DNA from: Alphaproteobacteria bacterium
GTDB lineage: Bacteria; Pseudomonadota; Alphaproteobacteria; UBA828
Assembly: GCA_022820945.1 (NCBI GenBank)
Contig: JAJEEP010000178.1
Span: forward strand, 60,653 to 124,652
Direction of reading: 5' to 3'
DNA: 64,000 nucleotides
In this document: positions 1 through 64,000 of the stretch, one piece after another
How the letters are laid out: every line of letters starts with the position of its first letter
How positions within the stretch are numbered: the stretch's first letter is position 1
Program-made: the position numbers and the translations under genes
Notes under the pieces: model-generated
Databases searched by the model: none
The model's input: the letters and a program-made list of their open reading frames with translations, nothing else
Told to the model about the DNA's origin: nothing

Positions 1-429
1 GATCAGCTTGCGCCGCTCGGGCTCGCCCGCGCCCCTGGCCATCATCCACAGCATCTTGATCGTGGTGTCGTTGGCCTCCGAGCCCGAATTGACGAAATAG
101 ACCCGCGAGACCTCCATCGGCGCGATCTCCACCAGCTTCTCGGCGAGCACGACCGGGGGCAGCGCGGTGCGCCCGAAGAAGGTGTGATAGGCCGGCATCT
201 GCTTGAGCGCCTCGTGCGCCGCCTGCACCAGCCTCGGCTCGCTGAAGCCCACCACCACGTTCCACAGGCCCGAGACGCTTTCGAGATAGCGCTTGCCATG
301 CGTGTCATGGACGTAGATACCTTCGCCCCGCTCCAGCACGAGAGGGCCATCCCGCTCCAGGCTGGGGAGATGGGTGTAGGAATGAAGATGATGCGCAAGA
401 TCACGCGCCTCGGGGGAGTTCAGCGCCAT
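1..429 (-). CDS. class III pyridoxal-phosphate aminotransferase (omega-transaminase-like); only the N-terminal 143 codons are present, the 3' end lies beyond the window start
   Basis: My own minus-strand translation from the ATG at 429-427 stays open to position 1: MALNSPEARDLAHHLHSYTHLPSLERDGPLVLERGEGIYVHDTHGKRYLESVSGLWNVVVGFSEPRLVQAAHEALKQMPAYHTFFGRT...VYFVNSGSEANDTTIKMLW. It is absent from the ORF track because there is no stop in the window. Confidence 0.75.
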   Translation of the reverse strand, partial: MALNSPEARDLAHHLHSYTHLPSLERDGPLVLERGEGIYVHDTHGKRYLESVSGLWNVVVGFSEPRLVQAAHEALKQMPAYHTFFGRTALPPVVLAEKLVEIAPMEVSRVYFVNSGSEANDTTIKMLWMMARGAGEPERRKLI

Positions 430-509
430 CGCTCGGGACCTCGGATCGTTCCGTGGGTGGAGGCAAGCCTCGCCGACCGCGGCGTTCGACCGCAGACAGC
501 GGGGCAACC

Positions 510-1475
510 ATGCCGAAGGTAATCATACACGATGCGATCGACGAGGCAGGCGTCGATCTCCTGAGGAGCCGTGCCGACCTGGATATCTGCGAGGTGGCGC
601 GGGACGACGACGAGACACTGCGCAGGGAGATTGCGGATGCCGACGGCCTCATCCTGCGCTACCTGCCGTTGCGGGCCGAGATGCTCGAAGCGTCCACCAG
701 GCTCAGGGTCATCGCGCGGCACGGCGTCGGCTGCGACAACATCGACCTGGCGGTCGCATCCGAACGGAAGATCCCCGTTGCCACGGTGGGCGATGCCAAC
801 GCCGTGACGGTTGCCGAGCTCACCCTCTATTTCATGCTCGCGGCGTCGAAGAAGGCCCGTCATTACGACGACTCGGTGCGTCGCGGCGATTTTCTCGTGC
901 GCGAGGCCGCCGACCACCTCGAACTCTACGGGCGTACCGTTCTGATTATCGGCTTCGGGCGCATCGGGCGGCGGGTGGCGGCGCGCTGCCGTGCCTTCGA
1001 GATGAAAGTCGAGTGCTGCGATCCCTACATTTCGCAAATTGAGATCATCAATGCCGGCTGCACGCCGGTCGCCGACCTCGACGAGGCGCTGCCGCGGGCG
1101 GACTACGTCAGTGTGCACGTTCCGCTCAACGACGAGACCCGCCACATGATCGACCGGGAGGCGCTTGCGCGAATGAAGCCGGGCGCGATTCTCGCCAATG
1201 CCGCGCGGGGGCCGATCGTCGATGGCGCAGCCCTTTACGAGGCGCTCGAATCGGGACATCTGGTGGGCGCGGGCCTCGACGTGTTCGACGAGGAGCCGCC
1301 GCGACTCGACGACCCGCTGCTCAGCCATCCGGCCACCGTGCTCATGCCGCACATGGGGGGCTCCTCCCGCGGCGCCTTCATTCGCATGGCGAGGCGATGC
1401 GCGCAGAACGTACTCGACGCGCTCGACGGCAAGCTCGATTCTTCCTTTATATTCAACCCAGAAGCCCTTGATTAG
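510..1475 (+). CDS. D-isomer-specific 2-hydroxyacid dehydrogenase (phosphoglycerate dehydrogenase-like)
   Basis: Taken from ORF 453..1475. Internal ATG at 510 (MPKVIIHD...). NAD-binding motif GFGRIGRRVA. Family-typical stretches ARGPIVDGAALYEAL and GAGLDVFDEEP. Confidence 0.8.
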   Translation: MPKVIIHDAIDEAGVDLLRSRADLDICEVARDDDETLRREIADADGLILRYLPLRAEMLEASTRLRVIARHGVGCDNIDLAVASERKIPVATVGDANAVTVAELTLYFMLAASKKARHYDDSVRRGDFLVREAADHLELYGRTVLIIGFGRIGRRVAARCRAFEMKVECCDPYISQIEIINAGCTPVADLDEALPRADYVSVHVPLNDETRHMIDREALARMKPGAILANAARGPIVDGAALYEALESGHLVGAGLDVFDEEPPRLDDPLLSHPATVLMPHMGGSSRGAFIRMARRCAQNVLDALDGKLDSSFIFNPEALD

Positions 1476-1583
1476 AGCCGTTGCCCGGAGCGGCTATCGG
1501 GTCCCCGATCACCAACGCTTGAACGCGGCCCGGACAATTGGGGGGTTGGCGCGCGCGTAACTTGCGTGTCATAGGGGCCGGCC

Positions 1584-2597
1584 ATGAAACGGCGCGAATC
1601 GCGAATTGGGCTGAAATCAGCGCGCATGGCAGCCAGTGCGGCGCTCGTCGGCGTACTGCTCGCGGGTAGCGCAATGGCGCAGGATGAGGAAGCCGAGAGC
1701 TTCGCCGAGTGGCGCGAGGGGGTGCGCAGCGAGGCGTTGAGCCTCGGCATCGGCGCCACCACCTTCGATACGGCATTCGCGGGAATCGAGCCGATTCCAC
1801 GAGTCATCGAGCTGGATCGGTCCCAGCCCGAAGTCACCATAACCTTCGCCCAGTATCTGGAGCGCGTGGTACCCGACTCGCGCGTGAAGCAAGGCCGAGA
1901 GCTGCTCGCCGAGCACCGCGACCTGCTCGAGCCGATCGGGCGCGAATACGGCGTCCCGCCGCGCTTCATCGTCGCGCTCTGGGGCATCGAGACCAGCTTC
2001 GGCAAATTCCTCGGCGGATTTCCGGTGATCGGCGCGCTCGCGACACTCGCACACGACGGCAGGCGCAGCGCCTATTTCCGCCAGGAGCTGTTGCATGCGC
2101 TCAGAATTCTGGAAGACGGCCACATCACGCCGGACGCGATGGTGGGCAGCTGGGCCGGCGCCATGGGGCAGAGCCAGTTCATGCCGTCGAGCTTCGTGCG
2201 CTACGCCGTGGACCACGACGGCGACGGCAAGCGCGATATCTGGGGTACCCAGGAGGACGTTTTCGCATCGGCGGCGAATTACCTGGCGCAGGCCGGGTGG
2301 CGTGCCGGCGAGACGTGGGGACGGCAGGTGCAGCTGCCGACCCAATTCGACCCCGCGCTCGCCGATCTGAAAAAGGTGAAGAAGACCCTCGCCGAATGGC
2401 AGGCCCTGGGTCTTCGCCGCGCTGATGGCAGCGACCTGCCGCAAGTCGCAATGAGCGGCTCGGTGGTCCTGCCCGGCGGGGAAGGGGGGCCGGCCTATCT
2501 CGTCTATGACAACTACCGGACGATCATGCGGTGGAACCGATCGTTCTACTTTGCGACATCCGTCGGCCTTCTGGCCGACAGGATCGGGGGGCGGTAA
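1584..2597 (+). CDS. lytic murein transglycosylase (MltB/Slt35-like) with signal peptide
   Basis: 337-aa ORF. N-terminal signal ends AGSAMAQ. Contains WGIETSFG, GQSQFMPSSF and DYRTIMRWNRSxxYA, which are typical of the family. Confidence 0.85.
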   Translation: MKRRESRIGLKSARMAASAALVGVLLAGSAMAQDEEAESFAEWREGVRSEALSLGIGATTFDTAFAGIEPIPRVIELDRSQPEVTITFAQYLERVVPDSRVKQGRELLAEHRDLLEPIGREYGVPPRFIVALWGIETSFGKFLGGFPVIGALATLAHDGRRSAYFRQELLHALRILEDGHITPDAMVGSWAGAMGQSQFMPSSFVRYAVDHDGDGKRDIWGTQEDVFASAANYLAQAGWRAGETWGRQVQLPTQFDPALADLKKVKKTLAEWQALGLRRADGSDLPQVAMSGSVVLPGGEGGPAYLVYDNYRTIMRWNRSFYFATSVGLLADRIGGR

Positions 2598-2616
2598 CGG
2601 CCGGCAGGTCCGGCCG

Positions 2617-3564
2617 ATGACCCGAAAGCCGCTTCTCTTCGCCTCGCTGGCGCTCTGCCTGCTCGCATTCGCGGGCTGCAGCGAGGTGGAGCTTGCTCTT
2701 CATGTCGTCAAAAAGTTCAACCTGGAGACAAAGGAGGAGGAACCGCCGGTCCGCGTCGCGAAGCCGCATTACAAGCTCGGCTCGCCCTACCAGATCAATC
2801 ACGTCTGGTACTATCCGAGCTACGATCCCAACTACGACAGGACGGGCGTCGCCTCCTGGTACGGGCCCGCGTTCCACGGCCGGCCCACGGCGAACGGTGA
2901 GCGCTTCGATATGAACGGGGTGACCGCCGCGCACCCGACCTTGCCGCTTCCCAGCCGGGTCCGCGTGACCAACCTCGAAAACGGGCGGCAGCTGGAATTG
3001 CGGGTGAACGACCGCGGTCCGTTCGTCGACGACCGGATCATCGACCTGTCCCGCCGCGCCGCGCAGCTTCTCGGCTTCAAACGCAAGGGCTTGGCCAAGG
3101 TGCGCGTCGAGTACCTCGGGCTGGATCGCCTCAAGCCACCGGCTGCGCCACAACCCGCCGGCCAGCCGGTCGTCGTTGCCGCCGTCGCGCCCGACTCTCC
3201 GCTCAAGCCTCGCTGGACGAAGCCGCCGAACGGAACGGTAGTGCTGCCGCCGGACAAGCCGGGAGGCCTGGCGGCAAGCGTAGACCCGCCCCAGGCGCCG
3301 AACCGTGAGGCTGCCAGCGTCGCGTCACGGAGGCTCCTGGTCGAAGCGGCGGTCCTCCGCGGGCGCGACGAGGCCGACCTTCTGGGCGAACGGGTGCGCT
3401 CGCTTGGCGCCGTCGCGGTGAAGCCGGAACGGCGCAACGGCCGCGTGGTCTACGCGGTGCGCATCGGCCCGGTAGACACGGACGACGAGGCGGAGTTCAT
3501 CCTGGCCGAGCTCAATCGCGCAGGGTTCACCGGTTCGCACATCGTCGCTGCGGGGTATCGCTAG
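2617..3564 (+). CDS. rlpA: septal ring lytic transglycosylase RlpA-family lipoprotein with C-terminal SPOR domain
   Basis: ATG at 2617 inside ORF 2506..3564. Lipobox LLAFAGC. Double-psi barrel motifs ASWYGPAFHGRPTANGERFD and RVTNLENGRQLELRVNDRGPF. SPOR-like C-terminus YAVRIGP. Confidence 0.85.
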   Translation: MTRKPLLFASLALCLLAFAGCSEVELALHVVKKFNLETKEEEPPVRVAKPHYKLGSPYQINHVWYYPSYDPNYDRTGVASWYGPAFHGRPTANGERFDMNGVTAAHPTLPLPSRVRVTNLENGRQLELRVNDRGPFVDDRIIDLSRRAAQLLGFKRKGLAKVRVEYLGLDRLKPPAAPQPAGQPVVVAAVAPDSPLKPRWTKPPNGTVVLPPDKPGGLAASVDPPQAPNREAASVASRRLLVEAAVLRGRDEADLLGERVRSLGAVAVKPERRNGRVVYAVRIGPVDTDDEAEFILAELNRAGFTGSHIVAAGYR

Positions 3565-3645
3565 AGAGAGGTGCTTGGCCCGGCCCCCGGCGAGGGTGTA
3601 CACCTTGGCTCTCGCCCTGATTGGATGCGGAGGAGCCGGAACAAG

Positions 3646-4827
3646 ATGGCCGATGGAACCCCCGTGCGCCGGCGTGCCGGTCTCACCGCCCTCTATTGCG
3701 CCTTGTGCCTCTGCCTGAGCGGTGCCTTCGCCGCCGCGCTGCAGCCTGGGCCGGCCGCAGCGGTCGACACCGAGGCGCAGCAGTTCATCCTGATGGATGC
3801 CGGAACCGGCATGGTTCTCGCCGAGAAGAACGCGGACGAGCCCATGTACCCGGCTTCCATGAGCAAGATCATGACGCTCTACGTGGTCTTCGAGCATCTG
3901 GCGGACGGCCAGCTCGACCTGGAGGACACTTTCACGGTGAGCAAAAAAGCGTGGCGCATGAAAGGCTCACGCATGTTTCTTGAGGTTAATACGAAGGTGA
4001 CCGTCAGCGAACTCTTGCGCGGGGTCATCGTACAGTCGGGCAACGACGCGTGTATCGTGCTGGCAGAGGGTCTGGCTGGCTCGGAGGCCGCCTTTGCCGA
4101 CCTGATGAACGAAAGAGCGGATGAGCTTGGCCTCGCCGACAGCCACTTCACCAACGCCACCGGCTGGCCGGATCCCGATCACATCACGACGGCGCGGGAT
4201 ATCGCCGAGCTGTCGCGGCGCATCATCGAGGACTTCCCCGAATACTACCCGATGTTCGCCGAGAAGAGCTTCACCTACAACGGCATCAAGCAGGGCAACC
4301 GCAACCCGCTGCTCTACCGCTACGACGGTGCTGACGGCCTCAAGACGGGATACACGCAGGCCTCCGGCCACGGCCTTGCCGCATCGGCGAAGCGCGGCGA
4401 GCAGCGCCTGGTGCTGGTCGTGAACGGCATCAACGGCGTCGATACCCGGGCGCGGGAATCGGAACGCCTGCTCAGCTACGGCTTTCGGGCGTTCAAGACC
4501 TACGTCCTGTTCCGCGCGGGCCAGGTGGTGGACACGTTCGATGTCTGGCTCGGCGAGGCCGATGCACTGCCCCTGGTCGCCGAGAGCGACATCGTGCTGA
4601 TGATGCCGCGCAAGTCCCGCAAGGGCATGGTGGTGAAGATCGTGGCCGACGGCCCGATTGCGGCGCCGGTCGAGCAGGGCACGCGGGTGGCCACGCTGGT
4701 GGTGAGCGCGCCGGACGTGGAGACGCGCCAGTGGCCGCTGCTGGCCGGCGCCTCGGTGGACAGCCTCTCCGGTTTCGGCCGGATCGGGGCCGCGATCGAC
4801 GCGCTGATCTGGGGCAAGGGCGGCTAG
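3646..4827 (+). CDS. serine-type D-Ala-D-Ala carboxypeptidase (PBP5/6 class)
   Basis: Taken from ORF 3571..4827. SxxK motif SMSKIMT, SGN motif QSGND, KTG motif LKTGYT. The start is ambiguous (3571, 3625 or 3646). I chose 3646 because GGAGGAG lies about 10 nt upstream. Confidence 0.85.
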   Translation: MADGTPVRRRAGLTALYCALCLCLSGAFAAALQPGPAAAVDTEAQQFILMDAGTGMVLAEKNADEPMYPASMSKIMTLYVVFEHLADGQLDLEDTFTVSKKAWRMKGSRMFLEVNTKVTVSELLRGVIVQSGNDACIVLAEGLAGSEAAFADLMNERADELGLADSHFTNATGWPDPDHITTARDIAELSRRIIEDFPEYYPMFAEKSFTYNGIKQGNRNPLLYRYDGADGLKTGYTQASGHGLAASAKRGEQRLVLVVNGINGVDTRARESERLLSYGFRAFKTYVLFRAGQVVDTFDVWLGEADALPLVAESDIVLMMPRKSRKGMVVKIVADGPIAAPVEQGTRVATLVVSAPDVETRQWPLLAGASVDSLSGFGRIGAAIDALIWGKGG

Positions 4828-4858
4828 TAGCGGGTCGGAAGCCGCCGCCACTCCCGGC

Positions 4859-5497
4859 ATGACGCGCGGACGCTTCATCACGCTGGAAGGCGGCGAGGGC
4901 GCCGGCAAGACCGTTCAGGCCGCCCGGCTCCGGGACGCGCTCGAAGCGCGTGGCGTGGGCACGGTCCTGACCCGCGAGCCCGGCGGGTCGCCGGGAGCCG
5001 AAGAAATTCGTCGGCTTCTCGTCTCGGGCCCGGTGGAGCGCTGGGAGCCGCTGGCCGAGGCCATGCTTCACGCCGCCGCGCGGCGCGACCATGTGCTGCA
5101 CACCATCGAGCCGGCGCTGGAGCGCAGCGACTGGGTCATCTCCGACCGCTTCGTCGATTCGATGATCGTCTACCAGGGCTACGGCCAGGGCGCCGACCTC
5201 GAGGTTCTGGAACGGCTCAGCGCACTCTCTCTCGGAGGCTTCGCGCCCGATCTCACCGTGGTGCTGGACATTCCGGTGGCGGAGGGGCTCCGGCGGGCCG
5301 GCGCGCGCGCGGAATCCAACCGCTACGAGCGCATGGGCACCGAGTTTCACGAGAGGGTGCGGCAGGGCTTCCTCGCCCGCGCCCAGACCGATCCGGAACG
5401 CTTCGCAGTCGTGGACGCGACGGCGGAGCCAGACACCGTCGGCCGCGCGATCCTGAGGGTCGTGCTGGAACGCCTCACAGTTCCGTTCGATGGCTGA
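4859..5497 (+). CDS. tmk: thymidylate kinase
   Basis: 212-aa ORF with P-loop RFITLEGGEGAGKT and the DRF motif. Confidence 0.9.
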   Translation: MTRGRFITLEGGEGAGKTVQAARLRDALEARGVGTVLTREPGGSPGAEEIRRLLVSGPVERWEPLAEAMLHAAARRDHVLHTIEPALERSDWVISDRFVDSMIVYQGYGQGADLEVLERLSALSLGGFAPDLTVVLDIPVAEGLRRAGARAESNRYERMGTEFHERVRQGFLARAQTDPERFAVVDATAEPDTVGRAILRVVLERLTVPFDG

Positions 5498-6569
5498 GGA
5501 CGCCGATTCGGCCTTCGAGTGGCCGGTTCCGCGCGAGAACCCGCATCTGGTGGGGCACGAGGCCGCCGCCGGGGCGCTGCGGGAGGCGTGGGGCAGCGGG
5601 CGGCTCGCCCATGCCTGGCTGCTCGCGGGCCCGCGCGGCATCGGCAAGGCGACGCTGACCTATCGCTTCGCGCGCTTCGTGCTCGCGGGCGGCGAGGGGG
5701 ACGGCGGCGACGGGCTGGCCATGGCGCCGGAGCACGCCGTCTTCCGGCGCATCGCGGCCGGCGGGCACAGCGACCTCGCGGTGATCGAGCGGGGCTTCGG
5801 CGACCGCGGCCGGCTCCGCGCCGAGATCGTGGTGGACGACGTGCGCAAGGCCAACGCCTTCCTCTCGCTCACCGCAGGCGAGGGCGGCTGGCGGGTGGTG
5901 ATCGTCGATGCGGCCGACGAGATGAACCGCAACGCCGCCAACGCCCTGCTCAAGCGCCTGGAGGAGCCGCCGAGCCGCGTGCTGTTTCTTCTGGTCAGCC
6001 ACGCGCCGAGCCGGGTGCCGGCGACGCTGCGCTCGCGCTGCCGCCTGCTCACGCTCTCGCCGCTGCCCGCGCCGGCGCTGGACGGGCTGCTGGCGGACGC
6101 GATGCCCACACTGCCGTCGGCAGAGCGCCGCGTGCTCGGATTGCTCGCCGAAGGCAGCCCCGGCCGCGCGGCGGCGCTGGCGGAGCAGGGCGGAGTCGCG
6201 CTCTACCGGCGCCTCATCGGCCTGGTCGGCGCGCTGCCCGCGCTCGACGTGCGCCCGCTGCACCAGCTTGCCGACGGGCTCGGTGGGCGGGACGGGGTGG
6301 ATCGCATGCGTACGCTCAGCGAGCTGATCCTCTGGTGGCTGGGCCGTTCCATCCGGGCGGCGGCGCGCGGCGAGCTCGACACGATGCAGGAGGTCGTGCC
6401 CGGCGAGAAGGCGAGCGCGGCGCTGCTGCAGGGAGCCGCGCTTGATCGCTGGGTCGGCGTGTGGGAAAACCTCGGCCGCTCGTTTGCGGAGGCGGACGGG
6501 CTGAACCTTGACCCCCGGCAGGTCCTGATCGGCGCGTTCGCATCGCTGCAGGAGGCCGCGCGGGCCTGA
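5490..6569 (+). CDS. holB: DNA polymerase III subunit delta-prime
   Basis: 359-aa ORF. Contains HAWLLAGPRGIGKATL, AANALLKRLEEPP and SRC(R). It overlaps the tmk stop by 8 nt, matching the conserved tmk-holB-metG-tatD order. Confidence 0.85.
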   Translation: MAEDADSAFEWPVPRENPHLVGHEAAAGALREAWGSGRLAHAWLLAGPRGIGKATLTYRFARFVLAGGEGDGGDGLAMAPEHAVFRRIAAGGHSDLAVIERGFGDRGRLRAEIVVDDVRKANAFLSLTAGEGGWRVVIVDAADEMNRNAANALLKRLEEPPSRVLFLLVSHAPSRVPATLRSRCRLLTLSPLPAPALDGLLADAMPTLPSAERRVLGLLAEGSPGRAAALAEQGGVALYRRLIGLVGALPALDVRPLHQLADGLGGRDGVDRMRTLSELILWWLGRSIRAAARGELDTMQEVVPGEKASAALLQGAALDRWVGVWENLGRSFAEADGLNLDPRQVLIGAFASLQEAARA

Positions 6570-6588
6570 ACCGCAGGACCGGAAGCCG

Positions 6589-8148
6589 ATGGCGCCCCGA
6601 GCGGCCTACTACCTCAGCACCCCGATCTACTACGTGAACGATTCGCCCCACATCGGGCACGCCTACACCTCGCTCGCCTGCGACGTGCTGGCCCGCTTCA
6701 TGCGGCTCGACGGGCGCGACGTGATGTTCCTCACCGGCACCGACGAGCACGGCCAGAAGGTCCAGAAATCCGCGATCGCCGCCGGCATGGAACCCCAAGA
6801 GTTCGTCGACCAGGTCTCGGAGCGCTTCCGCGCGCTTGGCGGGGTGATGGGCTACAGCAACGACGACTTCATTCGCACCACCGAGGACCGCCACACGCGC
6901 TCGTGCCAGGAGCTGTGGCGCCGCATCGCGGCCAACGGCCACATCTACCTCGACAAGTATGCGGGCTGGTACTCGGTGCGGGACGAGGCGTTCTGCACCG
7001 AAGCGGAGGTCACGGACGGCCCGGGCGGCGGCAAGGTGACGGTGGCGGACAGCTCACCAGTCGAATGGGTCGAGGAGCCGAGCTACTTCTTCCGCCTCTC
7101 CGACTGGCAGGGGCCGCTGCTGGAGTTCTACGAGAAGAACCCGCAGGCCGTGGCGCCCGAGAGCCGGCGCAACGAGGTGATCAGCTTCGTCTCCGGCGGA
7201 CTGAACGACCTTTCGATATCCCGCGCGAGCCTGAAGTGGGGCATCCCGGTGCCGGACGCGCCGGACCACACCATGTACGTGTGGCTGGATGCGCTCACCA
7301 ACTACATCAGCGCCGCCGGCTTCCCCGACACCGAGTGCGACACCTGGCGCACCTACTGGCCCGCCGACCTGCACATGGTGGGGAAGGACATCCTGCGCTT
7401 TCACACGGTCTACTGGCCGGCCTTCCTGATGGCGGCAGGCGTGGAGCCGCCGACGCGGGTCTTCGCCCACGGCTGGTGGACCAACGAAGGCGAGAAGATG
7501 TCGAAGTCGCTCGGCAACGTGATCGACCCGCATCAGATCGTCGCGCGCTACGGGCTCGATGCCGTGCGCTACTTCCTGCTGCGCGCGCTGCCCTTCGGCA
7601 GCGACGGCGACTTCGCGCACCGGGCCATCGTGGGCCGCATGAACGACGACCTGGCCAACGACTACGGCAACCTGGCGCAGCGGGTGCTGACCATGGCCTA
7701 CCGCAACTGCGGCGCTGCCGTGCCGGAGCCCGGCGCCTTCACCGCGGCGGACGAGGCGATGCTGGGCGCGGCGGAGGCGCTGGTGGACACGGTGCGCGCG
7801 GACATCGGCGAGCAGTCGTTCCACCGGGCGCTGATCCACATCTGGGAGGTGGTGGGGCAGGCCAACCGCTACGTCGACGAGCAGGCGCCCTGGGTGCTGC
7901 GCAAGGAGGACCCGGCGCGCATGGCGACGGTGCTCTACGTGGTGATGGAGACCCTGCGCCACCTCGCGGTGCTGACCCAGGCGTTCATGCCGGACTCCAG
8001 CGGGCGGATGCTGGACCAGTTAGGGGTCGCGGCGGAGGCGCGCGACCTCGCGGCGCTGGGCCCGGACGGGCGGCTCGCAGCGGGGACGCCGCTGCCGAAG
8101 CCGGCGCCGGTTTTCCCGCGATTCGTGGAGGATAGCGCGGACTCCTGA
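6589..8148 (+). CDS. metG: methionine--tRNA ligase
   Basis: 519-aa ORF with the HIGH motif (PHIGHAYT) and KMSKS (EKMSKSLGN). Confidence 0.95.
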   Translation: MAPRAAYYLSTPIYYVNDSPHIGHAYTSLACDVLARFMRLDGRDVMFLTGTDEHGQKVQKSAIAAGMEPQEFVDQVSERFRALGGVMGYSNDDFIRTTEDRHTRSCQELWRRIAANGHIYLDKYAGWYSVRDEAFCTEAEVTDGPGGGKVTVADSSPVEWVEEPSYFFRLSDWQGPLLEFYEKNPQAVAPESRRNEVISFVSGGLNDLSISRASLKWGIPVPDAPDHTMYVWLDALTNYISAAGFPDTECDTWRTYWPADLHMVGKDILRFHTVYWPAFLMAAGVEPPTRVFAHGWWTNEGEKMSKSLGNVIDPHQIVARYGLDAVRYFLLRALPFGSDGDFAHRAIVGRMNDDLANDYGNLAQRVLTMAYRNCGAAVPEPGAFTAADEAMLGAAEALVDTVRADIGEQSFHRALIHIWEVVGQANRYVDEQAPWVLRKEDPARMATVLYVVMETLRHLAVLTQAFMPDSSGRMLDQLGVAAEARDLAALGPDGRLAAGTPLPKPAPVFPRFVEDSADS

Positions 8149-8168
8149 GTCTACAGGCGAGCACGGGG

Positions 8169-8963
8169 ATGCTGGTCGACAGCCACTGCCATCTGGACTT
8201 TCCCGACTTCGGCGACGACCTCGACGGCGTGCTCGCGCGTGCGGCCGAGGCGGGCGTCGGCACCGTGCAGACCATCTGCACGCGAGTGACCCAGTTCGAT
8301 GCCGTGCGGGGGCTGGCCGAGGCGCACGAGCGGATCTGGTGCTCGGTCGGGATCCATCCGCACCACGTGGCCGAGGAGCCGGAGGTGAGCGCCGAGCACC
8401 TGGTGCGCATGGCGGCGCATCCGAAGGTGATCGGCATCGGCGAGACCGGGCTGGACTTCCACTACGACAACAGCCCGCGGCCGCAGCAGGAAGCCAGTTT
8501 TCGCCAGCACATCGCGGCCGCGCGCGAGACCGGGCTGCCGCTGATCGTGCACACGCGGTCTGCGGACGAGGAGACCTGCCGAATTCTGCGCGAGGAGGCG
8601 GGGAAGGGGGCCTTCCCCGGCGTCATCCACTGCTTCAGCGCAGGCCGCGCGGTGGCCGGGACGGCGCTCGACATCGGTCTTCACGTTTCGTTCTCAGGGA
8701 TTCTGACGTTCAAGAAGGCGGAGGAGGTGCGGGCCGTCGCCCGCGACGTGCCGACCGAGCGCCTGCTGGTGGAGACCGATGCGCCCTATCTCGCGCCGGT
8801 GCCCCATCGTGGCCGGCGCAACGAGCCCGCGCACGTGGTGCATACCGCAGCCCGGCTGGCCGAGATCAAGGGGCTGGACGAGGCCGAATTGGCCCGCGTG
8901 ACCACCGAGAACTTCTTCAGGCTATTCTCCAAGTCCACGCCGCACTCATATGATTCGGCATGA
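8169..8963 (+). CDS. tatD: TatD-family metal-dependent hydrolase
   Basis: 264-aa ORF. Contains MLVDSHCHLDF, IGETGLDFHY and the VETDAPYLAP signature. Confidence 0.9.
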   Translation: MLVDSHCHLDFPDFGDDLDGVLARAAEAGVGTVQTICTRVTQFDAVRGLAEAHERIWCSVGIHPHHVAEEPEVSAEHLVRMAAHPKVIGIGETGLDFHYDNSPRPQQEASFRQHIAAARETGLPLIVHTRSADEETCRILREEAGKGAFPGVIHCFSAGRAVAGTALDIGLHVSFSGILTFKKAEEVRAVARDVPTERLLVETDAPYLAPVPHRGRRNEPAHVVHTAARLAEIKGLDEAELARVTTENFFRLFSKSTPHSYDSA

Positions 8964-9730
8964 GAATCATCATTCTCGGCTGCGGCACGTCTAGCGGGGT
9001 CCCGATGATCGGCTGCGACTGCGCGGTGTGCCGCTCGCCCGACCCGCGCAACCGCCGGCGCCGGGTCTCAGTGCTGGTCGAAGCAGGCGGCACGCGGCTG
9101 CTGATCGACACGCCGCCGGACCTGCACGCGCAGCTGGTGGATGCCGAGGTCGCGCACCTGGATGCGGTGCTCTACACCCACGGCCATGCCGATCATGTGC
9201 ATGGCATCGACGACCTGCGTTCCATCAACTTCCATACCGGGCGGGCACTCGACACCTATGGCTCGGCCGCGACGCTGGCGGCGATCCAGGGGCGCTTCGC
9301 CTATGCGTTTCAGCCCATGGGCACAAAGGGTTGGGCGAAGCCCAGCCTGAATGCGGTGACGGTCGAAGGGCCGTTCGAGGCGGCAGGTGTCGCGGTGACG
9401 CCGTTCCCGCAGGAGCACGGGCGCAGCATCACCACCGGCTACCGGATCGGCGCCATGGCGTATTCCACGGATGTGAAGGCGTTCTCGGAGGAGGCCTTCG
9501 CCGCGCTGGAGGGCGTCAAGCTCTGGATCGTCGATTGCCTGGGCTACCGGGAGCATCCCACGCACGCGCACCTCGACCTCACGCTGGAGTGGATCGCGCG
9601 GGTGCGGCCGAAGCTTGCGGTGCTGACGCACATGTCCCATCAGTTCGACTACGAGACGCTGCGGGTGGCGCTGCCGGCCGGCGTGGTTCCGGGGCACGAC
9701 GGGCTCGTAATCGAGACGGATGCGCTGTGA
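8960..9730 (+). CDS. MBL-fold metallo-hydrolase (PhnP/GPP-like)
   Basis: 256-aa ORF. Contains GCGTSSGVP, a CxxC motif, and the HxHxDH motif as THGHADHVHG. There is a 4-nt overlap with tatD. Confidence 0.8.
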   Translation: MRIIILGCGTSSGVPMIGCDCAVCRSPDPRNRRRRVSVLVEAGGTRLLIDTPPDLHAQLVDAEVAHLDAVLYTHGHADHVHGIDDLRSINFHTGRALDTYGSAATLAAIQGRFAYAFQPMGTKGWAKPSLNAVTVEGPFEAAGVAVTPFPQEHGRSITTGYRIGAMAYSTDVKAFSEEAFAALEGVKLWIVDCLGYREHPTHAHLDLTLEWIARVRPKLAVLTHMSHQFDYETLRVALPAGVVPGHDGLVIETDAL

Positions 9731-9914
9731 TGCGCGGGCTAAGCCATTGTGGCGCCTTGGACAATCGGAACCGTCAATTATTTTCCATAATATATCTTAT
9801 GCGAATTAAGTGTCGGGGCGGCCGGGCTAACCGGGCGGTTCATCGGGCGGCGTGCGCGGGCCTGTCCCGCCCCGGACGCTTCATTCCGCGCGCGGCCAAA
9901 ATGGAACCGGATCG

Positions 9915-10919
9915 ATGAGCGACGCGCCGCCGCCGGACCGCGAGGACACCGACGCGCCCGGCACGCTGGCCGCCGGCATCGACCGGCTGCTCGACGTGAT
10001 GGCGCGGCTGCGCGACCCGGACGGCGGCTGCCCGTGGGACCTCGAGCAGAGCTTCGCGACCATCGCGCCCTACACCATCGAGGAAGCCTACGAGGTCGCC
10101 GAGGCGATCCGGCAGGACGATCGGGCGGCGCTCCGCGACGAGCTGGGCGACCTGCTGCTGCAGGTGGTCTTTCACGCGCAGATGGCGCGGGAGGACGGCA
10201 GCTTCGACTTCGACGAGGTCGCGCGCGGCATCGCGGACAAGATGATCCGCCGCCACCCCAACGTGTTCGGTGACGACGAGTCCGAGGCGCGGCACTCGGC
10301 GCCGGCGCAGATGCGCTCGTGGGAGGCCCAGAAGGCCGCCGAGCGCGAGGCCAAGGCCGAGGCCGAAGGGCGCCGGCCCAGCGTGCTGGACGGCGTCGCG
10401 CTGGCCCTCCCTGCCCTGCTCCGCGCCGAGAAGCTCCAGAAGCGCGCGGCGCGCGTGGGCTTCGACTGGCCGGGGCCCGAGCCGGTCTTCGCCAAGGTAC
10501 TGGAAGAGGTGGCGGAGCTTCACGAGGCCGCGGCGGCAGCGGAGACGGCACGGGAGCCGGCGAGCAGCCCGGCGGGTGATGGGGCGGCGGACCCGGCGGG
10601 GTCACGCGGCCAAGCGGCGCAGACGCCGGGTGATCGGGCGGGTGACCGGACGGCGGTGGCCGAGGAGATCGGCGACCTGCTGTTCGCCTGCGTCAACCTC
10701 GGCCGGCACCTGGGCGTGGAGCCCGAAGCCGCGCTGCGCGCCGCCAACGCCAAGTTTACCGCTCGCTTCCACCGTGTCGAGGCAGCGCTGGCGGACTCGG
10801 GCCAGAGCGCCGCCGACGTCGGCCTCGCCGAACTCGACCGCCTGTGGGAGGACGCAAAGCAAGCGGAGCGCGGGTCGTCGGACGCGAAGGCGACGGCCAT
10901 TCCGACGCGGGACGAATAG
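9915..10919 (+). CDS. mazG: nucleoside triphosphate pyrophosphohydrolase MazG (two MazG domains separated by a low-complexity insert)
   Basis: ATG at 9915 inside ORF 9852..10919. Contains CPWDLEQSFATIAPYTIEEAYEVAEAI and EELGDLLLQVVFHAQ. The second domain has EEIGDLLFACVNLGRHLGVEPE. Confidence 0.85.
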   Translation: MSDAPPPDREDTDAPGTLAAGIDRLLDVMARLRDPDGGCPWDLEQSFATIAPYTIEEAYEVAEAIRQDDRAALRDELGDLLLQVVFHAQMAREDGSFDFDEVARGIADKMIRRHPNVFGDDESEARHSAPAQMRSWEAQKAAEREAKAEAEGRRPSVLDGVALALPALLRAEKLQKRAARVGFDWPGPEPVFAKVLEEVAELHEAAAAAETAREPASSPAGDGAADPAGSRGQAAQTPGDRAGDRTAVAEEIGDLLFACVNLGRHLGVEPEAALRAANAKFTARFHRVEAALADSGQSAADVGLAELDRLWEDAKQAERGSSDAKATAIPTRDE

Positions 10920-11363
10920 GCGCGGTTTCACCCTCCGTGCCCACGCGCACGGTTTGCAATTCTGCCAGGACGTCATAACCGCACGTGTTGCGGCCATCCA
11001 CGAGGTGCTGCGGAGAAAGACGCCCAGAACGAGTTCGGGCACGACGAGGTAAGGGCGTGAGGCGATTCCCCGGTCGATGGTGCGGTGTACGGCGCGTGCG
11101 GCTGGTGCCACCATCGCGCCGTGAAGCGCACGGGATTGCAGGCCGAGGCAGGCGGAGGGAGGGTGAGCGGACGTTCGTCGCCCGGGCGTCCTCATTCGAT
11201 AGTCGACGCTATTGCTCGTCGTCGCCGCCAAGGGAACGGCCGCCGTGTCTGAGACGGCATCCCTCCCGTCCCGCCCGATCCCGGCGAATCCCGCAAAAGA
11301 GCTGAGTTTGTTCATCCCAGATACACTGCACGGGAACGTCGTGAACCGAGCATCCGGCACGAA

Positions 11364-11387
11364 GAAGGGGGCCATGTGGCCCCCTTC
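11364..11387 (-). terminator. stem-loop just downstream of the groEL stop (10-bp GC-rich stem, 4-nt loop); the U-tract is weak
   Basis: gaagggggcc-atgt-ggcccccttc, read directly from the sequence. It lies 29 nt beyond the groEL stop at 11416. On the minus strand only TTC follows the stem. Confidence 0.5.
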
Positions 11388-11415
11388 CCGATTACGTGCG
11401 ATGAACTAGGCGGAC

Positions 11416-13110
11416 TTACATGCCCATGCCACCCATACCGGGCATGCCACCCATACCGCCCATTCCCATGTCGCCCATGCCACCCATACCGGGCATGCCG
11501 CCGCCGCCCGGAGGCATCGGCGGTGGCGCCTCGGGAATCTCGACGACGCCGGCCTCGGTCGCGATCAGAAGGCCGGCGATGGACGCGGCGTCCTGCAAGG
11601 CGGAGCGGACCACCTTTGCCGGATCCAGAATGCCGGCTTCGATCATGTCGCAATAGCGCCCCTCCTGGGCGTCGAATCCACGGGTCGCGCCACGACCTTC
11701 GAGCAGCTTGCCCACGACGAGCGAGCCGTCGGCGCCGGCGTTCTCCGCGATATGGCGTGCGGGCGAGCGGATCGCGCTCCGTACGATCGCGATCCCGCGG
11801 TCCTGGTCGGCATTGGCACCCTTCAGCTTGTCGAGCTTGCGCGAGGCGGCGAGCAGCGCAACCCCGCCGCCGGGGACGACCCCCTCCTCCACCGCCGCGC
11901 GCGTGGCGCGCATGGCGTCCTCGACGAGCTCCTTCTTTTCCTTCACCTCGATCTCGCTGTCGCCGCCGACCTTCAGGATGGCGACCCCGCCGACCAGCTT
12001 GGCGAGCCGTTCCTCGAAGCGCTCCTGGTCGTATTCGGAATCGGTGGTCTCGATCTCGGTGCGGAGCTGCTGGCAGCGTTCGGCGATGGCCTTCTTGGTG
12101 CCGCCGCCGCCGACGATCACGGTCTCGTCCTTGCTCATCTCGACCCGCTTGGCCGTGCCCAGCTGATCGAGCGTGACGCTCTCAAGCTTGATGCCCTGCT
12201 CCTTGTTGATCACCGTACCACCGGTAAGCACGGCGATGTCTTCCAGCATGGCCTTGCGCCTGTCGCCGAAGGCCGGCGCCTTGGTCGCCGCCGCCCTGAG
12301 GCCGCCGCGCAGCCGATTGACCACCAGGGTCGCCAGCGCCTCGCCGTCCACGTCTTCGGCGATGATCACGAGCGGCTTGCCGGACTGACCGACCTGCTCC
12401 AGGACCGGCAGCAGCTCCTGCATGCTGGTGAGCTTCTCCTGGTGCACCAGGATGAAGGCGTCATCGAGCTCGACCGTCATGCGCTCGGCATTGGTCACGA
12501 AATAGGGCGAGATATAGCCCTTGTCGAAGTTCATGCCTTCGACGACGTCAAGCTCGGTATCGATGCCGGCCGCTTCCTCGATGGTGATGACGCCGCGCTC
12601 GCCCACCTCTTCCATGGCGCGCGAGATCATGTCCCCCACGTGCGGGTCGTTGTTGGAGGCCACGGTCGCCACCTGCGTAATCTCCTCGCGGGTCTTCACC
12701 CGCTTGGACTTCTTGCCGATCTCTTCGACCACCGCGTCGACGGCGAGGTCGATGCCGCGCCGCACGTCCATCGGATTCATGCCCGCCGCAACGGCCTTGG
12801 CGCCTTCGCGCACGAGCGCGCGGGCGAGGACGGTCGCGGTGGTGGTGCCGTCGCCGGCGGACTTTTCGGTGTGGGTCGCGGCCTCACGGACGAGCCGGGC
12901 GCCCATGTCCTGGAGACGATCTTCGAGCTCGATCTCCTTGGCGACGGTCACGCCGTCCTTCGTGATCCGCCCGTCGCCGCCCGCCGTCTGATAGACCACG
13001 GTGCGGCCCTTCGGGCCGAGCGTGACCGATACGGCGTCAGTGAGGATGTCGACACCTTCGAGAAGGCGCTCGCGAGCCTCCTCGGCTTGATGGATTTGTT
13101 TCTTGGCCAT
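11416..13110 (-). CDS. groL: chaperonin GroEL (60 kDa) with a C-terminal GGM repeat tail
   Basis: 564-aa ORF. Starts [36 protein letters not shown]. Contains [12 protein letters not shown] and ends [14 protein letters not shown]. Confidence 0.97.
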
Positions 13111-13155
13111 CGCCGGTCGCTCCAGATTGGATGCCTAACGGAAGAGGGTGTCGAG

Positions 13156-13443
13156 CTACTCGATCACGCCCATGATGTCGGACTCCTTCATGATCAACAG
13201 CTCCTCGCCGTCGACCTTGACCTCGGTGCCCGACCACTTGCCGAACAGGATGCGGTCGCCCGCCTGGACATCGAGCGGGTTGAGCTTGCCGTCCTCCCCA
13301 CGCTCGCCCGGGCCTGCGGCGACGACCTCGCCCTCCTGCGGTTTCTCCTGGGCGGTGTCCGGAATGATGATGCCGCCCGCCGTCTTCTGATCCTGCTCGA
13401 TCCGCCGCACCAGCACGCGGTCGTGCAAAGGCCTGATGTTCAT
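13156..13443 (-). CDS. groES: co-chaperonin GroES
   Basis: 95-aa ORF: [46 protein letters not shown]. Confidence 0.97.
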
Positions 13444-13501
13444 GCCGCCCTCCGAAACGTGACCGTGTCCAATGCTGCCCGTGCTCCGCCAGCAGCATCT
13501 G

Positions 13502-13528
13502 TTAGCGCTCTCGCGAGGCGAGTGCTAA
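13502..13528 (-). promoter_or_regulatory. CIRCE operator (HrcA binding site) in the groES leader
   Basis: TTAGCGCTC-N9-GAGTGCTAA, compared with the consensus TTAGCACTC-N9-GAGTGCTAA. There is one mismatch. It lies 59 nt upstream of the groES ATG. Confidence 0.85.
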
Positions 13529-13532
13529 CCGC

Positions 13533-13561
13533 TTAATAGGGAGACGGGATGCCGGTGTCAA
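13533..13561 (-). promoter_or_regulatory. sigma-70-like promoter for groESL (TTGACA-N17-TATTAA) directly upstream of CIRCE
   Basis: The minus strand reads TTGACA ccggcatcccgtctccc TATTAA. The -35 box is at 13561-13556 and the -10 box at 13538-13533. Confidence 0.55.
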
Positions 13562-13824
13562 CAGCAAGGCGGGCCGACAGGGGGTCTTGTTCTCGAACCT
13601 CGGTTTCTAAAATGTTCTCCATTCAACCCATACCAGATATTGGTCTCAGAGGGCTTTCCCGATGGGCGCAAGGCGTGGTTGCGGGGTGCCGTCGCCCTTC
13701 CCACCACTTCGTTAGCGACCATAGAGAGACTGTGAAATTGACGATATTTCAAATTATTATGGGCGAATTCGTACATTATACTTTTCGTAAAATCCCTGTT
13801 GAGTCAGGAGTGGCTGAGGCTAAA

Positions 13825-15192
13825 TCAGCGGGCGGCGAGCGAGATGCCGGGGCGCCGCTCCAGCCGGCCGGCGTCCGCCGGCGTAAGGCCGACCCTGAGG
13901 CGGGCCTCGCCGTCGTCGTCGGCGTGCTCCAGAACCTCTCCGTGGCTGTAGAGCCAGGCGAGGGTCGCGCCGTCGGCATAGGGCACGCGCACTTCGACGA
14001 TTCGTCGTGCCGCCGTCAGCCGGGCGTCGATCGCCCGAATCAGATCGTCGACCCCTTCGCCGGTGAGCGCCGAGGCAGCGACGACGCTCGGGTGATCGGG
14101 GTGGCCGTTGCCTCGGTTGAGCGCTTCCCTTCCCCGCTCCGCAAGGCAAGCGCGTTGACGCGGGTCGAGGAGGTCGAGCTTGTTGAGCGCTTCGACGACA
14201 CCCGTGCCGAGGCGATCTTCGAGCCCGAGCTCGGTCAGCACCCTCAGCACGTCGGCGCGCTGCTCGACGCTGTCAGCGTGGGCACAGTCGCGGACGTGCA
14301 CGATGAGGTCGGCGGCGACTACCTCCTCCAGGGTCGCGCGAAACGCCGCCACCAGATCGTGCGGCAGGTCGGAGACGAAGCCGACGGTATCGGAGAGGAT
14401 GACGCGCTGGCCCGAGGGCAGCACGACCCCGCGCATGGTGGGGTCGAGGGTGGCGAAGAGCTGATCGCGCGCAACCGCCGTGGCCCCGGTCAGCCGGTTG
14501 AAGAGCGTGGTCTTGCCGGCGTTGGTGTAGCCGACCAGCGCGATCACGGGATAAGGGACGCGTTGGCGGGCGGCGCGATGCAGGCCGCGTGTTCGCTTGA
14601 CCCCGTCCAGCGCACGCTCCAGGCGGTCGATGCGGACGCGAATCTGGCGCCGATCGGCCTCGATCTGCGTCTCGCCCGGCCCACCCACGAAGCCGAGGCC
14701 GCCGCGCTGGCGCTCCAGGTGCGTCCAGGACCGCACCAGGCGGCTACGCTGGTAGCGAAGGGCGGCGAGCTCGACCTGGAGCCGGCCCTCACGGGTGCGG
14801 GCCCGCGCCGCGAAGATCTCCAGGATGAGCGCGGTGCGGTCGATGACCTTGCAGCGCCACGCACGTTCGAGATTGCGCTGCTGGACCGGGGTGAGAGCCC
14901 CATCCACGACAACAAGGCCCAAGTTATGCGCGGACACGTCCTCCGCCACCGCCTGCACCCGCCCGGGCCCGAACAGGGTGGCCGGCCGCGGCTTCTGCAC
15001 AGGCACCACGTCAGCCTCCACGACATCGAGGTCGATGGCGCGGGCGAGGCTCACCGCCTCGACAAGGCGACTCTCGGGCTCCCGCGTGCGCTCGCGCGCA
15101 TTCCCCGCCGCCGGCGGACGGGCCAGCGCCGGATGCAGGACGCAGGTGCGCGGTGGCGAATTAGCGTCGCGCGGGACGCTGACGCTCGCCAC
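13825..15192 (-). CDS. hflX: GTPase HflX
   Basis: 455-aa ORF. G1 motif [12 protein letters not shown], plus DTVGF and NKLD. The start codon abuts the hfq stop. Confidence 0.9.
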
Positions 15193-15453
15193 TTACGTAT
15201 CGTCCTCCTCAGCCGGCTCAGCTCCCTGATCGAACAACTGGATCGGCTGAACCGGCATGACCGTCGAAATCGCATGCTTGTAGACAAGCTGCGAATGGTC
15301 ATCGCGCTTGAGCAATACACAGAAATTGTCGAACCAGGTGATAATTCCCTGGAGCTTGACACCGTTCACGAGAAAGATCGTGACCGGCATTTTTCCTTTG
15401 CGCACGTGATTGAGGAAGACGTCCTGGAGACTGTGGGATCCCTTGCCAGTCAT
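15193..15453 (-). CDS. hfq: RNA chaperone Hfq
   Basis: ATG at 15453 inside ORF 15193..15516. The sequence is [59 protein letters not shown], carrying the Sm1 and Sm2 motifs. Confidence 0.95.
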
Positions 15454-15531
15454 GTGTTCCTCTATCCTTGCCGGCCCCCGCCTCCGAAGGACCGGGCGGC
15501 TGGCTTGCTCATGCAAGCATGCCTGCGTTGA

Positions 15532-16188
15532 CTATATGGCGATTCCGTGTGCCCGCAAGAAGCCATGCAACCCGACGTGATCGACGACCTGATGATCGGG
15601 CACGCGCAGGCAGTCACCGTCGCGGGGCGTGTCGGCACTCACGATCACCGCGGTGCAGCCGGCATTGCGGGCGCAGGTCACGTCGATTCCCGTGTCGCCG
15701 ACATACCAGACGTCCGGGCCGGCACCGATGCCAGCGCCCTCAAGGGCCAGAGTCACGGCCTCGGGCGCCGGCTTGTCCAGTGGCCCATCCCCGGCGCCCA
15801 CGATACGCCCGAAATAGCCGCTCCAGCCAATTTGCGCCGCTTCCTCCCGCACCAGGTCGCCCTTCTTGCTGCTGACCACCCCGAGAGGCAGGCCATCGCG
15901 GTGAAGCGCGGCCAGCGTGGCCGACGCGCCGGCGAGCGGGGTCAGCCGACGCAAGCGGTCCGCCCGATAATGCCGGTAGAACAAGTGTTCGGCCCTAACG
16001 GCGTCGGCTCCGAAGAGGTCGGGAAACGAATCCCGCATGGAACGCCGCACCCAGGCCTTGGTCTGATCGAAGCTCCAGGGCTCGCGCCCCAGGTCGAGAA
16101 AGGTCTGCCGCAGGCTTTCGTGGATGATCTCCCAGCTCTCGATCAGCGTGTTGTCCCAGTCGAACAGGACGGCGCGTGGCCTTCTCAC
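15532..16188 (-). CDS. HAD-superfamily hydrolase (phosphoglycolate-phosphatase-like)
   Basis: 218-aa ORF. Motif I is VLFDWDNTL. Also has VVSSK and the motif IV stretch YVGDTGIDVTCARNAG. Confidence 0.75.
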   Translation of the reverse strand: MRRPRAVLFDWDNTLIESWEIIHESLRQTFLDLGREPWSFDQTKAWVRRSMRDSFPDLFGADAVRAEHLFYRHYRADRLRRLTPLAGASATLAALHRDGLPLGVVSSKKGDLVREEAAQIGWSGYFGRIVGAGDGPLDKPAPEAVTLALEGAGIGAGPDVWYVGDTGIDVTCARNAGCTAVIVSADTPRDGDCLRVPDHQVVDHVGLHGFLRAHGIAI

Positions 16189-17048
16189 CGGTTGCTACGC
16201 CCACCGCGGCAATAGGTGAGGTAGAGGTCGCGCAGCCGCAGAGTCACCGGCCCCGGCTCTCCGGTGCCGACCGGCTGACCGTCGACGCGAACGATGGCCC
16301 GGACGAACGACGTGGTGCTGGTGAGAAAGGCCTCGGGCGCGGCCTGCGCTTCGGCGAGCGTGAACGGTCGCTCGGCGACCTCGATCCCCGCCTCGCGAGC
16401 CAGCCGAATCACGGTCTGGCGTGTAATGCCGCCGAGGATGTTCGATTCGAGATCGCGGGTGATCACGCGGCCGACGTCGTCGACGATCCAGGCGTTGGTC
16501 GAGGAGCCCTCGGTGACCCGGCCTTGCGGGTCGATGAACCAGGCCTCGTAGGCGCCCTGCTCGCGTGCCTCCTGCTTGGCCAGGACGTTGGGAAGCAGGG
16601 AGACCGACTTGACGTCGCAGCGGCCCCAGCGCCCGTCCGGAATCGAGACCACCTCGGCGCCGCGGTCGGCCTCCGCGGTCTCGGGCCATTGAACCGGGCG
16701 CGCGGTGAGAACGATGGCGCCCTCAGCCTCCTCCGGGAAAGGATGATCCCGCGCCGCCGCGCCGCGCGTGACCTGCAGGTAGACCATGCCGTCCTTCACC
16801 CGATTGCGGCGAAGCACCTCGCGGGTGACCAGCTTGAGCGCGCGACGTGGCAAAGGGAGATCCATTCTCAGCTCATGAAGCGAGCGCTCCAACCGGTCGA
16901 GATGCGGCTCCTCGTCAATCACGCGGCCGCCGAAGACGGCTGCGACCTCATAGACCCCGTCGGAGAACTGGTATCCCCGGTCCTCGACATGAACGTGCGC
17001 CAAGTCGTGCCGCGTGTAGTGGCCGTTCACATAAGCGATACGGGACAT
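16185..17048 (-). CDS. class IV aminotransferase (D-amino-acid transaminase-like)
   Basis: 287-aa ORF. Contains HVEDRGYQFSDGVYEV, YLQVTRG and EGSSTNAW. There is a 4-nt overlap with the HAD gene. Confidence 0.8.
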   Translation of the reverse strand: MSRIAYVNGHYTRHDLAHVHVEDRGYQFSDGVYEVAAVFGGRVIDEEPHLDRLERSLHELRMDLPLPRRALKLVTREVLRRNRVKDGMVYLQVTRGAAARDHPFPEEAEGAIVLTARPVQWPETAEADRGAEVVSIPDGRWGRCDVKSVSLLPNVLAKQEAREQGAYEAWFIDPQGRVTEGSSTNAWIVDDVGRVITRDLESNILGGITRQTVIRLAREAGIEVAERPFTLAEAQAAPEAFLTSTTSFVRAIVRVDGQPVGTGEPGPVTLRLRDLYLTYCRGGRSNR

Positions 17049-17060
17049 GCGGGCCTCCGG

Positions 17061-18437
17061 TCAGAAGAACTCGAGGCGCACGGCGAACATTTGCTCGATC
17101 TTCTTCACCGCGCGCGCTGCCGCCAGCATCACGACCCGGTCATGCTCCTGAACGACCGTCTGAGGGCGCGGAATGATGACCTCGTTGCCGCGCACGATCG
17201 CTCCCACGATGATTCCGGTATGCAGCTTGGTCTCGTTAAGCGGTTGACCGACGATGGGAGAAGTCTCGAGGGCCTCAGCCTCGATAATCTCGGCGGCGCC
17301 GTCCCGGATCGAGTGCACGGCCAAGATACGGCCACGCCGGATGCGCTGCAGGATGGTCGAGACCGTCGACTCGCGCGGGCTTACCGCAACGTCCACACCA
17401 AGGCTCCCCATCAGCGGCCCGTAGCTGGAATTGTTGACCAAGGAAATCGCGGTTCTGCAGCCGGCGCGTTTTGCCAGCAGCGCCGCCAGGATATTCACTT
17501 CGTCGTCGTTGGAGACCGCTATCACCGCCTCGGCCAGTCCGATATTGATCTCGATGAAAATTTCCGGGTCGAGCGCGTAGCCGCCGATGATTGTGGCGTG
17601 GGAGAGTCGTTCCGCCAAGTAGCGAGCGCGCTCCGGGAGCAGCTCGACAATCTTTACATCGAGTCCTGGATGGGTCTCCTCCAGCTCCTGCGTCAGGAAA
17701 TAGCCGATATTGCCGCCACCAATGATGACGACCCGGCGGGCCTCCGGCTCCTCGTGCCCGAAGACGGCCATGCCACGCGCAACGTGCTCCGAATCCACGG
17801 CAAAATAGACCTCGTCCCCGATGAGCATCTGGTCGTCGCCTCGCGGCACGATGAGCCGCGAATCCCGGCTGATCGCAAGCACCATGATGTTGAGTTCGGG
17901 GAAGAGCTCGGTGAGCTGGCGGAGCGGCGTGTTGATGATGGGGCAACCTTCCTCGCAGCGCACCGCAATCACGCGCAAACGCCCGCCGCCGAATGGCAGC
18001 ATGTCGAGGGCGCCCGGCACCTGAAGCCGGCGTTCGATGGCGCGCGCGACCTCGATCTCGGGCGAGATGATCAGGTCGATCGGCATGTGGTCGCGGCTGT
18101 AAAGCTCGGCCCAGGCCGGGTTTAGATAGCTCTGTTGACGCACCCGCGCGATCTTTTCGGGCACGTCGAAGAGGGAGTGGGCGACCTGGCAGGCCACCAT
18201 GTTAACCTCGTCGGAGTGGGTCACGGCGACGATCATCTCGGCCGTCTTGGCGCCCGCCTCTTCGAGCACGTCGGGAAGCGATGCGTTACCCACGATCACC
18301 CGCGCGTCCACCGTATCGGACAAGCGCTGCACGACTGCTCGGTTGCTGTCGATCACGGTCACGTCGTTCGCCTCGTTGGCAAGCTGGCGAGCGATGTTGG
18401 CGCCGACCTGGCCGGCGCCGCAGACGATGATCTTCAT
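17061..18437 (-). CDS. trkA: Trk potassium uptake system NAD-binding protein TrkA
   Basis: ATG at 18437 inside ORF 17061..18794. There are two RCK/Rossmann repeats: MKIIVCGAGQVGANIARQL and VVIIGGGNIGYFLTQEL. Confidence 0.9.
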   Translation of the reverse strand: MKIIVCGAGQVGANIARQLANEANDVTVIDSNRAVVQRLSDTVDARVIVGNASLPDVLEEAGAKTAEMIVAVTHSDEVNMVACQVAHSLFDVPEKIARVRQQSYLNPAWAELYSRDHMPIDLIISPEIEVARAIERRLQVPGALDMLPFGGGRLRVIAVRCEEGCPIINTPLRQLTELFPELNIMVLAISRDSRLIVPRGDDQMLIGDEVYFAVDSEHVARGMAVFGHEEPEARRVVIIGGGNIGYFLTQELEETHPGLDVKIVELLPERARYLAERLSHATIIGGYALDPEIFIEINIGLAEAVIAVSNDDEVNILAALLAKRAGCRTAISLVNNSSYGPLMGSLGVDVAVSPRESTVSTILQRIRRGRILAVHSIRDGAAEIIEAEALETSPIVGQPLNETKLHTGIIVGAIVRGNEVIIPRPQTVVQEHDRVVMLAAARAVKKIEQMFAVRLEFF

Positions 18438-19897
18438 GGGCTGTTCAGCTTGTCGACACCGGCGGGGCTCGTGTCCGTGCCTCCCTTCCCGTCTCCGCCG
18501 TGCCCATCGTGCTCTCGGTCCAACACGCCCAGCGAACGCAGCTTGCGATGGAGTGCCGAGCGCTCCATGCCGACGAATTGAGCGGTGCGCGAGATATTGC
18601 CGCCGAAACGCCTGATTTGAGCGTGCAGGTAGTTTCGCTCGAACTGCCGTCGGGCGTCGCGCAACGAGAGCGTCATCAGGTCGGCCTGGTTTGTGAGCGC
18701 CTGTGCCGCTCCAGGCCTCGGCCTGAGGGCTGCTCGGATCATGTCCGCGCCAATCGGCCCGTTGGCTGGCATCGGGGCCATCATGAGCAGCCATTCCACG
18801 AAATTGCGGAGCTGACGCACATTGCCGGGCCAGTCGAACGACTGCAGCATCGCGATCCCGTCGCTTCCAATCTCGCGCGGCGACACCCCGGCACTGTCTG
18901 CCGCCTGACGAATGAAGAAGTTTGCCAATTCGGGAATATCCTCGCGGCGGTCTCGGAGTGCCGGCACTTCAATGGGTGTGACCAATAGTCGGTAGTAAAG
19001 GTCTTCGCGAAAGCGCCCCTGCTCTATCTCATTCTCCATGTCTCGCGTCGTCGCCGCCATCACGCGGATATCCACCTCGATCCGCTGCGAACCGCCTTCG
19101 CGCTCGAAGGTGTGCGCCTGCAGGGCGCGCGCAATCTTGCCCTGAGTCTCAAGGGGCATGTCGGCGATCTCATCGAAGAAGAGCGTGCCGCGGTGGGCGC
19201 GCTCGAACGTGCCAATCTTGCGTGAACCGGCAGCGGCAACCCCGTTTCCCTCGCTGCCGAACAGCTCCAGCTCCACACGGTCGGGTCTCATCATCGCTGC
19301 ATTGGCCACAACAAACGGCCCTGACGAGCGGCGCGAGCGGCCGTGGATGAGGCGCGCGAGCACCTCCTTTCCCGCCCCGGCAGGGCCGGTAATGAAGACT
19401 CGTCTGTCGGTTGGCGCCGCGCGGTCCGCAACCGTCCGGATTTGCTTGATTGCCGGCGAAGAGCCGATCAGCTCCGTCGTTTCGCCGGCGCGCAGCTTCA
19501 ACTCGGCGACCTCCCGCCTCAATTCTGCCGCCTCAAGCGCGCGTTCTACTGTAAGAAGCAGCCGATCGCTGTCGAGCGGCTTTTCGATGAATTCGTAAGC
19601 CCCCTTTTTAATCGCGGCGACGGCGGTATCGATGGTGCTGTGTCCGCTGATCATGATAACTGGCACTTCGGGGTGCCGGTGCATCACCCCCTCCAATACG
19701 TCCATGCCGTCGAGCTCGCTTCCCTCCAGCCACACGTCGAGGATGACGAGTGACGGCAACGGTCCAGAATCGATTGCCTCGATTGCGGCGGTACCATCGG
19801 CGGCATCACGCGGCGTATAGCCGCCGTCCTCCAGGATCCCGGCAATGGATTTGCGGACGTAGGGTTCGTCATCGACGATCAGAATATCGTGGGCCAT
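18434..19897 (-). CDS. ntrX: sigma-54-type response regulator NtrX (receiver, AAA+ and Fis-type HTH domains)
   Basis: ATG at 19897 inside ORF 18434..20143. Receiver domain ILIVDDEPYVRKS. Walker A GPAGAGKEVLARLIH. C-terminal NISRTAQFVGMERSALHRKLRSLG. There is no GAFTGA loop, as is usual for NtrX. The stop overlaps the trkA start (ATGA). Confidence 0.85.
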   Translation of the reverse strand: MAHDILIVDDEPYVRKSIAGILEDGGYTPRDAADGTAAIEAIDSGPLPSLVILDVWLEGSELDGMDVLEGVMHRHPEVPVIMISGHSTIDTAVAAIKKGAYEFIEKPLDSDRLLLTVERALEAAELRREVAELKLRAGETTELIGSSPAIKQIRTVADRAAPTDRRVFITGPAGAGKEVLARLIHGRSRRSSGPFVVANAAMMRPDRVELELFGSEGNGVAAAGSRKIGTFERAHRGTLFFDEIADMPLETQGKIARALQAHTFEREGGSQRIEVDIRVMAATTRDMENEIEQGRFREDLYYRLLVTPIEVPALRDRREDIPELANFFIRQAADSAGVSPREIGSDGIAMLQSFDWPGNVRQLRNFVEWLLMMAPMPANGPIGADMIRAALRPRPGAAQALTNQADLMTLSLRDARRQFERNYLHAQIRRFGGNISRTAQFVGMERSALHRKLRSLGVLDREHDGHGGDGKGGTDTSPAGVDKLNSP

Positions 19898-22161
19898 TGG
19901 CTTCCACCCCTCGCTGGCAAGGAGGGCTCCATCCCGGCCGCGGCGAAGACAAGAGTGACACGGGCGCCGCTTTCGGCCCCGTTCTCGAGGATCAACCGGC
20001 CACCGTGATCCTCCATGATCCTCCGCACTATGGCGAGGCCGAGGCCCGTGCCATCGGCGCGGTTCGTGACGTAGGGCTCCGTCAATCTGTCGCGCAGCTC
20101 GGCGGGTAGCCCCGGCCCGTTGTCCTCGACCTCCACCCGCCAATGCCGGTCGACTTCACCCACGCGAATGACGATGCGCCCTGGCGGGCCGGCGTCGGGT
20201 GCTCGGCTTTCGATCGCTTCGACGGCGTTCTTCAGCACGTTAGTGAGCGCCCGGCCAATCTGGTGAACGTCGCAGTCGAGGTGGATGTCGTCGTCCGGAC
20301 GTTCGATTTCGATGGCGATCTCGGGGTTCGCCAGACGGTGCAGGGCGACCGCTTGCTCGGCGATGCCCGTCAGCTCCGCCCGTTCGATCACGGGCGCCGG
20401 CATCCGCGCAAATGACGAGAATGCGTCGATCATTTGGCGTATGTCGCCGACCTGACGGACGATGATGTCGGTGCAGTCCTCAAACACTTCCGGCTCGGTG
20501 CTGATCTCGCCGAGATATCGACGCTTCAGCCGCTGGGCGGAGAGCTGGATCGGGGTCAGAGGATTCTTGATTTCGTGGGCGATGCGCTGGGCGACGTCGG
20601 CCCATGCCGCTCGCCGCTGCGCCGACACCAGAGCGGAGATGTCGTCGAAGGTAACGACAAAGCCGTCGATCTTTTGGCCATCCCGTTCGGTCACGATACG
20701 CACGAGCAAGGTGCGGCGGCGCTCGCCGCGAACCAATTCGACTTGATCCTCGACCAAGGGCTGGGGCTGCGTTCGCGCCAGGGTCAGCAGGTCGGCCATT
20801 TCCGGGACTGCCTCCTGGAACGCGTGGCCGGAGAGGTCGTCCTGCCTCGCGCCCAACAACGCAAGCGCTGACGGATTGGGCAGCGTGATCAGCCCGTCCG
20901 CGTCCAGGCCGATGACGCCGGCGGAGACGCCGGCAAGCACCGCCTCGGTGAAGCGCCGCCTTTCGTCCAGTTGCAGGTTGGCGTCTTGCAGCTCCTGCTG
21001 CTGGCTGTGGATTTGACCGGTCATCCGATTGAAGGCGCGGCTGAGAGAGCCCATTTCGTCGTCTTGCGGGGGTTCGTCGACACGCGCAGCAAGCTCGCCG
21101 GCGCGAACACGGTCCGCAGCCGCGATGAGGCCGCCGATCGGATGGGCGATGCGGTTGGCGAATTGAAGACCGAGCCACACCGCCGAAAGCAAGACAAGAA
21201 GAGCGACCAGGATGAAAATCATCACGAACGTGATTTGGATACCGTAGCGCTCCTCTTCGAGGCGCTGATAGTCCCGCGTTACGGCCTGAATCTGCCTGGT
21301 GTGAGCGATCACGTCGCGCTGCAGCGCTCGAGCCACATAGAGATAGCTGTCGATGAACCCGCCGAGCTTGATTAGCGCACGCACGCGGTCGTCTTCGGCT
21401 GGAAGGATCACGAGGCGCCCTTCAGCAGCGGCATTCATGGCCCAATCGGGGAGGGGATGAATTACCGTGGCAAGGCCCAAGTCGGTGCGGGCCAGAACGT
21501 CCCCGTTGCGGCGAAGTATGACCGCCTCGGTGAGTGAGAGCGCATTGGCCGTGTCGTTCAGGAGCCGCGGCATGAGTTGAGGGCGTCGCCCAAGATGAAG
21601 GGCTTGGCCGTTGAGCTGCATGGCCGCAGCCAGGGTGCTGATGCGTATGCTGTCGCCTTGCTCCCCTACATAGGTCTGGGCGACGACCAGCGAGCGGTTG
21701 AGCGCGGTCGAGACTTTCTCGCTGAACCAGGACTGCATCCCAAAATGGAGAAAGAGCGCAGAGAACACGGCAACGACGATGGTCGGCGTCATCGCCACGA
21801 GGCTGAACAGTGCCGCCATCCGAATATGCAGCCGCGCGCCGGCTGCCCCGCGGCGGCGCTCGCTCCATAGCTTCACCAACTGCGAAGCCACCAACGCACC
21901 GAGCAGGAGCAACAGCACCAGGTCGATGTTGAGGAGGATCAGGATGGTCTGGGGATCGGGGCCGAACGGCGCAGATCCACTCATCGTGGCGTACGTGATC
22001 GCACCACAGATCACCGCGGCGCAGGCGAGACCAATGGCGAGCCAACGTCGCACGTCCGGGCGCTGCAACCACGACGCGAAACGCCGGCGCAAAGCGCTGC
22101 CCGCCGAGCGCGGGTCCGCGCTTGCGGCAGCCTCGGTTCGGATCAGCGCCTCGTCAGCCAT
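19879..22161 (-). CDS. ntrY: sensor histidine kinase NtrY (transmembrane, HAMP, PAS, HisKA and HATPase domains)
   Basis: 760-aa ORF. N-terminal transmembrane helices. H-box AQRIAHEIKNPLTPIQLSAQRL. N-box NVLKNAVEA. G-boxes DNGPGL and GTGLGLAIV. Confidence 0.9.
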   Translation of the reverse strand: MADEALIRTEAAASADPRSAGSALRRRFASWLQRPDVRRWLAIGLACAAVICGAITYATMSGSAPFGPDPQTILILLNIDLVLLLLLGALVASQLVKLWSERRRGAAGARLHIRMAALFSLVAMTPTIVVAVFSALFLHFGMQSWFSEKVSTALNRSLVVAQTYVGEQGDSIRISTLAAAMQLNGQALHLGRRPQLMPRLLNDTANALSLTEAVILRRNGDVLARTDLGLATVIHPLPDWAMNAAAEGRLVILPAEDDRVRALIKLGGFIDSYLYVARALQRDVIAHTRQIQAVTRDYQRLEEERYGIQITFVMIFILVALLVLLSAVWLGLQFANRIAHPIGGLIAAADRVRAGELAARVDEPPQDDEMGSLSRAFNRMTGQIHSQQQELQDANLQLDERRRFTEAVLAGVSAGVIGLDADGLITLPNPSALALLGARQDDLSGHAFQEAVPEMADLLTLARTQPQPLVEDQVELVRGERRRTLLVRIVTERDGQKIDGFVVTFDDISALVSAQRRAAWADVAQRIAHEIKNPLTPIQLSAQRLKRRYLGEISTEPEVFEDCTDIIVRQVGDIRQMIDAFSSFARMPAPVIERAELTGIAEQAVALHRLANPEIAIEIERPDDDIHLDCDVHQIGRALTNVLKNAVEAIESRAPDAGPPGRIVIRVGEVDRHWRVEVEDNGPGLPAELRDRLTEPYVTNRADGTGLGLAIVRRIMEDHGGRLILENGAESGARVTLVFAAAGMEPSLPARGGSQWPTIF

Positions 22162-22194
22162 CGCCTCTGCCGCTTGCCCAGTCGCGAGCGACGC

Positions 22195-22554
22195 TCAGCC
22201 TGCCGCCTCGCCGCCCGGCGGGCCGTAGAACACGACCCAAACGTAGAGGTCGTCGCTGAATTCCTCGAAGGCGTGCCGTACGCCGGCGGGCACGAACAGC
22301 ACATCGCCAGGCTGGAAGGGGTGGCTCTCGGGACCATTGCGAAACGTCCCGCGGCCACTCATGACCACGTAGACCTCGTCCTGGTCGTGGGGCTGTTGCG
22401 GATCGGTGCCGCGCGGCGCATAGAGGCCGACACGGAGCGTCCCGCGGGAGATCAACTCGGCCCACGGCCTGCCGCCTGCAGGAACCTCGGCGAGGGCCGC
22501 CACCGCCTGGGCCAGCGTGACCTGGCCCGGCACAGCGCTCGAGTCTTGGCTCAT
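22195..22554 (-). CDS. small cupin-domain protein
   Basis: 119-aa ORF. HDQDEVYVVMSGRGTF...GDVLFVPAGVRHAFE matches the two-motif cupin pattern. Confidence 0.7.
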   Translation of the reverse strand: MSQDSSAVPGQVTLAQAVAALAEVPAGGRPWAELISRGTLRVGLYAPRGTDPQQPHDQDEVYVVMSGRGTFRNGPESHPFQPGDVLFVPAGVRHAFEEFSDDLYVWVVFYGPPGGEAAG

Positions 22555-22599
22555 GCTGCCAATTCCTCTCTCAATGCCGACGAGTAGCGCCGCGGCCGG

Positions 22600-23011
22600 T
22601 CAGCGACCGTCGTCCCAGACCCAGGCGATCTGCTCGGTGTCCTCGTACGCCTGCCAATGGACGATGGCGCCATCCCTGATTCGGAAATACCAGGCCGTCT
22701 CCTGGTGAAGGAGGCGTCCGGTGTTCTTGGCAGCCGACGTCTCGTCGATGAGCACCATCACGTTCTCGCCCTCTCCGAACATCAGGTTCACCGTGTGCGA
22801 GCAGCGCACCGATCGCGTGGAAGCATTGCTTGATCGGCTCGCGCCCCTGCCAGCGGCCCGCCCACGCAACCTTGAACGAGCCCGGCAGGACCACCACCGC
22901 GTCCTCGGCAAGCAGGCTCATCATGGTCTGGCCGTCGCCGCCCTTGATCGCATCCAGAAACTGCTGAACGACCCTTTTCGGTCCGTTGTCTGCCATGATT
23001 GCCTGCTCCAT
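22600..23011 (-). pseudogene. SnoaL/NTF2-like protein gene interrupted by a single frameshift near 22,797-22,810
   Basis: The N-terminal half is in the frame of ORF 22571..23011 (MEQAIMADNGPKRVVQQFLDAIKGGDGQTMMSLLAEDAVVVLPGSFKVAWAGRWQGREPIKQCFHAIGALL). The C-terminal half is in the frame of ORF 22600..22911 (HTVNLMFGEGENVMVLIDETSAAKNTGRLLHQETAWYFRIRDGAIVHWQAYEDTEQI). Past the junction each frame becomes Arg/Gly-rich nonsense. Confidence 0.7.
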
Positions 23012-23187
23012 GTCGTGGATGCTTGCTCGTTTGCCGCCTTACTCGCCGCGGGCCTCCGCCGAGACGGGCGTGCGGTCGTGCTCGGCTGCCGCAAGCTTCA
23101 TTGCCACGCTCCCGGTTCGATGCAGGGGCCCCCTGCCCTCACCGGCCATATGGTGACGCCCACTCATATTGCACCCCTGCCCCGGTG

Positions 23188-23197
23188 CTGTATACAG
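23188..23197. promoter_or_regulatory. perfect 10-bp palindrome CTGTATACAG in the divergent promoter region, about 40 nt upstream of the AtzG-like gene
   Basis: Read directly from the sequence. The TGTATACA core resembles the GntR/FadR-type half-site arrangement (GT-Nx-AC). No regulator gene is adjacent. Confidence 0.3.
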
Positions 23198-23234
23198 GGC
23201 CGTCCTGCACTCCCGCGCCTCCGAGGTGCCGCTC

Positions 23235-23435
23235 ATGGCCAGGATTTCCGATGATCTCATCGCTGCCCAGGCCGTGTCGGCAGGGCGCAAACCGCCGACC
23301 GAGGAGCGCGCCAAGGCTCTTGCCGCCGCGGTCGATTTGATGGTGCAAGCGGCCGACGACGCGGCCTCCGGGCTCGCCTTCGAAAGCGAACCCGCGCACA
23401 TCGTGACCGCCATGGACGAGACCGCGGTGCCCTGA
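23235..23435 (+). CDS. small AtzG/GatC-like (DUF4089-type) partner protein of the downstream amidase
   Basis: 66-aa product from the ATG at 23235 inside ORF 23169..23435. Its stop lies 1 nt before the amidase ATG. The size and position mirror the AtzG-AtzE arrangement. The sequence match was judged by eye only. Confidence 0.5.
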   Translation: MARISDDLIAAQAVSAGRKPPTEERAKALAAAVDLMVQAADDAASGLAFESEPAHIVTAMDETAVP

Positions 23436-23436
23436 C

Positions 23437-24849
23437 ATGAGCGAAGACATCCACCTGCTCAGCCTGGTCGAACTGGCCGACGCGATCGCCGCGCGGCAGC
23501 TCTCGGCCGTCGAAGTGATGACCGCGACCGTCGCCCGTGCAGAGCGACTCCAGCCGGTGCTCAACTGCTTCATTTCGCTGCAGGCGGAGGCGGCGCTGGA
23601 GAGCGCAGCGGGGGCCGACGCCGCGCTCGCGCGGGGCGAGGCGCCGGGCCCGTTGCATGGCGTGCCGCTCGCCCACAAGGACATGTTCTACCGCGCGGGC
23701 CACGTCACCACCTGCGGCTCGCGCATCCGCAGGGACTTCGTGCCGGACCACGACAGCACCGCCCTCGCCCGCCTGCACGGCGCCGGCGCGATTTACCTCG
23801 GCGGGCTCAACATGGCAGAGTTCGCCACCGGCCCAACCGGCCACAACGAGCACTGGGGCGACTGCCGCAACCCCTGGAACCAGAACCACATCTCCGGCGG
23901 CTCGTCGAGCGGCTCGGGCTCCGCCGTCGCGGGCCGCGTGGTCTTCGGCGCGCTCGGCTCCGATACCGGCGGCTCTGTGCGCCTGCCATCGGCCTGCAAC
24001 GGCGTGGTGGGGCTCAAGACGACAGCCGGCCTGGTCAGCCGCCACGGGATCATGCCCCTCTCCCACACGTTGGACACGGTGGGGCCGCTCACCCGCACCG
24101 TGCGTGACGCGGCGCGGATCGTGAGCGTGATCGCCGGCCACGACCCGCGCGACTCGACCTCCGGCAGCCGGCCCGTTCCCGACTACGAGGCGGCGCTGAC
24201 GGAGAGCGCCCGAGGCCTCAGGATCGGCGTGCCGACCAGCTACTTCTACGATCAGGCCACCGACGAGGTGCGGGCGCTGATGGAGCGGAGCCTCGATGTC
24301 CTGCGCGATTGCGGTGCCACGGTCGTCGAGGTCTCGGTGCCCGACATCGAACGCATCAACAACCTCTCCAACGTAATCCTCTCCAGCGAGGCGGCGGCGA
24401 TTCACGAGCCCTGGCTCGCCGGCCGGCCCGAGGACTATCAGGAGCAGGTCCGCAACCGGTACGAGCCCGGCCTGCACGTCCCGGCGGTGAAATACATCCA
24501 GGCGCTATCCGCCCGCGCCGGGCTGCTGCGCGAGTTCGTTGATACCGCGCTCGCCGGGGTCGACGCGCTGCACACGCCGGCCATCCCCTTCCCCATCCCG
24601 ACGCGGGAGGAGACCAATGTCGGCGGTGGCGATCGCATGGCCGCGATGGTCGCTGGCCTGAGCACGTGCACCCGCGCGGCCAACTACCTCGGCGGCCCCG
24701 CGCTCATCGTGCCCTGCGGCTTCACCGAGAGCGGCCTGCCCGCCACCTTCCAGCTGATGGGGCGTCCGTTCTCCGAGGCGACCCTCTTCCGCCTCGGCCA
24801 CGCCTACCAGCAAGCGACCGACTGGCACACCCGGGCCCCGAACCTATAA
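23437..24849 (+). CDS. amidase-signature enzyme (GatA/AtzE-like)
   Basis: 470-aa ORF. Amidase signature GGSSSGSGSAVAGRVVFGALGSDTGGSVRLPSACNGVVGLK. The catalytic Lys lies in the HKDMF context. Confidence 0.9.
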   Translation: MSEDIHLLSLVELADAIAARQLSAVEVMTATVARAERLQPVLNCFISLQAEAALESAAGADAALARGEAPGPLHGVPLAHKDMFYRAGHVTTCGSRIRRDFVPDHDSTALARLHGAGAIYLGGLNMAEFATGPTGHNEHWGDCRNPWNQNHISGGSSSGSGSAVAGRVVFGALGSDTGGSVRLPSACNGVVGLKTTAGLVSRHGIMPLSHTLDTVGPLTRTVRDAARIVSVIAGHDPRDSTSGSRPVPDYEAALTESARGLRIGVPTSYFYDQATDEVRALMERSLDVLRDCGATVVEVSVPDIERINNLSNVILSSEAAAIHEPWLAGRPEDYQEQVRNRYEPGLHVPAVKYIQALSARAGLLREFVDTALAGVDALHTPAIPFPIPTREETNVGGGDRMAAMVAGLSTCTRAANYLGGPALIVPCGFTESGLPATFQLMGRPFSEATLFRLGHAYQQATDWHTRAPNL

Positions 24850-24925
24850 TCCCCGGTCCACGCCGTGCGGTCGGGGCGCAGTCAGCACAACTCAGGAATC
24901 TCGACGGAGGGCGAAAGCGATCCCC

Positions 24926-25312
24926 ATGAAGGCACACGGTACATTCTTCTGGAACGAGCTGATGACCTGGAGCGTCGACAAGGCGAAGGCGTTCTATGAG
25001 GAAACCCTGGGCTGGCAGTACGAGTCGCACCCGATGGCCGACGGCGGCACCTACACGCTCTGCAAGGCCGGTGAGACCATGACCGCCGGCATCTTCGAGA
25101 TGAAGCCGGACACGGGCTTCGACGGCGTGCCCGACCACTGGTTCGCCTACATCGCCGTGGACGATATCGACGCCCGGCTCGCAGGGATCGAGGCGGCGGG
25201 AGGCGAGATCATGCGCCCGGCCTTCGACGTGCCCGACGTTGGCCGCTTCGCTGTGGTCAAGGACAGCGCCGGCGCCTCCATCGGCTGGGTCACCCCGTTC
25301 GAGTGCGACTGA
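24926..25312 (+). CDS. VOC/glyoxalase-family protein
   Basis: 128-aa ORF with the typical small VOC-fold pattern: FFWNELMT...AKAFYEETLGW...GGEIMRPAFDVPDVGRFAVVKDSAGASIGW. Confidence 0.75.
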   Translation: MKAHGTFFWNELMTWSVDKAKAFYEETLGWQYESHPMADGGTYTLCKAGETMTAGIFEMKPDTGFDGVPDHWFAYIAVDDIDARLAGIEAAGGEIMRPAFDVPDVGRFAVVKDSAGASIGWVTPFECD

Positions 25313-25330
25313 CTCCCTAGGAGGCGCGCG

Positions 25331-26500
25331 ATCTACGACGCGATCGTTGTCGGCGCCCGCTGCGCGGGCGCGCCCACGGCCATGCTTCTGGCCCGAAAGG
25401 GCCGCCGCGTGCTGCTGCTCGACCGCGATCGCTTCCCCAGCGAGATGGGGCAATCGACGCACCTGATTCATCCGCTGGGTGCCGCTCACCTGCGCGACTG
25501 GGGCGTATTGCCGCAGATCGCGACGCGCGCCACCCCCTTCACCGACTGGCGGGTCGACCTTCACGGCACCGTGCTTGAGGGTGCGCCGCCTGCGGTGGAC
25601 GGCCAGTACGAGTCTTACGGTCCCCGACGGCAGCTGCTCGACGGCACGCTGGCGGAGGCGGCGGTCGCCGCCGGCGCAGAGTTTCGCGACGGCACGCGCG
25701 CGGTCGATCTGGTCGAGGATGGCGGCACGGTTGCCGGCGTCGTGACCTTGGGCCAGGACGGCAGGCGGCAAACCGAGCGTGCGCGCCTGGTCATCGGCGC
25801 GGACGGACCCGCCTCGGCCGTCGCGCGCTGTACCGGCGCGAAAGAGTCCCTGTGCGAGCCGGTCGTGCAAAGCAACATCTGGAGCTATTGGGAGGGCGTC
25901 CCGCTCGACCACGTCAGGCTCTACATCCGCGAGCACAAGGGTGCCTTCGCCTTCCCCGCAAGCGACGGCACCGTGCTGGTCGCCGCCAACCTGATGCACA
26001 ACGAGTTCGTGGCCGCCCGCCGCGACCGGGAGGCCGCGTTCCACGCGAGACTCAACGAAGTAGCGCCCGACCTGAGCGCGATGCTGCCCGGCGCCAGGCG
26101 AGTCGAGGGCTTCCACGCCGGTTGCACGCGGGCCTTCGTGCGCGAGGCGGCGGGCCCCGGCTGGGCCCTGGTCGGCGATGCGGGCATGAAGAAGGACCCG
26201 GTGACTGCGCAGGGTATCTCGACCGCGTTCCGCTGCGCCGAGATGTTGGTCGAGGCCGCCGACGATGGGCTCAACGACCGGCGCCCGCTCGACGAGGCGC
26301 TTGCCGCCTACGGGGAGGCGCGCGACGCCTGGCTGCTGCCCTACTACCACTTCACCGCTCAGCTCGCCCGCTTCGCCAAGCCGACGGACACGTTGGCGGC
26401 GTACTACCGCGCGATCCAGCCTGATCCGGACGCGACCGCCCGCCTCTTCGGTTGCGTCGCCCTTACCCACTCGCCCGACGAAGTGCTGCCGCAGGCTTAG
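25331..26500 (+). CDS. FAD-dependent oxidoreductase/monooxygenase; the proposed start is a non-canonical ATC at 25331 (first ATG is at 25382)
   Basis: The ORF track starts at ATG 25382. However, the Rossmann motif YDAIVVGARCAGAPTAMLLARKGRRVLLLDR begins upstream of that ATG. AGGAGG at 25319-25324 lies 6 nt before ATC 25331. No ATG, GTG or TTG occurs between the TGA at 25310 and 25382. GADG and GDAG motifs lie downstream. Confidence 0.6.
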   Translation: MYDAIVVGARCAGAPTAMLLARKGRRVLLLDRDRFPSEMGQSTHLIHPLGAAHLRDWGVLPQIATRATPFTDWRVDLHGTVLEGAPPAVDGQYESYGPRRQLLDGTLAEAAVAAGAEFRDGTRAVDLVEDGGTVAGVVTLGQDGRRQTERARLVIGADGPASAVARCTGAKESLCEPVVQSNIWSYWEGVPLDHVRLYIREHKGAFAFPASDGTVLVAANLMHNEFVAARRDREAAFHARLNEVAPDLSAMLPGARRVEGFHAGCTRAFVREAAGPGWALVGDAGMKKDPVTAQGISTAFRCAEMLVEAADDGLNDRRPLDEALAAYGEARDAWLLPYYHFTAQLARFAKPTDTLAAYYRAIQPDPDATARLFGCVALTHSPDEVLPQA

Positions 26501-26630
26501 TCCGGTTCCGTCGTCACGCTCGTGGCCTCGACCCAACGTGGGCCGTGACCGCAATTGGAAATCCGGGCTAGTCTACGCGGCGCTAGGCGGCCGCTCTCGA
26601 CGAGCGGCGGGCGGGAGACGGCAGGCGGAC

Positions 26631-27785
26631 ATGAGCGAAACGCAGCCGGCGAGCACGGACGCGAGCAACCGCGACGCGGCCCTCGCAGCCCTCTACGACG
26701 ATGTCCACCACGGCCACATGTTCCCCTTCTGGGCAACCACCACCGAGGTCGCGCACGACGAGATCCGCCAGCTCATGGGAAGCCGCGGCGCCGTCCCCTA
26801 CCTCTGGCGCTACGAGAGCGAAATCGGGCCCCTCCTCCGCCGCTCCGCCGAGCTGGTCTCGATGGCGGATTCCGAACGCCGCTCGCTGATCCTGGTGAAC
26901 CCCGGCCTCGCGCCTACGCGCGCGACCGTCTCCACCATGTACTCAGCCTACCGCCTCAACGACCCCAACGAGGTGATGCCGCCGCACCGGCACTCGCCCA
27001 ACGCCATCCGCCTCGGCCTCACGGGCTCGATGAACTTCACCGGCGTCGAGGGCGAGGACATCGTGTTCGGCCCCGGCGACATGGTGCTGACGCCGCAGGA
27101 CACCTGGCACAACCACGGCAACAAGGGCGACGAGCCTGCCGTGAACCTCTCCGTGCTCGACCTGCCGCTGGTGGAGATCCTCAACGCGATCTACTTCGAG
27201 CACGACTACAAGGAAGAGAAAGACGGCCGCGCGGTCTCCACGAAGGAACAATCCGCCCGCTTCAGCGCCGACTACTCGGCCGAGGTCTACGGCTCCGGCG
27301 GCCTGATGCCCTGCTTCGTGCCCCACGGGCGGGGCAGCGGTACCGGCTCGCCCATGTACGTCTACCGCTGGGAGCCGATGCGGGAGATGCTGGAGGCGCA
27401 CCGCGACCGCGACGGCGACCCCTACGAGGCCCTGATGGTCGAGTACGTGGATCCCACCCGCGGCGGCCCGGTGTTCCGGACCATGACCTTCTACGCCCAG
27501 ATGCTCAGGCCCGGCGAGCAGACCCGGCCTCTCAAGCAGACCGCGAGCCTGCTCGTCTCCCCGCTCGAAGGGCGCGGACACAGCATCGTGGGCGAGACCC
27601 GCTTCGACTGGCGGCCCTTCGACACGCTCGCGGTGCCCGGCGGCCAGTGGTGCTGCCACGTCAATGAGTCAGAGACCGAGCCCGCCATCCTCTTCGTGGC
27701 GAGCGACAAGCCGGCGCTGCATGCGCTGGGCCACTTCAGAAAGTGGGGCCGCGACGCCTCGGGCGACACGGTCCGCCTCGTCTAG
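26631..27785 (+). CDS. bicupin dioxygenase (gentisate 1,2-dioxygenase-like)
   Basis: ATG at 26631 inside ORF 26265..27785. The sequence HRHSPNAIRLGLTGSMNFTGVEGEDIVFGPGDMVLTPQDTWHNHGN resembles the GDO metal-binding cupin. A second cupin lies near the C-terminus. Confidence 0.7.
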   Translation: MSETQPASTDASNRDAALAALYDDVHHGHMFPFWATTTEVAHDEIRQLMGSRGAVPYLWRYESEIGPLLRRSAELVSMADSERRSLILVNPGLAPTRATVSTMYSAYRLNDPNEVMPPHRHSPNAIRLGLTGSMNFTGVEGEDIVFGPGDMVLTPQDTWHNHGNKGDEPAVNLSVLDLPLVEILNAIYFEHDYKEEKDGRAVSTKEQSARFSADYSAEVYGSGGLMPCFVPHGRGSGTGSPMYVYRWEPMREMLEAHRDRDGDPYEALMVEYVDPTRGGPVFRTMTFYAQMLRPGEQTRPLKQTASLLVSPLEGRGHSIVGETRFDWRPFDTLAVPGGQWCCHVNESETEPAILFVASDKPALHALGHFRKWGRDASGDTVRLV

Positions 27786-27836
27786 GGCGGATCAGGCCGG
27801 ACCGGCCCCGCCTTCACCAAAGGGAGAACGACGACC

Positions 27837-28760
27837 ATGACCACGGCAGCGGTAGTTGGCCTCGGCACCATGGGGCCCGGCATGGCGGCAACGCTCGCGC
27901 GCGGCGGGCTCACGGTGCGCGCCTTCGATACCGAAGCGGCACAGTTGGAGAAGGCGCCCGGCACCGCCGGCGTCGCCTTCGGCGTGCTGGAGAAGCTGGG
28001 CATGCCCGACCGCGGCGGGGCCGAGTCGATCAGCTATCACGACACCCTCGCCGATGCCGTCGCCGGCTGCGATATCGTGCTGGAGAGCGTGCCGGAGAAG
28101 GTCGAGATCAAGCGCGCCGTCTTCGCGGACCTCGACAAGCTGGTCTCCAAGGAGTGCATCCTCGCCTCCAACACCTCCGGCATCCCGGTGACCACGCTGC
28201 AGGAGGGCAACTCGGCACCGGGCCGCGTCGTGGGCATGCACTGGTCCAACCCACCCTTCATCATCCCGGTCATCGAGGTCATCGCCGGCGCGGAGACCAC
28301 GCAGGAAACCTGCGACGCGATGGTGCAGGCGATCAAGGACCTCAACCTGCTGCCGGTGGTGGTGAAGAAGGACGTGCCCGGCTTCGTCGAGAACCGCATC
28401 CTCTACGCGATCATGCGCGAGGCCTGCGATCTGGTGGAGAACGGCGTGATCGAGCCCGAGGGCCTCGATACCTGCGTCTCCTGGGGCATCGGCTACAAGC
28501 TCGCGGTGGTGGGGCCGATGTCGTTGCTCGACATGGCCGGCCTCGACATCTACCAGGCGGTCGGCAGCTACCTGAACGCCGACCTCTGCAACCGCGACAA
28601 CGTGAGCAGCTACATCACGGAGCGGACGGAGAAAGGCGATCTCGGCATGAAAACCGGCACCGGAATTTTCTCGTACACGCCGGACGACATCAAAGCGCTG
28701 CAGGGCAAGCGGGCCGGCCAGCTCGTCGCAGTCCGCCGCGCCCTCGAAGGCCGCTCGTAA
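27837..28760 (+). CDS. 3-hydroxyacyl-CoA (3-hydroxybutyryl-CoA) dehydrogenase family protein
   Basis: 307-aa ORF. Contains VVGLGTMGPGMA, SNTSGIPV and PGFVENRILYA. Confidence 0.85.
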   Translation: MTTAAVVGLGTMGPGMAATLARGGLTVRAFDTEAAQLEKAPGTAGVAFGVLEKLGMPDRGGAESISYHDTLADAVAGCDIVLESVPEKVEIKRAVFADLDKLVSKECILASNTSGIPVTTLQEGNSAPGRVVGMHWSNPPFIIPVIEVIAGAETTQETCDAMVQAIKDLNLLPVVVKKDVPGFVENRILYAIMREACDLVENGVIEPEGLDTCVSWGIGYKLAVVGPMSLLDMAGLDIYQAVGSYLNADLCNRDNVSSYITERTEKGDLGMKTGTGIFSYTPDDIKALQGKRAGQLVAVRRALEGRS

Positions 28761-28777
28761 CAGCGCGACGCAACGCC

Positions 28778-29911
28778 ATGGCTGACGCGCACCGCACCCG
28801 CCGCATCGCCCATATCGACTACCCCGGCGGCGGCCAGGTCTGGGTCGACGGCACCACGCTCTACATCGGCCACATGCGCTGGCCCTCCGGCACCACCATT
28901 GTCGACGTGGCCGACCCGGCGAACCCGCGCACGCTCGCGCGCATCGACCTGCCGGAAGGCTGGCACTCCCACAAGGTCCGCGCGGCCAACGGCGTCATGC
29001 TGGTCAACCACGAGCGCCTCGGCGGCGGCGGGAACGACGCCAACGGCTTCGGCGGCGGGCTCGGCATCTACGATGTCTCGAACCCCGCAACGCCCACCCT
29101 CATCACCAAGTGGCGCACCGCCGGCAAGGGCGTGCACCGCTTCACCTTCGACGGCCGTTACGCCTACATCTCGCCCACGGTCGAGGGCTACGTCGGCAAC
29201 ATCGTGATGATCCTTGACCTGGCCGACCCGGCCCAGCCAGAAGAAGTCGGCCGCTGGTGGATCCCCGGCCAGTGGCAGGCGGGCGGCGAGGAATACCCCT
29301 GGAACGACTGGGTGGCGCCCCGCTGCCACCATCCGCTTCGCCTCGGCGACCGGCTCTACGTCAGCTACTGGCACCACGGCCTCTTCATCCTCGACATCGA
29401 GGACATGACCCGGCCGCAGCACATAGCCGGTGTCAATACCAGCCCCGCCTTCCCGCACCCGACCCACACCTGCCTGCCCTTCCCGTACAGGCTCAAGGGC
29501 CGGCACATCATGGTGGTGGCGGACGAGGACGTGGCGAAGCTCTGGCCCTCCCCGCCGGCCTTCGCCTGGGTCTACGACATCACCGAGGAGCGCTGCCCCA
29601 TCCCTATCAGCACCATCGACGTGGAGGGCGTCGACCGGGACGGCAGCCCCCAGCCCGACATGACCGGCTGCCATCAGCCGTCGGACCGGTTCACCGGCAA
29701 CGTCGTGCCCTTCGCCTGGTTCGCCCAGGGCCTGCGCCTGGTGGACGTGTCGGACCCGTTCGCGCCACGCGAGGTCGCGCGCTACGTCCCCGACCCGCCG
29801 GAGGGCTGCGAGCGCGCCTCCTCCAACGACGTCACCGTGGACGACCGCGGCCTGATCTACCTGATCGACCGCCAGCGCGGCGTCGACATCATCGAGACCG
29901 ACGCCCTCTAA
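28778..29911 (+). CDS. cytoplasmic LVIVD-repeat-like beta-propeller protein of unknown function
   Basis: ATG at 28778 inside ORF 27743..29911. It has repeated hydrophobic-strand plus D(V/I)(S/A)DPxxP units: VDVADPANP, YDVSNPATP, LDLADPAQP, LDIEDMTRP, VDVSDPFAP. No signal peptide. Confidence 0.45.
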   Translation: MADAHRTRRIAHIDYPGGGQVWVDGTTLYIGHMRWPSGTTIVDVADPANPRTLARIDLPEGWHSHKVRAANGVMLVNHERLGGGGNDANGFGGGLGIYDVSNPATPTLITKWRTAGKGVHRFTFDGRYAYISPTVEGYVGNIVMILDLADPAQPEEVGRWWIPGQWQAGGEEYPWNDWVAPRCHHPLRLGDRLYVSYWHHGLFILDIEDMTRPQHIAGVNTSPAFPHPTHTCLPFPYRLKGRHIMVVADEDVAKLWPSPPAFAWVYDITEERCPIPISTIDVEGVDRDGSPQPDMTGCHQPSDRFTGNVVPFAWFAQGLRLVDVSDPFAPREVARYVPDPPEGCERASSNDVTVDDRGLIYLIDRQRGVDIIETDAL

Positions 29912-30036
29912 GCCGCAGCGGCCCCTCACCTCGCACAGGCGGGCCGTGGTGTCTCATACCGATTCGGGCTAGGGTCCGGCCCGCTTGGCGGCGAGGGCCG
30001 CCGGCGGAAAGAGCCATCTGACACGGCGGGAGAGCC

Positions 30037-32100
30037 ATGCGATTTGCGGTCGATACCGGGGGAACCTTCACCGACCTTGTCGTCGAGTCCGACGACGGGG
30101 GCCTGCGCATGTACAAGGCGCCGACCACGCCGTCGGACCCGGTTGCCGGCGTGCTGGAGACGCTCGCCCACGCCGCCGACGACCTGGGCGAGAGCCGCGA
30201 GACCCTGCTCGGCCGCGGCGAGATGCTGATCCACGGCACCACGCATGCGATCAACGCCATCGTCACCGGCAACACCGCGCGCACGGCCTTTCTCACCACC
30301 GAGGGCCATCCGGACGTGCTGGTGTTCCGCGAGGGCGGGCGCATCGAGCCCTTCAACTTCACCGTGCCCTACCCCGAGCCCTACGTGCCGCGCTCACTGA
30401 CCTACGAGGTGCCCGAGCGCGTGGCCTACGACGGCACCGTCACCGAGCCGCTGGACGAAGCAAGCGTCCTCGCGATCATCGAAGGGCTCAAGGGCCAGGA
30501 GATCGAGGCGGTCGGCGTCTGCCTGCTCTGGTCCATCGTGAACCCCGCGCACGAGCTTCGCGTCGGCGCGCTGCTGGAGCGCCACCTGCCGGGCGTGCCC
30601 TACACCCTTTCGCACGTGCTCAATCCTTCGCTCCGCGAATACCGCCGCGCGTCGTCGACCTGCATCGACGCCTCGCTCAAGCCGCTCATGGGCAGCTATC
30701 TCGGTGGCCTGGAATCGCGCCTGCGCGACGCGGGCTTCGGCGGCCGGGTGCTGGTCGTCACCACCCAGGGCGGCGCCATGGATGCCGCCGACATGGCAAG
30801 CGCGCCGATCCACTCGATCAACTCGGGACCCGCCATGGCGCCCATCGCCGGCCGCGCCTATGCCCAGGTAGACTCCGGCGTCGACACCGCCATCATCGCC
30901 GACACCGGCGGCATCACCTTCGACGTGAGCCTGGTGCGCGGCGGGCGCATTCCCTGGACGCGGGAGACCTGGATCGGCCAGCCCTACCGCGGCCACATGA
31001 CCGGCTTCCCGGCGGTGGACGTGAAGAGCATCGGCGCGGGCGGCGGCAGCATCGCCTGGGTCGACGAGGGCGGCCTGCTCCACGTCGGGCCGAAGAGCGC
31101 CGGCGCCGTCCCCGGCCCGGTCTGCTACGGCGCCGGCGGCACCGAGCCCACCGTGACCGACGCCTCGGTGGTCCTCGGCTGGATCGACCCCGCCTACTTC
31201 CTCGGCGGCACCATGGCGCTGGAGACCGAGGCGGCGGGAAACGCCATCGAGACCCACGTCGCGAGCAAGCTCGGCCTCTCGCTCCACGAGGCGGCAGCCG
31301 CGATCATGAGCGTCGCCACCGAGAACATGGTGCACGCCATCGAGGACATCACGGTCAACCAGGGTATCGATCCGCGCGAGGCCGCCATCGTCGGCGGCGG
31401 CGGCGCGGCCGGCCTCAACGCGGTCGCCATCGCGCGCCGGCTCGGCTGCGCGCAGGTGATCCTGCCCGAGGTCGCGGCCGCGCTCAGCGCCCACGGCGCG
31501 CTGATCTCCGACCTCAGGGCCGAGTACAGCGGCACGCTCTACACGTCCACCGGCGATTTCGACTTCAACGGCGTCAACGCGCTGCTGGAGGGGCTGGAGC
31601 AGAAGTGCCGGGCCTTCATCGAGGGGCCGGGCGCGGGCTCGCTGGAGCAGGTCGTGGAGTTCACCGCCGAGGCGCGCTACCCCAGCCAGATCTGGGAGAT
31701 CGAGGTGCCGCTGCGCGCGGACCGGATCGAGGACGAGCCCGAGCTCGCTGCCTTCATCGAGGACTTCCACAAGACCCACGAAGCGCTCTTCACCTTCGCC
31801 GACACCGAATCGACCATCGAGACCGTCGGCTGGCGCGCCAACGTGCGCTGCCACCTGAGGGACGGCGTCAACCTGAGCGTGGAGAGCGCCGGCGGCGGGC
31901 CGGAGATCGCGCACAGCCGCTCGGTCTATTTCCCGGACACCGGCTTCGTCGAGGCGCGCGTGGTGCACTTCGACGGCATGGGGCCGGGCGAGACCGTGGA
32001 CGGGCCCGCGATCATCGAATCGTCCTTCACCACCGTTGTGATCGACCCCGGGGCCAAGGCCGAGCGCCGGCCCTCGGGCAGTCTCCTGATAACGCCGTGA
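30037..32100 (+). CDS. hydantoinase/oxoprolinase family subunit A (HyuA-like, ATP-dependent)
   Basis: 687-aa ORF. N-terminus MRFAVDTGGTFTDLV. Also has IADTGGITFDVS and the AGGGSIAW actin-fold ATPase motifs. Confidence 0.9.
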   Translation: MRFAVDTGGTFTDLVVESDDGGLRMYKAPTTPSDPVAGVLETLAHAADDLGESRETLLGRGEMLIHGTTHAINAIVTGNTARTAFLTTEGHPDVLVFREGGRIEPFNFTVPYPEPYVPRSLTYEVPERVAYDGTVTEPLDEASVLAIIEGLKGQEIEAVGVCLLWSIVNPAHELRVGALLERHLPGVPYTLSHVLNPSLREYRRASSTCIDASLKPLMGSYLGGLESRLRDAGFGGRVLVVTTQGGAMDAADMASAPIHSINSGPAMAPIAGRAYAQVDSGVDTAIIADTGGITFDVSLVRGGRIPWTRETWIGQPYRGHMTGFPAVDVKSIGAGGGSIAWVDEGGLLHVGPKSAGAVPGPVCYGAGGTEPTVTDASVVLGWIDPAYFLGGTMALETEAAGNAIETHVASKLGLSLHEAAAAIMSVATENMVHAIEDITVNQGIDPREAAIVGGGGAAGLNAVAIARRLGCAQVILPEVAAALSAHGALISDLRAEYSGTLYTSTGDFDFNGVNALLEGLEQKCRAFIEGPGAGSLEQVVEFTAEARYPSQIWEIEVPLRADRIEDEPELAAFIEDFHKTHEALFTFADTESTIETVGWRANVRCHLRDGVNLSVESAGGGPEIAHSRSVYFPDTGFVEARVVHFDGMGPGETVDGPAIIESSFTTVVIDPGAKAERRPSGSLLITP

Positions 32101-32116
32101 CCCAGGGAGCCGGGCG

Positions 32117-33895
32117 ATGGCCAGGAACACGCTGACTCTCAACGCCGATGGCACGCTCGACGGCGTGCAGATGGCGATCATCAACAAGCGGATGGAAGCC
32201 ATCTGCGCCAAGATGGCCAACACGCTGCTGCGCACCGGGCGCTCTGGCGTGCTCAACAGCGCGCGCGATTTCTCCTGCTGCATCGTCACCGCCGAGAACC
32301 GGCTGCTCACGGTCAACGAGAGCCTGCCGATTCACGTGCTGCGCGGCGCCGACATGATGTGCGAGTCGATGCAGGAGTTTCACCCCGTCCTCAAACGGGG
32401 CGACGCCTTCCTCCACAACTCGCCCTACCACGGCTGCTCGCATCCGGCCGACCACACCATCCTCGCGCCGGTGGTGGACGACGACGGCGTGCACCGCTTC
32501 ACCATGGTCGCCAAGGCGCACCAGGCGGACTGCGGCAACTCCATCGCCACCACCTATCACGGCAGCGCGCGCGACGTGTACGAGGAAGGCGCGCTGATCT
32601 TCCCGGCGGTCCAGATCCAGCGCGATTACGAGGACATCGAGGACATCGTGCGCATGTGCCAGCTGCGCATCCGCGTGCCAGAGCAGTGGTGGGGCGACTA
32701 TCTCGCGGAACTCGGCGCGGCGCGCATCGGCGAGCGCGAGATCATGGCCTTCGGCAGCGAGATCGGCTGGGACACCCTGGCCCAGTTCGCCGAGCAGTGG
32801 TTCGACTACAGCGAGCAGCTGATGATCGCGGCCGTGCGCAAGATGCCGGGCGGCCGGGCCGTGACCACCTCGATGCACGACCCCTTCCCCAACGCCGAGG
32901 ACGGCATCCCGGTCAAGATCGTGGTCGACGTGGACCCCGACGAGGCGACGATCGACATCGACCTCCGCGACAACCCGGACGCGATGCCCTGCGGCCTCAA
33001 CCTCTCCCAGGCCTGCTGCGAGAGCACGCTGCTGCTCGGTGTCTTCAACAGCATCCCCGATTCGGTGCCGACCAACACCGGCTCCTTCCGGCGCGTGCGC
33101 ATGCACCTCAAGGAGAACACCGTCTGCGGCATCCCGAAGCACCCGACCAGCTGCTCGGTGGCGACCACCAACCTCGCCGACCGCGTCGGCAACGCCGTGA
33201 GCCGGGCGATCGCGGACCTGGGCGACGGCTACGGTATGGCCAGCACCGGCTCGATCATCCCGCCCTCCCTCGGCGTCATCTCCGGCCACAGCGAGAAGAC
33301 TAAGGGCGCCTACGTCAATCAGATCTTCCTCGGCTGGGGCGGCGGCGCGGCCAGCGCCCAGGCCGACGCCTGGATCTCCATCGGCCACCTCGGCAACGCC
33401 GGCATGTCCTATCAGGATTCCATCGAGCTCGACGAGATGCGCTTCCCCCTCACCGTGCGCGGCCGGCACTTCATCACCGATTCGGGCGGCCACGGGCGGA
33501 CCCGCGGCGGCGCAGGCGTCTATTGCGAGTTCGGGCCGACCGAGGGCGACCTCGAGGTCGGCTACGTCAGCGACGGCAACATCACTGCGCCCGAGGGCGC
33601 GCGCGGTGGCACCGCCGGCGGCCGGGCCAATCAGTTTCGGCGCGATGCCAACGGCGACCTGCACCGGCTCGACCCCTGCGCCCAGGCCATCATCCCCGAG
33701 GGCCACACCATCGTCTCCTACTCCTGCGGCGGTGGGGGCTACGGCGCACCGACGGAGCGCCCGGCGGAACAAGTGGCGCTCGACGTGCGCGAGCGCTGGG
33801 TCTCGCCCGACGCCGCCCGCGAGACCTACCGCGTCGCCCTCGACGACACCGGCGCCCTCGACAAGCCCGCCACCGACCGCCTCCGCAACGGCTGA
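32117..33895 (+). CDS. hydantoinase B/oxoprolinase family subunit (HyuB-like)
   Basis: 592-aa ORF. Contains SARDFSCCI, NSPYHGCSHPAD and GGGGYG near the C-terminus. Confidence 0.9.
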   Translation: MARNTLTLNADGTLDGVQMAIINKRMEAICAKMANTLLRTGRSGVLNSARDFSCCIVTAENRLLTVNESLPIHVLRGADMMCESMQEFHPVLKRGDAFLHNSPYHGCSHPADHTILAPVVDDDGVHRFTMVAKAHQADCGNSIATTYHGSARDVYEEGALIFPAVQIQRDYEDIEDIVRMCQLRIRVPEQWWGDYLAELGAARIGEREIMAFGSEIGWDTLAQFAEQWFDYSEQLMIAAVRKMPGGRAVTTSMHDPFPNAEDGIPVKIVVDVDPDEATIDIDLRDNPDAMPCGLNLSQACCESTLLLGVFNSIPDSVPTNTGSFRRVRMHLKENTVCGIPKHPTSCSVATTNLADRVGNAVSRAIADLGDGYGMASTGSIIPPSLGVISGHSEKTKGAYVNQIFLGWGGGAASAQADAWISIGHLGNAGMSYQDSIELDEMRFPLTVRGRHFITDSGGHGRTRGGAGVYCEFGPTEGDLEVGYVSDGNITAPEGARGGTAGGRANQFRRDANGDLHRLDPCAQAIIPEGHTIVSYSCGGGGYGAPTERPAEQVALDVRERWVSPDAARETYRVALDDTGALDKPATDRLRNG

Positions 33896-34010
33896 GCGGC
33901 GAGCGGGTTTTCGGCCCGCCCTCTCCGCTCAAAATTGGGCGGCGCAGACGGAATCACCGTTGCGCCTCACTGCGCTTGCTGAGACCATCCCGTCAGGCAG
34001 GGGACTGTCC

Positions 34011-34027
34011 ACGAAACTGAATTTCGT
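34011..34027. promoter_or_regulatory. inverted repeat ACGAAA-N5-TTTCGT immediately upstream of the ABC-transporter operon (possible operator)
   Basis: Read directly from the sequence. It ends 18 nt before the preferred start at 34045. Confidence 0.3.
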
Positions 34028-34044
34028 TCATGAGGAGAACTGAG

Positions 34045-35421
34045 ATGGTCGAGCGCAAGGAACAGGAACATTTGCTGCGGCAGGCAGCTCGCGGTCAATT
34101 GCTGCGTGGGGAGATCGACAGACGCCAGTTCATGACCCGCAGCATTGCCGCCGGCCTCGGCTTGGCGGGCGCGAGCGTGGCGGCGAACTACGGCAGCGGA
34201 TTCGCATTCGCGCAGGATCGTCCGCTGACTCCGACCTTCTATCAGTGGATCGAGGACCTGCATCCGTCGATTCCGCAGGTCAACGAGCAGTTCCCCGACA
34301 TCAACTACCAGATCGCGCCGGTCGAGGGCTTTGGCATCGAGCGTTTCGTCGCCGAGGCGCGCAGCCAGGAGAGCACCTGGGACGTCTATGTCGGCCAGAC
34401 CCCGTTCGTGGAAATGACCTCGATGATCCAGGCCGATGTCATCGAGCCGTGGGATCCCTACATCCCTCAAGAGGTCGTCGACGACATGATCCCGGCGATC
34501 CGTGACGAGTGCACCATCGACGGCAAGCTCTACGGCTGGCCCTTCCTGCTCGACGTGATCGGCATGGGCTGGCACTCGGGCATCACCGACGAAGCAGGCG
34601 TCGGCGAGACGCCGCCCGAGACCTGGGACGAGTATCTTGCCAACGCCCACGCCGTGGTCGACAGCGGCGCGGCGCCCTTCGGCGCGACCTTCGACGCCCA
34701 CGGCTGGCGCTCGCTCGCGCCCATGACGCACAGCCTGAACAGTGACGTCTACACCGAGGACGGCCTGTTCGACTTCACCCACGATGCGGCGGTCGAAGCG
34801 CTGATGCTCATGAAGAAGATCATGGACGTGTCGCACCCCGACATTCTGCTCGCGGGCGCAACCGACGGCGGCGTCAACGGCACGCCGGATGAGGTGGCTT
34901 TCGCCGCCCAGCGTGTCGGCTATTACACCAAATATTTCAATGCACCGCTGCGTTTTGCTCAGTATTGGGACGAACCAGGTGCGCTGAAGATGGCAGGTCT
35001 GCCAAAGTTCGCAGGCGGCGAGGGCTCGACCGTGTTCTGGACCACGGGCTGCGCGCTCTTCAAGCATGGCAAGAACAAGGAGCAGGTGGCCGAGTACATC
35101 CGTGCGCTCACCTACGACCGGCAGATCTGGCAGGACTCGATCGCCGGCACAGAGACGGCGCATCCGGGGCAGTTGCCGCCCTATAAGTCGATCTTCGCCG
35201 AGTGGGCCGCCAACCCGCCCGAGTGGATGCTGCCCTTCGTGGGGCTGGTCCGGGGCCAGCTCGATCAGGCCAGGGCGATCAACAACCACCTGATCGGCCT
35301 GCACCAGTTCATCATCGGCCAGTCGACCTGGGAGACCTATCTCAAGGGCGAAGAGCCCGATCCGCGCGTCGCCCTGCAGAACACCATGGATGCAGTGCGC
35401 GCCGAGCTCGAGCGCATGTAG
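34045..35421 (+). CDS. ABC transporter substrate-binding protein (family 1/CUT1 sugar type) with a twin-arginine signal
   Basis: Taken from ORF 34030..35421. I prefer the ATG at 34045 because it is preceded by AGGAGA. Tat motif DRRQFMTRSIAAGLGLAGASVAA. Confidence 0.8.
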   Translation: MVERKEQEHLLRQAARGQLLRGEIDRRQFMTRSIAAGLGLAGASVAANYGSGFAFAQDRPLTPTFYQWIEDLHPSIPQVNEQFPDINYQIAPVEGFGIERFVAEARSQESTWDVYVGQTPFVEMTSMIQADVIEPWDPYIPQEVVDDMIPAIRDECTIDGKLYGWPFLLDVIGMGWHSGITDEAGVGETPPETWDEYLANAHAVVDSGAAPFGATFDAHGWRSLAPMTHSLNSDVYTEDGLFDFTHDAAVEALMLMKKIMDVSHPDILLAGATDGGVNGTPDEVAFAAQRVGYYTKYFNAPLRFAQYWDEPGALKMAGLPKFAGGEGSTVFWTTGCALFKHGKNKEQVAEYIRALTYDRQIWQDSIAGTETAHPGQLPPYKSIFAEWAANPPEWMLPFVGLVRGQLDQARAINNHLIGLHQFIIGQSTWETYLKGEEPDPRVALQNTMDAVRAELERM

Positions 35422-35556
35422 CGACGCCTTTCGCCCGGGGGATGGAGCGCGACGAGCGCACCGTCCCCCGGCGCGTCGCGCGCCGGCATTGACGTACTTG
35501 CTTGCCTTGACCGCGGCGCACCCGCGCTGCGGGCCCGCCTGACGCCGCGCAGCCCC

Positions 35557-36471
35557 ATGGCACGGCAGTACAACGCGGCCAAGGCGCTCCGGGACCTCAA
35601 CACCTGGGTCCTGCTGGCGCCTGCGATCCTTTTTTTCGTCGGCTATCAGGTCTACCCGATCATCCGGGTGATCTGGATCAGCTTTACCGACTTCGAGTTC
35701 CTGACCAACGAGCCGGCCAACTGGGTCGGCGTCGACAACTACATCGAGGCATTCAACGACCCCTTGATGTGGACCAGCCTGTGGCGGGCGGCGCTGTTCA
35801 CGATGATGTTCCTGCCCGGAACCATCATCTTCCCTCTCCTGCTCGCCATCCTGGTGGACCGCGTCAGGGAGCCGGGGCTTGCCACCTTCTACCGCGTGGT
35901 GCTGCTGATTCCGGCGATCATCCCCTCCACGCTCGTCTTCGTGCTGTGGAAGTGGATGTACAACTACCAGGTCGGCCCTATCAATTTCGTCCTGGTGGAG
36001 GTGCTGGAGATCTTCACATTCCACAATGCGCCGCAATGGCTGGGCGGCACCCCGCTCACCCTGCCCTCCATCGCGATCATGGAGATCTGGTGGGGGCTCG
36101 GTTACCACACGATCTTCTTCCTCGCCGGGCTCGCCGTCATTCCCAAGGACCTGAACGAGGCCGCACGGCTCGACGGCGCCAACGAGTGGCAGCTCTTCTG
36201 GCACGTGACGATGCCAAGGCTTGCGCCGATCATGATGATCCTGGTCGTGCTGCGCTTCGGCACCTCGATGGCGGTGATCGACGAATACCTCATCTTCGGC
36301 GGCTTCAACCGCGCCTCGCCCACCTATACCTGGACCATCTTCATGTATGACCAGGCCTTCAAGATCGGCCTGTGGCGGCAGGGGTTTGCGGCCGCAATCG
36401 GCATGATCGGGTCGGTGGTGATGATGTTCTTCGTCGTCATCCTGATCTACATCTTCCGGCCACGGGACTGA
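35557..36471 (+). CDS. carbohydrate ABC transporter permease (MalF/UgpA-like)
   Basis: 304-aa ORF with multiple transmembrane segments. EAA loop is LNEAARLDGANEWQLFWHVTMP. Confidence 0.85.
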   Translation: MARQYNAAKALRDLNTWVLLAPAILFFVGYQVYPIIRVIWISFTDFEFLTNEPANWVGVDNYIEAFNDPLMWTSLWRAALFTMMFLPGTIIFPLLLAILVDRVREPGLATFYRVVLLIPAIIPSTLVFVLWKWMYNYQVGPINFVLVEVLEIFTFHNAPQWLGGTPLTLPSIAIMEIWWGLGYHTIFFLAGLAVIPKDLNEAARLDGANEWQLFWHVTMPRLAPIMMILVVLRFGTSMAVIDEYLIFGGFNRASPTYTWTIFMYDQAFKIGLWRQGFAAAIGMIGSVVMMFFVVILIYIFRPRD

Positions 36472-36478
36472 TAGCGCC

Positions 36479-37366
36479 ATGGTCACACACGCCGCCGCTT
36501 CAGCCCCGCTCAGGCGACGACGACGAAAGTCGTGGCTCCAGCGCAACCGCAACGCGCTCACCCGTCACGGGGTGATCTGGATATTCGTATGGATCATCCT
36601 GCTGCCGCTGGCCTGGGTCCTGCTGCTCTCGGTCAAGTCGCTGCCCGATTCCATGCGGGGCCAGCTCTGGCCGCGCAAATTCGACCTCTCCCACTACGGC
36701 TACGTCTTCGACAAGATCGAGACGCTGCCCACCAACCTGTTCAACAGCATCTACGTGACCGGGGCGACGGTGCTCATCACCACCGCCTGCGCGGTGCTCG
36801 CGGGCTACGCGCTGGTTCACGTGAAGCCACGCGGCACCGGGATCATCGTCACGGTGTTCCTGGTCTCGCTCTACTTCCCGATCCGCGTGGTCTCGATCAT
36901 CTCGATCTACGAGATCCAGAGCGCGCTCGACCTGATCAACAGCACCAGCGGCCTGATCCTGCCCTACATCACGTTGAACCTCGCCATCAGCGTGCTCATC
37001 ATGCGGGCCGTCTTCCAGCTCGTGCCCCACGAGCTGATCGAGGCGGCGCGGATGGACGGCGCCGGCCATTGGCGCACGCTCTGGCTGGTCTGCCTGCCGC
37101 TGGTGCGCAACGGGCTGGTGGTGGTCTTCATCGTCAACTTCGTCACCGCCTGGGGCGAGTTCCTGCTGGGCACGACGCTGACCAACGACCAGGAGGTCCG
37201 CACCATGCCGGTGGTGCTCGCGGCGGCCCAGGGCGGCATGGGGCAGTGGGCCTGGCCGCGAATCGCGGCGGTCTACGTCGTCGTGGTGGCGCCGGGCATC
37301 ATCGCCTTCACCTTCGCCCAACGGCTCTTCTTCAAAGGCCTGATGGAGGGCGTGACGAAGGGCTGA
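36479..37366 (+). CDS. carbohydrate ABC transporter permease (MalG/UgpE-like)
   Basis: 295-aa ORF. EAA loop is LIEAARMDGAGHWRTLWLVCLP. Confidence 0.85.
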   Translation: MVTHAAASAPLRRRRRKSWLQRNRNALTRHGVIWIFVWIILLPLAWVLLLSVKSLPDSMRGQLWPRKFDLSHYGYVFDKIETLPTNLFNSIYVTGATVLITTACAVLAGYALVHVKPRGTGIIVTVFLVSLYFPIRVVSIISIYEIQSALDLINSTSGLILPYITLNLAISVLIMRAVFQLVPHELIEAARMDGAGHWRTLWLVCLPLVRNGLVVVFIVNFVTAWGEFLLGTTLTNDQEVRTMPVVLAAAQGGMGQWAWPRIAAVYVVVVAPGIIAFTFAQRLFFKGLMEGVTKG

Positions 37367-37506
37367 GGAGTCCGCACGGACGGACAGGAGAACGGCTCGG
37401 TGCCGCAGCAGATTCGGACTTTCTCGTTAGTACGTTGAATTTTTTGCGATATTGCGAACACACATCCGCTCGCAAAGTCGAGAACGACACGTTGGGAGGC
37501 GAGCTC

Positions 37507-39276
37507 ATGGCCCGAAAAGCGCTTCGCAGCCGAAGCTGGTTCAACGACCCGCACGATCCCGACATGACCGCGCTCTATATCGAGCGCTACATGAACTTCG
37601 GTCTGACTCGCGAAGAGCTGCAATCTGGCAAGCCCATCGTCGGCATCGCACAGACAGGGTCCGACCTCTCACCCTGCAACCGCATCCACCAGAGCCTGGC
37701 AGACCGAATGCGTGCCGGCATCCGGGAGGCGGGCGGCATCCCGCTCGAATTTCCGGTTCACCCGATCCAGGAAAGCGGCCGACGGCCGACGGCCGCCATC
37801 GATCGCAATCTCGCCTACCTGGGCCTCGTGGAGATCCTGCACGGCTATCCGATCGACGGCGTCATCCTGACGACGGGCTGCGACAAGACCACGCCGGCGA
37901 TGATCATGGCGGCCGCGACGGCGAACCTTCCAGCGATCTCGCTCAATGGCGGCCCGATGCTGAACGGCTGGTGGAAAGGCCGTAGAGCCGGTTCGGGCAC
38001 CATCTTCTGGGAAGCCCGCCGACTGCTTGCCGCCGGAGAAATTACCGACGAGGAGTTCATAGAGATGGTGGCTTCGTCGGCGCCGAGCCCTGGCCACTGC
38101 AACACCATGGGAACGGCGTCCACCATGAACTCGCTCGCCGAGGCGCTCGGCATGTCGCTGCCGGGCTCGGCCACTCCGCCGGCACCGAACAAGGAGCGCG
38201 CCCAGTACGCTTATGAGACCGGCCGGAGAATCGTCTCGATGATCCACGAGGATCTCACGCCCGCGAAAATCCTGACCCGCGCCGCCTTCGAGAACGCCAT
38301 TGCGGTCAACAGCGCGATCGGCGGCTCCACCAACGCACCCATTCATATCAACGCGATTGCACGTCACATCGGCGTCGACCTCACGCTTGAGGACTGGCAG
38401 GCGGTGGGCTACGACGTGCCGCTGCTGGTCAACTGCCAGCCGGCCGGCGACTACCTGGCCGAGGACTATCACCGCGCCGGCGGCGTGCACGCCGTCATGG
38501 GAGAACTCCTGCACGCGGGAAAGCTGAATGGCGATGCCTACACGGTGAACGGCAGCACGGTGACGGAGAACGTCACCGGCGCCGCACCGCTCGACGAGGA
38601 TGTCATCCGCCCGTTCGACAGGCCGCTGAAGGAACGGGCCGGATTCGTGGTCATGGGCGGCAACCTCTTCAGCGCCGCGATCATGAAGACGAGCGTGATC
38701 TCCGACAGCTTTCGCGCCCGCTTTCTCGAGTCTGCCGACGACCCCGACGCGTTCGAAGGGAGGGCCATCGTCTTCGACGGCCCGGAGGACTATCGAGCCC
38801 GCATCGACGACCCGACGCTCGGGATCGATGAGACCTGCATCCTGGTGATGCGCGGCACCGGGCCCGTCGGCTACCCCGGATCGGCGGAAGTCGTGAACAT
38901 GCAGCCGCCGGCGGAACTCATCCGGGCGGGTATCCAGGAGCTGCCGACCATCGGCGACGGTCGGCAGTCCGGCACCTCCGGCAGTCCCTCGATCCTGAAT
39001 GCCAGCCCCGAAAGCGCTGTCGGCGGCAACCTCGCAATCCTGGAGACCGGAGACCGCCTCCGAGTCGATCTCCGCCGCCGGCGGGTCGACATCCTGCTGC
39101 CCGAGGAAACCCTGGCAGCCCGCCGCGCCGCCCATACTCCCGCCGAACTCGAACACCACACACCGTGGGAGGAACTCTATCGCGCCCACGTCGGACAGCT
39201 GGCGGATGGTGGCTGTCTGGAATTTGCGACCCGCTATCGTTCCGTGACGGCGAAGCTGCCCCGACACTCCCACTAG
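37507..39276 (+). CDS. IlvD/Edd-family sugar-acid dehydratase (arabonate/xylonate-dehydratase-like)
   Basis: ATG at 37507 inside ORF 36532..39276. Contains SPCNRIH, TTGCDKTTPAMIMAA, PSPGHCNTMGTASTMN and GRQSGTSG. Confidence 0.85.
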   Translation: MARKALRSRSWFNDPHDPDMTALYIERYMNFGLTREELQSGKPIVGIAQTGSDLSPCNRIHQSLADRMRAGIREAGGIPLEFPVHPIQESGRRPTAAIDRNLAYLGLVEILHGYPIDGVILTTGCDKTTPAMIMAAATANLPAISLNGGPMLNGWWKGRRAGSGTIFWEARRLLAAGEITDEEFIEMVASSAPSPGHCNTMGTASTMNSLAEALGMSLPGSATPPAPNKERAQYAYETGRRIVSMIHEDLTPAKILTRAAFENAIAVNSAIGGSTNAPIHINAIARHIGVDLTLEDWQAVGYDVPLLVNCQPAGDYLAEDYHRAGGVHAVMGELLHAGKLNGDAYTVNGSTVTENVTGAAPLDEDVIRPFDRPLKERAGFVVMGGNLFSAAIMKTSVISDSFRARFLESADDPDAFEGRAIVFDGPEDYRARIDDPTLGIDETCILVMRGTGPVGYPGSAEVVNMQPPAELIRAGIQELPTIGDGRQSGTSGSPSILNASPESAVGGNLAILETGDRLRVDLRRRRVDILLPEETLAARRAAHTPAELEHHTPWEELYRAHVGQLADGGCLEFATRYRSVTAKLPRHSH

Positions 39277-39425
39277 AATTGGCCGATCCCGAAAAGGGGT
39301 AGGTCGGCCGGCCAAGCATCCGGCGACCGGTTCCGGCGCCGCGGTCCATCAGTGCCCCATCGTGGCGATGCTATACTTCCGACGTCGCAAAGATTCGATG
39401 CTGGGCTCGCGGCAAAGGATTAGGG

Positions 39426-41204
39426 ATGCAATCGCTCGATCTCGCCATCGTCGGGAACTGCTCCTACGCGGGCCTGCTCGATGCGCGGGCACGCTTGGTC
39501 TGGGCGTGCATGCCCCGCTTCGATGGCAACCCGGTATTCTGCGATCTGCTGCAGCCGACCGAGCCCGTCGGTTTCTTCGAGGTCGAGCTCGACGACCTCG
39601 CCACCAGCGAGCAGCGTTACATCCCGAACACGGCGATCGTCGAGACGACGCTGCGCAGCGGGTCCGGCGATGCGCTCAAGGTCCAGGACTTCGCGCCGCG
39701 CTTCAAGCGGCACGGCCGCCTCGCGCGCCCCTTGATGCTGGTGCGCCGGCTGATTCCGCTCTCCGGCAAACCGCATGTCCGCGTCAGGCTGCGGCCGGCC
39801 GGAAACTACGGTGCCGAGCGGCCGACCGTCACGCGCGGCAGCAACCACGTGCGTTACGTCCTGCCCGACCACGTCCTGCGGCTCACCACCACCGTACCGG
39901 TCTCTTTCGTGCTCGAGGAGACGGCGTTCCTGCTGAACCGCCCGCTGGACCTCATTCTCGGCCCCGACGACTCCATCGAGCGGGACATTGCCGAGCTTTC
40001 CCGGGAGTTCTTCGAGAGGACGGAGGACTATTGGCGGGAATGGGTCCGTTACCTCGCGCTGCCGTTCGAATGGCAGAGCTCCGTGATCCGAGCGGCCATC
40101 ACGCTCAAGCTGTGCGAGGTCGAAGAGACCGGCGCCATGGTGGCCGCCGTCACCACGTCCATACCCGAGGCGAACGGAACCCCCCGCACCTGGGATTACC
40201 GCTTCTGCTGGCTGCGCGATTCCTATTTCGTTGTACGCGCGTTCAATCGCCTGGGCATCACCCGCACCATGGAGGAGTATCTCAACTACATCCTGAACAT
40301 CGTTGCCGCGAGCCCCGACGGCACGCTCCAGCCGGTGTTCGGCATCAACATGGAGACCCAGCTTACGGAGCGCGAGATCGCGTCGCTCGAGGGCTATCGC
40401 GAGCATCGGCCGGTACGCGCCGGCAATCTCGCCTATGTCCAGACCCAGAACGACGTCTACGGCACCGTCATCCTCGCCTGCGCACAGGCGTTCTTCGACG
40501 AGAGAATCGATCTGCAGGGAGACGAGAGCCTGTTCCGCGTGCTGGAGCGGGTCGGCGAAGCGGCGTTCCGGCTCTACGACAAGGAGGATGCGGGGCTGTG
40601 GGAGCTTCGCGGCACCGAGCGCGTCCATACGTTCTCGGCCCTGATGTGCTGGGCGGCCTGCGACCGTCTCGCGCTCATCGCCCGCCGACTCGAGCTCGAG
40701 GAGCGCGCCGGACTGTGGGACGAGCGCGCCGAGACGATCAGGGAATGCATCGAGCGAGAGGCCTGGAACGAGGAAAAGAAGAGCTACGTGAGCGCCTTCG
40801 GCGGCACCGAAATCGACGCTGCATTGCTGCTCATGCACGAGATTTCGTACTGCAGCGCCTGGTATCCGCGCTTCAGCGGCACCGTGGAGGCGGTCGAGCG
40901 CGAGCTGCGCCGCGGAGATCACGTGTTCCGGTACGTCGAGACGGACGACTTCGGAGCTCCGGAGAACGCGTTCAACGTCTGCACGTTCTGGTACATCGAT
41001 GCCATTGCGGCACTCGGCAGACGGGACGAGGCGCGGCGGCTGTTCGAGAACATGCTCGCTTCGTGCAACCCGATGGGCCTCCTGTCGGAAGACCTCGATC
41101 CGAAGACGGGAGAGTTATGGGGAAACTTTCCGCAGACCTACAGCATGGTCGGGCTGATCAACTCGGCGATCAAGCTCTCCCGGCCATGGGAGGATGCGTT
41201 CTGA
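39426..41204 (+). CDS. glycoside hydrolase family 15 protein (glucoamylase/trehalase-like)
   Basis: 592-aa ORF. Contains WDYRFCWLRDSYFVVRAF and LWELRG. The C-terminal LSEDLDPKTGELWGNFPQTYSMVGLI is typical of bacterial GH15. Confidence 0.85.
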   Translation: MQSLDLAIVGNCSYAGLLDARARLVWACMPRFDGNPVFCDLLQPTEPVGFFEVELDDLATSEQRYIPNTAIVETTLRSGSGDALKVQDFAPRFKRHGRLARPLMLVRRLIPLSGKPHVRVRLRPAGNYGAERPTVTRGSNHVRYVLPDHVLRLTTTVPVSFVLEETAFLLNRPLDLILGPDDSIERDIAELSREFFERTEDYWREWVRYLALPFEWQSSVIRAAITLKLCEVEETGAMVAAVTTSIPEANGTPRTWDYRFCWLRDSYFVVRAFNRLGITRTMEEYLNYILNIVAASPDGTLQPVFGINMETQLTEREIASLEGYREHRPVRAGNLAYVQTQNDVYGTVILACAQAFFDERIDLQGDESLFRVLERVGEAAFRLYDKEDAGLWELRGTERVHTFSALMCWAACDRLALIARRLELEERAGLWDERAETIRECIEREAWNEEKKSYVSAFGGTEIDAALLLMHEISYCSAWYPRFSGTVEAVERELRRGDHVFRYVETDDFGAPENAFNVCTFWYIDAIAALGRRDEARRLFENMLASCNPMGLLSEDLDPKTGELWGNFPQTYSMVGLINSAIKLSRPWEDAF

Positions 41205-42672
41205 TGGTTTGATTCCGGCGCCTGTCCCCAACGGGTTTCCGTCGCCGGGACGAGCCGAACGGTTCCAATCGTGGGGTACCGCGACACCCGTGACCAATCG
41301 CATCGTCGTCGTTTCCAACCGGGTCGCTCCGGTCAACGAGGGCAGGACCGCTGCGGGCGGTCTGGCCGTGGCGGTGCTCGCGGCGCTCAGGCGCTCCGGA
41401 GGCATCTGGTTCGGCTGGAGCGGCGAGGTGGTCGCCGCCCCCGGCGAAGACGTGAGTGTAACCGAGAGCGGACGGCTTGCCCGCGCCACCGTGGATCTCA
41501 GCGAGCGCGATTACGAGGAGTATTACAACCGCTTCGCGAACTCCACGCTCTGGCCGCTCTTTCATTACCGCGTCGATCTGGTCAACTTCGACCGCGGCAA
41601 CTACGTCGGCTATCGGCGCGTCAACAGGAAGTTTGCCCGCAGGCTGGCCGGCCTGCTGCAGCCCGACGACCTGATCTGGGTCCACGATTACCACCTGATT
41701 CCGCTTGGCCAGGAATTGCGCCGACTCGGAGTACGCAACCGGTTGGGTCTCTTTCTGCACATCCCCCTGCCGCCCCGGGAGCTCCTCGCCACCCTTCCGG
41801 TGCACAGGGAGCTCATGCGCTGCTTCTCCTTCTTCGACCTCGTCGGCTTCCAGACGGAGACGGACCGCAGTCACCTTCTCGACTACCTGGTTCGCGAGGC
41901 GCGAGCCCGGGTGGAGGAGCGGGAGGGAGGCGCAGTCGTTCGTGCGTACCGCAGGACCTTCAGGCTCGAGTCACATCCGATCGGCATCGACACCCGCTAT
42001 GTCGAGCGCAACGCGGCGAAGGCCGAGAGCAGCCGGGAGTCCGAGCGCCTTCGAGTCAGCCTCGCCGGCCGCCGGCTGATCATCGGCGTCGACCGGCTCG
42101 ACTACTCGAAGGGTCTGCCGCAGCGCTTCGATGCCTTCGCTCATCTTCTGCGGGCCTATCCCCGCCACCTCAACCGTGTCTCCCTGATGCAGATCGCGCC
42201 CCCCAGCCGCGGCGCCATCGCCGAGTATTCCGAGATCCGGCGCACGCTCGAGACGCTCGCCGGGCACGTGAACGGCGAGCTGGCGGACGTCGATTGGGTG
42301 CCGATCCGCTACCTGAACAAGAGCTTCGGCCGGCGCACCCTGTTCGGCTTCCTGCGCCAGGCGCAGGTCGGCCTGGTCACGCCCTTGCGCGACGGCATGA
42401 ACCTCGTCGCCATGGAATATCTCGCGTCCCAGCCGCCGGACGATCCGGGAGTCCTCGTGCTCTCGCGCTTTGCCGGTGCGGCCGAGCACCTGCCGGACGC
42501 GCTGATCGTGAATCCCTACGACGTGGAGGGCGTCGCCAAGACCATCCAGGCGGCACTCGCGATGCCCGTGGAGGAGCGCAGGGAACGCTGGCAGAGGTCG
42601 ATGCAGGTTCTCCGGTCGAACAGCGTGGAGGCCTGGTTCGAGCGGTTCGTCAGCCGGCTCTCCGAGGCATAG
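41194..42672 (+). CDS. otsA: alpha,alpha-trehalose-phosphate synthase (UDP-forming)
   Basis: 492-aa ORF. Contains [40 protein letters not shown] and [16 protein letters not shown]. The start is uncertain; GTG at 41290 is an alternative. Confidence 0.9.
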
Positions 42673-43459
42673 GCGGGGCGGCGCCGGCCACCCGTGTCAG
42701 CCAGTCCAGCAATTTCCCGACCGAATCGACCTGCACCGCCGCCCGCGTGGCCGCGCCTTCGCCGACACGGATGCTCACGCCGCCGCGCGCGTTGACGGCC
42801 TCGAATCCGTCTTCGTCGCTGACATCGTCGCCGCAGAACACCGGCGTCCGCCCGCGGAAAGGCGCTTCGCCCATGAACGCGTCTATGGCCGTGCCCTTGG
42901 TAATCCAGCACGGTCTGATCTCGAAGACGAACTTGCCTTCCACGACTTGCCAGCCCTGCGGCAGGTCCTCGAGGGCGGCGTTCACGACATCCCTGCACTC
43001 GTCTCGCAACGACGGGCCAAGGCGATAGTGCAGGCCAAGCGTGTATGTCTTGTCCTCGACGAGAACGCCCGGCCGCTCTGCTGCAAAATTCTCCAGCTGC
43101 GTCCGAACCGCGCGCAGATCGGTCCGCGGCAGGGGAGGACTCACGATCCCGCCGTCCGCCCTACGCCGTTCGAGCCCGTGCAATCCGGCAACGGCCGGGA
43201 CGGCGGTGCCCAGAAAGCCGTCGATCTGCTCGATGGGTCGGCCCGATACGATCGCTACGGCTCCATCCAACGCCTCGCGCAGAGCGACCAGGAGTGGAGG
43301 CAGGCCGTCCGGAACGACGACGGCCTCCGGGGTCGGCGCGATATCGACGATGCAGCCGTCAAAGTCGAGAAACAGCGCCCAGTCCAGGCACGGTTCAGGC
43401 AGAGTCATGGAACTCACAGTGCGATTAGGCGCCGAGCTTTGCCCCCTCCCCAAAGCCAC
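42650..43459 (-). CDS. otsB: trehalose-phosphatase
   Basis: 269-aa ORF (GTG start; ATG at 43408 is an alternative). HAD motif I is LFLDFDGCIVDI. Also has SGR and FCGDDVSDEDGF. Its 3' end overlaps the otsA 3' end by 23 nt (convergent). Confidence 0.85.
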   Translation of the reverse strand: MALGRGQSSAPNRTVSSMTLPEPCLDWALFLDFDGCIVDIAPTPEAVVVPDGLPPLLVALREALDGAVAIVSGRPIEQIDGFLGTAVPAVAGLHGLERRRADGGIVSPPLPRTDLRAVRTQLENFAAERPGVLVEDKTYTLGLHYRLGPSLRDECRDVVNAALEDLPQGWQVVEGKFVFEIRPCWITKGTAIDAFMGEAPFRGRTPVFCGDDVSDEDGFEAVNARGGVSIRVGEGAATRAAVQVDSVGKLLDWLTRVAGAAPPMPRRAG

Positions 43460-43710
43460 GCTATCTCAGTAGGTTACAGAGCCGATTGGTTCCACGCATC
43501 CCGCCATGCCAAGTCAGCGTGGTTCCTCGGAGCCAAGTGTTGCCGCAAGGCTTGACCGAATCGGCATAAGCGGCGCCTAATGGGTAGGATCGGAAGCTAT
43601 TGATCGGCACCTTCCGTTTCGGCAATGGTGTCGATGCAATCGGTTCTGTACACGCCTCATCCTCGTGTGAGGCCTCACTTCTAACCCTTGAGGACAGGGA
43701 GACCAAACGC

Positions 43711-43941
43711 ATGTCGTCAACGGAAGCCCGCCTACGGACAATCATCAGCGACAGCTTCGACCTGGATCACGAGCCGGATTTCGATCGCGCGTTCAGTGAC
43801 GCCGGAGTCTCCTCGGTGGAAGCGGTTGCGTTTTACAAGACGGTCAATCAGGAGTTCGGCCTCAACATGGTTGCGGAGGACTGCCTGCAGTTCAATACGT
43901 TACGGGAGCTCCAGACGTATATCGATGCGCGCGCCGGGTGA
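43711..43941 (+). CDS. free-standing acyl/peptidyl carrier protein (phosphopantetheine attachment site DAGVSS)
   Basis: ATG at 43711 inside ORF 43600..43941, preceded by GGGAGA. The 76-aa sequence MSSTEARLRTIISDSFDLDHEPDFDRAFSDAGVSSVEAVAFYKTVNQEFGL fits the four-helix carrier pattern, with Ser in the DxGxxS position. Confidence 0.7.
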   Translation: MSSTEARLRTIISDSFDLDHEPDFDRAFSDAGVSSVEAVAFYKTVNQEFGLNMVAEDCLQFNTLRELQTYIDARAG

Positions 43942-43999
43942 GCATCCCAGGCAGCTCGTGCGCACTAACCGGATAACCCCCGGTAAGACTTGAGCAACA

Positions 44000-44029
44000 C
44001 CGGCCGTCTCCCTCGTTGGAGGCGGCCGG
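44000..44029 (+). other. strong intercistronic hairpin between the carrier-protein and hydrolase genes (12-bp stem with one G-U pair, 6-nt loop, no U-tract)
   Basis: ccggccgtctcc-ctcgtt-ggaggcggccgg, paired by hand. Confidence 0.55.
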
Positions 44030-44115
44030 CAAGTCTGACGGTCGGGCCCGTTGCGGTCGCTGCAGCGTTGTGTCCCGTCCAGAGCGGGCGTCGGGAGGAA
44101 GCCGGACCCTTCGCC

Positions 44116-45015
44116 ATGACGACAGAAGCGGTTTGGGAAATACCCCGGCCCCTTTCAACGCTGGATGTCCGCCTCGACGCCGATACAGTCGTCGCGGTGC
44201 GGCGGCACGGCAATCCGTCCGGCCCCAGGATCGTGCTGAGCCACGGCAGCGGACTCGCTGCCGACCTCTATTATCCGTTCTGGTCCCTGCTCGCGAACGA
44301 CTTCGACCTGATGGTCTACGACCTCAGGAACCACGGTTGGAACAGCGTCGGCGCCCAGAAGGATCACAATGTTCCGACCATGATCCGCGACCACGACATC
44401 ATTCTCGAGTCCATCGACAGCACCTATGGAAGCAAGCCGACCGTCGGCATGTTTCACTCGCTGACCACGGTCGTGACGCTGCTCTCGTTCAGCAAGCTCT
44501 ATTCCGCGTTGGTTCTCTTCGATCCGCCCCTGACCAGGCCCGGCGCGAGCCATACGGAGCTTCACGACGCCGCCGAGCGCGGCGCGGCTCTGATTCGGCG
44601 GCGGGGACAACACTTCAGGAGACGGGAAGACTTTATCGAAATTCTGGGAATCTTTCCGACCTTCAAGCGCGCCGTTCCCGGCGTACACGAACTCATGGCC
44701 CGCACGACGCTCCGAGAATCTGCAAGCGAGGAAGGCTATGAGCTTCGCTGCCCCCGCGAGTACGAAGCGCAGATGATGGATTACGCCCGGAGCTTCTTCC
44801 CGCTGCTGGACCTCGACCTGCTCGACTGCCCGACGAAGATCATCGGCGCCGATCCCACCCTGCCGCACGCGTACTTGCCGACGCTCGACCAGCGAATTGT
44901 CTCGGCCATGGACTACGATTTCATTCCCGAAGCGACACACTTCCTGCAACTGGAAAAACCCGCGGAGTGCGCGGCCGTTACCCGCGAGTTCATGGAGCGG
45001 CACGGCCTCTCTTAG
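44116..45015 (+). CDS. alpha/beta-fold hydrolase with a non-canonical nucleophile elbow (F-H-S-L-T)
   Basis: ATG at 44116 inside ORF 43990..45015. The oxyanion region is IVLSHGSGLAADLYYPFW. The elbow is VGMFHSLTT in place of GxSxG. The C-terminal PEATHFLQLEKP supplies the usual catalytic His context. Confidence 0.7.
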   Translation: MTTEAVWEIPRPLSTLDVRLDADTVVAVRRHGNPSGPRIVLSHGSGLAADLYYPFWSLLANDFDLMVYDLRNHGWNSVGAQKDHNVPTMIRDHDIILESIDSTYGSKPTVGMFHSLTTVVTLLSFSKLYSALVLFDPPLTRPGASHTELHDAAERGAALIRRRGQHFRRREDFIEILGIFPTFKRAVPGVHELMARTTLRESASEEGYELRCPREYEAQMMDYARSFFPLLDLDLLDCPTKIIGADPTLPHAYLPTLDQRIVSAMDYDFIPEATHFLQLEKPAECAAVTREFMERHGLS

Positions 45016-45062
45016 CACACGCCCGACCGGCACCCGCCAACGCACAAGATTCGACGCTGGGG

Positions 45063-48000
45063 CTATTGGCCAGGCATCGGCAACCAAAAGCGCCGGCGCT
45101 GGAACGGATAGCCGGGCAGGGAGATGCGCCGCCGGGTCTCGCCGGCGAAAAGCCCCGAGAAGGAGACGCCGAGCCCCGCCTCGTAAGCCAGGGCGACCGC
45201 CTCCACGAAGGCACTGTCGGCAAGTTCTGCCGCCTCCTCCTCGCCACCAGCCGACTGCCGCTGGCTCGACAACATCTTCGGCGCGGATATGTTTTCCCCT
45301 GACTTCGGCCAAGCCTCCGCCAGCAGCGGCGCCAGTGCAGCATCGGGGCCGATCTCGATGACGACCTCCACGCCCAATTCCGCCAAGTTACCGGCACAGG
45401 CGTCGATTGCGAGTGGAGCGCCCGCCGCCTGGCGGTGCCAGTACGCCCCATCCAGTACCTGGTCCGGATCCATCGCGCGGCCGGTGAGGCCGCTCATCAG
45501 GCTGACTGACGGTGCGGCGAATGCGATGCCTTCCAGCGCCGCCTCTGTAACGCTTCTCGCCGCTGCCAGCCGCAACCCGTCCTCCAGGCTGACCACGCCG
45601 GCGGCCTGTGCCGCCGCGATCTCGCCCGCGCCCTGCCCGGCCACCACGCTCGGCCGGATGCCGACGCTCGCCCACAGTGCCGTGAGCGCGCACGCCAGTG
45701 CGTAGGTTGCGGGCCGCGCCCACGCCGGATCGCTCAGCCCTCCCTCGGAGCCGGGTCCGCCGAACATCGCTTCGAGCAGCGAGGCCTCGCGATCCTCCCC
45801 GAGTACCGCATCGCAACGGTTGAGCACGGAGCGCACGACCGGCTCGCGCGCGAAGAGCGCGCCGCCCATGCTGACCCACCGGTCGGTCTCGCCGGTGTAG
45901 ACGAACGCGATCTTCTTCGCCGCTCCCGGGTCACGCTCCGCGTCCGCATGCGCGTGCGCGGTGAGGCTCTTTCGCAGCGATGCCGCGTCCTGGAACACCA
46001 CGCCGGCCCGGTGGCCGAAGTGGCTGCGGCCGACGGCGGCCGTCCAGGCCATGTCCGAGAGCACGGTGTCGGACGCGGCGCCGTCTGCCGCCAACGCGTC
46101 GGCGTGCTCGTCGAGCCACGAGAGATATCGTCCTGCCAGCGCCCGGAGCGCCTCGCCGGACTTGGCCGAGAGCGGCAGCAACCGCGTGTCGCGCGCGGAG
46201 AAAGCCTCCTCGGACGGCGTCAGACTCGCGAGCGGCTCCGGCAGGGTCGCTGCGACGCTCTGTGCGGCGCCCGCATACGAATGCCCTTCGTTGCCCTCGG
46301 CCGGGGTGCCATTCGTCGGCCCGTACCCCTCCAGCACGACGTGCGCGTTCACGCCCGAAATCCCGAAGGCGCTGACCCCGGCACGGCGCGGCCGCCCCGC
46401 CTCCTCCGGCCAATCCGTCGTCTCCGACACCACCCGCACCGGCAGCCGGTCCCAGTCCAGGTGTGGATTGGGCTCATGGAAGTGCAGGTTCTTCGGAATT
46501 GCACCGTGCCGCATCGCCAGCGCGACCTTGATCAGGCCGGCAACGCCCGCCGCCGATTCCAGATGACCGAGGTTGGTCTTGACCGAGCCGATGAGCAGCG
46601 GGCGGTCAGGGCTCCGCTCCCGGCCATAGACCACAGCCGCCGCGTTCACCTCGATAGGATCGCCCAGCCCCGAACCGGCGCCGTGCGCCTCCAGATAGTC
46701 CACGTCCGACGGCAAGACCCTCGCCTGTGCGAGCGCTTCCTCGATCACCCGCTCCTGCGCCGGGCCGTTCGGCACGGTCGGTCCCGCGCTCGCTCCGTTC
46801 TGGTTGACCGCCGCCCCGCGGATCACGGCCCAGATGCGGTCGCCGTCGGCCTCCGCCTCGGTGAGCCGCTTGAGGACGACCATGCCGCAACCCTCGCTCC
46901 GCACGAAGCCATCCGCCGCGGCATCGAAGGTCCTGCAACGGCCGGTCCGCGACAGCATTCCAAGCGCTGCCATCTCGACGGTGAGCCCAGGCGACAGCAC
47001 AGCGTTCACGCCGCCCACCAGCGCCATGTCCACCTCGCCCTGCCGCAGGCCCGCGACCGCCTGCTGCACCGTGACCAGCGATGCCGCGCAGTTGAGCATC
47101 ACCGGATTGGTCGGCCCCATGAGACCCAGCTTGAACGCGACGCCGCCGACTGCGGTGCTGCTCGCGGTACCGAGATAGCTGAGGCTGTCGTTACCGGCCA
47201 ACATCATCAGGTCGCGGTATTCGCTGGTGGAGAGCCCGGCATAGACCCCGGTGCGGCTCCCCCGCAGACAGTCCGGATCGATCCCTGCGTCCTCGAGCGC
47301 CTGCCAGGTCGTCTCCAGGAGCAGCCGCTGCTGCGGGTCCATCATGCGCACACCGATAGGCGTCATCCCGAAGAAGCGCGCATCGAAGCGGTCGATCCCG
47401 TCGACGAAGCCGCCTTGTCTCCAGGGACGGTCGTCGGCTGCCGGGTCGCCGGCAACGCCGGTCCAGATTCCGCCATCCTGGCGCCCGTCCGTCACCGCGT
47501 CGTGACCCTCTTCGAGCTGACGCCAGAAGGACTCCAGGTCCGCCGCACCGGGGAAGCGGCAGGCCATCCCCACGATGGCGATGCCGTCTTCCTCGCTCCG
47601 CATCGGCGCCTGCGGGCTCGGTTCGGTCGCAGACTCGGGGGCCGGGGCCGCGATCTCCTCGCCAAGCTCCCCCGCCAGATGGCCGGCGAGAACCAAAATG
47701 TTCGGATAGTCGAACACCAGCGTGTTCGGCGCCGCGTAAGCGCCGGAGAACGCGCGATTCAGGCGGTTCCGCAACTCGACCGCCATCAGCGAATCCATGC
47801 CGAGGTCGAAGAAGCCAACCGTCGGCGCCGGCGTCGACGGCAGCCGCAGCACCGCCTGCACCTCCTGCTGCAGGAAGGACACCAGGAGCTCCTCGCGTCC
47901 CGCCGCGGGTGTCGCGGCGAGCTGCGCTAGCAGGTCTTCCGACGAGGTCGCGGCTTCGTCGTCCGCAGACGCGTCGGAGAGTAGGTCCTCGAACAGGGGT

Positions 48001-51000
48001 GGGCGGCTCTCGAGGGCCTCGCCGAACGCTGCCCAGTCCGCCGTCAGCACGGCAGCGGCAGCGGTGTCCTGCCGCAGCAGACGGTCGAGCGCGCTGAAGC
48101 CCTGCTCCGGGGTGAACCAGCCGGTGCCCAATGCCTCCCGCCGCCGGGCGATGCGCTCGCGCTGCTCCTCCGCCTCGCCGAGCCCCGACCAGGCACCCCA
48201 GGCGATGGCCTGCCCGGGCAGCCCCAGCGCGCGCCGGTGGGCCGCGAGTTGATCGAGGAACGCGTTGGCCGCCGCGTGGTTGGCCTGCCCCGGATTGCCC
48301 AGAATGCCGGCCACGCTCGAGAAGATGACGAAGAGGTCGAGGTCGCGATCGGCAGTCGCGCGGTGAAGATGCCAGGCGCCCAGCATCTTCGGCCACAGCA
48401 CGGTCTCGAAGCTATCCCAGCTCTGGTTCCCGAGCGCGGCGTCGGCCAGCACGCCGACGCTGTGGATCACCCCGGCGAGCGGCGGCAGCTCCCGATCCAT
48501 TCGCGCGAGCATGGCATTGAGCGCAGCCGGATCCGTCACGTCGGCAATCTCGACCTCGATGCTGAATCCCCGGGCGCGCAGCGCTTCGATCGCCTGTTCC
48601 GCCGCCGCGTCAGGCGGCCTGCGGCCGTTCAGCACGACCGTGCCCGCGCCGCGCTCGGCAAGCCATTCGGCGAGCGCGCAGCCGATGCCGCCCAGGCCGC
48701 CGGTCACCAGGTAGGTTCCGTCCTGCCGCAGCCGGCCCGTCCTGAACGACGGCAAAGTCAAGACGATCTTGCCGATGTGCCGCGCCGCGCGCATGAAGCC
48801 CATCGCGGCGCTCGTCTCGGTGAGCGGCCATCTGGTGTGCCTGAGTGGCGCAAGCTCACCCGTTGCCATGCGCGCCAGCACCTCTTTCAGGGCCGCTCCC
48901 GGCCGAGCCGGGTCATGCTGCTTCAGGGTGTAGAGATCCAGGATCGAATAGGCGACGTCGGGCCGCAGCGCCGCCATCTCGCCCTCGCTCAGGATGTCCC
49001 GCCGGGCGAGCTCCACGAAGCGCCCGCCGTCCGCGAGGCAGGCGAGGCTCGCCTCGATGAAGCCCTCGCCGGTCAGGCTGTTCAGCACCACGTCGACCCC
49101 GGCACCGCCTGTGGCTGCGAGGACTTCCTCACCGAACGCAATCGAACGGCTGTCGAACACGTGCTCGACGCCGAGCGAGCGGAGGTAGGCCTGCTTGGGC
49201 GCGCTCGCCGTGGCGAACACCTCCGCGCCCGCAGCCTGCGCAAGCTGGATGGCCGCGAGACCGACGCCGCCCGCGCCGGCGTGAATCAGCACGCGGTCCC
49301 CGGCCTTCAGCCCGGCAAGCTCGTACGACAGCACGCATGTCACGAACACCGAGGGGATCGTGGCGAGCGCCGTCGCGGACACGTCCGGCGGTGCCACCGC
49401 CACAAGTTCCTCGCGCGTCACCACCTCCGGCCCGAAGGTGCCGAAGGCGAAGCCGGCCACGCGGTCACCCACTGAGACGGTAGTTACATCCGCACCGGTT
49501 TCGACGATCCGGCCGCAGAACTCCTCGCCGAGCAGTCCCTCCTCGACCAGGCCCATGGCCCGGAAGACGTCGAGGAAGTTGAGCCCGCAGGCTTCGACCG
49601 CGACGCGCACCTCCTTCGACTCCAGGGCACGCGCCGCCAGCTGCTGCACCTGCAGTGTCTCGGCTGCGCCGCCCTCGTCCGGCGCCAGCACCCAGTCCGT
49701 CTCCTCCGGCAGGACAAGACGCTCCGAGCCGGGGCCCGACCGCACCAGCCGGGCCGCTTGGCGGCGCCCCTGGCGGTGCGCGATGTGGTTCTCCGAATCC
49801 GGGAACAGCAGCTCGTCGGCGAGGACGGCCTGCGGCTCCGCTGCCTCGGGGTCGAGATCGAGCATCCGGGCCTGCAGCTGGGGCGCCTCCCGCGCCACCA
49901 CCTTGCCCAGGCCCCAAAGGGAAGCGCCGGCCAACTGCCCAACCCGCTCCCGCTCCAGCACCTGCGCACCCCGGGTGACGAACCAGAGGCCCTTCTCGGG
50001 CACGGCGTCCGCGTCTGCGATGCCCTGCACGAGCGCGAGCGCGCTTGCCGCCGCGCGTTTCGCATCCGCCGCCAGGTCTGCGGTCGTCGCATCCGCCCCG
50101 TGGCCGTCCTGCGCGACGAGGTGCACCGCCCCGGCTAAGGGCACGTCCGTGGGCAGGCCTTCGACGAGCGATCGCCAGGACTCGCGGCGTTCCATCTCGA
50201 CCGAAGCCGCAACGATCCCGGCCTCGTTCTCTGCCGCCGCGCCCGTGCCAGCCGCAACATCGCTGGCCAGCACCACCCGCTGGTTCTGGGCAGCCAGTTG
50301 CGCCGCGAGCGCCTCCGCCACGCCGCCCCGGTCGGCAGCCAGAATCCAGGCGCCCTCGGGCAGGTCGATCTCGGCCGGGCCCTGCGCCACGATCACGCCC
50401 CGATCCGGCAGGCCGGCCGTCTCCGACCGGTCCACGCCGAGAACCTCGGATTCCGTGAACCCCGCATCGGCCAGCCCCTGACGCCACACGTCGGGCCCGG
50501 CGAGGGCGTGGTTCGGGCGATAGCGATCGGCGAAGCGCCACCATCCGTCCAGCTGGCCGAAGATCAGGTCCATCCAGCCCCGGCCGCGCTGGTTCTCCAG
50601 CGCCACCAGCAGCCCCGACGGCGCCAGGAGCGCCCGGCAGTGGGCGAGCGTCTCGTCCAGATGGCGCGTGGCGTGCAGCACGTTGGCCGCGATGACCATG
50701 TCGTATGCGTGGGGCTCGAAGCCCTGCTCCACCGGATCCTTCTCGATATCCAGCACCCGGTAGTCGATCGACGCCTCGGCGCCGCCGAAGCGCGACTCCG
50801 CCTCCGCGAAGAAGCCCGCGGAGATGTCGGTATACATGAAGTTGAACCGTCCGGCCGGTAGCTCGGGCAAGATGGTTTCGGTCGCCGAGCCGATGCCGGC
50901 GCCCACCTCCAGCACGCGCAGACGCCGCCCGTCCGGCACGTCGTCCACGAGTGTGCGAACCACCTCGCCGATCATGCGGTTCGCCGCGCGCCAGACCGGC

Positions 51001-54000
51001 GCGAGCCGATACAGATCGCCGGCCGTCGGCTCCGCGTCGCCGAACAGCAGCGACAGCGGATCCTCTTTGCCGCGCAGCACCTCGGGCAGGGCACCGGCGC
51101 AGCGCCCAAACAGCCCGATCTCGTTCGCCGCGTGCGGGAAGCGCCCGGTCACCCCGTCCAGAAACGCCTCGGAATCGCGCGGCATTTCGTCCGGCAGCGG
51201 ATCGTTCGCTCCGATCGTCACGACGAAGCCCTTGTCCTGCACCTGCAACACGCCCGAACGAGCCAGGATCTCGAGCATCCGGCGAAGCAGATGCGCGTGC
51301 TCGGGTAGCACCTCGAGGCGCTCGCGCAGCTCCTCCGGATTCACGACCGCGCCTGCCCCGCGCTCCCACCCAAGTTTCTCCAACGCCGCGAGCGCATGGC
51401 ACCACGCCGCCCGCTCCATCTCCCCTTGCAGGTCGGTCTCGTCCGCGACCTCGACCCCCTCGTCGGTCAGATAGCGCGAGAACGGCTGCGAGCGGGCCGC
51501 CGCGGCGGACGGCATCGGCAGGAAGTCCGCCGGCAGCATGCCCGGCGGCAAGGCGCAATCACGCCAGACGACCTCGTAGAGCAGCTCGTCGATCCCTGCC
51601 ACACCCTCGAGCAGCGTCGCCCGCGTAGCCCGCTTCACCGTGAAGCCCGCCAGCTCCCCGATGAGCGTCCCGCCCTGGTCGTAGAGGCGAAGGTCGGCGG
51701 CATGAACCTCCGGCACTCCCTCCCTCTCGGCGTCCGCCTCCTCGCCGGCCCGGCCTTCCCTCACGGTCACGTGGCAGAGCAGGCGTTCCGGCACGCCTCC
51801 GGCCAGCCACAGCCGCTCCCACGCGAACGGGAGATAGGTGATCCCCTCCTCGCCTCCGTCCGGGCTGCGCGCTGCGCCGAAGGCCTGGAAACAGCCGTCG
51901 AGCACGAGCGGATGCACGTCGAGCGGGCCGCGCTCGAGCCCGGCAGGCAGCGCCACTTCGGCGATCGCCTCGCCCGGCCGTGCCCAGAGACCCTCCACCG
52001 TGCGGAAGGAGGGGCCGAGCTCGATCCCGACGGCGGCCTTGGCGCGGTAGTAGGCGGCGAGGTCAACCGGCGCGAGCGCAGCCTTCAGCCCCTCGATATC
52101 GAGCGGTGGGCCAACTTGCGCCGGGCCGGCAGGACTCGTCGAGACGCGGCCCTCCGCGTGCAGCGACCATGCGTCCTCGCCCTCGCCCCGGCTGAGGATG
52201 CGGACCCGGCGAGCCACCTCGTCCTCGGCATCGTCGAGCAACACCTGCACCCGCCGGCCCGCTTCGGCGGAGTCGTCCTCGGCGTCCTCGCCAGCGAAGA
52301 CCAGCGCGCTCTGCATCTGGAAGTCGTCGATGACGACCGCCTCGCTCCCTTCGGCTATGGAGGCCGCCGCGGCCATGGCGCCATAGAGCGCGCCCGGCGC
52401 GATCAGCCGGCCGAAGACGCGGTGGTCGGCGAGCCACGCAGGATCGGAGGGGAAGACCTCCGTATCGAAGGCGATCTCGCCGCTGGCGGAGTCGTGGCGC
52501 GTACCCAGCAAGGAGTGGCCGGCAGCCGTCCGCCGCCGCTTGGGCGCCTCGACCCAGTAGCGCTCGCGCTGGAAGGGATAGCCCGGAAGCGCAATCCGGC
52601 ACCGCTCCTCGCCCGCGAAGAGCCCGTCGAACCGTAGCCGGAGCCCCGCTTTGTATGCGCCGGCGACAGCCTCGACAAAGCCGCCGCCGGAACCCGGCGC
52701 AGGCGGCTCCTCATCCTTCGCCGGCCGAATCAGGCTCGACATCACCGCCGGTGCGGTCCCGGCCGTCTCAGGCCACGCCATGGTCGTCATCGGACCCAGC
52801 ACGGCATGGGGACCGATCTCGATGACCGCATCGACGCCGACTTCCGCCAGCGTCTCGATGCAGGCGCGGAAGGCCACGGGTTCGCGCGCCTGGCGCCGCC
52901 AGTACGCCGCATTCGGCGCCTCGCCCGATTCCAGCGCACGGCCGGTCAGGTTGCTGACGAAGGTGACGGACGGCGACGCGAAGGGGATGGTCGAGATCGC
53001 GGCTTCCATGTCGCCCAGCGCCGGCTCGATCATGGCGCTGTGGTAGGCAGGGCTCCTGCGCAGCCGCGCGACACGGACCTCCTCCGCCTCGAAGCGCGCG
53101 AGCAGCGCCTCCACGTCCGCCTTGGAGCCGCTCACCACCTGGTGAGCGCCGTTGTCTGCCGCGACGCTCAGGCCCGGCCCGTCCGACGCCGCGTTCTGTT
53201 CCTCCACTGCTGCGGCCACGCGGGGTGGCGGCGCGAAGATAGCCCCCATCGCGCCCTCGCCGGGAAGCGCGCCGATCAGGCTTCCCCGCGCCGCCGCGAA
53301 ACGCAGGCCCTCCTCCAGGCTGAAGACGCCGGCGGTGTGCGCAGCCGCGATCTCTCCCAGGCTATGTCCCAGCACCACGTCCGGCCGGACGCCGATGCTC
53401 TCCCAAAGCGCCGCGAGCGCGCATTCGAGCGCATAGATCGCCGGCTGCTTCCACTGCGGATCGTCCAGTTCGCCCGCTGCGCCGGGCCGGCCGAACATCA
53501 CGTCCAGCAACGAGGCGCCGCCTCTGTCCTCCGCGAGCACCTTGTCGCAGCGGTCGAGCACTGCCCGGAACACCGGCTCGCTCGCATAGAGCGCTTCGCC
53601 CATGCCGGGCCACTGGCTCGCCTGCCCAGTGCAGACAAACGCGACCTTCGTCGCCTCGGGCGAGGTCGGTCCCTCGTCCGCCTCGACAATCGCCCGCAAA
53701 CCCTCCCGCAGCGACTCCGCGTCCCGGAACGCCACCCCCGCCCGGTGGCCAAAGTGGCTCCGGCCGATGCCGGCCGACCATGCCATGTCGGAGAGCACGG
53801 GATCGGACGCCATGCCCTCGGCCGCAATCGCCTCCCCATGTTCGTCGAGCCAATCGAGATGGCGTCCTGCCGCGTCGCGAAGCGCCGCCGCCGACTTTCC
53901 GGAGAGCGGCAGCAGGCGCGTTCCGCGCGGGGCAAGCCCTCCCGCTGCCTGCGCAGGCCCGCCGACCGACGCCGGCAGCGAGACTTCGACCGGCCGCGCG

Positions 54001-55427
54001 GCGCCCGTGGCCCACCCGGCGCCGTTCGGCGCGCCGTATCCCTCCAGCACGACGTGGGCGTTCGTCCCCGACCAGCCGAACCCGCTCACGCCCGCCAGTG
54101 GTGCGCGGTCTGCACGGGCGGGCCACGGCGTCGGCGCGGACGTCACCTGCAGTGGCATCCGTTCCCAGTCCATCTCCGGATTGGGGTTGCGAAAATGGAG
54201 GTGCCTGGGGATGACCCGCCGATTCATCGCCAGCACGGTCTTTATCAGCCCCGCGACGCCCGCCGCGGATTCCAGATGGCCGATGTTGGTCTTCACCGAG
54301 CCGATCAGCAGTGGGCGGCGGGCGTCCCGACCCTGCCCGTAGACCGCCGCGGTCGCGTCGATTTCGATCGGGTCGCCTACCTCGGTGCCGGTCCCGTGCG
54401 CCTCCAGATAGTCGATATCCAATGGCCGGACTCCGGCCCGCTCGAGCGCCGCTCGGATCACCCGTTCCTGCGCCGCCCCATTCGGAACCGTCAGACCCTG
54501 GCTCGCCCCGTCCTGGTTCAGTGCTGTGCCCCGGATGACCCCCCATATGCGGTCGCCGTCGGCCTCCGCATCGGTGAGCCGCTTGAGCACCACGATGCCG
54601 CAGCCCTCGCCCCTGACATATCCGTTGGCGGAGGCATCGAAGGTCTTGCATTGGCCATCCGGCGCCAACATCCCCGCGTTGGCCCGAAACTCCAGAAGCC
54701 GACCGGAGAGAATGACGTTTACCCCGCCGGCGAGCGCGATGTCCGCATCGCCCCGCTGCAGGCCCGAGACTGCCTGGTGCGTCGCGACCAGGGATGACGA
54801 GCAGGCGGTGTCCACTGCCATAGCCGGTCCCCCGAGCCCGAGCGCGAAGGCGACCCGGCCGATGGCCGTGTTGAGGGACGTGCCGGTGACCGCGTAGAGA
54901 CTGGCGGCAGGTTCGGCAGACCCCGCCTCCTCGCTGGCCTCCAGGATCAGCCCCCGGTAGTCGTTGTTGCTGATCCCCGCGTAGACGCCGGTACGGCTGT
55001 CCTTCAGCAGATCGGGATCGATGCCCGCGTCTTCGAGCGCCCGCCAGCTCGTTTCCAGGATCAACCGTTGCTGAGGGTCGAGCAGTTGCGCTTCCACCGG
55101 CGAAATGCGGAAGAAGGCGGCGTCGAACCGTTCAATGACGTCGGGGTCGAGATAGGCGCCGAAACGGCAGGCCTGGATCTGACCCGTATCGTTGGGGAAA
55201 AGCGCGCCGATACGCCCGATGCCGGAGCCCGGCACGCCCTCCTGCACGGCGTTCCCGCCCTCTTCGAGCAAACGCCAGAAGGCGGAAATGCCGTCGGCGC
55301 CGGGGAAGCGGCAGGCCATGCCGACGATCGCCACGGGCTCGTTCGACCCATAGCTTCCCGGCGTGCGACCCTCGTCAGGAGCGCGCGCGTCGTCGGCGCG
55401 ATTGCCGGGCGCTTCTCGTTCCGTCAT
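45063..55427 (-). CDS. type I polyketide synthase, 3454 aa, domain order KS-AT-DH-cMT-(psiKR)-ER-KR-ACP-KS-AT0
   Basis: A single uninterrupted ORF. All domain motifs were read from the translation (see the domain features below). RBS GGGAGA lies upstream of the ATG at 55427. There is no loading module, TE or second ACP. Confidence 0.95.
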   Translation of the reverse strand: MTEREAPGNRADDARAPDEGRTPGSYGSNEPVAIVGMACRFPGADGISAFWRLLEEGGNAVQEGVPGSGIGRIGALFPNDTGQIQACRFGAYLDPDVIERFDAAFFRISPVEAQLLDPQQRLILETSWRALEDAGIDPDLLKDSRTGVYAGISNNDYRGLILEASEEAGSAEPAASLYAVTGTSLNTAIGRVAFALGLGGPAMAVDTACSSSLVATHQAVSGLQRGDADIALAGGVNVILSGRLLEFRANAGMLAPDGQCKTFDASANGYVRGEGCGIVVLKRLTDAEADGDRIWGVIRGTALNQDGASQGLTVPNGAAQERVIRAALERAGVRPLDIDYLEAHGTGTEVGDPIEIDATAAVYGQGRDARRPLLIGSVKTNIGHLESAAGVAGLIKTVLAMNRRVIPRHLHFRNPNPEMDWERMPLQVTSAPTPWPARADRAPLAGVSGFGWSGTNAHVVLEGYGAPNGAGWATGAARPVEVSLPASVGGPAQAAGGLAPRGTRLLPLSGKSAAALRDAAGRHLDWLDEHGEAIAAEGMASDPVLSDMAWSAGIGRSHFGHRAGVAFRDAESLREGLRAIVEADEGPTSPEATKVAFVCTGQASQWPGMGEALYASEPVFRAVLDRCDKVLAEDRGGASLLDVMFGRPGAAGELDDPQWKQPAIYALECALAALWESIGVRPDVVLGHSLGEIAAAHTAGVFSLEEGLRFAAARGSLIGALPGEGAMGAIFAPPPRVAAAVEEQNAASDGPGLSVAADNGAHQVVSGSKADVEALLARFEAEEVRVARLRRSPAYHSAMIEPALGDMEAAISTIPFASPSVTFVSNLTGRALESGEAPNAAYWRRQAREPVAFRACIETLAEVGVDAVIEIGPHAVLGPMTTMAWPETAGTAPAVMSSLIRPAKDEEPPAPGSGGGFVEAVAGAYKAGLRLRFDGLFAGEERCRIALPGYPFQRERYWVEAPKRRRTAAGHSLLGTRHDSASGEIAFDTEVFPSDPAWLADHRVFGRLIAPGALYGAMAAAASIAEGSEAVVIDDFQMQSALVFAGEDAEDDSAEAGRRVQVLLDDAEDEVARRVRILSRGEGEDAWSLHAEGRVSTSPAGPAQVGPPLDIEGLKAALAPVDLAAYYRAKAAVGIELGPSFRTVEGLWARPGEAIAEVALPAGLERGPLDVHPLVLDGCFQAFGAARSPDGGEEGITYLPFAWERLWLAGGVPERLLCHVTVREGRAGEEADAEREGVPEVHAADLRLYDQGGTLIGELAGFTVKRATRATLLEGVAGIDELLYEVVWRDCALPPGMLPADFLPMPSAAAARSQPFSRYLTDEGVEVADETDLQGEMERAAWCHALAALEKLGWERGAGAVVNPEELRERLEVLPEHAHLLRRMLEILARSGVLQVQDKGFVVTIGANDPLPDEMPRDSEAFLDGVTGRFPHAANEIGLFGRCAGALPEVLRGKEDPLSLLFGDAEPTAGDLYRLAPVWRAANRMIGEVVRTLVDDVPDGRRLRVLEVGAGIGSATETILPELPAGRFNFMYTDISAGFFAEAESRFGGAEASIDYRVLDIEKDPVEQGFEPHAYDMVIAANVLHATRHLDETLAHCRALLAPSGLLVALENQRGRGWMDLIFGQLDGWWRFADRYRPNHALAGPDVWRQGLADAGFTESEVLGVDRSETAGLPDRGVIVAQGPAEIDLPEGAWILAADRGGVAEALAAQLAAQNQRVVLASDVAAGTGAAAENEAGIVAASVEMERRESWRSLVEGLPTDVPLAGAVHLVAQDGHGADATTADLAADAKRAAASALALVQGIADADAVPEKGLWFVTRGAQVLERERVGQLAGASLWGLGKVVAREAPQLQARMLDLDPEAAEPQAVLADELLFPDSENHIAHRQGRRQAARLVRSGPGSERLVLPEETDWVLAPDEGGAAETLQVQQLAARALESKEVRVAVEACGLNFLDVFRAMGLVEEGLLGEEFCGRIVETGADVTTVSVGDRVAGFAFGTFGPEVVTREELVAVAPPDVSATALATIPSVFVTCVLSYELAGLKAGDRVLIHAGAGGVGLAAIQLAQAAGAEVFATASAPKQAYLRSLGVEHVFDSRSIAFGEEVLAATGGAGVDVVLNSLTGEGFIEASLACLADGGRFVELARRDILSEGEMAALRPDVAYSILDLYTLKQHDPARPGAALKEVLARMATGELAPLRHTRWPLTETSAAMGFMRAARHIGKIVLTLPSFRTGRLRQDGTYLVTGGLGGIGCALAEWLAERGAGTVVLNGRRPPDAAAEQAIEALRARGFSIEVEIADVTDPAALNAMLARMDRELPPLAGVIHSVGVLADAALGNQSWDSFETVLWPKMLGAWHLHRATADRDLDLFVIFSSVAGILGNPGQANHAAANAFLDQLAAHRRALGLPGQAIAWGAWSGLGEAEEQRERIARRREALGTGWFTPEQGFSALDRLLRQDTAAAAVLTADWAAFGEALESRPPLFEDLLSDASADDEAATSSEDLLAQLAATPAAGREELLVSFLQQEVQAVLRLPSTPAPTVGFFDLGMDSLMAVELRNRLNRAFSGAYAAPNTLVFDYPNILVLAGHLAGELGEEIAAPAPESATEPSPQAPMRSEEDGIAIVGMACRFPGAADLESFWRQLEEGHDAVTDGRQDGGIWTGVAGDPAADDRPWRQGGFVDGIDRFDARFFGMTPIGVRMMDPQQRLLLETTWQALEDAGIDPDCLRGSRTGVYAGLSTSEYRDLMMLAGNDSLSYLGTASSTAVGGVAFKLGLMGPTNPVMLNCAASLVTVQQAVAGLRQGEVDMALVGGVNAVLSPGLTVEMAALGMLSRTGRCRTFDAAADGFVRSEGCGMVVLKRLTEAEADGDRIWAVIRGAAVNQNGASAGPTVPNGPAQERVIEEALAQARVLPSDVDYLEAHGAGSGLGDPIEVNAAAVVYGRERSPDRPLLIGSVKTNLGHLESAAGVAGLIKVALAMRHGAIPKNLHFHEPNPHLDWDRLPVRVVSETTDWPEEAGRPRRAGVSAFGISGVNAHVVLEGYGPTNGTPAEGNEGHSYAGAAQSVAATLPEPLASLTPSEEAFSARDTRLLPLSAKSGEALRALAGRYLSWLDEHADALAADGAASDTVLSDMAWTAAVGRSHFGHRAGVVFQDAASLRKSLTAHAHADAERDPGAAKKIAFVYTGETDRWVSMGGALFAREPVVRSVLNRCDAVLGEDREASLLEAMFGGPGSEGGLSDPAWARPATYALACALTALWASVGIRPSVVAGQGAGEIAAAQAAGVVSLEDGLRLAAARSVTEAALEGIAFAAPSVSLMSGLTGRAMDPDQVLDGAYWHRQAAGAPLAIDACAGNLAELGVEVVIEIGPDAALAPLLAEAWPKSGENISAPKMLSSQRQSAGGEEEAAELADSAFVEAVALAYEAGLGVSFSGLFAGETRRRISLPGYPFQRRRFWLPMPGQ
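45318..45917 (-). other. PKS domain AT0: degenerate acyltransferase remnant (aa 3171 to about 3370)
   Basis: GQGAGE replaces GHSLGE (Gly3266 stands in place of the nucleophile, nt 45630-45632). YTGETDRW replaces TGQASQW. About 89 residues, covering the small subdomain and the xAxH His, are missing relative to AT1. The protein then ends at LPGYPFQRRRFWLPMPGQ. Confidence 0.8.
46323..47588 (-). other. PKS domain KS2 (aa 2614-3035); Cys-His-His retained but motifs divergent
   Basis: Contains IAIVGMACRFPG. MLNCAAS (Cys2780, nt 47088-47090) replaces DTACSSS. EAHGAGSGLGDPIE replaces the HGTGT motif. KTNLGHLESAAG is present. Confidence 0.85.
47658..47915 (-). other. PKS domain ACP (about aa 2505-2590)
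   Basis: GFFDLGMDSLMAVELRNRL; Ser2546 is at nt 47790-47792. Confidence 0.9.
48108..48716 (-). other. PKS domain KR (about aa 2238-2440) with the catalytic Tyr replaced by His
   Basis: Contains TYLVTGGLGGIGCALAEWLA, Lys in WPKMLGAW, and Ser in FSSVAG. The expected NYAAANAFLD motif reads NHAAANAFLD (His2384, codon CAC, nt 48276-48278). Confidence 0.85.
48753..49655 (-). other. PKS domain ER (about aa 1925-2225)
   Basis: Contains VRVAVEACGLNFLDV, the NADPH motif VLIHAGAGGVGLAAIQLA, and ends HIGKIVLT. Confidence 0.85.
50388..51110 (-). other. PKS domain C-methyltransferase (about aa 1440-1680)
   Basis: SAM motif I is VLEVGAGIGSAT (Leu1506). Motif II is YDMVIAANVLHAT. Motif III is LLAPSGLLVALE. 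Boundaries are approximate. Confidence 0.8.
51633..52517 (-). other. PKS domain DH (aa 971-1265)
   Basis: HxxxGxxxxP appears as HRVFGRLIAP (His1002). Also has YYRAKAAVGIELGPSF and the DxxxQ motif as DGCFQ. Confidence 0.85.
52788..53648 (-). other. PKS domain AT1 (aa 594-880); catalytic motifs intact
   Basis: Contains FVCTGQASQWPGMG, GHSLGE (Ser689, nt 53361-53363), an Arg in the AAARG context, PAYHS and VIEIGPHAVL. Confidence 0.9.
54036..55337 (-). other. PKS domain KS1 (aa 31-464)
   Basis: Contains VAIVGMACRFPG, DTACSSS (Cys209, nt 54801-54803), EAHGTGTEVGDPIE and KTNIGHLESAAG. Ends NAHVVLEGY. Confidence 0.9.
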
Positions 55428-55525
55428 CGCGGTTCTCCCTCGGTCAGGAGGACGGTCCGAACCATCTCAAAGAAACCTATCCGCAGTCGGCATACATACA
55501 CCCTGCAGCCCCGGTTTGCGTGGGA

Positions 55526-55720
55526 TCATTTTGCCTGCTCGTTCGCTGCCGGCGCCGCCACGCGAATCGTGACGATGTCGGTGCCACGATACTGCTGGTG
55601 ACGGACGGACGACGCGAGGCGGCGCAACAGGCGAAGCGAGACCTCCTGCTCGGCCGAGACCTCGCTGGGCTGGTCGCCGAGCAGCGCGAGGCGATCCTGG
55701 ATATTGCCCTCTCGCGACCC
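55526..55720 (-). pseudogene. orphan C-terminal fragment (64 codons plus stop) of an unidentified gene, truncated at its 5' side by the IS21 remnant
   Basis: My own translation of the third minus frame gives ...EGNIQDRLALLGDQPSEVSAEQEVSLRLLRRLASSVRHQQYRGTDIVTIRVAAPAANEQAK*. Codon third positions are strongly GC-biased. The frame is closed upstream by the TGA at 55723-55721 and has no start codon. Its stop lies 98 nt upstream of the PKS ATG. Confidence 0.45.
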
Positions 55721-55900
55721 TCAAGTCCCGGGCAAGCTTCTTGATCGGAACGCGCTTCACCAGATGATCCCGACGGATCCGCGCAATCGTCTCCACAACA
55801 AGCATCTCCCCCCACCCCGTCCGTCCAATGACGGGGCGTCTTCATGGACACAATAGGGGGTCAATTTTCCACGCTTAACAAAACCTTGTGCGTAATCATT
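55700..55900 (-). mobile_element. IS21-family left-end remnant: about 33 N-terminal codons of istA (HTH) plus the upstream terminal region; the rest of the element is missing
   Basis: MLVVETIARIRRDHLVKRVPIKKLARDLRVAR (from the ATG at 55805) fits the IstA N-terminal pattern hhxVExhAxIRRxHxVxxxxIKxIARxLxVSR. The reading frame then degenerates. A 7-bp hairpin and GTCAATTTTCCACGCTTAAC lie upstream. Boundaries are approximate. Confidence 0.55.
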
Positions 55901-55931
55901 TTCACGGTTAGTGGCAGGGTGCTAGACGGAA

Positions 55932-55957
55932 GCGCCTCAATGGACGCCTTGAGGCGC
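55932..55957 (-). terminator. perfect 9-bp stem / 8-nt loop hairpin downstream of vapC; the T-tract is weak
   Basis: gcgcctcaa-tggacgcc-ttgaggcgc, read directly from the sequence. Confidence 0.35.
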
Positions 55958-56173
55958 CATATCGCCATGCCACTCGTACCCAAGTGATGCTCGCCAAATT
56001 CTCGAAGCTCGATTTGTGACCATCGGCCTCACTCAAGATCAGATGGCCTTGCTCTTCCATGGAGCGACCCTTGCCTGCCGCGCTTAAGGGAAGCCGGCTC
56101 TTCACGTCGTCGTCAGGACTGCAGACTTTGGTGTTGGCTACTTCATCTGCGCCCCAAGCATTCCGGTCGGTGC

Positions 56174-56626
56174 CTACCTCGCCCTTTGGCTCACATCGAA
56201 CGGGTCATGAGTCGACAGTTCCGGAAAGAGGGAAAAATCGCGATCCCGCGTGAACAGCACCTCTACGCCATGCGTGACACACACTGCAGCGATGCGGGCA
56301 TCGTGAACCACTCCGCCGACGACGTGCGGTCGGTTGACGAACCTCTCCAGCACTTCCATGAAATCGTCCGTCTCGCCAATCATGCGGTTGGATGGCGACA
56401 TTGCCCAAGCCTGGAACTGGCGCCACGCTTGGCCCGGCGTGGTTGCTTCGTCCTTCCAGATGCGACGGTTCGTCACCACGCTCAGGAACTCGTAACAGCA
56501 TGGCCACGGAATGGCCCAGACACGGTCTCCTTCGGCAAGTTCGGTCATGACTGCGTGCGCCGCGTCGCCCAGGCGCGACTCGCGACGGTGCGCATACACC
56601 AACACATTGGTGTCTACGGCGATCAC
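56174..56626 (-). CDS. vapC: PIN-domain ribonuclease toxin VapC
   Basis: GTG at 56626 overlaps the vapB stop (GTGA). The sequence is [13 protein letters not shown]...[23 protein letters not shown], with the conserved acidic residues of PIN domains. Confidence 0.85.
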
Positions 56627-56871
56627 CGCGTACCGGAATCGCCGTAGATCATTTCGCGCAACTCCGGCCAGGAATATCGTTCCAGCGGATCGGCCGCTTC
56701 CGGGTCGCCCACTCTCATGTCCGTCAGCTTGTATCCGCCGCGAGGCCTCGCCGACGCAAGCACGCAACGAAGCCCGTCCTCGACTACGGCGCGCAGCGGG
56801 CGCCCCGTTTCCTTGGCATGACGCTTGGCTCGCGCGAGCAATTCGTCGTGGATGTCCAGCGTCGTCTTCAT
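56623..56871 (-). CDS. vapB: type II antitoxin VapB-like
   Basis: 82-aa [38 protein letters not shown] is typical of antitoxins paired with PIN toxins. Confidence 0.8.
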
Positions 56872-56931
56872 TGTCCCATACTAGCCATAGTGTTTAATAT
56901 GGGGAAGACATATCTCAACGGCAATTCGTAC

Positions 56932-57171
56932 TCAATTCCGATACCGGTCCGCGCTCTTGAGGCATGAACTAGCTGCTCTCGGCACCCACTCCCTCGTCGA
57001 GGCGCAAAGCAACCCGATCGATGAGTGCCACGAACCCCACCCAATAACCGACAGACGCGCATCAGCGCCGGTCTCGTCGTTGTGATGGTCTGCGAGCGAC
57101 AGAAGCACGAGTTTCGCCAAGGGCGAGCCAACCCGCTGGCCGAAGGCCCAGGCCATCGTGCGAACGCTCAC
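56932..57171 (-). pseudogene. remnant of a phage/integrative-element helix-turn-helix (replication-type) gene
   Basis: Only the first ~35 aa look genuine: MSVRTMAWAFGQRVGSPLAKLVLLSLADHHNDETG, matching the MAWAxxQ...KLVLLALADHANDETG pattern. The remainder has no recognisable continuation in any frame. Confidence 0.45.
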
Positions 57172-57268
57172 GGAACGAATCCGGGGGATTTCTGCCCAAT
57201 GGGCGGAAACTCCCGACCCTCGGGGCGAGCAGGCGGTTTTCTAAGTGATTGATTTACAAAGGGAGAAC

Positions 57269-57344
57269 TGGTGCCGCAGGAGAGATTCGAACTCCCGACC
57301 CATGCATTACGAATGCATTGCTCTACCGACTGAGCTACTGCGGC
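57269..57344 (-). tRNA. tRNA-Thr (anticodon CGU), CCA encoded
   Basis: I hand-folded GCCGCAGTAGCTCAGTCGGTAGAGCAATGCATTCGTAATGCATGGGTCGGGAGTTCGAATCTCTCCTGCGGCACCA. It has a 7-bp acceptor stem, a GCTC/GAGC D stem, an ATGCA/TGCAT anticodon stem with loop TTCGTAA, and a T arm with a TTCGAAT loop. Confidence 0.9.
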
Positions 57345-57428
57345 CCGGTCCTGCGCGCGACTATCGTCAAGCCGGCTTGCGTTGTAAAGGCGCTTGTCGC
57401 GGGCTGGCGCGCTCTCACGTGGCGACGA

Positions 57429-58814
57429 TCACTCGGCGGCAGTGCCAGCCGCGGCCGGCACAGGCTGCTCTTCCTCGTCATCGTCGGTAGCGGTGGCAGA
57501 CTCTTGCGGCAAGGCGCTCGCCTCGACGCGTGACGGCGTGCGCCACTCGATCGAATCGAAGGCGCCGCAGCTATCGCAGACGATGGACCACGCGGGGCTC
57601 GCGCGGGCACAGCGGGTGCAGAGCCAGGCCGGATCGGGCGGCGCCTCGCTCGCCTGCTGGAGGCGCCGGCGGATCGCTTCGCCGTCCCCCGTCTCGGCCT
57701 CCTCGAGGCGTGCCAGCAGGCGGTAGACGCCGGCGCTGGGACATTCGGTCGCGGCGCGCTCCGAATGCTGGCGCGCCGTCCCCCACTGCTTGGCCTCTAG
57801 CGCCTGACTTGCGAGCAGCATGAGGCTTTCCGCATGGTGGCTGTTCTCGGCCACCAATGTCTCGACCCGCTTCAGCCGCTCCGCAGCCGAGCGGTCCGCG
57901 TGGAGGGCGAGGAAGAGCCGGCCGAGCGCCGGGTGGGGGCAATGACGCCAGGCTTCGATCACCGCCCGCTGGGCTGCACTGTCGCGGCCCGACTCCTTGT
58001 TGAGACCCGCGCTTAGCAGGGCTGCGGGCAAGAAGGCTTTATCCGCCGCGCGCGCCTCGTCGGCCATGCGGAGCGCTTCCCTGACCTCGCCCTGCTCGCG
58101 CAGCGCCCGCGCGCGCTCGAAGAGCAGCCCCGCCTGGCGGCGTCGGGCGACGTCTTCGCCCACCGCGCCGTGACGCAAGGCCTGCTTGACCGTGCCGAGC
58201 GCATCGGACCAGCGGCCGGCCCGCGTCTGCATCTCCAGCAGCGCCGTCAGCACCCAGGGCGTCTCGGGCCTGAGCGCAAAGGCTCGCTCGGCAAGCTCCA
58301 GCGCACGCGCCGTGTCGCCGGTCCGCTCGGCCTGAACCAGCAAGCCGCGCAACCCGAGGAAGGCCGTCGCCGGCTGGTCGAGCATGGCCTCGAAATAACC
58401 GTGCGCGGCGTGATCGTCGCCCTCGAGCTGCGCCGCTTGCGCCGAAAGCAGCAGCGTCAGCGGCGGCTCCTCCAGCAGCGCATCGGCACGCCGTGCAAAC
58501 CGGCGCGCACGCTTGGGGTCGCCCGCTGCTGCGGCCACCAGCCCTTGAGTCAGTGCACGATAGCCCAACCGTTCGCGCCGGCGCCGGCGCGCCAATGAGA
58601 CACGGCGCGGGCCAATCCAGACGAAGCGCACGACGGCGGCGATCACCAGGACAACAGCCGCAGCCACCGCGACGGCCGCAGCCAGGACACCCGGCGAGGT
58701 CTCGACCATGTAATCGCCCCACGCCATCTCGACACGGCCGGGCGGCTCGGAAATCCAGGTCGCGGCGGCCGCCACGACGATCACGGCCACGACGAAGGCG
58801 ATGATGCGTATCAT
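57429..58814 (-). CDS. HemY-N/TPR-domain inner-membrane protein (hemY-like) with a C-terminal Cys4 zinc ribbon
   Basis: 461-aa ORF. It has an N-terminal transmembrane segment, TPR-like repeats, and C-terminal CTRCARASPAWSIVCDSCGAFDSIEW. It sits downstream of hemC-hemD. Confidence 0.75.
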   Translation of the reverse strand: MIRIIAFVVAVIVVAAAATWISEPPGRVEMAWGDYMVETSPGVLAAAVAVAAAVVLVIAAVVRFVWIGPRRVSLARRRRRERLGYRALTQGLVAAAAGDPKRARRFARRADALLEEPPLTLLLSAQAAQLEGDDHAAHGYFEAMLDQPATAFLGLRGLLVQAERTGDTARALELAERAFALRPETPWVLTALLEMQTRAGRWSDALGTVKQALRHGAVGEDVARRRQAGLLFERARALREQGEVREALRMADEARAADKAFLPAALLSAGLNKESGRDSAAQRAVIEAWRHCPHPALGRLFLALHADRSAAERLKRVETLVAENSHHAESLMLLASQALEAKQWGTARQHSERAATECPSAGVYRLLARLEEAETGDGEAIRRRLQQASEAPPDPAWLCTRCARASPAWSIVCDSCGAFDSIEWRTPSRVEASALPQESATATDDDEEEQPVPAAAGTAAE

Positions 58815-60310
58815 TGTGACCCGTCGGTCGCTGCCCAGCGGGCGCCGATGCGCGCGTGGACCGTGGCGACGAGGTCTGCAAGCGCGTCGTCGACTTCCTG
58901 ACGGGCGCGGGCGTCGCGCAGCCAGGTTTGAGCGCTGGCGGCCTCGGCAGCGCCGGGCATCAGCGCCTCGACGATGGCGATCGCGCGCCCCAGCTCGCCG
59001 GCTGCGAGCGCCGACTCGGCCTCGACCAGGCGACCGTCAAGGCTGGCAGGATCGATCGCGCCGCCGGTCTTGCGAATGGTCACGAGCTGGCTCAACCGGG
59101 TGACCGTCTCGTCGATCCAGTCGGCATCCTCGGTCGAGGGCGCGGCGCGGACGATGGCGTTGGCGGCTTCGGGAAAGCGCGCGAGGAGCCCGTCGGTGGT
59201 CGGTACGCCGGACGCGGCGAAGGGATCGAGCCGCGCGAGGGCGTTCTCGAACGCGGGGTCCTCGCCGACGACGCCGCGCAGCGTGTCGAGCATCGGCGCG
59301 AAGCCGCGGGATGAGCCGAGTGCTGCGGTGAGCTCGCCGGTTGCCAGCACCAGCGAGACCAGGCGCCCGTCGGCAGCGGCCTGCTGCGCCGCCTCTTCCT
59401 CGAAACGAGCAAGCCGCGCGCTCACGTCGGCGAGTGTGGCCTCCAGCGCCGCGCGTTGCTCTCCCCACGCAGCGAGCGCCTCACCGAGGGGCTCGCGCGT
59501 CGGATCGTCCTCGAGCGCACGCACCCGCTGCTCCAACGCGATCACCGCAGCGCCTGCGCCGATGGCACCATCGGACCGCGTCTCCAGCGCCTCCAGGCGG
59601 GCGTTGAGGACGCCGAGCGCGTCGGCTCCGAGATCGGCTTGGGCGGCAATCGGGGTGACGGGCAGGGAGTCGGGAACGGCATCGGCGGTCGCATCCGCGG
59701 TCGCTTCGGCAGCAGCAGCGCCTTCATGCGCAGTCTGCTCTTCGGCGCTCGTTGAGACAGGCGTCGAGGTCGCGGGCGGGTCGTCGGCGGTGAGCGCCGG
59801 CGATGGCGATGGGGGATCCGCTGCCGGCGTTGTTGGTTCTGGCGCAGCAGCGGTCTCCGGCGGATCGGTCTCGTCGTCCTGCGGGACGGCGGCTGAAGTC
59901 CCCTCCTCTACCGGGTCGGCCGTTGCGTCCCCGTCCTCCTCCGCAACGGTGAGCGGAGCGCCGACACCGTCGGCCGGGGGAGACGTCGTCGTGCTCCCAC
60001 CCGACGGCCCGTCACCGGTTTGCTCCGCGACGGGCGGCGTCGCGACAGGAGCCGAGGCGACAGTCTGCTCGCCGCTCGTGCCCAACATATCGGACCCGAA
60101 TTCCATCCACGCGGCATAGAGGCCGACGCAAACGAGAGCCGCGGCCAGGCCGATGGCCGCCAGCAGCGGGACGCGGCGACCCTTCGGCCGATCCGCCTCG
60201 GCCTCGGGGGCATCGGAAGGGTCCGACCTCTGCGTCGACGGCAGACGCCAGATCACGCCTTGCCGGCCGCCTGCCGGCGGCTCCTGGCCGTCGTCCTTTC
60301 GCGCCGACAT
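58811..60310 (-). CDS. mitofilin-domain (COG4223, alphaproteobacterial Mic60-like) membrane protein
   Basis: ATG at 60310 inside ORF 58811..60418. It has one transmembrane helix (VPLLAAIGLAAALVCVGLYAAW), an Ala/Pro/Thr-rich linker, coiled-coil-like stretches, and a conserved C-terminal domain. Its position between hemD and hemY-like supports the call. Confidence 0.65.
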   Translation of the reverse strand: MSARKDDGQEPPAGGRQGVIWRLPSTQRSDPSDAPEAEADRPKGRRVPLLAAIGLAAALVCVGLYAAWMEFGSDMLGTSGEQTVASAPVATPPVAEQTGDGPSGGSTTTSPPADGVGAPLTVAEEDGDATADPVEEGTSAAVPQDDETDPPETAAAPEPTTPAADPPSPSPALTADDPPATSTPVSTSAEEQTAHEGAAAAEATADATADAVPDSLPVTPIAAQADLGADALGVLNARLEALETRSDGAIGAGAAVIALEQRVRALEDDPTREPLGEALAAWGEQRAALEATLADVSARLARFEEEAAQQAAADGRLVSLVLATGELTAALGSSRGFAPMLDTLRGVVGEDPAFENALARLDPFAASGVPTTDGLLARFPEAANAIVRAAPSTEDADWIDETVTRLSQLVTIRKTGGAIDPASLDGRLVEAESALAAGELGRAIAIVEALMPGAAEAASAQTWLRDARARQEVDDALADLVATVHARIGARWAATDGSQ

Positions 60311-60363
60311 GTGTCTCTCGTTACGCCTGTCGCGGCCTCTTCGGCGCCGGGTCGATCTCTTGC

Positions 60364-61125
60364 TCACCGTCGATGCTCGCCGACTCGCAGTCTCGGCGCG
60401 AGCGCACTCACGACGCACGCGACGAGCGCATCCTGTCGCGGCGCGGCGGCCACGGAGACGCGTTGCCAGGGAAGAGATGCTGCCGCTTCGGCCACCGCTT
60501 GGCTCAGGCAGAACGCGGTGAGTGTCCGCGCCGTCGAGTCGAGTCCCGATTCGCGTGCGAGCTTAGCAAAGAGGCGCGCGGTGCGGGGAGAGAATAACGC
60601 GACGCCGACGAGGGTCCGCGCCTCCAGCGCCCGTCGGGCGGGTTCCGACAGGGCGCGTGAGGCCACTGCGTCGTAAAGAGGGACCCGCTCCGCCTCGAAG
60701 CCGACGGCACGCAGCCGGGGCGCGAGATCGCCGGTGCTGACCCGTCCGGCCACGTGAACGAGGCGGCCTCCGTCCGGGCGGAGTCTGGCGACAGCCAGCG
60801 ATGCCAGCGCGTCCACGTCTCCGTCCGCCGCAATCACCAAGCCGAAGCCGGCCTCTCGTGCGGCCTGCGCGGTGGCGCAGCCCACCGCCAGAACCGGTAG
60901 CCCGCGCACTGTCCGGTTGGGTCGTGCCGCCGCGAGCGCCCGCGCACCGTTCGCGCTGGTCAGCAGGATCGCCTGGGCGCCGGAAAGGTCGAGCCGCGCA
61001 TCCTCGTCGATGCGGATTTTCATCATCGGCTCGATCAGCGAATCGATGCCGTGCCGCGCCAACGCGTCCGCGAGCGCGAGAGAGTCCTGGCACGGGCGGG
61101 TGAGCAGCAGGCGGGGACCGCTCAT
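60364..61125 (-). CDS. hemD: uroporphyrinogen-III synthase
   Basis: ATG at 61125 (MSGPRLLLTRP...) inside ORF 60364..61431. It overlaps the hemC stop (ATGA). Confidence 0.75.
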   Translation of the reverse strand: MSGPRLLLTRPCQDSLALADALARHGIDSLIEPMMKIRIDEDARLDLSGAQAILLTSANGARALAAARPNRTVRGLPVLAVGCATAQAAREAGFGLVIAADGDVDALASLAVARLRPDGGRLVHVAGRVSTGDLAPRLRAVGFEAERVPLYDAVASRALSEPARRALEARTLVGVALFSPRTARLFAKLARESGLDSTARTLTAFCLSQAVAEAAASLPWQRVSVAAAPRQDALVACVVSALAPRLRVGEHRR

Positions 61126-62066
61126 GTTTCGAACCAGTCGGGCCCGCCGGCCGCCCGCAGCGCAGCACCGGCGTCGCGACCGATGGCGCACGCGTCCGTC
61201 ATGGCGCCTTCGCGCGCGACTCGGTGGCAGATACTTCCGTCGGGCTGTGCGATCAGCCCATCGAGGCGGAGCCCGCCCGAACCGTCCGCTACGGCGAGGC
61301 CTGCGATCGGCATGCGGCAAGAGCCGTCGAGCACCTCCAGCAGCGCGCGTTCGCACCGGACGGCGGCAGTCGTCAGCGGATCGACGATGGGCTGCAGCAG
61401 CTCCTGCATTCGCTCGTGGCCCGTCCGACACTCGATGCCGAGGGCGCCCTGGCCCACCGCCGGCAGCATCTCCGGAGGTTCCAGCACGGCCATGCCGTCC
61501 ACCTCCTCGCCCAGCCGCTTGAGCCCGGCGAGCGCCAGCAGCGTGGCGTCGGCCACGCCATCCGCCACCTTGCGCAGCCGCGTGCCGACGTTGCCCCGCA
61601 GCGGGATGATTTCGATATCGGGGCGGCGGGCCAGAATCTGCGCCTGGCGGCGGAGCGATCCGGTCCCGATCCGCGCCCCTTGCGGCAGGTCGGCGAGGCT
61701 GGAGAGGTCAGGCACATCGGGGGCGATCAGTACGTCGCGCGGGTCTTCACGCTCAGGCACCACGGCGATCTCCAGCCCCTCAGGCAGCCAAGTCGGCACA
61801 TCCTTCATCGAGTGCACGGCAAGATCGATGCGCCCGTCCAGCAGCGCTTCCTCGATCTCCTTGGTGAAGAGCCCCTTGCCGCCGATCTCGGCGAGCGGGC
61901 GGTCCGTGAAGCGGTCGCCCGAGGTGGTGATGGTCTGGGTGACCAGCGCCCCTTGCTCGGCCAGCGCAGGATGTGCCGCCACCAGCAAGTCGCAGACGTG
62001 GCGGGTCTGGGCGATGGCGAGCGGGCTGCCCCGCGTCCCGACGGCTATTGGCAGGCGCACGTCCAC
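61122..62066 (-). CDS. hemC: hydroxymethylbilane synthase (porphobilinogen deaminase)
   Basis: 314-aa ORF. Contains IAVGTRGSPLAIAQT, GGKGLFTKEIE, HSMKDVP, GTGSLRR, and a C-terminal dipyrromethane Cys (GSCRMPIAG). Confidence 0.95.
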   Translation of the reverse strand: MDVRLPIAVGTRGSPLAIAQTRHVCDLLVAAHPALAEQGALVTQTITTSGDRFTDRPLAEIGGKGLFTKEIEEALLDGRIDLAVHSMKDVPTWLPEGLEIAVVPEREDPRDVLIAPDVPDLSSLADLPQGARIGTGSLRRQAQILARRPDIEIIPLRGNVGTRLRKVADGVADATLLALAGLKRLGEEVDGMAVLEPPEMLPAVGQGALGIECRTGHERMQELLQPIVDPLTTAAVRCERALLEVLDGSCRMPIAGLAVADGSGGLRLDGLIAQPDGSICHRVAREGAMTDACAIGRDAGAALRAAGGPDWFET

Positions 62067-62187
62067 GGCACCGATTCGGAGCGTCGCGCCCCTTCTACAC
62101 AGCGGACCTCACGGATGCGAGCGCTTTCACGCCAAGCGCGGCCAGGATCGTTGCGGCGCCGGCCTCGGTCGGCTAAGGCTCGCGCCC

Positions 62188-63261
62188 ATGATCGTCCTCG
62201 GCATCGAGACAAGTTGCGACGAGACGGCGGCCGCGGTGGTGACGGCTGAACGCAGGGTGCTGGCTGACATCGTGCTCTCCCAGTGCGCCGACCACGCGCC
62301 CTACGGCGGCGTCGTGCCGGAAATTGCCGCGCGCAGCCACGTCGAGCATCTCGACGGCCTCATTGCCCGCGCGATGGAGGAGGCCGGCGTCGACTTCGCC
62401 GACCTCGATGGTATCGCCGCCACCGCCGGCCCCGGCCTGATCGGCGCGGTCATGGTCGGGCTCATGACCGGCAAGGCCATTGCCGCCGTCCACGAGAAGC
62501 CGCTGCTCGCCGTCAACCACCTGGAAGGGCACGCGCTCAGCCCGCGCCTCATTGCTTCCGATCTCGAATTTCCCTACCTGCTGCTGCTGGTCTCCGGCGG
62601 CCATTGCCAGCTGCTGCTGGTCGAGGAGGTGGACAGCTACCGGCGCCTGGGCACCACCATCGACGACGCGGTGGGCGAAGCCTTCGACAAGGCGGCGATG
62701 TTGCTGGAGCTCGGCTATCCGGGCGGGCCCGCCATCGAACGCGCGGCGCAGGACGGCGACTCGGCATGCGTCGCCCTGCCCCGGCCCCTGCTGGGCCGTC
62801 CCGGTTGCGACTTCTCGTTCTCGGGGCTCAAGACGGCGCTACTCCACGCCGTTCAGGCGATGGGCTCGCAATCGGATCGCGACCGCGCCGACCTCGCCGC
62901 GTCGTTTCAGACGGCAGTCACCGACGTGCTCGTCGACCGCACGGCGAATGCAGTCGCAATGCTCCGCGACTCGAACATCGAGCCGACGGCACTGGTGGTG
63001 GCGGGCGGCGTTGCGGCCAACAAGGAAATTCGCCGCCGCATCGAAGAGCTGGCGGAGACCCGCGACCTCGCCCTCAACATCCCGCCGGCCCGGCTCTGCA
63101 CCGACAACGCGGCGATGATCGCCTGGGCCGGGATCGAGCGGCTCGCTCGCGGTCTTACCGACCCGCTCGACGCCTCGCCGCGCGCGCGCTGGCCCCTCGA
63201 CGAGGACGCCGGCCTGGCCCAGGGCGCCGGTGTGCCGGGACGATTGGGACGAAGGGCCTAA
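62188..63261 (+). CDS. tsaD: tRNA N6-adenosine threonylcarbamoyltransferase
   Basis: ATG at 62188 inside ORF 61051..63261. Contains MIVLGIETSCDETAAAV, VNHLEGHAL, SGGHCQLL and CTDNAAMIAWAG. Confidence 0.95.
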   Translation: MIVLGIETSCDETAAAVVTAERRVLADIVLSQCADHAPYGGVVPEIAARSHVEHLDGLIARAMEEAGVDFADLDGIAATAGPGLIGAVMVGLMTGKAIAAVHEKPLLAVNHLEGHALSPRLIASDLEFPYLLLLVSGGHCQLLLVEEVDSYRRLGTTIDDAVGEAFDKAAMLLELGYPGGPAIERAAQDGDSACVALPRPLLGRPGCDFSFSGLKTALLHAVQAMGSQSDRDRADLAASFQTAVTDVLVDRTANAVAMLRDSNIEPTALVVAGGVAANKEIRRRIEELAETRDLALNIPPARLCTDNAAMIAWAGIERLARGLTDPLDASPRARWPLDEDAGLAQGAGVPGRLGRRA

Positions 63262-63283
63262 GGCCCGCCCCCGCCCCCGCCCC

Positions 63284-64000
63284 CTAAGGATCGCCTGCGC
63301 AGCGAAACCCCACCATGTCGAGGCCGATATTCGGCGGGTTCTTGTGGCGGTAGCTCACCCGCAGGCAGAATGGGGTATTGCCCCAGCCGCCGCCGCGAAT
63401 CACGTACTTGCCGGTATCGCCGTTGGGGCTCGACGTCCACTCCCAGACATTGCCAACCATGTCGTGCAGGCCGAACGGCGAGAGCCCGGCCAGATAGGAG
63501 CCGACGGGAGCGGTCTCGTGGTAGCCGTCGGTCATGTCCGCGGCGCAGCACTCGTTGGTGCCATAGTTGGCGCGCCTGGTGCCGCCTTCGTCCGGTGCTG
63601 CGTCGCCCCAGGGGAAGATGCGCCCGTCCGTGCCGCGCGCGGCGAACTCCCACTCCTCCTCGCTCGGCAGCCGCAGCCCGTGGTTACGGCAGAAGGCGCG
63701 GGCATCCTGCCAGCTCACCTGCACCACCGGATGATCGTCGAGGCCGATGGGATTGGACGCCGGCCCGCTGCGGTGCCGCCAGTCGGCGCCCGGCACCTTG
63801 GTCCCGCGCCCCGGCCAGACGTAACCGAAGCCTCGGCGCTCGGGATCGGTAACGTGCCCGGTCTCGGCGACGAAGGCGGCGAACTGGGCGTTCGTCACCT
63901 CGAATTGCATGATCCGGAAGGGTTCCACCGTCGCCATCCGGGGCACTTCGTCCGGCCGGCCGGCGGCATCGCCCATCTCGAAGCTGCCGCCGGGGATATC
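63284..64000 (-). CDS. formylglycine-generating-enzyme (SUMF1/FGE) family protein; the N-terminus lies beyond the window end
   Basis: Taken from ORF 63284..63976. The frame stays open to 64000 (..IPGGSFEMGDAAGRPDE..). Contains HPVVQVSWQDARAFC, GNVWEWT and RGGGW. Ends VGFRCAGDP. Confidence 0.8.
   Translation of the reverse strand, partial: DIPGGSFEMGDAAGRPDEVPRMATVEPFRIMQFEVTNAQFAAFVAETGHVTDPERRGFGYVWPGRGTKVPGADWRHRSGPASNPIGLDDHPVVQVSWQDARAFCRNHGLRLPSEEEWEFAARGTDGRIFPWGDAAPDEGGTRRANYGTNECCAADMTDGYHETAPVGSYLAGLSPFGLHDMVGNVWEWTSSPNGDTGKYVIRGGGWGNTPFCLRVSYRHKNPPNIGLDMVGFRCAGDP

Follow-up and report, generated by a model that had tools for sequence, protein, structure and literature searches.

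A three-gene polyketide locus of an uncultured alphaproteobacterium that probably belongs to the sponge-symbiont Sup family

The 64-kb stretch of DNA that we analysed (hereafter the window, to which all coordinates refer) contains on its minus strand a single, uninterrupted polyketide synthase (PKS) ORF of 10.4 kb, coding for 3454 aa (45063..55427) and with a GC3 of 0.86. The Pfam matches follow one another in the order KS1-AT1-DH-cMT-ER-KR-ACP1-KS2-AT2, in agreement with the architecture KS-AT-DH-cMT-ER-KR-ACP-KS-AT that the original prediction had read in one ORF, and the reported absence of a loading module, a thioesterase (TE) and a second in-cis ACP was likewise correct. The protein ends in LPGYPFQRRRFWLPMPGQ before the stop codon, that is, at the post-AT linker where its end had been placed, and its homologues share the same end point. 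Two genes on the plus strand converge on the 3' end of the PKS gene, with the sizes and orientation predicted: one for a free-standing acyl carrier protein of 76 aa (43711..43941; Pfam PP-binding) and one for an alpha/beta hydrolase of 299 aa (44116..45015; Pfam Abhydrolase_6). Both have identical coordinates in an independent ENA gene call of the same DNA, on a contig named KELL22-1. The ENA copy stops within the PKS gene, and an exact-sequence look-up of the PKS gave no match. Also as predicted, no PPTase gene was found across the entire 64-kb window. The GC content of the locus is not distinctive, and promoter and terminator scans at both ends of the cluster gave nothing exceeding shuffled expectation. 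A tRNA-Thr gene adjoins the cluster, but a search for signs of a genomic island found no direct repeat of the tRNA region of 11 nt or longer.

To judge from its motifs, the predicted catalytic residues of module 1, whose domains are all encoded on the minus strand, are intact, save for a His in place of the KR Tyr. KS1 (aa 30-455, with the Pfam KS match at aa 30-412; 54063..55340) has Cys209, the residue originally proposed, His344 and His384, together with the motifs DPQQ and HGTGT. AT1 (aa 597-886; 52770..53639) contains GHSLGE and the Arg, and its specificity motif, PAYH, differs from both YASH and HAFH; its Ser, His and Arg are invariant in 56/56 members, and the specificity motif reads xA(Y/F)H family-wide. 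The DH (aa 971-1272; 51612..52517) shows HxxxGxxxxP and the catalytic Asp1177, its His, Pro and Asp being invariant across the family. They are followed by the C-methyltransferase core (aa 1499-1611; 50595..50933), with the SAM motif LEVGAGIG, the ER (aa 1937-2223; 48759..49619), with the NADPH motif HAGAGGVG, the KR (aa 2237-2414; 48186..48719) and the in-cis ACP1 (aa 2518-2584; 47676..47876; Pfam PP-binding), with the motif LGMDSL. The KR keeps Lys2347 and Ser2371, but His2384 (codon 48276-48278) occupies the position at which, in the alignment, the KRs of MAS and AmphB have Tyr. The complete reducing module of the original prediction thus holds for its domains and motifs, whereas the replacement of the catalytic Tyr had been overlooked. 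This His is shared by 56/56 aligned members and by all further homologues matched by regex, and the KR is the most conserved domain of the PKS family (omega ~0.09). A fully reducing cycle would therefore depend on a putative His variant of a KR without the canonical Tyr.

The second KS keeps its Cys-His-His set. KS2 (aa 2605-3030; 46338..47615, minus strand) carries Cys2780 (LNCAAS), His2915 (EAHGAGS) and His2955; the Cys and the second His are invariant, the first His occurs in 55/56 members, and omega ranges from 0.16 to 0.21. KS2 and KS1 are ~57% identical, and the two KS-AT regions share ~70% nucleotide identity, indicating an internal duplication. The following AT had been described as dead; it is, and its decay goes beyond point mutation. 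In the AT2 remnant (aa 3135-3440; 45108..46025, minus strand), the GHSLGE of AT1 has become GQGAGE, with the Ser changed to Gly, the xAxH His and the Arg are gone, GQxSQ is degenerate and a stretch between the motifs is missing, leaving the domain ~65 aa shorter than AT1. Conservation is also lowest in AT2, where 7% of the columns are invariant and omega is ~0.33, three times that of AT1. From these features, AT2 is predicted to be a non-catalytic scaffold.

The attachment motif of the small ACP is GVSSVE, and a homologue was found by tblastn in 72 of 83 related loci, with the conserved motif G-V-S-S-(V/M/L)-D. The hydrolase has a predicted Ser115-Asp246-His275 triad and an atypical nucleophile elbow, F-H-S-L-T, which does not conform to GxSxG. 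A comparison of 47 sequences showed no variation at H43, H114, S115, D246 or H275, which are among many invariant His, Asp and Cys. Homologues of the hydrolase number 2582; identity to it is 67-92% among the top 120, nearly all of which are 299 aa long. The AF2 model (pLDDT 78.5) shows an alpha/beta fold, for which Foldseek retrieved only generic alpha/beta hydrolases, including lactonases and the CurM thioesterase (TM 0.55-0.68, 12-19% identity); the best PDB sequence match was PME-1 (E=2e-4). Neither protein could be placed in a curated family: the Pfam matches are generic (Abhydrolase_6 for the hydrolase) and the NCBIfam scores are below cut-off, far below it both for any specific hydrolase function and for the small ACP, which scores 22 bits against an AcpP cut-off of 66. 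Omega is nevertheless low throughout, at 0.09-0.14 for the hydrolase, 0.14-0.24 for the small ACP versus relatives, and ~0.19 for the whole PKS gene versus its closest relatives, with 0.09-0.2 in the catalytic domains. The PKS, the small ACP and the hydrolase are a conserved unit under purifying selection.

We found the hydrolase gene in no fewer than 586 GTDB species genomes, the best 80 of which are uncultured MAGs of many phyla, sponge-derived in every case checked; they include Alpha- and Gammaproteobacteria, Acidobacteriota, Nitrospirales, Latescibacterota, Spirochaetia, Dehalococcoidia, Binatia and Gemmatimonadaceae. Among the carriers are Aplysina aerophoba bin65, for which the sponge origin was verified, and the Theonella symbiont Ca. 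Porisulfidus TsSOB, for which it was taken from the record title; for most others it was deduced from isolate names. The isolate name of the closest GTDB relative (jk18x...) is consistent with a study of Caribbean Ircinia (PMC9531527). Homologues of KS2-AT2, 55-77% identical, came from MAGs of Rhodospirillales, Gemmatimonadota, Latescibacteria, Nitrospira, Acidobacteriota and Nitrospinae. The PKS gene adjoins the hydrolase gene in ~68 of the 80 best loci, most of which also have the small ACP gene, in three gene orders. This association and the purifying selection bear out the pathway role originally proposed for the two small genes.

Other genes accompany the cluster more sporadically: a 588-aa NCS2-type permease in 15/80 loci and an Sfp-type PPTase in 20/80, the PPTase gene adjoining the ACP gene in one locus (L008). 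No transporter had been noticed at our locus, yet the last ~55 residues of a SupE-like permease C-terminus, preceded by stop codons, lie just upstream of the PKS gene (55541..55705, minus strand), with 64% identity over 55 aa to the 588-aa permease (tblastn, E=1e-15). The PPTase and Rieske oxygenase genes that flank the cluster in close relatives are absent here. Two relatives show decay: only ACP1-KS2-AT2 is left in one (L010), and a DruA-family gene is inserted inside the PKS gene of the other (L088). Genes of fab type are not linked to the cluster, either in the window or in the 80 loci.

We compared the locus with several known systems. The Swf family (sponge widespread FAS-like; SwfA/B/C) comprises sponge-specific monomodular PKS/FAS systems of order KS-AT-DH-ER-KR-ACP, found across phyla (Della Sala et al. 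2013, PMC3908369). Our locus likewise codes for a monomodular PKS of sponge type, but differs in its MT, its DPQQ(R) and HGTGT motifs, its KS2-AT2 and its ACP and hydrolase partners; SwfA has neither an MT, a second KS-AT nor DPQQ, carries HATGT, and is partnered by a reductase-sulfotransferase (SwfB) and a radical SAM protein (SwfC) (PMC3908369). No gene for a reductase-sulfotransferase or a radical SAM protein was found near the PKS gene, and the MT, the DPQQR/HGTGT motifs and the lack of swfB/swfC-type neighbours rule out assignment to Swf.

The domain order KS-AT-DH-(MT)-ER-KR-ACP is also common to MAS-like PKSs and animal FAS, and among PDB entries the KR matched MAS best, KS-AT also matching it strongly. 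MAS-like PKSs and animal FAS act iteratively, yielding reduced, methyl-branched acyl chains, and MAS has no TE and needs a separate off-loading enzyme. However, MAS derives its branches from methylmalonyl-CoA, has no MT, has the canonical KR Tyr and lacks a trailing KS-AT or a discrete ACP. We rejected a MAS/FAS assignment because of the MT, the second KS-AT that trails the ACP and the Tyr-to-His change in the KR. The nearest solved structure to KS1 is the CurL KS-AT, and by sequence both KS domains lie nearer to modular cis-AT PKSs, CurL among them, than to MAS/FAS. A multi-module cis-AT assembly line was rejected in turn, as only one module is complete, a loader and a TE are both lacking, and the second 'module' consists of a KS and a dead AT, with its ACP in trans. 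The fungal highly reducing PKSs LovB and LovF, which work with LovG, have the order KS-AT-DH-cMT-ER-KR-ACP, carry out programmed SAM-dependent C-methylation in the course of iterative synthesis, and lack a TE, release being performed by a separate alpha/beta hydrolase. Our locus resembles them in domain order, in the SAM-type cMT, in the lack of a TE and in the separate alpha/beta hydrolase. In contrast, LovB is distant in sequence (~360 bits, as compared with 687 for CurL, in PDB matches), the fungal enzymes have neither a second KS-AT nor a discrete ACP, and the hydrolase of the locus shows no specific similarity to any solved hydrolase.

The Sup (sponge symbiont ubiquitous PKS) group, first described in 2007 and encountered repeatedly since (PMC4245539, PMC3908369, PMC9426513, PMC10308959), offers a closer fit. 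Sup PKSs are small, monomodular enzymes that dominate the sponge KS amplicons obtained with DPQQ/HGTGT primers (PMC4245539). Both primer motifs are present in KS1, whereas KS2 reads HGAGS. The locus also shares with Sup a single, fully reducing module with a C-methyltransferase, as read from Pfam matches and motifs and with the caveat of the KR His, together with carriers that are sponge-associated and belong to many phyla. SUP-like clusters occur, independently of taxonomy, in MAGs of Chloroflexota, Spirochaetota, Proteobacteria and Acidobacteriota (PMC9426513), and SupE is a permease (PMC3908369), to which the permease that recurs in the related loci, a relic here, may correspond. The SupE of clone pAPKS18 has the accession ABE03914. 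The nearest relatives of KS1 are from MAGs of sponge type, and their mix of Gemmatimonadota and Alphaproteobacteria matches a sponge-specific KS clade found mainly in Gemmatimonadetes and Alphaproteobacteria (PMC10308959). As compared with other Sup clusters, the present copy is minimal, with no PPTase, no Rieske oxygenase and a permease reduced to a relic.

We assigned membership on architecture, host range and accessory genes, by comparison with secondary descriptions of Sup and with the reported domain map of SupA. The Sup cluster, comprising supA and small accessory genes, is said to go back to Fieseler et al. 2007 AEM 73:2144 and Hochmuth et al. 2010 ChemBioChem 11:2572, and the original SupA map reportedly has an extra KS-AT at its end too, in a cluster with ACP, hydrolase and PPTase genes. 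No Sup-named protein appeared among the matches to KS2-AT2, the hydrolase or the KS1 amplicon region (for the last, mostly short fragments), and the literature searched yielded no printed SupA domain map or functional study. It is probable that an alphaproteobacterial sponge symbiont, itself uncultured, carries here on its chromosome a Sup cluster pared down to three core genes and operating by the mechanism below. The Sup family itself is already known, and the locus adds nothing categorically new to it.

In the mechanism that we propose, AT1 would load malonyl units, from which module 1 would build a fully reduced acyl chain, the cMT adding a SAM-derived methyl branch in a programmed cycle. 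The chain would then pass from ACP1 to the KS2 cysteine, and KS2 would condense it with malonyl held on the free-standing ACP; since AT2 cannot load this carrier, AT1 or FabD would have to do so. Finally, the Ser-Asp-His hydrolase would free the product from the small ACP, either hydrolysing it off or passing it on to a lipid acceptor. Iterative chain building and a terminal condensation by KS2 are plausible. Methyl-branched fatty acyl lipids would be the product class to expect, in line with what has been proposed for Sup; specifically, mid-chain methyl-branched fatty acids have been suggested on the basis of correlation (PMC4245539). A near-identical architecture tied to a known metabolite, which the original prediction had looked to as the mark of a described system, is therefore only partly in hand, as the link between Sup and methyl-branched fatty acids is correlative. 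Two points run counter to this explanation: full reduction would hinge on the His variant of the KR, and a last condensation by KS2, which has no reductive domains of its own, would give a beta-keto thioester, not a saturated acid. The missing PPTase within 64 kb and the relic state of the permease also sit uneasily with it.

A possible, though less than probable, variant within the same family would hand the chain over to the type II FAS. Module 1 would act once on a fatty acyl starter, inserting one methyl-branched C2 unit, KS2 would move or extend the chain to the small ACP, FabD/FabF/FabG/FabZ/FabI would elongate it, leaving the branch in mid-chain, and the hydrolase would release or transfer the acid. 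The proposed Sup products, being mid-chain-branched acids (PMC4245539), agree with this scheme, as does the absence of reductive domains after KS2. Moreover, with no loader and a dead AT2, some other transferase must supply the malonyl of the discrete ACP, and type II FAS enzymes naturally work on substrates borne by such an ACP. However, fab genes are not cluster-linked in the window or the 80 loci, the small ACP falls short of the AcpP cut-off (22 versus 66 bits), and single versus iterative action of the module is not readable from sequence. The KR His, the active-type KS2, the gutted AT2, the discrete ACP and the hydrolase are family-wide features and subject to purifying selection. It is conceivable, if rather doubtful, that Sup uses undescribed chemistry, in which a His-containing KR and termination through KS2, the AT2 scaffold, the discrete ACP and the non-GxSxG hydrolase would lead to a type II FAS hand-off or to beta-keto release.

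The latter outcome would mean a product other than a fatty acid, which we consider unlikely. Here, KS2, with its full Cys-His-His set and no reductive domains downstream, would add a last, unreduced unit, and the hydrolase would free a beta-keto acid that decarboxylates to a methyl ketone, or would perform other chemistry such as lactonisation. The unusual and extremely conserved hydrolase, in which the elbow departs from GxSxG and many His, Asp and Cys are invariant, has lactonases and the CurM thioesterase among its fold neighbours, but these matches are generic (TM 0.55-0.68, 12-19% identity), and the KR, DH and ER of module 1 could work in trans on the discrete ACP.

It is less likely still that the locus is a decaying relic, i.e. 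a cluster being lost from this genome and yielding no product. The permease is cut to a 55-codon remnant, the PPTase and Rieske oxygenase genes of close relatives are missing, and decay is evident in relatives L010 and L088. Conversely, the 10.4-kb ORF has neither a stop codon nor a frameshift, its catalytic residues are intact (the KR Tyr being His throughout the family), and omega versus the closest relatives stays at 0.09-0.2 across the catalytic domains, with values of 0.09 in the hydrolase and 0.2 in the ACP. Lastly, the orphan, undescribed polyketide system of the original prediction is very improbable: the hydrolase and small ACP do lie outside curated families, no solved structure is near and no match bears a Sup name, but the locus is one of a very large family that crosses phyla and fits Sup, with thousands of homologues of the same architecture and neighbours in sponge MAGs, and the literature already describes a sponge-specific, monomodular PKS group of many phyla that is proposed to make methyl-branched chains.

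Few biosynthetic genes of sponge microbiomes are as abundant and widespread as the Sup genes, whose product is still only inferred ~20 years after they were discovered. Under the preferred reading, as a Sup cluster, the locus provides a compact, intact three-gene version (PKS, ACP and hydrolase) suited to heterologous reconstitution, and the family comparison yields mutational targets that bear on the question of the Sup product, namely KR His2384, KS2 Cys2780 and hydrolase Ser115. Set beside the descriptions of Sup, three further observations were made: the Tyr-to-His change in the KR, the deletion in AT2 and recombination between alleles.

The PKS is encoded by a single unbroken open reading frame on the minus strand (45063..55427) of a window with high GC content (64-72%). 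In its 3454-aa product, Pfam placed KS1 (aa 30-412), AT1 (597-886), DH (971-1272), a methyltransferase (cMT, 1499-1611), ER (1937-2223), KR (2237-2414) and a PP-binding domain (ACP1, 2518-2584), followed C-terminally by KS2 and then AT2. The protein ends at the post-AT linker, with LPGYPFQRRRFWLPMPGQ before the stop codon. Two plus-strand genes converge on the 3' end of this gene, encoding a 76-aa PP-binding protein (discrete ACP, 43711..43941) and a 299-aa Abhydrolase_6 protein (hydrolase, 44116..45015); both were assigned with Pfam, and their coordinates were identical in an independent ENA gene call on the same DNA. The domain order, the stop at the post-AT linker and the converging neighbours were therefore correctly described in the original prediction, as was the residue number of KS1 Cys209. 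The regions KS1-AT1 and KS2-AT2 share approximately 70% nucleotide identity, with near-identical linkers, which argues that the tail of the PKS is the product of an internal duplication. The primer motifs DPQQ and HGTGT both occur in KS1, and KS2 contains HGAGS; the specificity motif of AT1, PAYH, matches neither of the classic ones.

The locus had been put forward as a candidate for an undescribed system, a reading that did not survive database comparison. Homologues of KS2-AT2 number in the thousands, the best of them (55-77% identity) from MAGs of Rhodospirillales, Gemmatimonadota, Latescibacteria, Nitrospira, Acidobacteriota and Nitrospinae. For the hydrolase there are 2582 homologues; the top 120 show 67-92% identity, and nearly all of these are exactly 299 aa long. 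In a set of species-representative genomes, at least 586 stretches encode the hydrolase, and we compared the best 80 of these loci. All 80 are from uncultured MAGs, assigned to Alpha- and Gammaproteobacteria, Acidobacteriota, Nitrospirales, Latescibacterota, Spirochaetia, Dehalococcoidia, Binatia and Gemmatimonadaceae. The source was a sponge wherever this was checkable, as for Ca. Porisulfidus TsSOB, whose record title includes 'sponge', and Aplysina aerophoba bin65; most other sponge origins were deduced from isolate names, with the names jk18x/p16x and the contig name KELL22 being consistent with a study of Caribbean Ircinia (PMC9531527).

This profile matches that of the long-known sponge symbiont ubiquitous PKS (Sup) family, of which the locus, judged by published descriptions, is probably a typical member. 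In the 2007 Sup paper, SupA was reportedly drawn with the same extra C-terminal KS-AT, in a cluster said to have also held ACP, hydrolase and PPTase genes. Sup enzymes are small monomodular PKSs that dominate sponge KS amplicons when DPQQ/HGTGT primers are used; they are confined to high-microbial-abundance sponges and were proposed, by correlation, to produce mid-chain-branched fatty acids, their source organisms being uncertain (PMC4245539; PMC3908369; PMC4210886). Subsequent metagenomic work reported SUP-like clusters from Chloroflexota, Spirochaetota, Proteobacteria and Acidobacteriota, independently of taxonomy (PMC9426513), and most of a sponge-specific KS clade was attributed to Gemmatimonadetes and Alphaproteobacteria (PMC10308959). 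Every property in these cited descriptions matches the family of the window. Swf, the sponge widespread FAS-like cluster, was excluded, because it lacks an MT and DPQQ, has HATGT instead of HGTGT and carries different partner genes (PMC3908369). MAS and FAS are functional analogues of the PKS, and fungal HR-PKSs with LovG of the PKS and hydrolase, rather than members of its family. The remaining interest lies in the Sup product, still termed 'supposed' in the reviews consulted, up to 2021-2022, and in three family-wide oddities: a His-type KR, a KS2 with intact catalytic residues on a dead AT scaffold and an atypical hydrolase.

Gene calls and tblastn place the PKS next to the hydrolase in about 68 of the 80 loci, and tblastn recovered the small ACP from 72 of 83 related loci screened. 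We found three gene orders: ACP and hydrolase convergent with the PKS, as in the window; PKS, ACP and hydrolase co-directional; and hydrolase followed by PKS. The trio stays together through these changes of order, which is good evidence that its products act together, and it is a conserved unit under selection (hydrolase omega 0.09-0.14, ACP omega 0.14-0.24). Other genes recur beside the cluster among the best 80 loci: an Sfp-type PPTase in 20, an NCS2-type permease, approximately 588 aa long, in 15, and a Rieske oxygenase in at least six. In many homologues on long contigs, including the KS2-AT2 matches P0004, P0010, P0028, P0032, P0090 and P0094, the stretch from the ER C-terminus through KR, ACP, KS and AT was called as a separate protein of 1300-1460 aa, and the two ORFs overlap in loci L027 and L034. 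The cause may be a frameshift or assembly error that recurs, or the ER may be split naturally.

We examined residue conservation in 56 aligned PKSs, and by regular expressions in further homologues. The KS1 Cys/His/His triad is invariant wherever the N-terminus is present, as are, among the 56, the AT1 Ser, His and Arg, the DH His, Pro and Asp, the MT GxG, the KR Lys and Ser, the ACP1 Ser and the KS2 Cys and second His; the first KS2 His is found in 55. The position of the KR catalytic Tyr is occupied by His in 56/56 (residue 2384 in the window, codon 48276-48278, minus strand), in an unambiguous alignment with the Tyr of MAS and AmphB. Nevertheless, KR is the most conserved domain (41% invariant columns, omega of about 0.09 against close relatives), indicating that it is very probably active, through a variant mechanism; no literature on this Tyr to His change was found. 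Conservation is lowest in AT2 (7% invariant columns, omega of about 0.33), which is missing some 65 residues. Its Ser position holds Gly in 39 members, Asp in seven and Ser in three, and the Arg and the xAxH His are gone from all, in agreement with the dead second AT originally predicted; AT2 is a scaffold and no enzyme. In three Nitrospirales loci (L035, L039 and L053), the second AT still reads GHSLGE or GQSLGE, but neither the essential Arg (LRFAAALDDLQ) nor the xAxH His remains, indicating that Ser was not the first catalytic residue lost in the family.

The hydrolase has an invariant H43-G (oxyanion), S115, D246 and H275, with a nucleophile elbow of F-H-S-L-T instead of GxSxG. Its AF2 model (pLDDT 78.5) is a lidded alpha/beta hydrolase, and the structures that resemble it, among them lactonases and the CurM thioesterase, do so only generically (TM 0.55-0.68, 12-19% identity). 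In the trio, the reducing and methylating module and the second KS are intact, the second AT is dead, and the hydrolase is of the Ser-Asp-His type.

From this we propose, tentatively, that AT1 would supply malonyl and module 1 would build a reduced chain, with cMT adding a SAM-derived branch; KS2 may then take the chain and condense it with malonyl that AT1 or FabD has loaded onto the discrete ACP, and the hydrolase would off-load the product. We hold this order of events to be somewhat less likely than its being otherwise, and the identity of the system as Sup is much more secure. The strongest alternative within this family is that the module acts in a single pass and transfers a branched intermediate to type II FAS via KS2 and the discrete ACP, a hand-off that would put the methyl group mid-chain. 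A beta-keto or methyl-ketone product is a further, less likely outcome.

The closest genome loci, L008 and L009, show 88% nucleotide identity from window position 43489 through the PKS, with unrelated flanks and a PPTase directly before the ACP; this homology begins about 80 bp beyond the end of otsB, and the cluster DNA that they have in common with the window has its left edge there. Conversely, L088 (ENA ERZ25070786, locus 1-16536) has the ilvD, GH15, otsA and otsB flank in common with the window (89.5% nucleotide identity), but its cluster is more divergent (77-81%). It also carries an additional Rieske oxygenase, plus a 107-aa gene before the ACP, and its PKS has a DruA-family gene inserted between ACP1 and KS2 and a second break where ER meets KR. 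Domain-by-domain identities are mosaic: L011 and L005 are closest to the window in AT1 and DH (L011 also in AT2), and L015 in KS1, MT, ER, KR and KS2. These opposite flank patterns and mosaic domains point to sup alleles being exchanged and recombined among sponge symbionts, and occasionally decaying. One such decayed copy appears to be L010 (10943-13720, minus strand), on a 3-Mb contig of a close relative with a 94% identical hydrolase, where the PKS is reduced to a 925-aa ACP1-KS2-AT2 protein without module 1.

The window copy is intact and stripped of accessory genes. A PPTase and a transporter had both been reported as not visible; no PPTase was indeed found within the 64-kb window, but the last 55 or so codons of an NCS2-type permease, preceded by stop codons, remain directly upstream of the PKS start codon (55541..55705, minus strand). 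The 588-aa family permease represented by this relic probably corresponds to SupE, a permease (PMC3908369), which fits both the relic and the recurrent permease.

Elsewhere, the window consists of ordinary alphaproteobacterial chromosome. The upstream genes include metG, tmk, holB, tatD, a groEL-like gene, hflX, trkA and ntrY, followed by hydantoinase A/B, an ABC transporter, ilvD, a GH15 hydrolase and otsA/otsB; the opposite side of the PKS carries a vapBC pair, tRNA-Thr, hemY, a mitofilin-like gene, tsaD and an FGE-sulfatase gene. The PIN/VapC toxin (within 56174-56767) and vapB-like antitoxin (56623-56871) genes sit between the permease relic and tRNA-Thr(CGT) (57269..57344), all on the minus strand, in a layout resembling an island edge; an att-like direct repeat was not found. 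At the opposite end, a trehalose set (GH15 trehalase-like enzyme, otsA and otsB; 39426-43408) directly adjoins the cluster.

Follow-up and report, generated by a model that had tools for sequence, protein, structure and literature searches.

The locus and its synthase

The window, by which we mean the whole stretch of DNA analysed (64,000 nt), contains a gene for a large type I polyketide synthase (PKS) and, beside it, genes for a small free-standing acyl carrier protein (ACP) and an alpha/beta hydrolase:

43711..43941, plus strand: free-standing 76-aa ACP (Pfam PP-binding), attachment Ser in DAGVSSVE
44116..45015, plus strand: 299-aa alpha/beta hydrolase (Abhydrolase_6 by Pfam), convergent with the PKS gene
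45063..55427, minus strand: putative supA-type type I PKS gene, 3454 aa, from open reading frame and translation
52593..55337, minus strand: KS1-AT1, active paralogue of KS2-AT0, with DTACSSS, HGTGT, GHSLGE and PAYHS
47640..47910, minus strand: cis ACP, approximately residues 2515-2590 (Pfam PF00550 at 2518-2584), Ser2546 in LGMDSLM

The Pfam domains of the PKS are KS, AT, PS-DH, methyltransferase, ER (ADH_zinc_N), KR and PP-binding, followed by a second KS and a partial AT, i.e. the order KS-AT-DH-cMT-ER-KR-ACP-KS2-AT0 within a single protein of 3454 aa. We found the same architecture in 114 full-length homologues of about 3450 aa. The attachment Ser of the cis ACP is present in all 114, and the linker between this ACP and KS2 measures ~30-35 residues, the usual inter-module length. 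In all 114 homologues the catalytic Tyr of the KR is replaced by His, which casts doubt on the reducing chemistry of module 1 as well. The stop codon (45063-45065) follows a post-AT linker ending LPGYPFQRRRFWLPMPGQ; no ACP, TE or R domain was found after this linker in any family member inspected. One relative of 4348 aa (P0026) carries an extra ACP-KS-AT-ACP at its N-terminus.

Judged by its distribution, its architecture and the literature descriptions, the PKS appears to be of the Sup (sponge symbiont ubiquitous PKS, SupA) type. The best 80 related loci, 56-87% identical, all lie in metagenome-assembled genomes (MAGs), and the MAG series among them presumably come from sponges; one relative carries the sample label ROBB21. 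Relatives occur in Latescibacterota, Gemmatimonadota, Chloroflexota, Nitrospirota (Nitrospira), Acidobacteriota, Alpha- and Gammaproteobacteria and Ca. Spongiisocius. The SupA proteins on deposit derive from fosmid clones of Aplysina aerophoba and Theonella swinhoei, and the published SupA is said to end in KS-AT. Searches of a 5.8-billion-protein collection with the full-length protein, the KS1 amplicon and KS2-AT0 returned matches with generic PKS/SDR labels, none of them named SupA. The two Sup primer sites, DPQQR and HGTGT, are present in KS1 (LLDPQQRL and EAHGTGT; HGTGT in 113 of the 114 homologues), and since KS2 has HGAGS, amplicons of such primers would come from KS1. A sponge-specific sup KS clade has been published (PMC4245539, PMC3908369, bioRxiv 10.1101/2023.01.09.523365), and the phylum range of our relatives agrees with it (bioRxiv 10.1101/2023.01.09.523365). 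For the sup cluster we refer to Fieseler et al. 2007 and Hochmuth et al. 2010 as cited in PMC3908369 and PMC4245539. The only description of Sup enzymes in the open-access papers is that of small mono-modular PKSs (PMC4245539, PMC3908369); the protein described here is likewise a small, mono-modular, FAS-like type I PKS with a methyltransferase, plus the KS-AT0. This terminal KS-AT0 appears to be a conserved hallmark, and the normal design, of long-known and uncharacterised Sup synthases; it is real and, on that reading, not new. In PKS surveys of high-microbial-abundance sponges Sup genes predominate, and their range takes in about a dozen bacterial phyla. Their product, methyl-branched fatty acids, is a prediction only (PMC6151786, PMC4245539), and we found no biochemical data on any Sup enzyme in the accessible literature. 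What the Sup pathway makes depends on the roles of three parts: the free ACP, the hydrolase and the KS-AT0 terminus.

A ketosynthase with a complete motif set and a shortened acyltransferase

The terminal didomain occupies positions 45066-47588 of the minus strand, corresponding to PKS residues 2614-3454:

46338..47582, minus strand: KS2, residues ~2616-3030 (Pfam PF00109/PF02801)
47088-47090, minus strand: codon of KS2 Cys2780, in MLNCAAS
46683-46685, minus strand: codon of KS2 His2915, in HGAGS
46563-46565, minus strand: codon of KS2 His2955, in NLGHLESAAG
45918..46337, minus strand: KS2-to-AT0 linker domain, residues ~3031-3170 (Pfam PF16197, PF22621, PF22336)
45312..45917, minus strand: AT0, large subdomain only, residues ~3171-3372
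45630-45632, minus strand: AT0 Gly3266 in place of the nucleophilic Ser (GQGAGE vs GHSLGE)
~45546-45554, minus strand: AT0 deletion junction, near residues 3292-3294
45066..45311, minus strand: post-AT linker, which aligns with the post-AT1 linker

The sequence-only reading had described KS2 as keeping Cys2780, both His residues and GHLESAAG within the contexts MLNCAAS and HGAGS, and all of these are indeed present in the translation. Among the 114 full-length homologues the Cys is kept in 114, the first His in 112 and the second His in 114; the motif L-N-C-A-[AS]-S around the Cys is found family-wide, and 59 sequences show no variation at the Lys of KxNxGH or the Phe of FG. KS2 thus has, by sequence, the Cys-His-His triad and the KxNxGH Lys of elongating ketosynthases, and with this motif set complete we predict decarboxylating (elongating) activity. 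In KSQ and chain-length factors the Cys is replaced by Gln, and KS0 domains characteristically lack the HGTGT His; with its Cys and both His kept throughout the family, KS2 resembles none of these. Its active-site context (L-N-C-A-A-S, H-G-A-G-S) is unusual, so its chemistry may depart from standard elongation. The same atypical residues (LNCAAS, HGAGS), together with the lack of a functional AT in KS2's own module and of reducing domains after it, could also be read as signs of a KS0-like, non-elongating gatekeeper or transacylase that would hand the free ACP a finished chain taken from the cis ACP, with no condensation. We consider this quite unlikely: each of the two His is kept in 112-114 of 114 homologues, as are the VKTNxGH Lys and the FG Phe, and one would not readily expect such conservation if decarboxylation were unneeded.

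KS1-AT1 and KS2-AT0 are 59% identical. In the KS tree the KS1 and KS2 clades each have 100% support and are sister to each other at 94%, which points to a single ancient duplication with KS2 kept ever since. Comparison of the homologues indicates that KS2-AT0 arose by an old internal duplication of KS1-AT1 that predates the radiation of the family, that the AT copy afterwards lost its Ser, Arg, His and whole small subdomain, and that purifying selection has acted on KS2, whose Cys-His-His-Lys set is complete. Indeed, KS2 is almost as conserved as KS1 (mean pairwise identity 0.78 vs 0.82), whereas AT0 evolves much faster than AT1 (conservation 0.66/0.47 vs 0.83/0.71).

The changes in AT0 (AT2 in order of position) that had been pointed out from the sequence, GQGAGE for GHSLGE and GETDR for GQxSQ, are both present, the latter as GETDRW where GQASQW is expected. 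The distance from the nucleophile position to EIGP (to the Pro) was reproduced as 184 residues in AT1 and 95 in AT2. The pairwise AT1/AT2 alignment places one gap opposite AT1 residues 717-806, a segment that contains PAYHS; the missing 89-90 residues are the small subdomain and its catalytic His, the loss of which had been claimed beforehand. In line with this, AT0 matches only positions 2-134 of 319 in the Pfam profile PF00698, where the match stops, and only positions 2-117 of 290 in the NCBIfam FabD model. The nucleophile position is Gly in 109 of the 114 full-length homologues, none of the 114 aligned sequences, from independent assemblies, has the small subdomain or its His, and the position of the malonyl-binding Arg is variable. 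An AT of this kind is predicted, as previously proposed, to be unable to form an acyl-enzyme. Features of a functional cis-AT extension module (GHSxG Ser, downstream His, Arg, cis ACP) are missing from KS2-AT0. Could other residues give AT0 a cryptic transferase activity? The fold of the large subdomain and the elbow glycines are conserved, which might be taken in its favour; however, the 114 homologues share no alternative Ser or Cys in or around the elbow and no Ser/His pair of the kind that would have spoken against a dead AT, and the best-conserved His, directly before the former Ser position, occurs in just 50. With the Arg position variable and the small subdomain gone, which forms half of the active-site cleft, we find this activity hardly credible.

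The shortening of AT0 is neither an artefact nor a one-off. An assembly error, a concern raised along with the original observation, might come to mind with a 2.6-kb internal DNA repeat in a genome that is a 178-contig MAG. Against it, the copies are too diverged (73-76% identical in DNA) to make assembly collapse likely, the register between KS1-AT1 and KS2-AT0 shifts from 7731 to 7464 nt, i.e. by 267 nt or exactly 89 codons in frame, and the deletion recurs in all 114 homologues, that is in >100 independent assemblies including complete long-read chromosomes; the probability of an artefact is practically negligible.

A further possibility is that KS2-AT0 as a whole is a decaying, functionless leftover of the duplication, for which one might cite the clearly degenerate AT0 and a few relatives with stops, frameshifts or an insertion near the ACP-KS2 boundary. 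We judge it very improbable, as the didomain has been kept in 114 of 114 full-length homologues since a duplication that predates the family radiation, with KS2 nearly as conserved across phyla as KS1 and its catalytic residues invariant. Candidates for a stand-alone KS2-AT0 gene were rejected in each case as not being clean splits: the ~840-aa matches trace to a frameshifted copy (L088, L090), to a copy whose linker carries a single in-frame TAG (L091) or to one broken by an inserted DruA gene (L089).

What remains of the AT seems to have a structural role. AT0 keeps its large subdomain, and both linkers, KS-AT and post-AT (LPGYPFQRRRFW), are likewise kept; all three are modelled with the fold seen in solved KS-AT didomains. 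The AlphaFold model of KS2-AT0 (pLDDT 74) superposes on the KS-AT didomains of CurL, DEBS and Lsd14 (TM 0.65-0.73), and at the site of the small subdomain it contains a 4-residue helix and a 3-residue strand, nothing more. Sequence and model together support a folded large subdomain that, with the linkers, would buttress KS2, consistent with the earlier suggestion of a dead AT serving as scaffold.

The free carrier, the hydrolase and the predicted role of KS2

A homologue of the 76-aa ACP lies within 6 kb of the PKS in 63 of the 80 best related loci, with the attachment Ser conserved in at least 90% of homologues, and a homologue of the hydrolase, 55-94% identical, in 62 of the 80. Both the ACP and the ~300-aa hydrolase are found within 6 kb of the PKS in at least 56 of these 80 loci, from about a dozen phyla and in three gene orders relative to the PKS (co-directional, convergent, upstream); about a quarter of the loci do not have the two genes in the 6 kb downstream, some of them being contig ends and some having the genes upstream. 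This linkage lends support to the proposal, made in the sequence-only reading, that KS2 uses a carrier supplied in trans. The free ACP is probably the partner of KS2 and the hydrolase probably the off-loading enzyme, although the synteny is silent on the direction of chain flow (cis ACP to KS2 to free ACP, or the reverse). An origin of the free carrier in the cis ACP was rejected, as BLASTP showed no similarity between the two. No fusion of the free ACP with KS2-AT0 of the Rosetta-stone type was found, and those longer homologues that were inspected stop after the post-AT linker. The hydrolase has conserved HG, G-x-x-H-S, LFDPP and T-H motifs; its family assignment gave weak matches to generic alpha/beta hydrolases only, and no close solved structure was found (best E 0.001).

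With moderate confidence we favour a model in which the C-terminal KS2-AT0 of this SupA-type synthase acts as an exit gate, KS2 condensing the chain on the cis ACP with malonate on the free ACP. Module 1 (KS-AT-DH-cMT-ER-KR-ACP) would iteratively build a partly methylated acyl chain, and a chain of the right length would pass from the cis ACP to Cys2780 of KS2. KS2 would then extend this chain by a single decarboxylative Claisen condensation, the malonate being carried by the free-standing 76-aa ACP, which we suppose, as pure inference, to be loaded by AT1 in trans or by the cell's FabD, and the neighbouring alpha/beta hydrolase would release or transfer the product. As exit gate, KS2 would set how long the chain becomes and thereby where its methyl branch lies.

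The reverse order, with KS2 acting at the start, we hold to be unlikely. Here the free ACP, possibly charged by the hydrolase working as an acyltransferase, would bring a ready-made fatty-acyl primer, KS2 would join this primer to malonate on the AT1-loaded cis ACP, and KS1 would then iterate. Such a scheme fits the presence of a single active AT and a single cis ACP, the different active-site contexts of KS1 and KS2, the unrelatedness of the free ACP to the cis ACP and the position of ACP and hydrolase upstream of the PKS in some loci; also, a primer of fixed length would easily account for mid-chain methyl branches. However, in assembly-line PKSs the ACP tethered just upstream of a KS is normally the chain donor, and the cis ACP-KS2 linker has the length usual between modules; moreover, no conserved acyl-ACP ligase or loading AT was found near the PKS in the loci inspected.

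The exit-gate model may be taken one step further, to a reading that we offer tentatively, as possible rather than probable: a dedicated exit module may be formed by KS2-AT0 together with the atypical hydrolase and the divergent free ACP; it would accept from the iterative module one chain length and branch pattern only, attach a last C2 unit, left unreduced, with the help of a separate carrier, and pass the product to another pathway such as type II FAS or lipid assembly, with L-N-C-A-A-S and the KR Tyr-to-His exchange reflecting PKS chemistry not yet described. If true, it would explain how sponge symbionts place mid-chain methyl branches. Taken together, the comparative facts (the conserved KS2, the AT0 scaffold, the linked ACP and hydrolase and the invariant KR Tyr-to-His exchange) narrow the range of worthwhile experiments.

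Comparison with known systems

Like SupA and the sup cluster, the locus encodes a small type I PKS with a single reducing module and a C-methyltransferase and occurs in presumably sponge-associated bacteria of many phyla; small accessory genes lie beside it. None of the features tested sets it apart from the family. Of the accessory functions associated with supA (carrier protein, hydrolase, PPTase and the permease SupE), ACP and hydrolase are present; no permease was seen in the 64-kb window (SupE being a permease; PMC3908369), nor is there a PPTase beside the gene, while a PPTase adjoins the PKS in two of three loci inspected.

With canonical cis-AT KS-AT didomains, such as those of DEBS modules 3 and 5, CurL and Lsd14 (PDB 2qo3, 2hg4, 4mz0, 7s6b), KS2-AT0 shares the KS fold with Cys-His-His, the KS-AT linker, the AT large subdomain and a post-AT linker that wraps back to the KS (Foldseek TM 0.65-0.73, 30-35% identity). 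It differs from them in that AT0 lacks the Ser-His dyad, the Arg and the ferredoxin-like small subdomain, KS2 has LNCAAS instead of DTACSSS, and a cis ACP is absent after AT0. As in the KS0 and vestigial AT-docking regions of trans-AT PKSs, a KS stands without a working AT in its module and with partners in trans. Unlike KS0, however, KS2 keeps both catalytic His; trans-AT modules keep the flanking subdomain only, whereas AT0 keeps most of the AT large subdomain, and the missing partner is an ACP, not an AT alone.

Module 1 resembles the iterative, fully reducing lipid synthases of the mycobacterial MAS type (PDB 5bp1 and 9d2z are among the matches). MAS differs in having no second KS and in drawing its methyl branches from methylmalonyl-CoA, not from a cMT. 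In Pks13 two lipid chains on separate carriers are condensed by a terminal KS. Unlike the KS2-AT0 protein, Pks13 has an AT that is active, and it also contains two cis ACPs and a TE.

The terminal didomain and its truncated acyltransferase

The didomain is encoded at the end of a single large gene:
45063..55427, minus strand: PKS open reading frame, 3454-aa translation

A GC3 of 0.86 marks this as the coding frame. Pfam assigns KS, AT, DH, C-methyltransferase, ER, KR and PP-binding domains, followed by a second KS (KS2), a KS-AT linker and a partial acyltransferase (AT0); window positions 45066-47588 correspond exactly to residues 2614-3454, comprising KS2, linker, AT0 and post-AT linker. The sequence-only reading had proposed that AT0 is catalytically dead, and this is borne out: GETDRW replaces GQASQW, GQGAGE replaces GHSLGE, and when the two acyltransferases are aligned, AT1 residues 717-806 face one gap, flanked by stretches of high identity, through which AT0 has lost the PAYHS histidine along with its ferredoxin-like small subdomain. 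Likewise, the Pfam acyltransferase profile matches AT0 over positions 2-134 of 319 only, and the NCBIfam FabD model over the first 117 of 290.

With residues 2614-3454 as query, 2286 proteins were retrieved. Almost all of the top 120 are ~3450 aa long and have the same Pfam set, and 114 of these were aligned for residue statistics. The deletion is present in all 114; the nucleophile position is Gly in 109, the GQxSQ equivalent occurs in 63 variants and the Arg position is variable. Among these 114 homologues we found no alternative His conserved in more than 50 and no alternative conserved Ser near the elbow, so the substitute Ser/His pair that could have refuted the dead-AT claim was not found. 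Pairwise identity averages 0.66 and 0.47 in the two AT0 halves; the corresponding parts of AT1 reach 0.83 and 0.71. As judged from these alignments, a transferase function of AT0 is demonstrably impossible, and a cryptic acyltransferase activity residing in it would be extremely improbable. That the short AT arose by assembly collapse of two repeated copies is implausible, as the DNA copies of KS1-AT1 and KS2-AT0 are only 73-76% identical and their register shifts by 267 nt, i.e. 89 codons, in frame; we give an artefact practically no chance.

An AlphaFold2 model (841 residues, 59-sequence alignment) reached a mean pLDDT of 74, with most of AT0 between 72 and 91. In Foldseek it matches whole KS-AT didomains (TM 0.65-0.73), resembling those of CurL (4mz0), Lsd14 (7s6b) and DEBS (2qo3/2hg4). 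Where an ordinary AT forms the four-stranded sheet and two helices of the small subdomain, between the helix past the old nucleophile elbow and the return strand, the model has just two short elements, a helix of 4 residues and a strand of 3. AT0 is thus predicted to be a large-subdomain stump that both linkers hold in its usual place.

Conservation and origin of KS2

The KS2 motifs noted before are confirmed: MLNCAAS with Cys2780, HGAGS with His2915 and NLGHLESAAG with His2955. KS1 carries the primer sites DPQQR and HGTGT, the latter equivalent to HGAGS in KS2. In the aligned homologues the Cys and the second His are invariant (each 114/114), and the first His is kept in 112/114; the unusual context L-N-C-A-[AS]-S is likewise conserved. 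KS2 sequences are on average 0.78 identical in pairwise comparison, versus 0.82 for KS1. At the sequence level, KS2 demonstrably has all residues required for decarboxylative condensation and is demonstrably under selection; that KS2-AT0 is a functionless remnant appears very unlikely. A non-elongating transfer role of KS2 is weakened by the kept His pair, and we consider it unlikely.

In a maximum-likelihood tree of 28 KS1, 28 KS2 and 13 outgroup KS domains, KS1 and KS2 each form a clade with 100% support and are sisters at 94%, showing that one internal duplication predates the family radiation. KS1 and KS2 have not evolved in concert since the duplication, KS2 being retained throughout. A search for Rosetta-stone fusions among the longer homologues inspected gave none, all ending at the post-AT linker. 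One 4348-aa homologue (P0026) is a larger family variant: its Sup-like core carries an extra N-terminal ACP-KS-AT-ACP and also has KS-AT at the end.

Matches of ~840 aa were considered as natural stand-alone KS2-AT0 genes and rejected as broken copies. Loci L088 (8309-10029) and L090 (10001-10023) are frameshifted; L091 (9929-10001, Bryobacterales) is interrupted by one in-frame TAG, located just past the ACP in the linker to KS2, and its frame continues into KS2. In L089 (7702-9962) a DruA (Druantia-type defence) gene and a 67-aa ORF are inserted on the opposite strand between ACP and KS2. This 77%-identical relative, which has the same trehalose, GH15 and IlvD neighbours, is also frameshifted in module 1. 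Splitting or pseudogenisation may have affected some Sup genes.

The catalytic Tyr of the KR motif YAAAN is replaced by His2384 (GQANHAAANAF; 48276-48278, minus strand), as in 114/114 homologues. No other domain of the PKS is as conserved as KR (mean identity 0.84), and by this alignment the exchange characterises the family and is not a local mutation.

The free carrier, the hydrolase and a possible mechanism

Two small genes lie convergent with the PKS:
43711-43941, plus strand: free ACP, 76-aa PP-binding protein
44116-45015, plus strand: 299-aa Abhydrolase_6 protein

In three homologous loci, the ACP and hydrolase genes are variously co-directional downstream, upstream or convergent, and two of the three contain a PPTase. 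A tblastn search of 80 further loci, reaching up to 6 kb from the end of the PKS, located the ACP in 63 loci and the hydrolase in 62, at least 56 loci having both; several of the loci without matches are contig ends. That this linkage persists despite shuffled gene order is good comparative support for a joint function of PKS, ACP and hydrolase. The free ACP retains its Ser (G-V/x-S-S), and BLASTP detects no similarity between it and the cis ACP; an ordinary fab-cluster ACP is encoded elsewhere in the genome. The hydrolase is 55-94% identical across phyla. Asp, His and Ser residues are conserved in it, as is an HG oxyanion motif, and the Ser lies in an unusual elbow (G-x-x-H-S); comparison with solved structures gave no close relative (best E 0.001). 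It has no GxSxG, its Ser lying in G-x-x-H-S-L-T, and the HG, LFDPP and T-H motifs are kept in 66 homologues.

The terminal KS2-AT0 had been described correctly, and a carrier acting in trans, as proposed before, is the best available mechanistic reading: its genetic linkage holds, and the mechanism itself is inferred. The iterative module would assemble a chain on the cis ACP, whose tether to KS2 (~30-35 residues) resembles an ordinary inter-module junction, and pass it at suitable length to Cys2780. KS2 would then join it to malonate carried by the free ACP, with either AT1 (in trans) or FabD as the loading enzyme, and the hydrolase would off-load the product. We regard this sequence of events as fairly probable; that the free ACP primes KS2 with a starter seems rather unlikely.

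Just upstream of the PKS, at 56174-56880 (minus strand), is a toxin-antitoxin pair with a PIN-domain toxin and a VapB-like antitoxin; in Bryobacterales locus L001, too, a PIN/RHH pair is found upstream of the PKS. A second type I PKS/FAS-like frame of the source genome (G000:C71:3978-5948, minus strand; 1997 aa), 32-36% identical to KS2-AT0, might be a Swf/RkpA-type synthase, a type also common in sponge symbionts.

Distribution and relation to the Sup synthases

In a species-representative genome collection, the best 80 loci (56-87% identity) all stem from MAGs, of Alpha- and Gammaproteobacteria, Thermodesulfobacteriota, Binatia, Nitrospira and Acidobacteriota as well as Latescibacterota, Gemmatimonadota, Chloroflexota/Dehalococcoidia, Rhodothermales and Candidatus Spongiisocius. 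Identity this high across phyla points to horizontal spread inside one habitat. Between bacteria of different phyla KS2-AT0 is 56-70% identical (L004-L083), far above the expectation for vertical descent, which implies repeated horizontal transfer of the whole cassette.

Distribution and architecture fit the published descriptions of the Sup ('sponge symbiont ubiquitous') PKS, of which the enzyme is a probable member; the published SupA reportedly ends in KS-AT. Sup enzymes are small mono-modular PKSs dominating the KS amplicons of high-microbial-abundance sponges, with mid-chain methyl-branched fatty acids as a proposed but never shown product (PMC4245539, PMC3908369, PMC9864124, PMC6151786). 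They are also described as a sponge-specific KS clade without characterised member, assigned mainly to Gemmatimonadetes and Alphaproteobacteria (bioRxiv 10.1101/2023.01.09.523365). What remains of interest is the KS2 chemistry, the invariant KR Tyr-to-His exchange and the atypical hydrolase; KS2-AT0 itself is the standard ending of a family already known since 2007.
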